DNA of 35,080 nt, taken from positions 1 to 35,080 of the IMG/VR virus record IMGVR_UViG_3300032269_000669; one strand, given 5' to 3'. Every line of letters begins with the position of its first letter. Position 1 is the first letter of the stretch. The notes under the pieces were generated by a model. It did not search any database. It was not told where the DNA came from and worked only from the letters and a program-made list of their open reading frames with translations. The translations under genes were made by a program, and so were the position numbers. Positions 1 through 35,080 of this stretch are shown piece by piece. This DNA comes from a virus (taxonomy: Duplodnaviria; Caudoviricetes).

Positions 1-1168
1 CTGCAGCTTTAGCTGTAGTAGCAACCTTTGCAGCAGTAGCAACACCTTTAGCTGCGTCTAAACCAACAACAGCGGCTTTAATACCCTCACCAGCAACTGG
101 TATTGCAAGAGCAGCTGTAGAGCCAAGATTAAGAAGACCCATACCAAACTGACCAAGTGCACCAAGTACGTTGCCCTTAGAAATCTCTTTACCTGCAGCA
201 CCAAAGTTCTGATAACCAGTAAGAGTGTTAAGAACAAAACCACCTGCTTGACTTGCAACAGAAGGCCCTGAAGAAGTTGTTGGTTTAGTTGTAGCAGTTG
301 GAGTTGCAACTGGGCCAATAAAACCTTTATCTCCTGGCTTTAATGTAGTTGTAGACGTTGTTGCTTTAGCTGGAGTAAATGTATCTGTCTTAGGTGCAGA
401 TGATGCTGGAAGAATGTTTCCTTTTTCATCAACGTATTGCATTGATGAACCAACATATTGCAAACCAGGCTTTAGTGTAGTTGCTGTAGAAGTTGCTTTA
501 GTTGGTGTTGATGTAGAACCTGAAGCGGAAGCGCGTGCATCATCAGCAGTTTTTGCAGCTGCTGCTTTATCTGCAGTTGTTATTCCAGAGAATTGAGAAG
601 AAGAACTAACACTTGGTGCTGGTGTTGCAGCAGGTGCTGGTGCAGCATCATAGGCTGCTAACTTTGCGGCTGCTGCTTTAGCTGAAGCATTCATTAAGCC
701 AAAGTCTTCTGTTGCATTTGATGCACGAGACTGTGCGGCGGCGGCTGCGTCTACTAAAGCTTGTCTTTCTGCTGCAGCGGCGGAAGTTGCGGCTTTATCA
801 GCTGCGGCATTACCTGCTGCAGTGTTTCCCTTTTCACCTTCGCTTGAAGACGTTGTTTGAGTGGCAGGTGCAACAGGTTCATCTGCTTTAGCAGATGCGG
901 TATATCCTGGAGCAACGATGGGTCCAGTAGAGTTTGATGCTTCTTCTGCTCGTCTCCAACTTGAGTAACTTGCAGTTGTTGCAGCAGGTGCAGGAGCATA
1001 AGGTGAACCTGCTGCAGCTAAAGCTGCGTCTACTTCTCTATCAGTGCGTGCACGAGTTAGTGTAGATGCTGGTGCAGGAGCGGCTGCGGTCTCTACTGCA
1101 TTTGCAAAAGTACTAGAGCGGCTAGGTGTTGGGACGTCTCCGCCATCAATCATTGCTGCTTCACGCAT
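1..1168 (-). CDS. Ala/Thr/Pro/Ser-rich low-complexity protein, partial (runs off the window edge)
   Basis: Not in the ORF track because there is no stop in the window. ATG at 1168 lies 5 nt after the stop of the 1174..1362 ORF; about 389 open codons (MREAAMIDGGDVPTPSRSSTFANAVETAAAPAPAS...GNVLGALGQFGMGLLNLGSTAALAIPVAGEGIKAAVVGLDAAKGVATAAK). Strong GCA/GCT/ACT codon periodicity. Confidence 0.85.
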   Translation of the reverse strand, partial: MREAAMIDGGDVPTPSRSSTFANAVETAAAPAPASTLTRARTDREVDAALAAAGSPYAPAPAATTASYSSWRRAEEASNSTGPIVAPGYTASAKADEPVAPATQTTSSSEGEKGNTAAGNAAADKAATSAAAAERQALVDAAAAAQSRASNATEDFGLMNASAKAAAAKLAAYDAAPAPAATPAPSVSSSSQFSGITTADKAAAAKTADDARASASGSTSTPTKATSTATTLKPGLQYVGSSMQYVDEKGNILPASSAPKTDTFTPAKATTSTTTLKPGDKGFIGPVATPTATTKPTTSSGPSVASQAGGFVLNTLTGYQNFGAAGKEISKGNVLGALGQFGMGLLNLGSTAALAIPVAGEGIKAAVVGLDAAKGVATAAKVATTAKAA

Positions 1169-1173
1169 TGAGG

Positions 1174-1362
1174 TTACCTCGTATCTTGATTACGCTTGGA
1201 GCGGTTGAGTGCGTCCGACGCTTCTTTAGATACATTGTATCTTCCATAGCTAGGCTTAGGACCATTAAACTGGCCACCAGCTACATAACGAATATCTTGG
1301 TTCTTAAAAGGCCCAAAAGCTCTTTCAGCTCTTGTACGTCCCCATGCTGGGTCAGATTGCAT
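1174..1362 (-). CDS. hypothetical protein
   Basis: 62 aa ORF packed between neighbours; upstream GAGGG resembles an SD. Confidence 0.6.
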   Translation of the reverse strand: MQSDPAWGRTRAERAFGPFKNQDIRYVAGGQFNGPKPSYGRYNVSKEASDALNRSKRNQDTR

Positions 1363-1597
1363 TCTTATACCCTCTCGTACCTCTGTCTCGTAGGAATTCT
1401 ATGTATGAGTCCCCAAGCAGCTTAGAGAGTTTTTCATAGTTCTCATAATGCTTCTCCTCGAAGTGCGCGAGAAGTTGAGAGGTTGTAAAACGTGCGTTTG
1501 CGCATCCGTTGTTTACATCATCCCATACTACTTTTGCAAAGCGTGCAGAAGAGCTACTAGTGTCAAGTTGGTCAAATAACCAAGTGATGTAGCGCAT
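1352..1597 (-). CDS. hypothetical protein, weak YozE/SAM-like resemblance
   Basis: 81 aa; the pattern YITWLFDQ...FAKVVWDD resembles the YozE N-terminus (recalled, not searched). Confidence 0.6.
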   Translation of the reverse strand: MRYITWLFDQLDTSSSSARFAKVVWDDVNNGCANARFTTSQLLAHFEEKHYENYEKLSKLLGDSYIEFLRDRGTRGYKNAI

Positions 1598-1642
1598 TAC
1601 CGTAGTATGACAAGCCTCTGAAAGATATTCAGTGTTAAGAAG

Positions 1643-1759
1643 TTAAAGAGGTTTTTTCTGTGCTGACGGGCACTTAGGACAGGGTTGGCGGGTTGCTACA
1701 GAGTTGTGTGGCACAGAACTAGTTGCACCACAGAAGAAGCAAAGAACGCTAACTTCCAT
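1643..1759 (-). CDS. tiny zinc-ribbon protein (38 aa)
   Basis: MEVSVLCFFCGATSSVPHNSVATRQPCPKCPSAQKKPL; two CxxC; TAATG overlap with the upstream ORF. Confidence 0.55.
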   Translation of the reverse strand: MEVSVLCFFCGATSSVPHNSVATRQPCPKCPSAQKKPL

Positions 1760-1896
1760 TAGTGAGGTTTGTGCATGTCCTGATAAATATGGCCAACGTC
1801 TTGGCGGAGGGCTCTTGTGTCATCTTTAATCTGGTAGAGAACTGCCCCTGCTGCACCGAAGAAGATTACGTTTAATACGATTAGTAGAATAGTCAT
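1759..1896 (-). CDS. small single-pass membrane protein (45 aa)
   Basis: MTILLIVLNVIFFGAAGAVLYQIKDD...; hydrophobic N-terminus; ATG 1896 follows the hairpin downstream of hsp20. Confidence 0.6.
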   Translation of the reverse strand: MTILLIVLNVIFFGAAGAVLYQIKDDTRALRQDVGHIYQDMHKPH

Positions 1897-1899
1897 GGT

Positions 1900-1926
1900 G
1901 GGAGGGTAGCACAAAGCCACCCTCCC
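1900..1926 (-). terminator. GC-rich stem-loop downstream of hsp20 (terminator or processing site)
   Basis: minus strand GGGAGGGTGGC-TTTGT-GCTACCCTCCC; no clear U-tract. Confidence 0.45.
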
Positions 1927-1933
1927 GTACATG

Positions 1934-2380
1934 CTACTTGATTTTGATGGTCTTAGGTTGAAGCTCTTTAGGAACCTGCCGTTCGAGCTCAATTCGTAGT
2001 AACCCGTCTTCGTACGACGCGTTAACTACTTCTACATGCTCAGCAAGGGAGAAGTGCTTGTCAAAGTCCTTCTTCTTGATGCCATGGTGGATGTACTTGT
2101 ATTCATCAAGTACGGTTTCTTTGGTAATGCCTGATACGCGTAGTACGCCGTCTTTAACCTTAATCTCAAGGTCTTCTTTAGCAAACCCCGCAACGGCAAG
2201 TTCGATGACATACGCGTCTTCGTTTTTACCTTGGATAATGTTGTGGGGAGGGTATTTTGTATCTGATTCGCTCAGCATGTCTTGAAGCTGAGAGAACTGG
2301 TGATTCCAGCCAATTCCGCCGCTGATAAGCGAAGTAGTGATATTTGGGAACTGAACTGTATAGTTGTAGCCTGAAGCCAT
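1934..2380 (-). CDS. hsp20: small heat-shock protein, Hsp20/alpha-crystallin family
   Basis: KYPPHNI...YVIELAVAGF...YIHHGI...F.L.EHVEV..A.YEDGLLRIELER..P....PKTIKI, typical IbpA-like motifs; AAGGAG SD. Confidence 0.95.
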   Translation of the reverse strand: MASGYNYTVQFPNITTSLISGGIGWNHQFSQLQDMLSESDTKYPPHNIIQGKNEDAYVIELAVAGFAKEDLEIKVKDGVLRVSGITKETVLDEYKYIHHGIKKKDFDKHFSLAEHVEVVNASYEDGLLRIELERQVPKELQPKTIKIK

Positions 2381-2431
2381 AATATATCTCCTTAGACGAT
2401 ATAAGTTAATTGAGACCCATTTGGCGTCTCA
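2381..2431 (-). promoter_or_regulatory. candidate ROSE-like RNA thermometer in the hsp20 leader
   Basis: minus strand TGAGAC-gccaaatgg-GTCTCA hairpin, then TATATC-G-TC-taag-GA-GATATA hairpin partly occluding the AAGGAG SD with a bulged G. Confidence 0.5.
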
Positions 2432-2438
2432 GGTTTAA

Positions 2439-2579
2439 TTATAACCGCGAAGAAGCCATTCGACAATCTTTACAGACTTTCTCTGGAATGCTGTAGACAA
2501 TGATGGTCTTACAGTCAGTTGCCCAATTACCGCATTCACTGCAGTATCCCTTGTTATCCGCAATCTTAGTTTTACTCAT
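2439..2579 (-). CDS. small zinc-finger protein (46 aa)
   Basis: MSKTKIADNKGYCSECGNW...KVCKDCRMASSRL; two CxxC; ATGA overlap with the upstream ORF. Confidence 0.6.
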   Translation of the reverse strand: MSKTKIADNKGYCSECGNWATDCKTIIVYSIPEKVCKDCRMASSRL

Positions 2580-2749
2580 TTGCAACTCCAACAGTAATTA
2601 GGCACCCGCTGCTCAGACTTACCGATAACAAATACAACCGAGCATCCCGCACATCTAGCAAGCGCCTCATCTGCCCCCAAAGTAGAAGGCAAATGCCATT
2701 CCAGCTTCTGCCCGCCCAGTATCTTTCTTAATGTATGTAGTAATCCCAT
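2576..2749 (-). CDS. small zinc-finger protein (57 aa)
   Basis: MGLLHTLRKILGG...RCAGCSVVF...NYCWSCK; two CxxC. Confidence 0.55.
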   Translation of the reverse strand: MGLLHTLRKILGGQKLEWHLPSTLGADEALARCAGCSVVFVIGKSEQRVPNYCWSCK

Positions 2750-2888
2750 AACCGCATCGTACCCTTTCGGCTACTGCCCCACAACTCACATGTTACCTGC
2801 GGTTCTTATCTGGTGGCTATATTGTCGACAAACCGACTTAACCTAGGGGGGTCTCAGGATATGAGACGAGAGCCGAGACGCGGTTAGG

Positions 2889-2957
2889 ATTGTTATACAA
2901 CCGTTATAAATGCCGAGCGTGTCGGTTGTTGCGCTTGTCGGTGGGATAGTGTTCTAT
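2889..2957 (+). promoter_or_regulatory. early promoter with GTTAT-n6-GTTAT box, -35 TTGCGC and -10-like TTCTAT
   Basis: box at 2892-2907; GTTGCGC(T/C)TGTCGG shared with the 5388 promoter; 17-bp spacing. Confidence 0.6.
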
Positions 2958-3003
2958 GTACCTAGTGAACAACCGTTCACGCTAACCCTCTAAGGAGTAT
3001 CAA

Positions 3004-3285
3004 ATGAGCATATCTCTAAACGTACACGCGCAAGGCTTGGAAGTGGATACTACTATCCGCAAGGTGTGGGACTATGAACTACACGCCGACCCTCGCACCG
3101 CGTACTCACTACGCCTAACAACTACACAAGGGGACGAGGTTATCTTCTTCCTATCACTCAACCAAATCGAGTCAATAGGTGAGGCGATTGACTCTTACGT
3201 CGCTAAGGCTATCGACGTTCCCGCCCCTACTATCAACGACATCAAGCGCATGATTGAGGAAAACGAAGGGATATCACTATCATGA
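3004..3285 (+). CDS. hypothetical protein (first gene of the early island)
   Basis: 93 aa; strong SD TAAGGAG. Confidence 0.85.
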   Translation: MSISLNVHAQGLEVDTTIRKVWDYELHADPRTAYSLRLTTTQGDEVIFFLSLNQIESIGEAIDSYVAKAIDVPAPTINDIKRMIEENEGISLS

Positions 3286-3482
3286 AGGAAACTATCTTCT
3301 ACAACGGGTTCAACCTACTTGTTGACCTAATCGTCTTCGCGGTTACCGCGTTCTTCTTCTATCGTTCAGGTATTCAACGAGGCTTCTTCGAGGGAATGGA
3401 GGCGGAGGCGCTATCGCAGGAGTACACACGCAAGCACGCAGACGCTGACCTTGATAAGCATTGGGAAGGGGTTATCAAATGA
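3282..3482 (+). CDS. small membrane protein
   Basis: 66 aa; hydrophobic stretch FNLLVDLIVFAVTAFFFY; ATGA overlap. Confidence 0.8.
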   Translation: MKETIFYNGFNLLVDLIVFAVTAFFFYRSGIQRGFFEGMEAEALSQEYTRKHADADLDKHWEGVIK

Positions 3483-3631
3483 AGACCTGCAAGGTTCTCG
3501 ATTGTACCTCGACCGAGTTAGTCTATTCAGGAGTGGACGCCCTACTATTGGGCGTCCCTACTGAGGTCATATGCTATGACCACGCCAACGAGTACGCACT
3601 AATAAAGGACGCGATACATGTTGACGCGTAA
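3479..3631 (+). CDS. hypothetical protein (50 aa, Cys/His)
   Basis: MKTCKVLDCTSTELVYSGVDALLLGVPTEVICYDHANEY...; ATGA overlap; GGAAGGGG SD; below the ORF-track cutoff. Confidence 0.7.
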   Translation: MKTCKVLDCTSTELVYSGVDALLLGVPTEVICYDHANEYALIKDAIHVDA

Positions 3632-3803
3632 AGATTACAAGGCGATTGCCGACATCATTAACAACGAACGCGCAGACTTTCAGGAAGGGGAGGACGGTTA
3701 CGCCCTACTCAATGTCCTCTCCGCTCAGTTATCGCATTACATGGCAAGCGATAACCCTAACTTCAACCGCGCTAAGTTCTTAGAAGCTTGTGGGGTGAAC
3801 TAA
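3618..3803 (+). CDS. conserved small phage protein (TRKDY...DNPNF..KF..AC type)
   Basis: 61 aa; motif recalled from uncharacterised phage early proteins; AAGGA SD. Confidence 0.8.
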   Translation: MLTRKDYKAIADIINNERADFQEGEDGYALLNVLSAQLSHYMASDNPNFNRAKFLEACGVN

Positions 3804-4027
3804 TGGAAGGCTCAATGTATGGAAGCGGTATCTACAGCGACACCGTTAGCCTCACCGTCGAGTGCGAGTGCGGTAACGATTGGGAGCAGGACTTCAATAC
3901 GGACGACTACGGTAACGTGGAAGACACAGTCAAGTGCCCCTCATGTAACACAGAGTTTAACTTCGAGCGTGAAGGTGAGGACATCAACCAACCAGACCCA
4001 GACTACAACCCCTGGGACGACAACTAG
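3803..4027 (+). CDS. very acidic zinc-ribbon protein
   Basis: start at ATG 3803 (TAATG overlap); CECG...CPSC; D/E-rich. Confidence 0.8.
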   Translation: MEGSMYGSGIYSDTVSLTVECECGNDWEQDFNTDDYGNVEDTVKCPSCNTEFNFEREGEDINQPDPDYNPWDDN

Positions 4028-4046
4028 ACTTCCTTAGAGGGAAGAC

Positions 4047-4090
4047 CCTAGCCTTAGCGCCCTCCGTCGGTGCTAGGGCTAGGTTTGTTT
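4047..4090 (+). terminator. intrinsic terminator with loop CTCCGTC
   Basis: 15-bp stem CCTAGCCTTAGCGCC/GGTGCTAGGGCTAGG (two G-U) followed by TTTGTTT. Confidence 0.75.
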
Positions 4091-4146
4091 GTGTTGGGAC
4101 TATGGGCGGGCGGTGAAGCTGCACGTCCATAGTCCCAACACAAACA
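4086..4146. repeat. inverted repeat 1 (20-bp perfect arms starting TGTTTGTGTTGG)
   Basis: TGTTTGTGTTGGGACTATGG 4086-4105 / CCATAGTCCCAACACAAACA 4127-4146. Confidence 0.95.
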
Positions 4147-4159
4147 TTCGGTGTGGCGC

Positions 4160-4187
4160 TTGCATATCTGAGAGATAAGAGTATTGT
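4160..4187 (+). promoter_or_regulatory. sigma70-type promoter
   Basis: TTGCAT-16 bp-TATTGT upstream of the DUF932 gene. Confidence 0.5.
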
Positions 4188-4233
4188 TCGCATTGTCTAG
4201 CAATAACGCTAGCATATACAGAAAGAGACGGAC

Positions 4234-5238
4234 ATGGCACACAATCTAGAGCAATTCGACGGAAAGACCGCTTTCGCATTACGTGGAGAGCCAGCATGGC
4301 ATGGTCTTGCAAATGTACTATTCGATGAAGATGCACACGTTACAACCGCGGGAATGTTAGACGCGGCATATCTATCTAATTGGAATGTATCGCTTGAGCA
4401 AGTTGTACACCCACAAGGCTATCGCTCAATCTCTGATTCATTCATGGTTACACGCGATAATCCATTCGATAACGGCAAGGACGTTCTCGCCGTAGTTGGT
4501 GACCGTTACAAGGTATTTTCTAATGAAGACTTATTCTCATTCGGCGATAATCTTCTAGACGGTGGCGCACAATGGGAAAGCGCAGGTTCTATTAAGAATG
4601 GGCGCCAAGTGTTCGGTTCGCTTGCAATCGACCGCGAAATGATTCTTGACCCGCAAGGTATTGCAGATAAGTCTAAGTCTTATCTACTAGTAACTACATC
4701 ACACGACGGTTCAAGTTCAATTCAAGCTTGCGTTACACCTGTTCGCGTCGTATGCCAAAACACTCTCAATCTTGCACTCAATGGCGCAACACAATCATTC
4801 AAGGTTCGCCACACTCAAAAAGCAGATGGGCGCGTAGATGAGGCGCGTCGCGTACTAAGTTTAACACATGCGTATCTTGACGAGTTCGAGACCATGGCGC
4901 AGGAGTTGTACCAGACCGCAATCACAGATAAGCAATTCACCGATTTGGTGGAGGCTATCTACCCAGCGCCAGACAAGGATTCAAAAGCCGCGTTTACTAA
5001 GTGGACAGAAAAGACCGATTTCACTAAGGCACTCTATTTGAACAGCCCTACACAGGAGGGAATCACTGGCACAGCATGGGGCGCCCTTAATGCACTTACT
5101 GAGCGCATAGACTGGTTCCGCGCTAATGGTAAGGCGCAGACAGAAGGTCTCATGGTTGCAGCGAGTGGACTAGAGGCAGGAGTCAATGCCGAGAAGGCGC
5201 GTATCCTCCGCGCAGTCAAGGAACTAGTCGCAGCGTAA
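4234..5238 (+). CDS. DUF932 family phage/plasmid protein (TIGR03299-like)
   Basis: MAHNLE...PAWHGL...VGDRY...ESAGSIKNGRQVF...YLLVTTSHDGS...TPVRVVCQNTL...RHT...GTAWGALNALTE. Confidence 0.92.
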   Translation: MAHNLEQFDGKTAFALRGEPAWHGLANVLFDEDAHVTTAGMLDAAYLSNWNVSLEQVVHPQGYRSISDSFMVTRDNPFDNGKDVLAVVGDRYKVFSNEDLFSFGDNLLDGGAQWESAGSIKNGRQVFGSLAIDREMILDPQGIADKSKSYLLVTTSHDGSSSIQACVTPVRVVCQNTLNLALNGATQSFKVRHTQKADGRVDEARRVLSLTHAYLDEFETMAQELYQTAITDKQFTDLVEAIYPAPDKDSKAAFTKWTEKTDFTKALYLNSPTQEGITGTAWGALNALTERIDWFRANGKAQTEGLMVAASGLEAGVNAEKARILRAVKELVAA

Positions 5239-5248
5239 GCCTAGACAA

Positions 5249-5280
5249 CAAAGCCCCTCCGCGAGGAGGGGCTTTTTGTT
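5249..5280 (+). terminator. intrinsic terminator
   Basis: AAGCCCCTCC-GCGA-GGAGGGGCTT followed by TTTGTT. Confidence 0.9.
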
Positions 5281-5343
5281 TGTGTTGGGCTATATGGCTG
5301 GATGGCGAAGCGTTTCAGCCAGCCATATAGCCCAACACAAACA
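5277..5343. repeat. inverted repeat 2 (25-bp perfect arms starting TGTTTGTGTTGG)
   Basis: TGTTTGTGTTGGGCTATATGGCTGG 5277-5301 / CCAGCCATATAGCCCAACACAAACA 5319-5343. Confidence 0.95.
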
Positions 5344-5344
5344 T

Positions 5345-5416
5345 TATAACGATTGGATAACAATGTGAGCGACACGCGTGGAGAGAGTTGCGCCTGTCGG
5401 TAGCCTGTAATAGATT
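5345..5416 (+). promoter_or_regulatory. early promoter with inverted GTTAT-n6-GTTAT box
   Basis: ATAAC-gattgg-ATAAC 5346-5361; TTGCGC (5388)-17 bp-TAGATT (5411); 5' hairpin TACTAGGTT..AACCTAGTA follows. Confidence 0.7.
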
Positions 5417-5459
5417 GCTCTTACTAGGTTCAGACCAACCTAGTAGAGAGAGAACGACC

Positions 5460-5909
5460 ATGGAACAGACAACACTCTTCTATACACAGGAAGAGATGAA
5501 CAATGCTATCTCTACAACCCGCGACTTGGCTACCCGAGACGCACAACGCACAACGAGAGATACCCTTATCGAGGTACTTCGCGATTGCGCCCGTGAAGAT
5601 GTCGTAGACCGCGACACCGCACAGGCTATCTATGACCGCATAGCGAGCGCACTAGGACTATCCAGCGCCGTTATCGCTTCCCTCTATACAGTAGAGGTTA
5701 TCTATCAGGGTGAGGTACTTCTTGAAGTATCAGACATTGAGGCAGATGACGAGGACTCCGCAGAGTCTGAGGTATCAGGTAACCTTGAATTATCAGGCAC
5801 ACTCCGTATTACCACCGAGTACGGCGACCGTTCAGACACCGTTAGCGTTAGCGTTGATGGTTATGACCTAATTGACGAAGTTGAATACAACACCTACGAG
5901 CAACAGTAA
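5460..5909 (+). CDS. acidic hypothetical protein
   Basis: real start probably ATG 5460 (ACGACC-ATG); the ORF-track TTG at 5388 is the -35 box; D/E-rich C-terminal half. Confidence 0.85.
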   Translation: MEQTTLFYTQEEMNNAISTTRDLATRDAQRTTRDTLIEVLRDCAREDVVDRDTAQAIYDRIASALGLSSAVIASLYTVEVIYQGEVLLEVSDIEADDEDSAESEVSGNLELSGTLRITTEYGDRSDTVSVSVDGYDLIDEVEYNTYEQQ

Positions 5910-5920
5910 AGGAAACGACC

Positions 5921-6466
5921 ATGACTAAACTAGAAACATACAACAGCCTTATCGCAGAGGTAGAGCGCGACACCAGCCTAATAGGGTTACCAGCCTTAGA
6001 AGGTAGCCTCTATGAGAACTTGGAAAGCGAGGGGGTTACCCTAAGCCTACCCGACACACTAGAAATGGAGACTCCCCTCTCCGCTTTCAGTGATTACGCA
6101 ATCCGCGACGCAGTAATGACTCACGCTATGGAAGATGAACAGTTTTCCTTTGTCCTAGTCAATAAGATTACCCGCAGTGTTCACCCACGCAAGGATAGCC
6201 CTAGCGAGATTACTCAAGACGACCTTGAGGCGCTCGCAGTTTCAGCCCATGTGGGTACTATGTGGAAGCAATTCAGCCCAGCCATGAGCATTATGGCGTG
6301 GTCACAGCAGTTGGTAGAGGAAGAGCGCCCCGACCTAAAGGTGCCAAGCCTCATGGATATCACAGTAAGGCTAATCCAAGCCCGTGAGATGTTCGACTTC
6401 GCGGGAACGCGTAAGCAAATGCCAATAGATATGAAGGAGTCACTACTACAACAACTACAAGACTAA
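5921..6466 (+). CDS. hypothetical protein
   Basis: 181 aa; AAAGGA SD plus ACGACC-ATG. Confidence 0.85.
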   Translation: MTKLETYNSLIAEVERDTSLIGLPALEGSLYENLESEGVTLSLPDTLEMETPLSAFSDYAIRDAVMTHAMEDEQFSFVLVNKITRSVHPRKDSPSEITQDDLEALAVSAHVGTMWKQFSPAMSIMAWSQQLVEEERPDLKVPSLMDITVRLIQAREMFDFAGTRKQMPIDMKESLLQQLQD

Positions 6467-6470
6467 GGTT

Positions 6471-6498
6471 AGTGGGGCGTATGGTCGTGCGCCCCACT
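6471..6498 (+). promoter_or_regulatory. 3'UTR hairpin with loop complementary to the ACGACCAT start motif
   Basis: AGTGGGGCGTA-TGGTCG-TGCGCCCCACT. Confidence 0.6.
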
Positions 6499-6503
6499 CA
6501 CAC

Positions 6504-6549
6504 GGCCGCTGAGTTTATTAGCATGGGTAGCTCAGCGGCCCTTTTGTTT
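6504..6549 (+). terminator. intrinsic terminator
   Basis: GGCCGCTGAGTT...AGCTCAGCGGCC followed by CTTTTGTTT. Confidence 0.8.
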
Positions 6550-6651
6550 GTGTTGGCCCACCCACCCATCTATTTAATAATAGAACCCTTTTGAAATAAG
6601 CCTATTCGGCTTATTCCATTGGACATATGGAACATATGTCCAACACAAACA
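6545..6651. repeat. inverted repeat 3 (TGTTTGTGTTGG...CCAACACAAACA enclosing two internal hairpins)
   Basis: 12-bp arms 6545-6556 / 6640-6651; internal AATAAGCC..GGCTTATT and TTGGACATATG-GAA-CATATGTCCAA. Confidence 0.9.
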
Positions 6652-6830
6652 TGTGGGCGACATCACACAGCACCGCTATTGACAAGAGAGAGAGCCGTGT
6701 GCTAGGAGAGAGAGCGAGCGCGATAGGGCTATTGGGCTACTGCCAAATGTCGATAAATGGACATAGCGATACGACCAGACTTACGGATAGGGCTAGTGGG
6801 CTCTTATGTATTAAGAGAGAGCAGAGAGAG

Positions 6831-6898
6831 ATTGTTACCAAATTGTTATATTCGTGAGCGTGGCGGAAGTTGAGCCCCGTCCCCTTCTATGGTTCACT
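6831..6898 (+). promoter_or_regulatory. early promoter with GTTAC-n6-GTTAT box
   Basis: box at 6834-6849; TTGAGC (6870)-17 bp-TTCACT, same layout as the 2929 promoter. Confidence 0.55.
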
Positions 6899-6967
6899 CT
6901 CCCTATGAGTTACTACAAGGGTAATTCAGATAACCGCGCAGACCGCGCACAGAAAGGCATTACGACC

Positions 6968-8374
6968 ATGACCCTAGCACTATATGTAGAAAGCGTAGCC
7001 CCCGACCTCGACGGACTACCTGCCACTTATCAGACCGTCCTATTCCCTTCCACCGATAACACTATCGGTATCTACCACCGCCACTCCAACGGCTCAAAGG
7101 GTCGTGGACAGGTATGGAGTCCTATCACCGTAGATACTATGGTGCTTCCTGCTAGCCCTATCATCAAAGAGCCCGTAGCAGTAGTCCTATCAGACCGCGA
7201 CCTACAAATGGCGACCCTCGGCTCTATCACTAATATCGCAGTTAAAGCCATGTATGCCTATGAAAGCGCCAACCTCATTACCGCGACCGTGCCTCATAAT
7301 TGGTCGGTAACAATGCTTCGTGACCGCCTATTAGAACAAGACCCAACCCTATCGGACTTCATCACAGACAAGCGTAGGACTAGCCCCGTTGTATTTACAC
7401 AGACCCAAAATCTCGTAGAAAATGTCGTGGAGCAGACAGAGCCTATTAAGCCTATCGAACTCGTCAAAGAAGAAACAGAAGTAGCAACCGATAAGACTAT
7501 TGACGATATGGCGCTAGCCATGATTACCGTGCCTGACTCCAAGTGGGCTAGTGAGTACGTTCACCGCAAGATTAACGGCGTAAGCGACTTCGACATCTTC
7601 GACAAAGCACTAGAGACAGGTACAAACGTACTTATCGAAGGTGGCGCAGGGTCGGGTAAGACTATCTCGGTACAGGCGTACGCTAGTGCTAGAGGTATGC
7701 GTTACTTCAATGTCTCGAACTCAAACGGTATCGAGCCTTCTCAACTATTCGGTGGTTGGATACCACGTGAGGACGGACAGGGTTATCGTTGGCAGGACGG
7801 AGCAGTAACTATGCTCGTCCGTCATGGTGGAGTCTTACTTCTCAATGAGGTGAACTTCCTACCTACTAGGGTTAGCACCGTCCTATTCTCACTTCTCGAT
7901 TACCGCCGTGAAATCCAACTATTAGAGCATGGTGGCGAGACTATCAAGGCGCACCCAAACCTTCTAATCGTTGCCGATATGAACGCAGGGTACAAGGGCA
8001 CACAAGAACTAAATCAAGCCTTCAATGACCGCTTCGGTATCAAGTTAGAGTTTCCTTACGATAGGACTATTGAGAACAAGGTAGTCAATAACAAGTCACT
8101 ACTAACACTAGCCGACCAACTTCGTGAGCAGTACGAGAAGGAAGAACTTACTAGCCCTATCTCAACCCGTTCGCTAGTGGACTTCATGAAGAACGCTAGG
8201 ACTTTCGGTATTGACTTCGCTATCACTTCGTTCGTCAATGCCTTCCACAAAGAAGAACGTGGTGGAGTAAGACTAGCGTGCGAAACACACAAAGAACTTA
8301 TCGCAACAGACATGGGCGTTAAGATTATCTCTCACCCTGATAACGAGCAGTACCGCACAGAGGTATTGGCATAA
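6968..8374 (+). CDS. MoxR/CobS/CbbQ-like AAA+ ATPase with N-terminal extension
   Basis: Walker A GGAGSGKT; Walker B LLLNEVN; WQDG; MNAGYKGTQELNQAFNDRF; STR sensor II. Start at ATG 6968 supported by SD AGAAAGG and ACGACC-ATG. Confidence 0.9.
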   Translation: MTLALYVESVAPDLDGLPATYQTVLFPSTDNTIGIYHRHSNGSKGRGQVWSPITVDTMVLPASPIIKEPVAVVLSDRDLQMATLGSITNIAVKAMYAYESANLITATVPHNWSVTMLRDRLLEQDPTLSDFITDKRRTSPVVFTQTQNLVENVVEQTEPIKPIELVKEETEVATDKTIDDMALAMITVPDSKWASEYVHRKINGVSDFDIFDKALETGTNVLIEGGAGSGKTISVQAYASARGMRYFNVSNSNGIEPSQLFGGWIPREDGQGYRWQDGAVTMLVRHGGVLLLNEVNFLPTRVSTVLFSLLDYRREIQLLEHGGETIKAHPNLLIVADMNAGYKGTQELNQAFNDRFGIKLEFPYDRTIENKVVNNKSLLTLADQLREQYEKEELTSPISTRSLVDFMKNARTFGIDFAITSFVNAFHKEERGGVRLACETHKELIATDMGVKIISHPDNEQYRTEVLA

Positions 8375-10272
8375 TGCGCCGTCCACACAAGACAGACCAA
8401 CTCACCACTCTCGAATACGGGATTGGTTGGGAAGGTCGCCACAACGCCGAGACAGGCGAGTGGGAATATACAGACCGTTGGGGTCGTACTAAAGAGGAAA
8501 TCTTAGAGGACTACCAAGAACACAAATCCAAACTCGATAGTGTTAGCGGAGTCTATCAACGCGCTAACCGTATCATCACGGGAGATGAGATTACGGTAAC
8601 CGTAGTGGACGACCCCGACATGGATTGTCCTGCCCGTAGTAATGGCAGAGACATAGAGTTTAACGCTAACCTTATTGAGGACTTAGACACAGACTCTATT
8701 CTTAGCCTTCATGGGCTTAACTTCCACGAAATCGCACACGTCCTATATTCACCGCGCAAGGGCTCGGACTTAGGGCAATACGTAATTACTAATAAGATGA
8801 AGCGTGCTATGAACGTGCTTGAAGAGGCGCGTATCGAGACACTTCTCGCTAACAAGTATCCGATTACTAAACTATTCCTAGAGGCTAGCACTACCGACTA
8901 TCTATTAAAAGATAGCCCTAGTGAGTGGGGTAATCAGTACCTCACTATCACGGGTCGTACTTATCTAGGACTCGACCTTCGACAAATGGTTGCCGATAAG
9001 TTTATCGCTCAACACGGAGTCGAACTAGCAAACCGCCTACACAAACTTATCCACGAATACAAAGGGCTCGTATTCCCTACCGACTTCGACCGCGCTAAGA
9101 CTATCATCACAGAACTATCTGAAATCATAGGCAAAGACAACGAAGAACAGCCTCAATGGTCGAAAGAACAAGGACACGGGCACAACGGCGAAGAACGCGA
9201 TATGCCTACACGTGGCAGACCCGAAGGTGCTAAAGAGCAACAGCGCCTTCAAGATAAAGAAAAGGCTAACCCTAAGCAGTTAGAAGATGTTAGCCCTAGC
9301 GTTGGAGCAGGTGGCGCAGACAACTCAATTTACAATGGCGAAGAGCGTGACTTCACAGAAGAAGATAGTGCTATCGCTAAGAAACTTACAGAGCGTATGT
9401 CCGAGATTAAGAAGGACGAGTATGTAAAGCGACAAGTAAGTGAGACTCGTAAGGCTATCGTAGGTAGTGACGAAGCGCGTAGTGCTATGCGTAACGCCAC
9501 TTACAATAATGAGACTCCTAATGAAGTCTCAATAGGATTAGCGCGTAGGTTCGGTATTGAACTAGAGCGCATAGTCAGAGATAACGACCCGTATTGGGAG
9601 CGCCGTACTCGTAGTGGCAAACTCAACGTGGCGCGTACCATGACTCCCGACGTGAACGCTATTAGCAGTATGTTCGACACGTGGGATACAGGCAACGAGA
9701 ACACAGATATTGAAGCAGTAGTCCTATTGGATAACTCGTCCTCAATGGGTGGGCTCATGCGTAAAGTGTGTGAGAACGCATGGATTATCAAACGTGGTAT
9801 CGAGAGTATTCAGGGCGAAGTAACTATGTACTCCTTCTCTCATGAGAGCAAACTACTTTACAATAAAGTAGAACGCGCTAAGCCTAGAACTTATCGGTTC
9901 GTACAGGCAACAGGTAACACTAACCCTATTCGTGGGCTCATGGAAGCAGAGCGCACACTCACACAAAGCGAGAAGTCCGTGAAGTTACTATTCATAGTTA
10001 CAGACGGACAATGGGAGATGACCGAAGAGTGCGATAGCATTATCAAGAAGTTAAACGACAGGGGCATAGTTACCTGCGTAGTATTCTTAGGCGACTTATC
10101 TCACTACAAGAATATGATGAGCGATATTGAGTACACAGAGTACGCAACTAACACACTCAAATCATTACGGCACGGCGCTCGTATCTTTAAGAGCGTAGTA
10201 GAGCCTAGAGATGTACTAAAGATAGCAACCGAGTTAGTAAAGACTAACCTTAGCCGAAAGAGGGTGGCGTAA
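8374..10272 (+). CDS. CobT-like protein: N-terminal HEXXH metallopeptidase-like domain plus C-terminal vWA (MIDAS) domain
   Basis: FHEIAH...NVLEEARIE; acidic linker; RSGKL; LLDNSSSM (DxSxS); GNT; IVTDG; TAATG coupling to the AAA gene. Confidence 0.9.
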   Translation: MRRPHKTDQLTTLEYGIGWEGRHNAETGEWEYTDRWGRTKEEILEDYQEHKSKLDSVSGVYQRANRIITGDEITVTVVDDPDMDCPARSNGRDIEFNANLIEDLDTDSILSLHGLNFHEIAHVLYSPRKGSDLGQYVITNKMKRAMNVLEEARIETLLANKYPITKLFLEASTTDYLLKDSPSEWGNQYLTITGRTYLGLDLRQMVADKFIAQHGVELANRLHKLIHEYKGLVFPTDFDRAKTIITELSEIIGKDNEEQPQWSKEQGHGHNGEERDMPTRGRPEGAKEQQRLQDKEKANPKQLEDVSPSVGAGGADNSIYNGEERDFTEEDSAIAKKLTERMSEIKKDEYVKRQVSETRKAIVGSDEARSAMRNATYNNETPNEVSIGLARRFGIELERIVRDNDPYWERRTRSGKLNVARTMTPDVNAISSMFDTWDTGNENTDIEAVVLLDNSSSMGGLMRKVCENAWIIKRGIESIQGEVTMYSFSHESKLLYNKVERAKPRTYRFVQATGNTNPIRGLMEAERTLTQSEKSVKLLFIVTDGQWEMTEECDSIIKKLNDRGIVTCVVFLGDLSHYKNMMSDIEYTEYATNTLKSLRHGARIFKSVVEPRDVLKIATELVKTNLSRKRVA

Positions 10273-10274
10273 TG

Positions 10275-10285
10275 CCAACACAAAC
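10275..10285 (-). repeat. single copy of the boundary motif (CCAACACAAAC)
   Basis: immediately after the vWA stop and before a block of small genes. Confidence 0.7.
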
Positions 10286-10299
10286 CGAAAGGATAACTA

Positions 10300-10482
10300 A
10301 TGGGTAATCTAGGTGAAGAACTATCGCCTATGGACTACGCAGAGGCTATGAGGGAAGTATTAAACCGCCTTCATGACCTACTTCAACAAGATGTATTCCA
10401 AACCGAAAATGCGGAGAACTTAGTACAGACCGCCAAAGACTATTTATTCTACTTAGAAGATAACAGAAGGGTAATCCTATGA
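10300..10482 (+). CDS. hypothetical protein
   Basis: 60 aa; AAAGGA SD. Confidence 0.75.
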   Translation: MGNLGEELSPMDYAEAMREVLNRLHDLLQQDVFQTENAENLVQTAKDYLFYLEDNRRVIL

Positions 10483-10727
10483 GTCAGCACCACTTCGTAG
10501 TCATGTACGACACAGAGACTAAACAATGGGATTGGTTCCAAGAACTAGAAGAAGGAGCGTTCCCGTCAGGTGGCGTGTACTCAACAGAACTTCAAGAGTG
10601 GTTAAAGCCTAGTGCTAGCGAACACTTAATGGACATGGACACTAAGGCTAGTGAACAACTAGGACTAGGTATCCGCTTCTTAAACTATTGTGAGGACAAA
10701 GATGTACGCCTTAAAAGTAACCGTTGA
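10479..10727 (+). CDS. hypothetical protein
   Basis: 82 aa; ATGA overlap. Confidence 0.8.
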   Translation: MSQHHFVVMYDTETKQWDWFQELEEGAFPSGGVYSTELQEWLKPSASEHLMDMDTKASEQLGLGIRFLNYCEDKDVRLKSNR

Positions 10728-10908
10728 GGTTGATGAAGAGATACGTATATGGGACGGCGAGCCTTCCACTAATCACAAAGTAGTGGAGTACGCTCGTAAG
10801 CAGTTAGAGAAAGAACTAAAGAAGTTAGCAATACCGCACCGAATAACACTAAAACAAGTAGATGAGAAAGATATACAAACCGAACTAGAGAAATTGAGGA
10901 AATACTAA
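10702..10908 (+). CDS. hypothetical protein
   Basis: MYALKVTVEV...; GAGGA SD before ATG 10702; TAATG coupling downstream. Confidence 0.7.
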   Translation: MYALKVTVEVDEEIRIWDGEPSTNHKVVEYARKQLEKELKKLAIPHRITLKQVDEKDIQTELEKLRKY

Positions 10909-11522
10909 TGGGCTTAGATATGTATTTATACGCGGAGAAGTACGTCAGTAATGCTAGCGATAGCATGGTTGAACGCTTCCCACAATACGCAAAAGAAAGA
11001 GAGATGTACCGAGAGGTCGTTAAGGCTATCGGTGGAGAGATGTTGCCTACCCCTGAATACGGTGGCATGTCTATTAGTAAATGCGTTGGATATTGGCGCA
11101 AGGCTAATGCTATTCACGGTTGGTTCGTGAGAGAGTTAGCAGACGGCATAGACGAGTGCCAACGTATAGATGTAGGTTGGGACGATATAACTCGATTGAG
11201 AGATGAGTGTATTAACGCGCTTGCTAACCGTAATAACGCAGTACCAACCGAAGAGCGCACTAAGACTATCAGCATGGACGATAAGAGCCCCGAAGAGATG
11301 ATGAACGTAATCATGGAAGAGTGGGGTAATCAGAAGGCTAAGGCTAACTCAACCGTGTTAGATACAAGCGACCCACTCGCGCCTACTGCTGGCTTCTTCT
11401 TTGGTGGTACAGAGAAAGACGAGTACTATTATCAGGATATTGAATACACGCTAGATGTTCTTAACTCGCTTCTAGCCTTCAATGATACAGAGTGGTCGTT
11501 CTACTACCGCGCTAGTTGGTAA
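10908..11522 (+). CDS. conserved phage protein (MGLDMY...YWRKANAIHGWF...FFFG...YRASW family)
   Basis: recognisable motif set of a widespread uncharacterised phage family. Confidence 0.85.
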   Translation: MGLDMYLYAEKYVSNASDSMVERFPQYAKEREMYREVVKAIGGEMLPTPEYGGMSISKCVGYWRKANAIHGWFVRELADGIDECQRIDVGWDDITRLRDECINALANRNNAVPTEERTKTISMDDKSPEEMMNVIMEEWGNQKAKANSTVLDTSDPLAPTAGFFFGGTEKDEYYYQDIEYTLDVLNSLLAFNDTEWSFYYRASW

Positions 11523-11534
11523 TAACTAAATAGA

Positions 11535-11800
11535 TTTCCCGTTGGGATTGGTCAGACCCGAACGTACAAAAGTGAGCATGACTAACTTTAATTAGTTAGT
11601 TGAGCAATAGTCGAATAGTAGAGTGTGCGAGGTTTTCTTCGCTTGGTAAGCAGTACTCAATGGGAGAGCAAGTAAAGAGAGTAGTCCTAGTGGGATAGGA
11701 CAGGGTCAATGGTGTTATCGCTCCGCCCTACCTAACTATGTTAGGTTGTGCCAATGCCTGTCTATCCATAAGACCACGCTGTACCCACTAGGACTCTAAC
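11535..11800 (+). ncRNA. candidate structured non-coding RNA
   Basis: about 295-nt gap in a tightly packed operon; AGTCCTAGTGGG/CCCACTAGGACT 12-bp closing stem with nested GGATAG-GACAGG/CCTGTC-TATCC and ACCTAAC/GTTAGGT stems. Confidence 0.45.
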
Positions 11801-11817
11801 TAATCTAAGGAGAGACA

Positions 11818-11964
11818 ATGAACGAAGAGATAATTACCTGCTCAAATTGTGGGTACGAAACAAGCGAAGTTGATACCAATACCGAGTTGTGCCAAACCTG
11901 TAAGAACGCTTACGATTTAGGGTGGAGCGACCGCGAATACAAAGGAGAAGAACAAAGTGTATGA
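11818..11964 (+). CDS. small zinc-finger protein (48 aa)
   Basis: MNEEIITCSNCG...LCQTCKNAYDLGW; TAAGGAG SD. Confidence 0.75.
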   Translation: MNEEIITCSNCGYETSEVDTNTELCQTCKNAYDLGWSDREYKGEEQSV

Positions 11965-12259
11965 CCATGATTTAACACTAAAGACACGTCACCTAGCAAC
12001 CAATGAGATTATCAAGCGTTACCGTGACGAATACACAGAACTATTAACAGAACTCAAAGCAACAAGCCCTAAGAACTACACAAGTCTTGCCCGTACTCGT
12101 CTAAAGAATAACCACCTTCAAGAGTGGAGAGATGAGCAAGAGAAACAAGCGGAGAGCGCAGGTATTGGTACTGCTCGCCGTCGCAAAGAGCGTTCACTAG
12201 AGAGACACAGAGAGCGCGTACGCAAGTTAGAGCAAGAGTTAGGTATCACTAATGCCTAG
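11957..12259 (+). CDS. basic helical hypothetical protein
   Basis: 100 aa; AAAGGAG SD; R/K/E-rich coiled C-terminus. Confidence 0.8.
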   Translation: MYDHDLTLKTRHLATNEIIKRYRDEYTELLTELKATSPKNYTSLARTRLKNNHLQEWRDEQEKQAESAGIGTARRRKERSLERHRERVRKLEQELGITNA

Positions 12260-12428
12260 ATACAACGTACGACTATCCACTATTCAGTATTCATGGGCAG
12301 TAATTACCGCAGACACAGAAGAGGAAGCCATAGGCAAAGCGTTCAAGGAGAGAGAGAACTCGCGCTATTGGTCTGAGGCTTCTATGCCTGAGCATGAAGT
12401 AAAGTTATTTGGCGACACGGACGACTAA
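12252..12428 (+). CDS. hypothetical protein (58 aa)
   Basis: MPRYNVRLSTIQYSWAVITADTEEEAIGKAF...; the V.A.TEEEA motif is common in small phage proteins. Confidence 0.7.
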   Translation: MPRYNVRLSTIQYSWAVITADTEEEAIGKAFKERENSRYWSEASMPEHEVKLFGDTDD

Positions 12429-12430
12429 AA

Positions 12431-12441
12431 GTTTGTGTTGG
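12431..12441 (+). repeat. single copy of the boundary motif (GTTTGTGTTGG)
   Basis: 2 nt after the stop at 12428. Confidence 0.7.
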
Positions 12442-12485
12442 CGCACCACCCGTAGTACGCTTAAACCCTAACCGAGAGGAAACCT

Positions 12486-12773
12486 ATGGCAAAGAAAGTA
12501 AATGCGGTATTTGACGCAACACTAAAGAAGAACCCTGAAAAAGGTGGAGCATGGCTAGCCCGTGTGACTACTTATGATGAGGGGTTAGAGGACGGTAATG
12601 TAATCGTTTCAACAGCGTGGTCTAACGCGAGCGCAGGTAAGCGTTGGATTAAAGAGATGGTTGCAAAGATGACTCCACGCAAGTCTGTAAAAATGGTTGC
12701 AGGAGCTGACCTTGATGTTAAAGGAAAGCCCATGAGTTTTGCTGGACAAGTGGCGTTCAAGAGAGAGATTTAA
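12486..12773 (+). CDS. basic hypothetical protein
   Basis: 95 aa; GAGGA SD. Confidence 0.8.
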   Translation: MAKKVNAVFDATLKKNPEKGGAWLARVTTYDEGLEDGNVIVSTAWSNASAGKRWIKEMVAKMTPRKSVKMVAGADLDVKGKPMSFAGQVAFKREI

Positions 12774-12776
12774 TAG

Positions 12777-12872
12777 ATGTCTTTCATAGACCCTATTGTT
12801 CCTAACCCTGATTGGGGTAATCCTAGTCCCAATGTAGACCCTACAGAGTGGGAAGAAGAAGAAGATGAGTGA
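12777..12872 (+). CDS. tiny Pro/acidic peptide (31 aa)
   Basis: MSFIDPIVPNPDWGNPSPNVDPTEWEEEEDE fills the gap between neighbours. Confidence 0.45.
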   Translation: MSFIDPIVPNPDWGNPSPNVDPTEWEEEEDE

Positions 12873-13116
12873 AGAGAGAGAAACTTTACCTATGGCTGGC
12901 GGTTGCGGTGATAACTGCGCTTGCAATCAAGAAGAGAGAGAAGAGAGTAATCCTTCTTATGCCACAGTAGATGTATTTGTTGAACAGTACTCAAAGGCAT
13001 TAAGAGAGTATTTACGCCGTACGCTTACCACAGACGGCACACACCACATAGAGGATTTAGGCGCTCATACTGCTAGTTTTAGCGAAGCGTTTGCCACTAT
13101 CGCTGGTTACTTTTAA
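12865..13116 (+). CDS. hypothetical protein
   Basis: 83 aa; GGCGDNCAC motif. Confidence 0.7.
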   Translation: MSEERETLPMAGGCGDNCACNQEEREESNPSYATVDVFVEQYSKALREYLRRTLTTDGTHHIEDLGAHTASFSEAFATIAGYF

Positions 13117-13162
13117 GAGAGAGAGATGAGAGAGCGTTAAAGAGAGTGGTTCATATCTCCAA

Positions 13163-13200
13163 GGACGGTCATGATGGTGCCTTTCTCACCTAGCCGTACC
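13163..13200 (+). promoter_or_regulatory. 3'UTR element antisense to the RBS and start of the AAA gene
   Basis: TGCCTTTCT 13178-13186 complements AGAAAGGCA 6951-6959; GGTCATG 13167-13173 complements CATGACC 6967-6973. Confidence 0.6.
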
Positions 13201-13214
13201 TGCGTTTAATCATA

Positions 13215-13254
13215 AGAAAGCCCCCTTGCAACTCGCTAGCAAGGGGGCATTTCT
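13215..13254. terminator. bidirectional intrinsic terminator between converging arms
   Basis: AGAAA-GCCCCCTTGC..GCAAGGGGGC-ATTTCT. Confidence 0.85.
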
Positions 13255-13262
13255 GTATTAGA

Positions 13263-15296
13263 TTATTGGTTATCTTTAATTAACTTCACTTCGCAAGCGT
13301 CAGTAGTGCAATAAGCTTCCCCAACAGCATCGGCGGCCATACCTGCGTACACACCAGCAAAGTCGATTGGGAAGAGAGACATACGCGCTTCCTCATACTC
13401 CTCAGCAGTAATTTGTGTGTAAGGCATTTGTGGATAGACCATGTTGCCACTTGGTAGGAAAGAGACAGTTTTTAATTGTCCGTCATACATGTGTAGCACC
13501 TTGTCGATAGCCTTAGATTCCGTTTCAGGGTCAAAAGAGATAGTTACAGAAACAGAGTTATCAGACCAATAGCGTTGCGCTTGTGCTGCGAGTGCCATTT
13601 TCTCGTAGATAGAGACTTCTTTCTCCGAGCGAATTGCATTAGATTCCACAGGAAAGAACACAACTGAAGTCGTATCTGGTGACTCTGAAGCGGGCTCTAC
13701 ACGATACTGCGCCATTCTAAAGAGAGGTAGCATCGGGTCTGTATTAGAAAAGCGGATTGCACGTAGGAAGTACTTACCGCCAACAGGCCAGTGCACTCCA
13801 GGTGACTCACCAGCTAGGATAGATACAGTTCCAGATGGTTTTACTGTAGTTGTTTTAATAGATTCGCGGATACCAAGCCACTCTGAGTAGCCCTTGTCGT
13901 ATCCCTGAATTACCTTGTAACCCTCATCCATCCATGTACGAAGTACGGGCAAGCCCTTGTTGTCAGCAAAGTTAGCAACACCAGAGATTGAAGTTCCAAT
14001 ACGACGGTTACGTTGCATAATTGCATTTGTCTCTTCCCAATGTGTAGGCAAGAGAGTGACAGTCTTAGCGTAGAGATAAGCAAACTTGAGAGTTCTCTTA
14101 AAGTCTTCCATAGATTCATGGCGGTTGAGGTAGGTCTCTACGAGAGTACAACACTCAAAGGATTCAAGAGACTGCTCAGCGCAAGGGTTGTAACCCATTA
14201 CACGCCAGTCCTTATTGTTCGGAGCGTCAGCCAAACGACCGTATTGACGAGAGACATCCATCCAAACAACCCCAGGTTCTCCGTTACGAGCAATACCATC
14301 TACGATTGCAGATAGGTCTTGACCAACAGATACTTCAACAGAGTTGTTAGACATCCAAGCCCAACCAGGTGACTTAGGGTCATAAGAGTTGCGGTCAGGG
14401 AAAGCCTCAGCGTTCTTAAGATTAAGGAAGTCAGCGTCATCAATACGACCCATAAGAAGTTCCGCGCTTCGGCGCACGTTGCCCGAAACTACGCAAACTC
14501 CAATTAGATTACCAAGGTCAGCAATATCTACACGGCTTAGTTTCTCACCAACGCGAGAGCCAAGTATGCGACGGATATGATTGTGAAGGCGCTCTAGCGG
14601 TTCGTGTCCCGCTGCGGTTCCACCAAAGGTTTTAATCGGAGTGCCTGAAGGTCGGATGAGCGAGTAGTCGAATACAGGGCACTTCGTATCTGCTTTAAGG
14701 TAGCTATTGATGAGGGTGGCAACGGATTCAACCCAGCCTTCTCGGGTGTCGGGGATGACATATGTGTCTCCAATTTCGCATGGGTAGATGGTGAAGTCTT
14801 TATCTGCACCCTTGTCGTCAAAGCCAACGCCTACTCCAAGCATGGATGCTTCCATGAGGAAAGCAAAAGGCTTGGCAGGGTCGTTCTTGGTCATAGAGTT
14901 CGTGGATACAAAAGCACAGTTCTGAAGAGCCGCTGAGTTGCGTTGCTCATTTACAAGATGTGTACCCATAACCCAAAGACCACGTCCAGGCGGAGTCCAC
15001 TTTAGATTCCACAGACGGTCAAAAGCTTCCTTAGCAGAAGCCGCGGCCTTAGAGTCAGACCAAGGTAAGCGGTTAAGCTTAGCGTGGTCTTTCTGCAAAG
15101 AATACATGCCGTTAATAACGCGCTCGCACACGTCAGTCCAAGTCTCTTTAGTGCCATCTTCTTTCAGACGAGAGTAAGTTCTTAGGAAAGTAATCTCCCC
15201 CACGGAGTTGCCTGCCGCATCTTGGTAGCCCCAAGGCACCTTCTTCTCCTTGTAACCTGCTACAAAGTCGTCCGCTAGACGAAATGACAAAGCCAT
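13263..15296 (-). CDS. nrdJ: class II (adenosylcobalamin-dependent) ribonucleoside-triphosphate reductase, monomeric type
   Basis: FLRTYSR; PPGRGLW; LQNCAF; GVGVGFD; GNVRRSAE; YNPCAEQ; RRIG; TTVKPSGTVS; C-terminal CTTDAC. Confidence 0.95.
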   Translation of the reverse strand: MALSFRLADDFVAGYKEKKVPWGYQDAAGNSVGEITFLRTYSRLKEDGTKETWTDVCERVINGMYSLQKDHAKLNRLPWSDSKAAASAKEAFDRLWNLKWTPPGRGLWVMGTHLVNEQRNSAALQNCAFVSTNSMTKNDPAKPFAFLMEASMLGVGVGFDDKGADKDFTIYPCEIGDTYVIPDTREGWVESVATLINSYLKADTKCPVFDYSLIRPSGTPIKTFGGTAAGHEPLERLHNHIRRILGSRVGEKLSRVDIADLGNLIGVCVVSGNVRRSAELLMGRIDDADFLNLKNAEAFPDRNSYDPKSPGWAWMSNNSVEVSVGQDLSAIVDGIARNGEPGVVWMDVSRQYGRLADAPNNKDWRVMGYNPCAEQSLESFECCTLVETYLNRHESMEDFKRTLKFAYLYAKTVTLLPTHWEETNAIMQRNRRIGTSISGVANFADNKGLPVLRTWMDEGYKVIQGYDKGYSEWLGIRESIKTTTVKPSGTVSILAGESPGVHWPVGGKYFLRAIRFSNTDPMLPLFRMAQYRVEPASESPDTTSVVFFPVESNAIRSEKEVSIYEKMALAAQAQRYWSDNSVSVTISFDPETESKAIDKVLHMYDGQLKTVSFLPSGNMVYPQMPYTQITAEEYEEARMSLFPIDFAGVYAGMAADAVGEAYCTTDACEVKLIKDNQ

Positions 15297-15385
15297 ACTT
15301 ACCCCGTTCCTTAGTTTGAGAATTGATAGTTTAGTTGCTTAGTTTCTTTAGTTCACCGAGTACGCAATTCCATACCCTGCTATGG

Positions 15386-15403
15386 CTCTTATCATGATAA
15401 GAG
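15386..15403. promoter_or_regulatory. perfect 18-bp palindrome upstream of nrdJ (candidate operator)
   Basis: CTCTTATCATGATAAGAG; an 18-nt overlapping core recurs at 16035-16052. Confidence 0.55.
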
Positions 15404-16867
15404 TTAAGGCTTATCTTCTATGATTTCCTTAATAACTTCCGTGGTTTGCATTTCGTTAAGACCCCCTTCAGGTAACTCCCGAAGCACATTTGCTCGGTCT
15501 CCGAAGATAGAACTTAGCACACCTGCCGAACCTTGGCGCTCCACAGTCATGCGAATAAACTCACGTGAGTCATCCAGTTCTTTGATGGTTTTAATCAATT
15601 TGAAAAGGCGGTCAATCTCCTGAGAAACGTTAGGGTCAGCGTATCCACCACTCATTTCTTCAGCAAAACGCATAAAAGCAACGCGTTGTCCCTGCATTTC
15701 TACTATTGCATTGAGTAGTGACTTCAGTTGGTCTTTAGTCTTTACTTCAATAGGAAGGTTAAAAGCACATAGGTTATCGGGCTTAAACGCGGGGCAGTTA
15801 GCAGCTACAAAACAAGTGTTGCAGTTACGAATACTGCTTGCTTTGGACTTAACAATAGGTACGTCTTTGATGGTTCCATCGTCATCAATTTCGGTTTTTA
15901 ATTCGTATCCAAATACAGGTAAGTTGCCTATTTCTGATGGGTCGCGGGGCATAAACTTCCGCACCTGAGGGGCCTTATTATCAGGTACAGCAAGGGGTGT
16001 TTCCCCACTTTGTTCCACTTCACTCCACTTGCTATTATCATGATAAGAGTTATCGTCACTCATGCCATTTACCTTTCTTTCGTACTGGTTGTACGACCAA
16101 ACTGCCAAACGACATACCTCTTGGTCATCATCTTCTAAAATCAAATCTATGTCTAATCCAGCTTTGATATAAACGTTGCGGTATCGGGCGCGAGCCTGCT
16201 CCTTCATCCTCTTGGGGTAACGCTTAATCTGCATCCCATCCCAAACAATGGTTTCACCGTTAAGCATAGGGCTAAGCCACGCTAGGGTGCTAGCGGTCTC
16301 TGCTGATACCTGCCGCAAGTTATCTGGGCGGGCTGACCCTAGCACATGGAATCTGGTTCCTTGTGTACGAGACAGGGTTCTAGTGACCATAGAAAGCTGG
16401 GTGTTGTCCTCTAAGGACTCACCTGGCAATCCTATATCTAAGTAGTGCTCGGACATCTCAGTAAGGCTTGCAAGGCCAGCTTCAGGGTTCCAGATAGGCA
16501 AGAACTTACCTGGTGGGACCTCTGACCAACAAGTCTTGCGCTGTTCCAAAACAAACGCCTGGCTGGTGTACCTGGCTTCAATCTCTGTAAATGAGGCTAT
16601 GCGGTCAATGTTGTTAGCAATAAACTCCTCATACATAGCGGCAAACGCTTCCATATCCAATGACCCAGCTTCAAGCTCTTTAGGCAAGCCTGGGTAGGCA
16701 TAGATGGTGAAGTCATCCTTAAAGTAGTTTTCTAATAGATAAGGTCCACGCTTGGGCAAACCCCTCTTGAAAAGTCGATAAAAGCTAACACCAACGTGCC
16801 TGGCTGAAGTACTTTCTAATAAAGTACGATTGCTAGGAACCTCAGCACCCAGATAAATGAGCTGCAT
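15404..16867 (-). CDS. TGT/DpdA-like TIM-barrel domain fused to a Cys-cluster/helical C-terminal domain
   Basis: RFHVLG...ETASTLAW..PMLNG resembles the H.LG..DS..W..G end of transglycosylase-like barrels; CNTC-x5-CP-x7-C cluster. Confidence 0.55.
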   Translation of the reverse strand: MQLIYLGAEVPSNRTLLESTSARHVGVSFYRLFKRGLPKRGPYLLENYFKDDFTIYAYPGLPKELEAGSLDMEAFAAMYEEFIANNIDRIASFTEIEARYTSQAFVLEQRKTCWSEVPPGKFLPIWNPEAGLASLTEMSEHYLDIGLPGESLEDNTQLSMVTRTLSRTQGTRFHVLGSARPDNLRQVSAETASTLAWLSPMLNGETIVWDGMQIKRYPKRMKEQARARYRNVYIKAGLDIDLILEDDDQEVCRLAVWSYNQYERKVNGMSDDNSYHDNSKWSEVEQSGETPLAVPDNKAPQVRKFMPRDPSEIGNLPVFGYELKTEIDDDGTIKDVPIVKSKASSIRNCNTCFVAANCPAFKPDNLCAFNLPIEVKTKDQLKSLLNAIVEMQGQRVAFMRFAEEMSGGYADPNVSQEIDRLFKLIKTIKELDDSREFIRMTVERQGSAGVLSSIFGDRANVLRELPEGGLNEMQTTEVIKEIIEDKP

Positions 16868-16869
16868 AG

Positions 16870-17337
16870 CTACTCTTTTACCCGTGGGTCTTCTACGAAC
16901 GCTTCTTGCTGCTTTACTATCTCATCAACAATAGCTGACCAGCTCTTAACGCCAACTTTGCTGTCAGGTCTAAAGTCTTCTTTAATATAAGAAGGCTGCA
17001 TAAATACCATTGTTGTCAATCCAGCCACAAGTAGCTTGCGGGCTAGCTCTGGGTCTGATGTAACTACCAGCTCAACCGCACCTTTGCCTAAGCAATACTC
17101 AACTTGACGAAACTCTTGGTTGTCCTCTGTCATGGCAGGGATGTCACGACCAATAAGGTCGTCTAACTTATTAATCTTATGTTGCTTTAACCAATTATCG
17201 TCTTTGTCTCTATCTGCGCACAGAAGAATAACTCTGTTGCCTTCATTAAATAAACGGTAAATGGCAATACCCTGATAAATAGGGCTACCCGTATGACTAC
17301 GAAGTACACCGTCTACAAACATTACTACTGTGGCCAC
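16870..17337 (-). CDS. HAD-superfamily-like protein (degenerate DxDG motif)
   Basis: VMFVDGVLR; VILLCADR; W-L-K-Q-H; resembles PNK-phosphatase-type HAD. Confidence 0.65.
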   Translation of the reverse strand: MATVVMFVDGVLRSHTGSPIYQGIAIYRLFNEGNRVILLCADRDKDDNWLKQHKINKLDDLIGRDIPAMTEDNQEFRQVEYCLGKGAVELVVTSDPELARKLLVAGLTTMVFMQPSYIKEDFRPDSKVGVKSWSAIVDEIVKQQEAFVEDPRVKE

Positions 17338-17359
17338 GATTTAGTTCTCCAACTACTTG

Positions 17360-17449
17360 TTAAATAAGCGGGTTATCTATTACCTCATCCATTGCATCAT
17401 CTATTGTGCGCGTGTGCTCTGCAGTGCAGTCACCACACCCTTTACACAT
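17360..17449 (-). CDS. tiny Cys-rich peptide (29 aa)
   Basis: MCKGCGDCTAEHTRTIDDAMDEVIDNPLI; TAATG coupling. Confidence 0.45.
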   Translation of the reverse strand: MCKGCGDCTAEHTRTIDDAMDEVIDNPLI

Positions 17450-18381
17450 TAGCGTTTACTTCCTAATGCTCTCCTAATCAAAGTGTTTGCATCTGGTAAT
17501 TCCATACCGTACGTTAAAGTCTCATAGTCTTTTCGGCTCTTGGTGGCAATGTCTTTTAGTTTACGTAATGCCTGAACCGTACCAGACTGTTTGCCCGCTT
17601 GCCAACGATAGTTAGCAATATCTGAATAACCTTGACCAGCGGGGCTAAATGCGGCTTTACGCCCTTCATGTATATCTTCAAATAAAGCAGCCCCTTGTTG
17701 AACTGCTAGTTGTAATGCAGATTCAGCATTGCGGCGAGCTGTATCGGTAGTCGCTGCTGATATATCACTTAATGCTTTTGAGTATCTAGATAAGATTTCT
17801 TCTGTAATAGAAAGGTCGCGGTCAGTTTTTAAGTCCCACTCTTTACGTACTGGCGGCTTTTTAACTTCAGGACTTACTGTCCAATCGTCTTCTGTTAATG
17901 AGTAAGCTGCATAGGGTTTAATAGTTTTAATGTCTGACCTAACATTTACATAAAAAGTTAGCTCGTACACACCAAGGAAGTTATTTGTGTTTGGATGCAA
18001 CTCTTCCCTAAAACCAGCATTCAACATATCCGCAATCTGCTGGTCGCTCAACGCTTTATATTGTTGATTAGACTGACGGAACCGCAGGTAGTTGATTCCA
18101 ATTAAACAATCAAGGTCCGCTGGGTTTCTTGCAGCGGTCCATTGATAGGAGATAGCTGAGCCTGCTAACCATACGTGGCACCAAACATCTGGGCTTGAGT
18201 ACTGGGTCTTTAAGTTTTCAAATAGGATACGCAGGATAGACGACCTGACGTGAGGAACAAGCTTATTGTCGCGGAATAGACGCGGGTCAAGTCCAACCCC
18301 TGGGTTGCTGAAGTAGGAAGACTCTGAAGGTTCTACCTGAACTGGGGTTGCTTGTGCAACTAGAGCTGAGTAGAAATCCAT
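17449..18381 (-). CDS. Pol-beta superfamily nucleotidyltransferase
   Basis: VWLAGSAISYQW...ADLDCLI (GS..DxD) and YELTFYV third acidic strand. Confidence 0.8.
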   Translation of the reverse strand: MDFYSALVAQATPVQVEPSESSYFSNPGVGLDPRLFRDNKLVPHVRSSILRILFENLKTQYSSPDVWCHVWLAGSAISYQWTAARNPADLDCLIGINYLRFRQSNQQYKALSDQQIADMLNAGFREELHPNTNNFLGVYELTFYVNVRSDIKTIKPYAAYSLTEDDWTVSPEVKKPPVRKEWDLKTDRDLSITEEILSRYSKALSDISAATTDTARRNAESALQLAVQQGAALFEDIHEGRKAAFSPAGQGYSDIANYRWQAGKQSGTVQALRKLKDIATKSRKDYETLTYGMELPDANTLIRRALGSKR

Positions 18382-18388
18382 TCAGTTA

Positions 18389-18592
18389 TTATAGTTCTTT
18401 TTCGCGCTCTTCCTTGTAGATAACATCAATACGCTGCATCTTTTCTTCTACATCCAGTTTTGGCTTTGTCATAAAACCACATGCGTTGTGAGCATTGACA
18501 AATGACTGCGCCCATACCATTAACAACGTATCGTTCTCGTCAAGGTCTGCTTGAAATGAAGCAGTGCAGTTGCAAGACATTTCGATGAACAT
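18389..18592 (-). CDS. small Cys/His protein
   Basis: 67 aa; CNC...HNAC. Confidence 0.65.
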   Translation of the reverse strand: MFIEMSCNCTASFQADLDENDTLLMVWAQSFVNAHNACGFMTKPKLDVEEKMQRIDVIYKEEREKEL

Positions 18593-18618
18593 GGAGGACC
18601 ACCTTCGTAGCTGTGTAG

Positions 18619-18894
18619 TTACAGTATATCGCGCTCTTCCAAGGCTTGTCGGATTGAACTGTTGGCTTCTTCAATCGAGTCTAGGGGGTTTTGGGCTAAT
18701 TGGTTGATAATTGACAAGGTTATGTCGTCACGACGGATAGAGTCCAGTATCTCCACACAGGCAGTTTTGATGTCTTGGCGGGTAGGCTGATTGTTTACCT
18801 CAATTGGCATGGTCAAATCGGTAAAAGCTGTATAAACACCATCTTCACCCTTTACCATAATAAAAGCTGTTTCTACTTTAAGTGGCTCACTCAT
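18619..18894 (-). CDS. hypothetical protein
   Basis: 91 aa; overlaps the upstream stop. Confidence 0.75.
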   Translation of the reverse strand: MSEPLKVETAFIMVKGEDGVYTAFTDLTMPIEVNNQPTRQDIKTACVEILDSIRRDDITLSIINQLAQNPLDSIEEANSSIRQALEERDIL

Positions 18895-19435
18895 ATAGTC
18901 CTCGTTCCTTGTATGCCTTTTGTTGGTTGTACATCTTTACTGGGCAAAAGTCACAAAGGAATACTTTAATAGTAGATTCGGCAAGGTTAGCCTCTCTACG
19001 TTCCTTTGCGGTATTTGGTTTTAAAAGCTTACGCTCTACTTTATAGTCAGAGCACTGACCTTTAGGACTATTGTGAACGCGCCAACAGCTCATAGCGTCT
19101 GATGAGAACGTGTCTTTGAGGTCATAGAAGTCTGAACCAAGACCTGCGGTTAATGGGTTTTCTTTACCCGTAAACTGCTCTTTAATCTGAGCCACAATGG
19201 ACTCTTTAACTTTTGGTGTCATCCAATACACAACGTTTACGTCTGTAAGAATGCCTTGGCACCCTTTGCGTTCGTGTGGCCCTGCTACATCGGCAAGGAA
19301 TGGGTTATCTGTTTGGTCATACTTACCTTCGCCAAGATATTTACCGCTCTTTGCATAAGGTATTTCTTCAATGGTCTTACAAGTCTTACAGACCAGAAGG
19401 AGTATAAACTCGGTTTCCATATTAGTTTCAGACAT
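18887..19435 (-). CDS. Cys-rich hypothetical protein
   Basis: CKTC; H..C; C..H....C; LCDFCP. Confidence 0.8.
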   Translation of the reverse strand: MSETNMETEFILLLVCKTCKTIEEIPYAKSGKYLGEGKYDQTDNPFLADVAGPHERKGCQGILTDVNVVYWMTPKVKESIVAQIKEQFTGKENPLTAGLGSDFYDLKDTFSSDAMSCWRVHNSPKGQCSDYKVERKLLKPNTAKERREANLAESTIKVFLCDFCPVKMYNQQKAYKERGLYE

Positions 19436-19454
19436 GGCTGAATACTAACATAGA

Positions 19455-19619
19455 TTATGCAGAACGTTTAGCGGCTCTACGAGCTGCTGCATTTGGCGAG
19501 TATCCGCCTGTGCCTTTCTTCTTGCTACCCTGAACTTTAGGGTTTTGCTTCCATGCTTTTCCGTTTGGACGGTCGCTATTACGCTCCCCGCTCTTTCGGC
19601 CGCCTTTACCCTTAGCCAT
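19455..19619 (-). CDS. very basic small protein (54 aa)
   Basis: MAKGKGGRKSGERNSDRPNGKAWKQNPKVQGSKKKGTGGYSPNAAARRAAKRSA; TAATG coupling; below the ORF-track cutoff. Confidence 0.7.
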   Translation of the reverse strand: MAKGKGGRKSGERNSDRPNGKAWKQNPKVQGSKKKGTGGYSPNAAARRAAKRSA

Positions 19620-19828
19620 TAATTGCTAGTTGGAACAACTTGCGCTGGGTCTTCTGAATTAATAAAACCATAGTTCATGTATGGGTGTAGACCTGCGCGG
19701 TTCTTAACAACAAGCTCATCGCCCATGCCTTCAGCAATAGTTGTATTAGGACGGCGCTTGCGGTACTTACCGTCTGTTGCTCCTTCACGAAGCATGTCGT
19801 TCTCTGAGTGGTGACGATTTACAGTCAT
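19619..19828 (-). CDS. hypothetical protein
   Basis: 69 aa; coupled to neighbours. Confidence 0.75.
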   Translation of the reverse strand: MTVNRHHSENDMLREGATDGKYRKRRPNTTIAEGMGDELVVKNRAGLHPYMNYGFINSEDPAQVVPTSN

Positions 19829-20061
19829 GCCATGCGGCCTTTCACTAATTTAACCTGCTTGCGACGCTTGCAAGAAGGGCAAAGCTCATCAGTACTATAC
19901 ATTGATTGTACTGGGTTCATTGTAATACCGCAGTCGGAACAGCCTTTAGAACCGTTATAAAGGGTTTGTGACAAGTCTTTTTGAGTGCGTAGCTTGACGT
20001 CTTCTGCGCCAGCCATGCCTTCACCTGTTGAATCAGTAAATAGACCTGGGTCGTTTTTCAT
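19825..20061 (-). CDS. zinc-finger protein
   Basis: CSDCG...LCPSC. Confidence 0.75.
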   Translation of the reverse strand: MKNDPGLFTDSTGEGMAGAEDVKLRTQKDLSQTLYNGSKGCSDCGITMNPVQSMYSTDELCPSCKRRKQVKLVKGRMA

Positions 20062-20438
20062 ACCTGTCCTAACGAGTTACGACTTGTTGATTGTGTGCTA
20101 TTAGGGGTCTGACTGAAATCAGACTCTACGCGTTGTTGGGTTAAAGCATTGCGCTTAAGCCCAATTATGTCCTCAATAGTTAATTCGTTCTCGGTATACC
20201 CATAGCGAGCTGGAAACATCTGAATCTGTGGAAGCGGTGGGCGAACATACTCTTGTAGTTCTGCGCCAGGCATAGTGTTAGCCGCTAGTGATTGGCTGAG
20301 GAGCCTCTCCTGATTACTCGCGAAGGGCCCAATGTATTCTTGCGGTGGCATAGCAGCTTCCAAAGGAGCCACCCACGGACGACGGTTATAAACTCCATCT
20401 GCGAACTTACCTCCTCCTTGTGCCATTGCTAATTCCAA
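20058..20438 (-). CDS. hypothetical protein
   Basis: Pro/Gln-rich; the true start may be a downstream ATG (MAQGGG). Confidence 0.75.
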   Translation of the reverse strand: MELAMAQGGGKFADGVYNRRPWVAPLEAAMPPQEYIGPFASNQERLLSQSLAANTMPGAELQEYVRPPLPQIQMFPARYGYTENELTIEDIIGLKRNALTQQRVESDFSQTPNSTQSTSRNSLGQV

Positions 20439-20959
20439 GCTGGACGAAGGCGTGACAGTTGTGCCTGACGACGCTTGTCCACTGACATTGGTGAATCGCT
20501 ACGCATATTAGCTTTACCATCATTTTGCAAATGTGGTGCAGGTACAAGCTTCGCGTCTTCAACATGTCGCTTTACCATAAGAATACCATCAACTTCTTTT
20601 GCTTTCATCTGACGGCGAATACCAGACATATTGTCTAGGCCTTCAGGGTAATAATAATCTTGCATATCAATACGCTCACCGCGGTGAACACCACGCTGGT
20701 ATGAACGCTGACCAACACGAATCTTAAGCTTGTCCATAACCTTATCGGACGTGCTTGATGGACGACCGCGGTCATCTCTACGTGAACGGATTGTGCCTAA
20801 GTACCCGTCTGGGTATTCAGCGGAAGGTTGTCGACCAACACCTAAACGAAGAAAATCAAGTTCGCTGCGTGCAACAGGAACACCACCACCACCGTAGTTA
20901 GTGTTCGTCCCATACATACCTGCTGCGCCCAGGTTTTGTACGTTTTGATGTGTAGCCAT
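20429..20959 (-). CDS. hypothetical protein
   Basis: 176 aa; Gly/Arg-rich; EYPDGYLGT motif. Confidence 0.8.
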   Translation of the reverse strand: MATHQNVQNLGAAGMYGTNTNYGGGGVPVARSELDFLRLGVGRQPSAEYPDGYLGTIRSRRDDRGRPSSTSDKVMDKLKIRVGQRSYQRGVHRGERIDMQDYYYPEGLDNMSGIRRQMKAKEVDGILMVKRHVEDAKLVPAPHLQNDGKANMRSDSPMSVDKRRQAQLSRLRPAWN

Positions 20960-20964
20960 AACGA

Positions 20965-22173
20965 CTATGGTACGCGGTGTTCACCTGATAGAACGGCTAA
21001 ATCGCGGCGTGGGTCGTACCCATCTCCAACTACTAATGAAACAATACCTGTTGGCGACTCTAATCCGCTCTTGTCACGGAACCAAGCACTACCGCCATCC
21101 ATAGCAGGTACTTGAATCCAAAGACGTGGGCCAATTTGGTCTGCGCGAAAATGATGGAAGTGACCTGTCATAAGAACGTCTGCAGAACCAACTGGTGTGC
21201 GACCTGTCGCTTGTCCTGAAATCCATTTGCCCATGTCTTTTGCTTGATGACCGTGCGCTAGCCCTAGCACCATTCCACCTAAATCAAGTGCAAGAGTTGC
21301 GTGGTCTGCTGGTGGATAACAGAACTTAACATGTGACAGCGCTGGGTTCTCCGCACAAGCGTCTTGCACAGCTGCTGCAACTTCAATCTGCCATGAGTCA
21401 ATTGGGTCTGTCATAACAATACGGTGGGGCTCATCGTGGTTACCTGGTACGACTGGGATGATTAGTTCTTCGCACAGAGGAGCAAACGCTTTAACCCATG
21501 CCATAAGTATTCGTCGTCCAAGACGTACTTGTTGCGTTACACCAAGGTCACTGCGGCCAAGAATCATTCCTTTTTGGGAGGCGCTGCCTTCAATACAATC
21601 ACCGAGCTGAGGGAGGACAACTGTTCCAATGCGTCTTCCAAGCTTGAGTAGTTCTTTGTGGCGTTCGACAGCTTCGTCAAGTCCTCTAAGGACTCTGTTA
21701 ACTGTTTCTTCAGTTCCTCCGCCTGCGTCTTTGCCGTATTGAGTGTCTCCGATAGCATAGATAGCAAAAAGAGGGCCTGAGACTGGTTGTATTGATTTTG
21801 GTTTGTAATTTGAAATCTCCTTGACTAGTGCGTCATAATCTAAATCTGAAACCGCTAGTTGACCTGCTGGTTTTACATTAACACGCGCTGCTTCTAGCCA
21901 CTCACCGTCATATCTTTGCCAACGGCTCTTTCTTACACTTACTACTTCCCAATCTTCTGGGTTTAAATCAAAGTCTTTAAATAAGTCTACCGCGTCGGGT
22001 AACTCTCCTGCTGTTCTAGGTGTTGATACAAAGTAACCGCCGTCATTACCTATATCTAGTTTTGCTCGCCAATCTTGTGGAACGTTACTGCGTTTTACTT
22101 CGTTCTCCATGCTATTTAAATCAGCATTAATCAATGCTTTAGCAAAGATGTTTAGTTTTTCGGACATGTGCAA
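20965..22173 (-). CDS. calcineurin-like metallophosphoesterase (Mre11/SbcD-like)
   Basis: GDTQ; LGDCIEG; PGNHDE; AHGH; TGHFHH. Confidence 0.88.
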   Translation of the reverse strand: MHMSEKLNIFAKALINADLNSMENEVKRSNVPQDWRAKLDIGNDGGYFVSTPRTAGELPDAVDLFKDFDLNPEDWEVVSVRKSRWQRYDGEWLEAARVNVKPAGQLAVSDLDYDALVKEISNYKPKSIQPVSGPLFAIYAIGDTQYGKDAGGGTEETVNRVLRGLDEAVERHKELLKLGRRIGTVVLPQLGDCIEGSASQKGMILGRSDLGVTQQVRLGRRILMAWVKAFAPLCEELIIPVVPGNHDEPHRIVMTDPIDSWQIEVAAAVQDACAENPALSHVKFCYPPADHATLALDLGGMVLGLAHGHQAKDMGKWISGQATGRTPVGSADVLMTGHFHHFRADQIGPRLWIQVPAMDGGSAWFRDKSGLESPTGIVSLVVGDGYDPRRDLAVLSGEHRVP

Positions 22174-22385
22174 TAACCCCTCATATGTGAGCGAAATGCA
22201 GTTAATTTAAATGGAAGTTCAATGGTTGACATTAAATCTGAATACAAATCAGCAACAACTACTTTAGTGCTGGCCTTCACGCTATCAAATCCTGTTTGTT
22301 CTTCTTCGCTTAAAGAACGAACCCATTGTTCTACAACGCAACCTTGGGGCACTGCCGCAAGGTGTTTATTGATAATGTCTAACAT
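22152..22385 (-). CDS. hypothetical protein (C...H...CxC)
   Basis: 77 aa; AAGGAG SD; ends RSHMRGYCTCP. Confidence 0.75.
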   Translation of the reverse strand: MLDIINKHLAAVPQGCVVEQWVRSLSEEEQTGFDSVKASTKVVVADLYSDLMSTIELPFKLTAFRSHMRGYCTCPKN

Positions 22386-22436
22386 TAGTTCTCCTTGATA
22401 CGTCGTGACGCAACAAGAAGACTATCACAGATGCAA

Positions 22437-22466
22437 CAAAAAAGCCCCTCCGTAGAGGGGCTAATT
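22437..22466 (-). terminator. intrinsic terminator
   Basis: minus strand AGCCCCTC-TACG-GAGGGGCT-TTTTTG. Confidence 0.85.
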
Positions 22467-22477
22467 CGTTTGACTGT

Positions 22478-22747
22478 TTATGCGTAGTCAGCAGTTCCAT
22501 CTGTGAAGTTACCAGAGGTGCGCTTTGTAGCTGCAGGCAAGATACGCCCGTTAGCTTGAGTTGCACCAGCTTCTGGTGCTACTGTCTTTTGGAACTTAAC
22601 ACGGATTCCGTAACGAGCGCCAATCTTATTGAGAACGTTCGCACGTGAAGGCTTTGCCATAGCAGTTGGGTCTCCAGCTGCAGTGTTGCCTTTCTTCATG
22701 AGCTTGCCAACTAGCGGCTTAGCTACACTTGCTTTATCTGATTTCAT
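22478..22747 (-). CDS. basic hypothetical protein
   Basis: 89 aa; K/A-rich; AAAGGA SD; followed by its own terminator. Confidence 0.8.
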   Translation of the reverse strand: MKSDKASVAKPLVGKLMKKGNTAAGDPTAMAKPSRANVLNKIGARYGIRVKFQKTVAPEAGATQANGRILPAATKRTSGNFTDGTADYA

Positions 22748-22808
22748 TTAGTTTCCTTTGGCCTAAGGGTTTAATTAAATATATGGTATTTACTATTTAA
22801 ATACAGTC

Positions 22809-23093
22809 TTAAATGACAATAACAGTTAATACAATAGCTGAAATGTCGCCGTCATGGCTCTGAATTGTAGTAAATCCAGGTACATAGGCAATATCAATAC
22901 CGCGTGGGGCTGTATACCCGCGTGCGATAGCAAGAGCCTTGGTAGCCTGATTAACAGCACCTGCGCCTACGGCGCGAACCTTACATGTGCGGTTTTCATA
23001 GATTGCGTGGGCAATGGCTGAAGCCACGGCCTGTGGGTTAGAACTCGCGCTTACGCGTAATGGTTCTTGTTCCTTTTTTACTTCATCTGACAT
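22809..23093 (-). CDS. spoVS: SpoVS family protein (Alba-like fold)
   Basis: LRVSASSNPQAVASAIA...VRAVGAGAVNQATKALAIARG...PGFTTI...ISAI matches the SpoVS signature. Confidence 0.9.
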   Translation of the reverse strand: MSDEVKKEQEPLRVSASSNPQAVASAIAHAIYENRTCKVRAVGAGAVNQATKALAIARGYTAPRGIDIAYVPGFTTIQSHDGDISAIVLTVIVI

Positions 23094-23156
23094 GTTATAC
23101 CTCGGTTACAAATAGTGGACGATACCCCGCGGTATAAATTATGAAGGTTTGCCCCC

Positions 23157-23381
23157 TTATGGTCTGTCTAAAGGGGTAGGGGCTTTAGCGTAAGACCCAC
23201 AGATAGCACATTCCATATCTAAGAAGTACTGGGATAACTCATAGTCTTGAAAAGATGCTTTAACGTTCCAAATGCTGGATTCGCAATGGGGGCACTCATG
23301 GCACACCTCATCGGCGTAGTCCATAGTCCCAGAGTAATCAGGCTTCAGCTCGCGCAGTGGCTTGCCGTTTGATTTCATCAA
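23157..23381 (-). CDS. zinc-ribbon protein
   Basis: HECPHCES...MECAICGS..APTPLD. Confidence 0.75.
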   Translation of the reverse strand: MMKSNGKPLRELKPDYSGTMDYADEVCHECPHCESSIWNVKASFQDYELSQYFLDMECAICGSYAKAPTPLDRP

Positions 23382-23580
23382 TCAGGTTCCTGTTCTTATC
23401 CATCTCAGCCTCAATTAAAGCTTTTTGTTCTTCAGAAAACGTGTCTTTGTTAGCTTCATATAGCTCTACGCCCACGTTAAAGTTATGTTCAAAAGTAGCT
23501 AGGTTTTGTGATAAACGAGCTGCTATAAACTCTTGTTGTTCAGCTTTACGAAAAGCAATCTTCTCTTGTCGTTTACTCAT
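23338..23580 (-). CDS. coiled-coil hypothetical protein
   Basis: 80 aa; helical, E/K/Q-rich. Confidence 0.7.
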   Translation of the reverse strand: MSKRQEKIAFRKAEQQEFIAARLSQNLATFEHNFNVGVELYEANKDTFSEEQKALIEAEMDKNRNLIDEIKRQATARAEA

Positions 23581-23581
23581 T

Positions 23582-23656
23582 TTAATCCCAAAAAGTCATA
23601 ACTAGCCAACCAATTGGTATGCCAATTAGTATTCCTAAAAGTAATGATTCTGTCAT
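23582..23656 (-). CDS. tiny membrane peptide (24 aa)
   Basis: MTESLLLGILIGIPIGWLVMTFWD; ATGA overlap; fills the gap exactly. Confidence 0.5.
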   Translation of the reverse strand: MTESLLLGILIGIPIGWLVMTFWD

Positions 23657-23823
23657 TGACCGCCCCAACCGCTCCCTTTTAAATGAATTCCAAAGTTAGA
23701 GAACTGACGAAAAGCCTCTTTACCGCACTCACACATAATGGCGGGTGCAGGACCGTCTGCAATAGGAAAGAAGCTTTCAGTTAACTTCTGACAACTATCA
23801 CACTTGTATTCGTAATTAGGCAT
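23653..23823 (-). CDS. FmdB-family zinc-ribbon regulator (56 aa)
   Basis: MPNYEYKCDSC...CECG...FGIHLKGSGW matches MP.YEY.C..C...KGSGW. Confidence 0.85.
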   Translation of the reverse strand: MPNYEYKCDSCQKLTESFFPIADGPAPAIMCECGKEAFRQFSNFGIHLKGSGWGGQ

Positions 23824-24362
23824 CACTTCTCCCTAAACTTTGGGTCCTGAAGTTTATCGTACATTTCCTTCTCGTATGCAAGCTCATGCTTACCCGACAC
23901 GAGCCTTGCCAAAGCAAATGAGTCTGCCGCATTGTCATCTGAAAACTCAGCATCCCATTTCTTGTATACGTACATAAGAATCTGGCTTTTAGATATGCCG
24001 TTTCCTTTACCTGTAACGTACTTCTTTAAGTTAGTGGGTGGAACTATCAATGGGTAAATCCCAAAGTCAAGCAAGGTTAGCTTGACCATGCCACCCAGCT
24101 CCCCAAGCATGTTAGCCATCTGTGAACCAAATGCGTAGCCTTCCATAGCCACATCTTCAATGTTGTCAAACTCGTGCAACCAGTTCATTACGTGGCTTTG
24201 AATATCCCGTAAACGGTCTATACCGCGTTTATCAGACTTGTACACCTCGGTGTAATAGTTGTTGTCGTCTACATAGGCAGTTATAGCAAATCCACTATAG
24301 GACTGGTCAACCCCAAGGTAAATGCGTTGGTTTTTAACCACGCCTTTGTAGAAAACCTTCAT
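23823..24362 (-). CDS. ruvC: RuvC-like Holliday junction resolvase
   Basis: YLGVDQSYSGF; VAMEGY; LGELGG; PTNLKKYVTGKGN..K; DNAADS. Confidence 0.85.
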   Translation of the reverse strand: MKVFYKGVVKNQRIYLGVDQSYSGFAITAYVDDNNYYTEVYKSDKRGIDRLRDIQSHVMNWLHEFDNIEDVAMEGYAFGSQMANMLGELGGMVKLTLLDFGIYPLIVPPTNLKKYVTGKGNGISKSQILMYVYKKWDAEFSDDNAADSFALARLVSGKHELAYEKEMYDKLQDPKFREK

Positions 24363-24841
24363 TAGAACCTTGAACGCATAGATGACGTACGGCGTGTTAG
24401 TTCACGGCTAGCAAGATTGTAGTAACGCTCTAAGTTGTCTTGAGTAGTCTCTAGCATCTTGCGGTATGCGTGTGCGTACATCTTTCTATCAGCTAACTCT
24501 TTAATGTTAGGTAATGCCATAACAGTAGCTTTGAGCATGGTTGCTTTCTCTGTGCTCTTACCAGAACTGTGTTGAAGTAAAGCTTTTCCTTCTTCAAGGC
24601 TGTACTCATTATCGGCTTCAAGTTCTGCTAACGAAGCACATGCTACTTGAGTACGAATAAAACTGTAGTTTTCCATGTACTTGGTAGCTAGAATCATTAG
24701 TTCTTGGTCGTCGACTGCCGTAATGTCCGTTGGAAAGGGTGGCGCTTCGATGTCCATTCTACGTCTAACAGGTAGACCTTGCGCTTCAAGTACTTTAAGA
24801 ACCTCATCGCTTACCCCCGTTGCAACTATGTTAATCATCAT
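24362..24841 (-). CDS. helical protein, possibly a UvsY-like recombination mediator
   Basis: coiled-coil; ends SRELTRR; located in the recombination cluster (function inferred from context only). Confidence 0.55.
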   Translation of the reverse strand: MMINIVATGVSDEVLKVLEAQGLPVRRRMDIEAPPFPTDITAVDDQELMILATKYMENYSFIRTQVACASLAELEADNEYSLEEGKALLQHSSGKSTEKATMLKATVMALPNIKELADRKMYAHAYRKMLETTQDNLERYYNLASRELTRRTSSMRSRF

Positions 24842-25673
24842 ACCCCCTGCACTTAGAACAACCAGTAGCGCTGATATTACACGCTATTGGTGTTTTATCT
24901 CTTACCGCTTTGACAATCATCTCTGCTGCTTCAAACAGTTCTGTAACACCAAAGTCAGACTTTGGAACTACAAACTCTTTAGCTTCTTGATTAGGCTTAG
25001 CTTCGTAGATAAGAACCGCCTCTTGCGGAACGTTCTCGTACCCTAGCAGTTCTGCTAACTTCATGTAAATCTGGACCTGTGTAATGTGTTTTTGAAATGG
25101 TGCTTTAATCGACTTCCATGCAGCATCAAAGTTGTTATCGTGCTCTATAAGCAACTCTGGGGCTTCCCACCGTAAAGTGCCAACGCCAACAGATTTAATC
25201 TCTAGCATTAGCGGGTCACCTAGACCAACAAGCCAACCGTCAGAATGTCCAAAGATACGTAGTGGTTCATAGAATAAAGGAACTTCTCGGTATTCTAAAG
25301 GCCCTTCGTGACAGTCTGAACCGCCCCAAAACATCTCTTCACAGTCTTGGCAATACCACTTGCCGTACATAACGCCCATTTGATAAAACCACTTCTGCCA
25401 CTTAGCGTGGATAGAGTGACCCTCTTCAAACACAGACAATAGGGTTAGCGTTGTTTTACGCTTCTCAACAGGTTGTGCGCCACACAATTGAAAGTAAGAA
25501 GCGCGATGGCACCAAGAACCGCTTGCCATCTCTGAAGGGTGTAGAACATCTGTTCTACGGCTTTCATCTCTTGGCTTTGATAATAGGTATCGTTCTACAG
25601 AACCAAGTACACGCGTATCTTTCTTTGCCACTTCAATAAACCTCTTTAATGTGTTACCTGGTTTGTAAGTCAT
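24831..25673 (-). CDS. Cas4-like PD-(D/E)xK exonuclease
   Basis: LHPSE...WC; GHSIH; GHSDG; LEIKS; QVQIY; C-terminal C...CSKC. Confidence 0.85.
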   Translation of the reverse strand: MTYKPGNTLKRFIEVAKKDTRVLGSVERYLLSKPRDESRRTDVLHPSEMASGSWCHRASYFQLCGAQPVEKRKTTLTLLSVFEEGHSIHAKWQKWFYQMGVMYGKWYCQDCEEMFWGGSDCHEGPLEYREVPLFYEPLRIFGHSDGWLVGLGDPLMLEIKSVGVGTLRWEAPELLIEHDNNFDAAWKSIKAPFQKHITQVQIYMKLAELLGYENVPQEAVLIYEAKPNQEAKEFVVPKSDFGVTELFEAAEMIVKAVRDKTPIACNISATGCSKCRGYDD

Positions 25674-25685
25674 ATGTCTAACCTA

Positions 25686-26003
25686 TCACGACTTCTTAGT
25701 GTTTATCCATCCTTCTAGCGTCATACCAGCTTTGGCTGCTTTGCGCTTAAGTGCACTACGTTCACGGTGACTCATGCCACCCCAAATGCCGTGCTGTTCT
25801 TCCATAGACTCTGCATAAAGTAAACACTCTTTACGAACTGGACATTCTGGAAAACCATCTCTGCCGTAGCAGACAGCTTTAGATATACCTGCTACTACTC
25901 GGTATTTAGCTTTATCTCTTGGTGGAAACCAGAGTTCTGTATCTTGTCCTCGGCACTTTGCTTTGTATCGCCAAGGTTCTGGACCTGAGTCATCGTCGTA
26001 CAA
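25686..26003 (-). CDS. whiB: WhiB family transcription factor
   Basis: W..KAKC...WFP...KAVC...CPVRKECL.YA...GIWGG..RER. Confidence 0.92.
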   Translation of the reverse strand: MYDDDSGPEPWRYKAKCRGQDTELWFPPRDKAKYRVVAGISKAVCYGRDGFPECPVRKECLLYAESMEEQHGIWGGMSHRERSALKRKAAKAGMTLEGWINTKKS

Positions 26004-26320
26004 GTATGCTCCTGAAGAGTATGGCGCAGTTCTAGAAAATCATCTTCAGTTAACATAACGTAATTCTCGTTGTTAAGACTAAAGCCGAGGACAGGCGTCC
26101 GACCGTCAAGGATTGCTTCCTTAACAATCTTTTCCAAAACCGTCGCTTTGACGGTAAAGGAAGCTTTGCCAGTCCACTTATGTTCTATTAAAAGGTCAGT
26201 AGACCGTACATCGCCTTTCCGACTCCAGAATGCGCCGCTTCCAGCACTACGCTGTCCGCCAACTAATCCTGCTAGTCGGTCCTCATGCTTCTTTGATTCG
26301 CGCTGGCCCTTACTCTTCAT
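25895..26320 (-). CDS. Hjc-type PD-(D/E)xK Holliday junction resolvase-like nuclease
   Basis: HEDRLA...SGA...KGDV...LIEHK. Confidence 0.75.
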   Translation of the reverse strand: MKSKGQRESKKHEDRLAGLVGGQRSAGSGAFWSRKGDVRSTDLLIEHKWTGKASFTVKATVLEKIVKEAILDGRTPVLGFSLNNENYVMLTEDDFLELRHTLQEHTCTTMTQVQNLGDTKQSAEDKIQNSGFHQEIKLNTE

Positions 26321-27365
26321 TTACGTACTTAGACCCAGCTTTAATTGAGTCTAGTACATCCCGTTCAAGGGCCTCTTGCAAATCAATCTCTTCCCGAATG
26401 GAGCCAAGCATAGCATCCTTACCCATCCACTGCCTCTCGCCATACCGATAGTAAGCACCAGCTCTGACAATAACCTTGTTCATCGCACCGATAGCAATGA
26501 TTTCCTTAGCAAAATCAATGTCACCAGCCTCTAGCTCCCCACCGTTACCAAAGTAAAAGTCAACTAGGGCAGTAGCTCCTGGTGGGGCTGACTTGTTCTT
26601 CATGACTCTAAACTTAATAGTTTGGCCAACCTTGCGCTTTTCTTCACCAGTACCAGCTTCAATCCACTCGTCACGTCGTACCTCTACGCGGGTAAAGTAA
26701 CTGTAGTTCTTTCCTTTACCGCCAGGTGTAGTGCGTGGGTCGCCGTACATAACGCCAATCTTGTCGCGCCATTGATTAATAATGATTCCGATAAATGGTC
26801 GTTCGTGCTCTATTAATGAACGCTTAGACGCCAACCCTACCTTACGGAAGAACTTGTTGGTTAGGAGCGCTCCTCGTCCAACGGTTGATTCATCCATGTT
26901 CTTTTCATCTTCCGTGCTAGGAACGAGGGCAGGAAGGCTATCAACAATAATACAATCCACGGACTTACTTTCGGCAATCCTAATGACCGCTTCATATGCT
27001 TCCTCCATTAAGTTAGTTGATACTACGTAAACGCGTGAGGTATCTACGCCACACATCTCTGCGTAACTAGGTACCCACTGTTCTGCTGCAACCCATACAG
27101 TTGTAAAGTCTGGGTCTTTCTTTTGATTAGCTGCAATTGTCTTTAATGCAATAGCGGTCTTACCTTGGCTCTCTTCACCAATAATCTCATGCCATTGATT
27201 GGTAGGCCAACCACCACCAAGTGCTACGTCTAATGACACAGAACCTGTTGTAATGCGACCCATAAAGTCGTCTCTAATCTCAGAGCCAAGGACAATCGTG
27301 CCCTCACCCATTGCTTTGTTAAGGTCTTTTAATACCTTAGCTAAATCTGCTGTCATATTTGCCAT
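26310..27365 (-). CDS. recA: RecA/UvsX recombinase
   Basis: TGSVSLDVALGGG; GEESQGKT; IIVDSLPAL; INQWRDKIGVMYGDPRTTPGG; KNK. Confidence 0.95.
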   Translation of the reverse strand: MANMTADLAKVLKDLNKAMGEGTIVLGSEIRDDFMGRITTGSVSLDVALGGGWPTNQWHEIIGEESQGKTAIALKTIAANQKKDPDFTTVWVAAEQWVPSYAEMCGVDTSRVYVVSTNLMEEAYEAVIRIAESKSVDCIIVDSLPALVPSTEDEKNMDESTVGRGALLTNKFFRKVGLASKRSLIEHERPFIGIIINQWRDKIGVMYGDPRTTPGGKGKNYSYFTRVEVRRDEWIEAGTGEEKRKVGQTIKFRVMKNKSAPPGATALVDFYFGNGGELEAGDIDFAKEIIAIGAMNKVIVRAGAYYRYGERQWMGKDAMLGSIREEIDLQEALERDVLDSIKAGSKYVNEE

Positions 27366-27736
27366 TAAAGATGTCCAATGATTGTCTGTGGGTTATAGCC
27401 GCCTGTAGGAACTTGAACAGCCTTCTGTGCGGGCCCAGAAGACGGAGCTGAGTTAGCGCCACCATGTGAGCTTCCTGCTTGAATTAAAGGATAACCGCAG
27501 TCATAACAACGCCAAGATTCCACCTGCCCACTTTGAGTAATCTGTTTTGCAGCTACAGCGTAGTTTTGGCTTCTACATTCTGGGCAAGTTGGTGACATTG
27601 GTGCTTGATATGACGGGGGCGTAGGTGCATAGTTCTGTGGCATAGGCACTTGTGGTTGATATTGAACTGGTTGTGGTTGCTGTGTTGGAACAGGCTGCCC
27701 CATCTTTTTAGCAAACCAATCTGCGCTACTCGTCAT
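27365..27736 (-). CDS. Gln/Pro-rich zinc-ribbon protein
   Basis: QP repeats; CPECRSQNY...RCYDCGYP. Confidence 0.8.
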   Translation of the reverse strand: MTSSADWFAKKMGQPVPTQQPQPVQYQPQVPMPQNYAPTPPSYQAPMSPTCPECRSQNYAVAAKQITQSGQVESWRCYDCGYPLIQAGSSHGGANSAPSSGPAQKAVQVPTGGYNPQTIIGHL

Positions 27737-28205
27737 CGTATATCTCCATATCTATGAACTCTGAGTTCACGGCGTTTGTGTGAATCATTCCTAAATCAAG
27801 AGCAATTGAAAACCCACCAATAAGAGTTGATAAAGCAACAGCTTTATAAACTGCGTACATACTATCGTAGTCTTCTTCTATTTCAGCTGCGCGTTCTGGG
27901 TCATGGTCTTTCATCTCTTTACTATGTAATTGAGATAAAGCATCTGCACTAAAGTTAGATACCATTTCTAGAAAAGGAAAAAGGGGCATAACGCGTTCAA
28001 CTCTGGTCTTGCTATCTTCATGCTCTTTGGTGTCGCCTTCTTCACTAACTCTATTAAGACCTAGTTGCTCGGCTAAACTATTAATGTTGTCTGATATTGC
28101 AGTGTCGTATAAGTACCAACGCAATAGGGTAGTCATAGGAACATTAGAAGACACTATTTCGTAATCGTCTTCTCTGTTGCCAAAGAACTTATTAAACCAA
28201 CTCAC
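27726..28205 (-). CDS. hypothetical protein
   Basis: 159 aa; GTGA overlap with the polA stop. Confidence 0.8.
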   Translation of the reverse strand: MSWFNKFFGNREDDYEIVSSNVPMTTLLRWYLYDTAISDNINSLAEQLGLNRVSEEGDTKEHEDSKTRVERVMPLFPFLEMVSNFSADALSQLHSKEMKDHDPERAAEIEEDYDSMYAVYKAVALSTLIGGFSIALDLGMIHTNAVNSEFIDMEIYDDE

Positions 28206-30169
28206 TTAGCCTCTCCCCACTTTTGTACAACTGTAATGTCAGCAATTAGAGGCACAGCAAGCATTTTAATACCTTCCATAGCATCTCTAATTGCTTCCTT
28301 AGTCTCTTCTACTAAGTAATCTGGGGTCAAGGTAACCAGTTCGTCGTGAACTGTGAGAATTAACTTAGCCTCTTTTGGTAGACGTTCGTAAGCCCTAATC
28401 ATAGCCAGCTTAATGATGTCTGCAGCTGACCCTTGAATGCGCGTGTTGAAAGCCTGACGTTCTGAGCTTGCGCGAAACCCTATCTGACGTGAGTTAATGT
28501 CTGGTAGGTATCTACGGCGTTTCATAATAGTTGTAACGTAACCCTTGTTACGCGCCACACCAATTACGCGAGCTCTGTACTTATCTACCGATGGAAACTT
28601 CTCAGAAAACGCATTAAGCAAGTCTTTAGCTTGCTGAACGCTGCAACCTATCTGACGTGAAATCTTATCTGGACCCACGCCATAAGCCATTGCCAATACT
28701 AGTACCTTGCCCGCCTTGCGGTCTACACCCATCGTATTACCAACAGTTGTATAGATGTCGCCCCCACTTAAGTAGTTGTCCATCATAATTGGGTCCTCTG
28801 ACATAGACGCAATCACCCTAGGCTCAATCTGTGAGTAGTCGGCTACGACTAGCTTGTAACCTTCAGGGGCAGTAAACAGGTTACGAATAGACTTACCGTG
28901 AATAGTATGGGGAGCAGGAACGTTTTGTAGGTTTGGGTTACGACTAGAAAAACGTCCAGTCTCGGCACCCCATTGAATAAAGTCTCCGTAAATGCGCCCG
29001 TCAACCAACATGCTCTCACGGTCTTCTGTCTTGGATTTACCGTTAACGGTCTTAATAACCTCACCGCCAAGGTAAGGGATTACATAAGTAGACATCAATT
29101 TGTTGTAGTCAGCATAACGAAGCAAAGCGTTTACTAGCTCATCAGTTTCTCTAAACTGCTCAATTGACTCAGCGCTAATAGAGTAATCCTTGTAAGTTCG
29201 CTCTTCATCTGATTTGTTAGCGCCCTTGCCAGTAGTTAACTTAGGTCGTAGACCTCGGCAACCTTCTTCCTTAGGACCAAACAAAATGTACTGTTTGTCG
29301 TTATTAGAGTTTAAGTTAAACACTCGACCAGCAATACCGTAAATCTCAGCGCGTACGAGTTCGATGTCTTTTTCTAACCGCTTATGCAAAGCTTTTAACT
29401 CTTTAATATCAATAGGAGCACCCGTTAACTTCATGTCGCAAAGCACACGAAGAACATCCATCTCAAGAGACATAACGCCCTCAACTTCTGCTTCTACAAG
29501 CTTTGGTACAAGGTTCTTCCAAAGTAAAAACGTGTATTTAGCGTCAAGGTAAGCGTATTTGGCTACCTCCTCAAAAGAATAGACCTCTACCTTATGACCG
29601 ATGCCCTTTTGCATAGAATAACCAAGTTCGCGTTGTAGGCAATCGTCTAAACCTAAACGTCCTCGGTTTCCGTTGTCGTATAGGAACGACGCCATAAGTG
29701 TGTCAAAGTAAGGACCTTCAGGAACTCTACCGCCGTAATACTTAGTAACAGAACTAAGGTCAAACACTAAGTTGTGGCCAATAGTTAATATCTTCTCATT
29801 AAACATTAAAGGCTCAATAGCCTTAAACACCTCAGCTGGAAACAACTGTTTAGGTGCTTCTGTAAAAGACTTAAGTGCTTTCTGTTTATTCGTTGAATAG
29901 TCAGATTCGCGAAGCGGTAACCCTTTTGCTGCTCTCTTCTCACCTGCTGCAGTCAATGGATACGTCTCAAATAAGAAATCGCCGTTGGGGTGTCCCATAG
30001 GAACTACATCCCCACGACCGTGCGTTGCAAAGCTAATCCAAAGAACTTCGTTTACTGCTGGAATGCCACGTAGCTCCCCTACGGTTTCAACGTCAAAAGC
30101 AAATGCGTCTTGTTGAAGATAGTACTCAACCATCTCTTTAAGTTCTTCTTTGGTGGTAATAATGTTCAA
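28202..30169 (-). CDS. polA: family A DNA polymerase with 3'-5' exonuclease
   Basis: FDVET; GHNLVFD; ETGRFSSRNPNLQN; ADYSQIEPR; RKAGKVLVLAMAYG; IQGSAAD; VHDE. Start probably TTG 30169 after AAGGGA. Confidence 0.95.
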   Translation of the reverse strand: MNIITTKEELKEMVEYYLQQDAFAFDVETVGELRGIPAVNEVLWISFATHGRGDVVPMGHPNGDFLFETYPLTAAGEKRAAKGLPLRESDYSTNKQKALKSFTEAPKQLFPAEVFKAIEPLMFNEKILTIGHNLVFDLSSVTKYYGGRVPEGPYFDTLMASFLYDNGNRGRLGLDDCLQRELGYSMQKGIGHKVEVYSFEEVAKYAYLDAKYTFLLWKNLVPKLVEAEVEGVMSLEMDVLRVLCDMKLTGAPIDIKELKALHKRLEKDIELVRAEIYGIAGRVFNLNSNNDKQYILFGPKEEGCRGLRPKLTTGKGANKSDEERTYKDYSISAESIEQFRETDELVNALLRYADYNKLMSTYVIPYLGGEVIKTVNGKSKTEDRESMLVDGRIYGDFIQWGAETGRFSSRNPNLQNVPAPHTIHGKSIRNLFTAPEGYKLVVADYSQIEPRVIASMSEDPIMMDNYLSGGDIYTTVGNTMGVDRKAGKVLVLAMAYGVGPDKISRQIGCSVQQAKDLLNAFSEKFPSVDKYRARVIGVARNKGYVTTIMKRRRYLPDINSRQIGFRASSERQAFNTRIQGSAADIIKLAMIRAYERLPKEAKLILTVHDELVTLTPDYLVEETKEAIRDAMEGIKMLAVPLIADITVVQKWGEAK

Positions 30170-30189
30170 GTTGTATCCCTTAATTAATG

Positions 30190-30219
30190 AGTAGCCAGGC
30201 CCCAAAGGGCCTGGCACTC
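30190..30219 (-). terminator. stem-loop between ssb and polA
   Basis: minus strand GAGT-GCCAGGCCC-TTTG-GGGCCTGGC-T-ACTC. Confidence 0.6.
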
Positions 30220-30232
30220 AACGACCTTGTTA

Positions 30233-30907
30233 TTAGGAAAGTGAAGCAGCGAGCGCTTCTAGCTCTTCCCAAGTAGGTTCCTTAATAATGGAACGGTCAT
30301 ATGGCTTCATTTCAGCAATCTGCGCCTCAATAGCTTCAATGTCAGTAATGCCCCAGTCTTCGGTAAGGTCACGAGACTTAACAGCATTGATGTGATAGAC
30401 CGTGGTCTGCATCTTTCCTGTACGACTAATCGCCCAGTAGTTCTTAGTTAAAGGACCCTGTGGTGAGAAGTGAGCTGCGTGTAGTGACTTGTAAAGACGT
30501 GGAGATGCAATAAGCATCTGACGTTGTACCCCGCCTGGCGCACTAAGGTTAGCAATGGTGAAAGCTTTCTTGTCTTCAGGCTTGCTACCTAGCTTTACGC
30601 AAAGTGGGTCATTAGCTCCAAGAGATACAAACGAACGCTTTCCTGTTGTAATCTGCTGTAGGAAGTGCTGCTTGTAAATTGCAAATGGACCATTAGGGTC
30701 TAGGAACTTAACGATTTGAAACTCACCCTCGTTAAACTTAAACTCTTTAGGGAAGTCTCCTGATGGTGCAGATGAAGTCTCTGCTGCGTCCCAACCTGAC
30801 TGCACAACTGTGGATGTGCTTTGAGCTGGACGTTCTGTTATTGGTGTATCCAGATTAGCGAACTCGTCGGTTTCTGGTAGATAGTCTTCTGTACGGTTTA
30901 CTGCCAT
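30233..30907 (-). CDS. single-stranded DNA-binding protein (gp32-like), probable
   Basis: IVKFLD...YKQHF...DPLC...ISRTG..QTT.Y; position next to polA. Confidence 0.7.
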   Translation of the reverse strand: MAVNRTEDYLPETDEFANLDTPITERPAQSTSTVVQSGWDAAETSSAPSGDFPKEFKFNEGEFQIVKFLDPNGPFAIYKQHFLQQITTGKRSFVSLGANDPLCVKLGSKPEDKKAFTIANLSAPGGVQRQMLIASPRLYKSLHAAHFSPQGPLTKNYWAISRTGKMQTTVYHINAVKSRDLTEDWGITDIEAIEAQIAEMKPYDRSIIKEPTWEELEALAASLS

Positions 30908-30927
30908 TTGTTTATCATCCTTTTATG

Positions 30928-31398
30928 TTAGTTTGCATTGTTTTCGTCTGCTCGGATTTGACTCCAAGCCTCGGCAATCTCATTACTGAGCTGTCGGTGT
31001 AATGACCATTCTATACGTTTTGTATATAGAAGTCCAGCCGAATCCAGTAACTCAACAAGCCTTTCAATCATAGCTTTTGAATAAAGCCTACGACCTTTCT
31101 GCTCCTTACCGTTAACCATCTTAGATGGTAGTCGATACGGTGCCGCAGGTATGTAACCCTCTTTAATCCAAGAACGTATGGAGATAATCGGGCGGCCTAC
31201 TGCAGCCGCAAGCGCACCAATAGTAAACAACTCAAGGTCTCTGCCGTTGGGTAATGTTTTTACGTAGGGCTTTGCATCCCAAGTTGGAACAGGCTCTACT
31301 TCAGGCTTCTTAGCCACTACAGGTTTACGCTTACGTTTACTCCCTGGATAATAGTCATCCAGACCAGCAAAAGTAGAATCTATTAAATCGTCTGTCAC
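30928..31398 (-). CDS. MerR-like HTH DNA-binding protein
   Basis: LFTIGALAAAVGR...IRSWIKEGYIP...GRRLYS. Confidence 0.8.
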   Translation of the reverse strand: MTDDLIDSTFAGLDDYYPGSKRKRKPVVAKKPEVEPVPTWDAKPYVKTLPNGRDLELFTIGALAAAVGRPIISIRSWIKEGYIPAAPYRLPSKMVNGKEQKGRRLYSKAMIERLVELLDSAGLLYTKRIEWSLHRQLSNEIAEAWSQIRADENNAN

Positions 31399-31799
31399 TT
31401 ATTGCTCACAATAAATGCGTAAGTCTCCTTAGCTGGAAACATGGTATCAATGTCCTCTTCACTTAAATAACCTTCATAAAAAGCAGCCATAATTGCTGCC
31501 TCATCAAGTGTGGGAATCATCTTAATACAAGTATCTTTAATACCGCGAACTGTTAATAAGTCTTCCGCAATAGTCATGTCTAGATTCTTAGATACTCGGC
31601 GTTGACGGGTAAGTGTTACGTCCCCAACGGTTTCGTCTTCAATCTTAATTACCCTATGGCCTTTATCATCAGGTTCTTCTAAAGATACTGTGTCTACAAG
31701 GCGTTGTTTTATCTCACTTTGACGTTTAGTCAAGAAATCAATTTGGTCTTTAAGCGCAAGGTATTGGCGTGTATCGGCAATTAAAGCATCAGTTGTCAT
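31395..31799 (-). CDS. hypothetical protein (N-terminal coiled coil)
   Basis: 134 aa; AAGGGA SD. Confidence 0.8.
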   Translation of the reverse strand: MTTDALIADTRQYLALKDQIDFLTKRQSEIKQRLVDTVSLEEPDDKGHRVIKIEDETVGDVTLTRQRRVSKNLDMTIAEDLLTVRGIKDTCIKMIPTLDEAAIMAAFYEGYLSEEDIDTMFPAKETYAFIVSNK

Positions 31800-31826
31800 A
31801 GTTTTATCCCTTTGGTTAGGGACAAT

Positions 31827-31856
31827 AACTTAGTACTGGGTTAGATTAGTTGTCAA
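31827..31856 (-). promoter_or_regulatory. sigma70-type promoter for the HTH/ssb/polA operon
   Basis: TTGACA-18 bp-TAAGTT. Confidence 0.65.
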
Positions 31857-31995
31857 GCGCAACATAAGCTTCAAGAGCTTCAATGATTACGCTAGTTACT
31901 GTCACACGCTCGGAAGCAGCTTTCTTTTGCACTGCCGTCCATAGGTTGTCAGACACGCGGATAGTGCGCGTTGGTGTCTTAGGTGGTGTAGCCAT
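31846..31995 (-). CDS. ribbon-helix-helix DNA-binding protein (49 aa)
   Basis: MATPPKTPTRTIRVSDNLWTAVQKKAASERVTVTSVIIEALEAYVALDN; below the ORF-track cutoff. Confidence 0.8.
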   Translation of the reverse strand: MATPPKTPTRTIRVSDNLWTAVQKKAASERVTVTSVIIEALEAYVALDN

Positions 31996-32002
31996 CCTAT
32001 AA

Positions 32003-33592
32003 TTATACGGTAGCCGTTAGTAAGAATTGCTTTAAACTGCCAATTGTCAACGGCACCCCTCCTTCGTTATCTATACCTTCTCCATCAATCACAGCACTAG
32101 CTACAGCTGATTTCTGCTGTAAAGCTTCCCACTGTCGTTTTTCAATAGAACCCGCAATAAGAATGTCTTGAATAAGAATAGTTCCCCAAGTAGAAGAGGC
32201 TCTTTTTATTCTTCCGTTTCTTTGGATGGCTGCTCCTGATGACCACGGTAAGTCGTAGTTGACAAGAAGGTTAGCTGCTGGCAAATCCACACCGTAGCCG
32301 CCCGCATCACTACTAATGAGCACACGAATAGAAGCATCTTCATTAAAAGCAATCTTGTTCTCCTCTTTAGTCTTTGCATCCAGCTTACCAGAGTAAAGAC
32401 GGCATTGTTCAGGCCCTAACTCTTTAGCAATCATGTCTAACATGTCTACATAAGTAGCAAATATAACTACTTTGTTAGCTTCGTCTTGCTCAAGGAAGTC
32501 TTTAACGTACTGAACCAAATAGTCAAGCTTAGGAGAATTACTAATACCATCGAGATGACCGCCATCAACCAAACTTGCAGCATATGCTGACCCTTCTCCG
32601 TTTAACTGTAAGAACTTTGTTGCGCTTGTTTTAAGTAAATCTGGATGCGAACATAGCATTTTAAGGCACCCAATCTTAGACATTATCTTTCCGCGTATTT
32701 CATCCTCTGGCCCACCACGTTTAGACTCATATCCATAATGAGCAAGTATATTAAAGTTAGCGCCAAACAAGGTTTGCGCGTCATCTAGTTCTTGTAATAA
32801 GTCTTGAGAGATACGGGTGTAAAGCTTTGAACACTTACGGTCAAACACAATCTCAATAGGGTCTTTATGTATTGCGTCAGGAAGGTAGGGTGCAACATCT
32901 GGGTCTTTTTGCGCTTTGCGCACTACTACTTCTTTTAGTTTATTGTTAAGAGTAGACAGATTGCGATAGTAATTAACACCGCCCCAGTTGTTACGCACAA
33001 TAAAAGCTTGGTCAAAGATGTCAAAACGACCAAGAACACTTGCATCTACAAACTGCATGATGCTGTATAGCTCTTCTGGTTTACCGTTTTCAATTGGAGT
33101 ACCAGTTAAAGCGTATCTATAAGGAGAGCTAATTAATCGTTTGACTGCTTTGGAACGTTTTGATTTAAAAGACTTGATGGCTGTGGCTTCGTCAAGTACG
33201 ACAAATCCTCGTGGGAGGTCTCGTATTTGGTCCCAGTCGTTAACAACTTGCTCATAATTAAGGATGATGTAATCAACCCCCGTATTACGCCAGTCGTTGG
33301 CTTCAAGGTATTGTTCTGCTCTTTTCTTTGGCGTTCCATCAATGACCAAAGCACGTGAAGACCCATTTGTAAACTTCTCAATCTGATTAGCCCACTGGTA
33401 TTTAAGTGAGGATAAGCAAATGATAAGGCCTGGCTCTGTAACTTTCCGCTCATCCATTAAACGTTCTATTGCTGCAATAGTAAGAACGGTTTTACCTAAC
33501 CCAAGGTCATAAGCAACAAGTATCTTGCCGCGTTCGCACATGCGGTCTACGGCCTCTGGTTGATAAGGAAGAAGCGTTCCTGTAAACGTCAT
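32003..33592 (-). CDS. SNF2-family (SF2) helicase
   Basis: LLPYQ; DLGLGKT; LDEAT; LTGTPIEN; GGYGVDL; QRNGRIKR. Confidence 0.92.
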   Translation of the reverse strand: MTFTGTLLPYQPEAVDRMCERGKILVAYDLGLGKTVLTIAAIERLMDERKVTEPGLIICLSSLKYQWANQIEKFTNGSSRALVIDGTPKKRAEQYLEANDWRNTGVDYIILNYEQVVNDWDQIRDLPRGFVVLDEATAIKSFKSKRSKAVKRLISSPYRYALTGTPIENGKPEELYSIMQFVDASVLGRFDIFDQAFIVRNNWGGVNYYRNLSTLNNKLKEVVVRKAQKDPDVAPYLPDAIHKDPIEIVFDRKCSKLYTRISQDLLQELDDAQTLFGANFNILAHYGYESKRGGPEDEIRGKIMSKIGCLKMLCSHPDLLKTSATKFLQLNGEGSAYAASLVDGGHLDGISNSPKLDYLVQYVKDFLEQDEANKVVIFATYVDMLDMIAKELGPEQCRLYSGKLDAKTKEENKIAFNEDASIRVLISSDAGGYGVDLPAANLLVNYDLPWSSGAAIQRNGRIKRASSTWGTILIQDILIAGSIEKRQWEALQQKSAVASAVIDGEGIDNEGGVPLTIGSLKQFLLTATV

Positions 33593-34149
33593 TCAGACCC
33601 GTTCAAACGGCGGTCAACCAAGAGCTCCAAGTCCTCTAGCGTTCCGCTGTTAGAAAGAATCTTGTCTACTTTATAGCCGTCCATTTCTTTCTCAGAGACA
33701 TGACTATTAATAGCGTCTGTCCCTGCGCGTTTAATACGCCAAAGCTCTACGGTTGCCCCTTCTACCCATTCACCCATTTGTTGAAGGGTGTCGGCTTCAT
33801 TAACAAATCGAACGTCCGTAATAACGTAATCGTTTTCGGGGTCTAATTGGCGCATAGCTTGGTCAATCCAAAACTGCTCACCAAAGATGTTTCTTGCAGC
33901 TACCCCTATGTTTTGCAAAAGTCGTCGTACCTCTGGATGCTTCTTAGCCTCTTCCCAACCAACAGACTCTACAAAAGAACGAAGGTAACGGGGTTCATTA
34001 CCAACCAGCGTATACATAGGGTCCGCGTCAAAAACAAAGTCTCGGATGCGGTCAGCAAAAGCAACTCGGATAAACCCATGCTTTTCTACAAGAATCTTAG
34101 CTACAGAGTCTTTGCCTGATTGTGCGTATCCAGTAAGTCCGATAATCAT
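33589..34149 (-). CDS. deoxynucleoside monophosphate kinase
   Basis: IIGLTGYAQSGKD; FADRIR; RRLLQNIG; ITDVRFVNE; HVSE. Confidence 0.9.
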   Translation of the reverse strand: MIIGLTGYAQSGKDSVAKILVEKHGFIRVAFADRIRDFVFDADPMYTLVGNEPRYLRSFVESVGWEEAKKHPEVRRLLQNIGVAARNIFGEQFWIDQAMRQLDPENDYVITDVRFVNEADTLQQMGEWVEGATVELWRIKRAGTDAINSHVSEKEMDGYKVDKILSNSGTLEDLELLVDRRLNGSE

Positions 34150-35075
34150 ATGACCGCCTTTAGTCCTTGTGCCATGTGCTTGGCTTTCTTAATCCCAGAC
34201 TCTACCTCAGCAAGGCTCATACCGCCAACATCTTTGACGTCAAGCCCTTCATAATTAAAGAACAAAGCCTCTAAGTGCATTTCCTCAGACAAATGAAGCA
34301 TAGTTAAAGCTGCAGACCTACCAGCTTCATCGTTGTCTAATGCAAAGATAACCCTATCGGCCCCTCGTATTAAGTTAAATTGAAACATAGAGATGGTTGC
34401 GCCGTAAGTTGCTACTCCGCCTTTGATACCGATAGAAGCTAGCCTTACCACGTCTAAAGGGGACTCAACAACAATCATGTCCCCGCTTTCGTACTTATCA
34501 AATCCAAATAGAGTCTTGCTCTTAGGTACTTTATTAGGAGTGTTATTAAAGTACCGCTGAGTATGGCCCTTCTCTTGCCATCCTAATAGAACACCTGTTT
34601 GAACGTTCCTAATAGGGATAATCCAGTTACTGTGTAAGCGGTCCCAACGTAACCCGTAAGCAGCGGCAGCTGAGGCGGTTAAACCACGAGCTTGTAACGC
34701 GTCCGTTGGTACATCCGTAAAAGCTGAAAGCATTGACTCTGTAACCGCTGCCATATCCTCTATAGGTTGAACCTTAGGTTTTGTTAAACGCTCAAAACGG
34801 GAACTAAGGTTAGCCGCAGAGCCAAGCCAATCATTAATCTTCTCAAAGTCAACGCCTTCTACATAACTTATAAGGCTGTACAAGTTTCCTTTGTAACCGC
34901 AAGAAAAACAGTTGTGCGCGCCAGAGTCGGCGTTAATCCACCAAGATGGGTTGCGGTCGTCTTTTCCCGTACGCTCTGCGTGAGCTGGGCAGTGTGCTTG
35001 AATCTCATCACCTCGGGTGCTGAGTACTTCAATACCTAAACGATTAAGAGTCTGCTCCATCTCCTCTACGGTCAT
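34146..35075 (-). CDS. DNA primase (CHC2 zinc finger plus TOPRIM)
   Basis: CPAH...NPSW...NCFSC; VVESPLD; ALDNDEAG; KDVG. Confidence 0.9.
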   Translation of the reverse strand: MTVEEMEQTLNRLGIEVLSTRGDEIQAHCPAHAERTGKDDRNPSWWINADSGAHNCFSCGYKGNLYSLISYVEGVDFEKINDWLGSAANLSSRFERLTKPKVQPIEDMAAVTESMLSAFTDVPTDALQARGLTASAAAAYGLRWDRLHSNWIIPIRNVQTGVLLGWQEKGHTQRYFNNTPNKVPKSKTLFGFDKYESGDMIVVESPLDVVRLASIGIKGGVATYGATISMFQFNLIRGADRVIFALDNDEAGRSAALTMLHLSEEMHLEALFFNYEGLDVKDVGGMSLAEVESGIKKAKHMAQGLKAVI

Positions 35076-35080
35076 AGGTC

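Follow-up and report, generated by a model that had tools for sequence, protein, structure and literature searches.

Early operons and their joints

The window analyzed here, a 35,080-nucleotide stretch of phage DNA, contains an early region with four operons on the + strand, the boundaries of which are based on predicted terminators. The features of this region are as follows.

2986..2996, + strand: Shine-Dalgarno (SD) region CCCUCUAAGGA of gene 3004, which opens early operon 1
3004..4027, + strand: early operon 1, five small ORFs (3004, 3282, 3479, 3618, 3803)
4029..4044, + strand: small 3′UTR hairpin of operon 1 with the 11-nt anti-RBS UCCUUAGAGGG (4031-4041)
4047..4083, + strand: predicted intrinsic terminator of operon 1, loop containing TCCGTC
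4086..4146, no strand assigned: long inverted repeat with conserved 12-mer arms TGTTTGTGTTGG / CCAACACAAACA, a cassette joint
4234..5238, + strand: DUF932 gene, which is early operon 2
5250-5275: predicted terminator after the DUF932 gene
5277..5343, no strand assigned: second long inverted repeat with the same 12-mer arms as 4086-4146, 3′ of terminator 5250-5275
5454..5461, + strand: ACGACCAU at the start of gene 5460, the first of operon 3; recurs at 5915-5922 and 6962-6969
5460..6466, + strand: early operon 3, genes 5460-5909 and 5921-6466
6471..6498, + strand: 3′UTR hairpin of operon 3, apical AUGGUCGU (6481-6488) complementary to its own first start and to the AAA start
6504..6540, + strand: hairpin of the operon 3 terminator, with a U-tract directly 3′ of it
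6545..6651, no strand assigned: third conserved 12-mer arm pair, interior non-palindromic
6951..6973, + strand: translation initiation region of the AAA_5 ATPase (SD AGAAAGGCA 6951-6959; ACGACCAU 6962-6969; CAUGACC 6967-6973)
6968..13116, + strand: AAA block (early operon 4), AAA_5 ATPase 6968-8374, gene 8374-10272 and about nine small genes
13215..13253, no strand assigned: terminator hairpin common to the early block and the converging - strand RNR gene (13263-15296)

A stable hairpin opens every predicted 5′UTR of the early operons; in operon 1 it (2965-2980) lies upstream of the SD region at 2986-2996, which is predicted to be single-stranded. Each joint of the early region consists of a terminator, a long inverted repeat with the conserved 12-mers and a promoter, the last judged by eye only, and 126 such junctions were found in related phages. 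No terminator-like site was detected on the + strand within 6968-13117, and a family search with the small ORFs of operon 1 gave no match.

Complementarity between 3′UTRs and leaders in the window

A preliminary description of this DNA had proposed that the 3′ ends of early operons carry sequences antisense to the ribosome-binding sites (RBSs) or starts of early genes. In operon 1, CCCTCTAAGGA (2986-2996) and TCCTTAGAGGG (4031-4041) are exact reverse complements, as described, and each occurs only once in the window. The 11-mer forms the apical part of a predicted 6-bp hairpin (4029-4044), which is unchanged in three close strain contigs. In operon 3, ATGGTCGT at 6481-6488 is complementary to ACGACCAT at 5454, 5915 and 6962, an 8-mer whose last two letters are the AT of each ATG; the positions 5460, 5921 and 6968 previously assigned to the 8-mer are those of the ATGs. 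Co-varying pairs exist in relatives. The predicted structure (12-bp stem, GGUC tetraloop) places the 8-mer largely in the stem, as the loop plus two weak pairs per side instead of a free loop. This placement, like that of the 11-mer within its hairpin, counts against the pairing. At the end of the AAA block, TGCCTTTCT (13178-13186) is exactly complementary to AGAAAGGCA (6951-6959), and GGTCATG (13167-13173) to CATGACC (6967-6973). The 9-mer comprises the 7-nt loop CCUUUCU (13180-13186) and two stem bases of an inner hairpin. The remaining proposed pair, TCCGTC (4063-4068) in the 7-nt loop of the predicted operon 1 terminator and GACGGA (4227-4232) before the DUF932 gene, is present in the letters; since GACGGA recurs 10 times and its complement three times in the window (13 in total), we regard this match as noise, and none of 24 relatives showed a match of at least 7 nt between the DUF932 leader and the upstream 3′UTR.

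We compared the four 3′UTRs with 17 leaders using 300 dinucleotide shuffles. The P values for the longest run were 0.013 (operon 1), 0.95 (DUF932 operon), 0.42 (operon 3) and 0.10 (AAA block), and those for the RNAduplex energy were 0.27, 0.60, 0.37 and 0.08, respectively. Thus, judged against all leaders, the complementarities in the window alone look weak. When each 3′UTR was compared only with the first-gene leader of its own operon (5000 shuffles), the run of 11 nt in operon 1 was matched in 25 shuffles, that of 4 nt in the DUF932 operon in 4940, that of 8 nt in operon 3 in 179 and that of 9 nt in the AAA block in 20. Hence three of the four operons (11, 8 and 9 nt) carry a match to their own first leader, and Fisher's combined P over the four was 0.00045 for a hypothesis framed after the data had been seen.

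A rival reading is a composition artefact, in which pyrimidine-rich 3′UTRs and purine-rich leaders yield short complements that selection did not shape and the structured RNA described below serves an unrelated role, for example as a 3′ stabilizer. The results for operon 3 and the AAA block against 17 leaders and the non-significant duplex energies agree with it, as do whole-locus scans, which give many matches of equal length. Moreover, CCUUUCU is identical to the 3′ tail that the 16S rRNA has in many Gram-positive bacteria, so that any AGAAAGG-type SD would match it.

A structured RNA and its candidate pairing partners in related phages

The AAA-block match lies inside a conserved structured RNA that is absent from the preliminary description. 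Its elements are listed below.

13132..13207, + strand: conserved three-helix RNA, just 5′ of the terminator
13132-13137/13202-13207, + strand: helix P1
13142-13144/13157-13159, + strand: helix P2
13162-13169/13193-13201, + strand: helix P3
13176-13179/13187-13190, + strand: inner hairpin GGUG / CACC with loop CCUUUCU (13180-13186)

The relatives sampled were about 95 contigs of freshwater phages that form a family with genomes of ~95 kb. When 21 copies of the RNA were aligned with MAFFT, three helices with 18 pairs emerged, and 10 of the pairs showed compensatory changes. A search with model R1 over 91 sources (1.08 Mb) found 39 copies, all on the + strand, and six further contigs brought the total to 45. 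Among 27 distinct rows, 97.7% of cells were paired and 12 of the 18 pairs changed on both sides; the covariation score was 0.529, compared with at most 0.14 for slid partners, and was reached in none of 500 shuffles. Invariant U-G pairs assign the RNA to the + strand. A search of Rfam 15 with 13132-13207 and the L103 copy (E up to 1 to 10) returned no family, with sub-threshold matches to the terminator only. The element appears to be new; its structure is conserved and covaries clearly.

Inspection by eye revealed no convincing promoter upstream of P1. In the most distant clade, the RNA lies directly 3′ of AAA-g8374. It is absent at 13 of 52 loci having AAA and the block end (five were rechecked with filters off), and the complete genome G006 keeps the RNA while the AAA homolog is absent; AAA therefore cannot be its sole partner, and this persistence favors the artefact explanation. 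In one strain contig, a different upstream gene is joined at the 5′ edge of the RNA, at 13121.

The CU-rich loops of the RNA match the SD region of the AAA ATPase gene and co-vary with it. The mean longest run between loops and AAA leader was 7.36 nt for cognate and 5.72 nt for permuted pairs (n = 25, P = 0.0002), with at least 7 nt in 68%, and 7.50 versus 5.74 nt with one representative per clade (n = 12; 0 of 20,000 permutations, P < 5e-5); these permutations do not account for phylogeny and, because much of the signal falls between two deep classes, the independent events perhaps number 8-12. In 22 of 25 AAA leaders, the longest run overlaps -19 to -2 (mostly -18 to -5, the SD region). The leader/loop pairs include AGAAAGGCA/UGCCUUUCU in the window, GAGAAAGGU/ACCUUUCUC (L023), GAAAGGAAG/CUUCCUUUC (L047), CGAAGGGGU/ACCCCUUCG (L035), GAAGGGCU/AGCCCUUC (L091) and GAAAGUA/UACUUUC (L021). 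The other half of the proposed AAA-block match, GGUCAUG, is part of the RNA's conserved core and fails to track the start codon in relatives. The DUF932 and g10908 leaders also match the loops (6.62 and 6.59 nt; P = 0.10 and 0.01 with clade representatives). By contrast, the RNR, g12486 and g8374 leaders, which also bear SDs, reached 5.1-5.3 nt and had no cognate gain (P = 0.68/0.87, 0.79/0.61 and 0.38/0.92, respectively).

The 3′UTR before the AAA cassette matched the AAA leader over 6.48 nt on average (at least 7 nt in 55%, n = 33), as against 5.75 nt (22%, n = 126, P = 0.004) for other 3′UTRs of the same genome and 5.52 nt (14%, P = 2e-5) for those of other genomes. In the cassette before AAA, the 3′UTR and its own leader shared 6.82 nt in cognate versus 5.77 nt in permuted pairs (n = 22, P = 0.0001), with runs of at least 8 nt in only seven of the 22, and three different pairs (GGAGAUACUA/UAGUAUCUCC, GAAGGGGGUA/UACCCCCUUC and AAGGGAUAAGG/CCUUAUCCCUU) occupy this homologous place. 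Over 110 cassettes, with gene starts from a crude caller, runs of at least 9 nt between a 3′UTR and a first leader were found in 6.4% of own pairs, 3.8% of pairs within the same genome (P = 0.024) and 1.1% across genomes (P = 0.0006). The operon 1 pair gains credibility from this family-wide excess. A coarse test of adjacent junctions was null (7.51 versus 7.53), and pairing between the DUF932 3′UTR and its own leader was absent in relatives (n = 17). Not every early operon follows the pairing rule, and the DUF932 operon is negative. The earlier proposal of leader-specific, co-evolved elements is accordingly supported in relatives for the AAA block, for operon 3 and for the class of own-operon pairs, but not for the DUF932 operon.

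The composition artefact does not predict the lack of cognate advantage of the three SD-bearing control leaders or same-genome controls below the adjacent or own pair. Furthermore, non-SD flanks co-vary, the window's AUGGUCGU/ACGACCAU is not SD-like, and the class-2 loops (CCCCUUCGG) are unlike the 16S tail; we therefore consider an artefact improbable.

We give very little weight to another possibility, that the matches are DNA-level inverted repeats around coding units serving as protein-binding or cassette-recombination sites. The early region is indeed made of repeated joints (126 in the family), the strain contig has another gene joined to the RNA's 5′ edge, and T4-type phages have PeSL cassettes, with promoters and terminators that mediate shuffling and recombine at such joints (Arbiol et al., 2010, PMC2839356). 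The joints here resemble PeSLs in repeating a terminator stem-loop and promoter between early genes and differ in adding a long inverted repeat whose arms are conserved 12-mers; the abstract-level description of PeSLs names no RBS-complementary 3′UTR motif (PMC2839356). However, recombination between inverted repeats would flip a cassette and could not swap it for another, and the anti-leader sequences lie in loops of an RNA with covarying helices and invariant U-G pairs, shifting between the P2 and P3 loops across relatives while complementarity is kept. In L024, L026, L053 and L068, AGAGAGGCA pairs with UGCCUUUCU through G-U pairs, which would be mismatches in DNA, and this tolerance fits RNA.

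Possible roles of the predicted pairing

By analogy, the closest counterpart of the predicted pairing is the 5′-3′UTR interaction of icaR in Staphylococcus aureus, where UCCCCUG in the 3′UTR complements the SD region of its own mRNA, as reported for this single bacterial gene by toeprint and RNase III experiments (Ruiz de los Mozos et al., 2013, PMC3868564). The pyrimidine-rich 3′UTR motifs here (UCCUUAGAGGG, CCUUUCU, CCCCUUCGG and others) likewise complement their own SD region: they match the SD or start of the first gene of the same unit in three of four window operons and across the family, and they change in a compensatory manner in relatives, by permutations that are not phylogeny-corrected. 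Unlike icaR, the phage pattern is computational, involves several early operons and spans 1-6 kb, and one motif is housed in a dedicated conserved three-helix RNA. The latter recalls c4 antisense RNA of phages P1 and P7, described as sharing an operon with its target and binding around the target's RBS, with complementary sequences likely in loops and with loop and target differing together between phages (heteroimmunity) (PMC12197685). The loops of the three-helix RNA similarly complement the RBS region of a gene in the same operon. The c4 RNA, which has given its name to the Rfam family C4, lies upstream of its own target, whereas the three-helix RNA is at the 3′ end of the operon; since no Rfam family matched it (E up to 1 to 10), it does not belong to C4. 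In hok mRNA of plasmid R1, the 3′ fbi element pairs with the 5′ translation region (tac) and keeps the full-length mRNA silent; the elements here are also complementary to the 5′ translation region of the predicted same mRNA. The hok mRNA encodes a toxin, becomes active once its 3′ end is trimmed and is kept in check by Sok antisense RNA; here no toxin is seen, and the small ORFs gave no family match. As in the sib retroregulation of lambda int, a site 3′ of a phage gene is predicted to control that gene at the RNA level according to the transcript that reaches the site, but through pairing with an RBS rather than the RNase III hairpin that forms in sib read-through transcripts.

On balance, we favor the reading that the 3′UTR tails pair with the RBS of their own first gene, and that either the finished mRNA folding back or a released 3′ fragment alters translation or stability. 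Leader and 3′ motif would share one transcript and form a duplex in vivo, which may shut off first-gene translation by lowering initiation, as in icaR, rather than only stabilizing the mRNA. Expression of the first gene could then be tied to completed transcription of the operon as a timer or feedback, and for the AAA gene the 3′UTR of the preceding operon, also complementary to its leader, may contribute.

It is rather unlikely that the pairing is real and serves mRNA protection or processing, either by closing the 5′ and 3′ ends against a 5′ exonuclease or an endonuclease or by creating an RNase III site. The comparative evidence applies equally to it, the stable hairpin on every predicted 5′UTR is typical of stabilized transcripts, and in Bacillus subtilis a 5′/3′-UTR interaction of hbs controls RNase action, with end closure against RNase attack proposed (PMC5737220). 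In 22 of 25 AAA leaders, however, the complement lies on the SD region or start codon, not on the 5′ end; an initiation block would need such placement and pure end protection would not.

In the folds of the 3′UTRs of the window, L040, L024 and L045 and of 13117-13262, the seed-like motifs sit directly 5′ of an intrinsic terminator, as the seed region would in a 3′UTR-derived small RNA. The three-helix RNA and 3′UTR motifs might accordingly be released small RNAs with mainly host mRNA targets, phage leaders being secondary, and phage small RNAs acting on host targets have been reviewed (PMC12197685). This would leave the co-variation with the phage's own leaders unexplained, and we attach hardly any credence to it.

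More tentatively, and less probably than pairing itself, the early operons may run a protein-free completion timer, in which the first RBS of an operon is open during transcription and is closed by the 3′ end of that operon when RNA polymerase arrives at the terminator. The anti-RBS RNA of the AAA operon would also act in trans on the DUF932 and g10908 leaders, and leaders and 3′ motifs would be co-evolving private address pairs by which operons are timed independently.

The timing of early phage genes is generally attributed to promoters, anti-sigma factors and proteins, and to our knowledge only a few bacterial genes (icaR, hbs) have documented 5′-3′UTR pairing in their mRNA. An abundant uncultured freshwater phage family appears to use co-evolving 3′UTR-RBS pairs in several early operons. 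The three-helix RNA would add a new RNA family for annotation, and the phages would supply naturally occurring sets of RBS/anti-RBS pairs that are orthogonal. Should the predicted pairing operate, a simple RNA-only rule would couple translation of the first gene to completion of its operon.

3'UTR motifs and leaders in the window

The window, a 35,080-base IMG/VR record with an estimated completeness of 36%, carries small early-type genes in a plus-strand block from 3004 to 13116, which converges with a minus-strand replication/nucleotide block. The early operons considered here are operon 1 (3004-4027), the DUF932 operon (4234-5238), operon 3 (5460-6466), and the AAA block (6968-13116). A DpdA-type gene beside RNR hints at modified DNA bases.

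Genes of the window
1934-2380, minus strand: Hsp20-family gene
4234-5238, plus strand: DUF932 gene, early block
6968-8374, plus strand: AAA_5/MoxR-type ATPase gene (AAA), early block
8374-10272, plus strand: gene for a 632-aa protein, early block
13263-15296, minus strand: RNR, replication/nucleotide block
15404-16867, minus strand: queuine tRNA-ribosyltransferase-like (DpdA-type) gene, adjoining RNR
minus strand, replication/nucleotide block: DNA polymerase I, helicase, and primase

The preliminary description had proposed that early 3'UTRs are antisense to early leaders, the regions around the Shine-Dalgarno (SD) sequence and start codon, and all seven complementary pairs quoted there were exact on a letter check. 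Among them, the 8-mer ACGACCAT, matched to the 3'UTR of operon 3, begins at 5454, 5915, and 6962; the positions quoted for it (5460, 5921, and 6968) are those of the ATG codons. The 6-mer said to link the operon 1 terminator loop to the DUF932 start recurs 13 times within the window and is thus uninformative. The DUF932 operon showed no pairing with its own 3'UTR in 17 relatives and its leader none of at least 7 nt with the upstream 3'UTR (0/24), and this claim was therefore dropped.

Composition alone might account for such complementarities, and we compared the four 3'UTRs with 17 leaders of the window using 300 dinucleotide shuffles. P values for longest run and duplex energy were 0.013 and 0.27 for U1 (the 11-mer after operon 1), 0.95 and 0.60 for U2 (no match claimed), 0.42 and 0.37 for U3 (the 8-mer), and 0.10 and 0.08 for U4 (the 9-mer at the end of the AAA block). 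Taken alone, these window-only results look weak and would have pointed to chance. In a narrower test, framed post hoc on data already seen, each 3'UTR was compared only with the first-gene leader of its own operon in 5000 shuffles. The longest run of 11 nt in operon 1 was reached in 25 shuffles, that of 4 nt in the DUF932 operon in 4940, that of 8 nt in operon 3 in 179, and that of 9 nt in the AAA block in 20, with a Fisher combined P of 0.00045 for a question posed post hoc. The 11-mer of operon 1 (4031-4041) was identical in three contigs of close strains, and one of these carried 59 differences in the neighbouring 860 nt; its pair appears from its sequence to be of the same kind as 10-11-mers of relatives.

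A three-helix RNA and the AAA leader

No close DNA relatives of the window were found in the phage collection, its nearest proteins being distant Streptomyces-phage homologs with at most 50% identity (DUF932, 50%; DNA polymerase, 39%). Near-identical DNA occurs in freshwater or lake metagenomes, and among the 16 runs of six studies listed there was no RNA dataset with the window sequence. Scans of IMG/VR with single proteins (AAA and gene 5921) gave no matches, and relatives were retrieved through an inverted 12-mer pattern and an alignment query of three AAA proteins. The 12-mer pair scan of IMG/VR yielded seven contigs, five of which encode DUF932 (57-73% identity), two also encoding the AAA protein, and the alignment query yielded 32 viral and 55 metagenome loci. 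Two relatives are complete with terminal repeats, G003 (95,920 bp) and G006 (97,993 bp). Operon 1 was not conserved among the relatives.

The stretch between the last plus-strand gene and the common terminator was conserved in relatives. In a MAFFT alignment of 21 copies, the stretch folded into three helices; of the 18 pairs in these, 10 showed compensatory changes. A covariance model, run on 91 sources totalling 1.08 Mb, found 39 copies, every one on the plus strand, and a pattern scan with the model added six contigs. Among 27 distinct rows, fitted to the covariance model in an alignment with which the MAFFT alignment agrees, pairing holds in 97.7% of cells, and two-sided changes occur in 12 of the 18 pairs; the covariation score was 0.529, compared with at most 0.14 for slid partners, and was matched in 0 of 500 shuffles. 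A free-energy fold of the copy in the window reproduced this three-helix RNA (13132-13207; helices P1, P2, and P3), with the inner hairpin GGUG-CCUUUCU-CACC and a terminator (13215-13253) after it. The RNA lies on the plus strand, since its invariant U-G pairs would read A-C on the opposite strand, and no Rfam 15 family matches it. For 13160-13190, an alternative reading as a small minus-strand ORF or an inverted copy of a leader was rejected, because no ORF is conserved, the motif shifts between loops, and the U-G pairs fix the plus strand.

The three-helix RNA was present in 39 of 52 loci having both AAA and the block end; five representatives lacked it also when filters were switched off. 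In the most distant clade the RNA begins 18 nt past the AAA-g8374 gene pair. G006 retains it at the block end (locus L116, 8992-9074), although no AAA homolog was found anywhere in that complete record, which argues against the AAA leader as its exclusive partner. Its loop ACCUUUC in G006 complements GAAAGGT ahead of an ATG at ~7170, which presumably opens the last operon. G003 (locus L018) has neither the RNA nor AAA.

The loops are CU-rich and clade-specific (CCUUUCU, CCCCUUC, CCUUCC, CUUCCUUUC, and ACUUUC), and the AAA SD regions vary between clades in step with them. A whole-locus ranking by longest exact match did not single out the AAA leader, and leader-restricted tests were therefore used instead. 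Same-genome (cognate) loops matched the AAA leader over 7.36 nt compared with 5.72 nt for non-cognate loops (n=25, P=0.0002 by permutation, kinship ignored), and, with kinship again ignored, the leaders of DUF932 (6.62 vs 5.55 nt, n=16, P=0.002) and g10908 (6.59 vs 5.59 nt, n=17, P=0.0004) behaved similarly. The control leaders of g8374 (5.08 vs 4.97 nt, n=13, P=0.38), g12486 (5.25 vs 5.38 nt, n=24, P=0.79), and RNR (5.11 vs 5.16 nt, n=28, P=0.68) showed no cognate advantage. When each of 12 clades was represented by a single member, the AAA values were 7.50 and 5.74 nt, none of 20,000 permutations, again not tree-aware, being as high, and the controls were still null. Cognate pairs reached at least 7 nt in 68% of cases, and the longest run overlapped positions -19 to -2 in 22 of 25 AAA leaders, mostly -18 to -5 (the SD region). 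Depending on the clade, either the P2 or the P3 loop carries the complementary stretch.

The comparison of relatives for compensatory change between loop and AAA leader thus went in favor of the proposed pairing, cognate runs exceeding non-cognate ones with null controls. Of the two matches proposed at this site, the loop 9-mer stood because it co-varies with the AAA SD in relatives, whereas the match of GGTCATG to the start CATGACC fell away: GGTCATG belongs to the conserved RNA core and, by eye, showed no co-variation with the start codons of relatives. The CCUUUCU loop presumably has the sequence of the 16S 3' tail. A generic anti-SD mimic was rejected, as the control leaders argue against it. 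The matches might also be repeats at the DNA level; several loop/leader pairs require G-U (AGAGAGGCA/UGCCUUUCU), which speaks for RNA and against a DNA repeat.

Several further features were seen around leaders and the RNA. Predicted early 5'UTRs start with a stable hairpin (window 2965-2980, 5421-5446, 6906-6928, and 6936-6948) beyond which the SD region is unpaired, and AAA leaders of relatives share a conserved small GC hairpin, GCGCC-N3-4-GGCGC, just 5' of the SD, with two-sided changes by eye. GAGAGAG-type purine repeats (window 5446-5453, 6685-6712, 6811-6837, and 13113-13134; also P3 inserts of L023, L024, L026, L028, and L068) recur between genes and also beside or within the three-helix RNA. 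With one G-U, these tracts and the CU loops could form an alternative or self-masking conformer, the internal pairing being seen by eye only and not universally.

Complementarity at other cassettes

The 90 nt 5' of the joint (terminator, inverted repeat, and promoter) preceding the AAA cassette were compared with the AAA leader. Adjacent 3'UTRs (n=33) gave a mean run of 6.48 nt, with 55% at 7 nt or longer and 24% at 8 nt or longer, against 5.75 nt, 22%, and 8% for other 3'UTRs of the same genome (n=126, P=0.004) and 5.52 nt, 14%, and 3% for those of other genomes (n=10,176, P=2e-5). Examples, with L022 left out, are CCCUUCGG/CCGAAGGG, CCCCUUCAA/UUGAAGGGG, and GCCUCUC/GAGAGGC; a non-cognate combination from relatives, such as CCCCUUCGG with CCGAAGGG, would be predicted to be orthogonal. 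These 3'UTRs likewise matched the leader that opens their own operon (6.82 nt for cognate pairs vs 5.77 nt, n=22, P=0.0001, kinship ignored), and the homologous place holds three unrelated pairs, GGAGAUACUA/UAGUAUCUCC, GAAGGGGGUA/UACCCCCUUC, and AAGGGAUAAGG/CCUUAUCCCUU. The window pair ACGACCAU/AUGGUCGU suits both its own operon and AAA, and the complementarity claimed for operon 3 was in this way supported in kind across relatives with both leaders. In predicted folds, the motif of L040, L024, and L045 is single-stranded or in a loop right before the terminator; that of the window, at the apex of a 12-bp hairpin, is placed less favourably.

Across 110 cassettes for which a crude caller gave the start of the first gene, own 3'UTR and own leader matched over a mean of 6.00 nt (at least 9 nt in 6.4%), compared with 5.70 nt (3.8%, P=0.024) for same-genome and 5.54 nt (1.1%, P=0.0006) for cross-genome pairs. 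A coarser version with 220-nt windows agreed weakly (7.37 vs 7.06, P=0.007). Adjacent 3'UTRs had no effect against the 260-nt 5' region of the next cassette over all 126 junctions. The pairing is not universal across operons.

Joints between cassettes and a candidate regulatory arrangement

A long inverted repeat comes after every early terminator and ends in the conserved 12-mers TGTTTGTGTTGG ... CCAACACAAACA. Two window cases enclose a perfect 26-28-nt palindrome, and the third has a non-palindromic interior; in relatives (126 junctions), the arms are conserved and the interiors variable.

Elements at the joints
window 4086-4146, 5277-5343, 6545-6651: inverted 12-mer pairs
window 10275-10286, minus strand: 12-mer half site
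window 12430-12441, plus strand: 12-mer half site
L018 8838-8860, 9185-9207, 10590-10612, 12405-12427, 12665-12687: DnaA-box-like palindromes
L009 4443-4475: DnaA-box-like palindrome

The Rfam Phe_leader model scored 57.9 bits (gathering 55) at window 5245-5357 on the minus strand, spanning the long palindrome and a bidirectional terminator; it looks like a structural false positive, since the aligned "leader peptide" has only one Phe codon. From the right 12-mer arm to the early promoter, relatives have DnaA-box-like palindromes, TGTGGATAAcTTTATnCACA or TTATCCACA twice, and the window has TTGTTATA/TTATAAC-type motifs instead (2886-2910, 5345-5366, and 6833-6852). Close-strain contigs break at the inverted repeats. 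A strain contig of run X4 has a different, L026-like upstream gene joined exactly at the 5' edge of the three-helix RNA (window 13121), and in runs X2-X4 143 bases at window 11814-11958 are replaced by 7 letters, both of which suggest module exchange at fixed joints. The joints resemble PeSL cassettes as outlined in PMC2839356.

Full-text searches of a literature collection with few subscription journals found no account of 3'UTR-RBS pairing for the early operons of phages. Comparable systems are hok fbi and lambda sib. Others, as far as outlined in the sources, are hbs (PMC5737220), P1/P7 c4 RNA (review PMC12197685), and icaR, likened here for a 3'UTR motif complementary to the RBS of its own mRNA (PMC3868564).

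Operons 1 and 3 and the AAA block each have, past the last stop codon and ahead of the terminator, a pyrimidine-rich motif that complements the ribosome-binding site of their first gene, and their common denominator appears to be an icaR-type arrangement. No plus-strand terminator was predicted inside 6968-13117. For AAA, the preceding 3'UTR adds another such motif, the own-operon one lying within the putatively dedicated three-helix RNA. Every step past complementarity and co-variation we infer from sequence; the pairing might instead serve mRNA stabilisation or processing, or the 3' RNAs might have host targets. The reading favoured here is that the completed transcript or a 3' fragment would down-regulate translation of the first gene of the operon.
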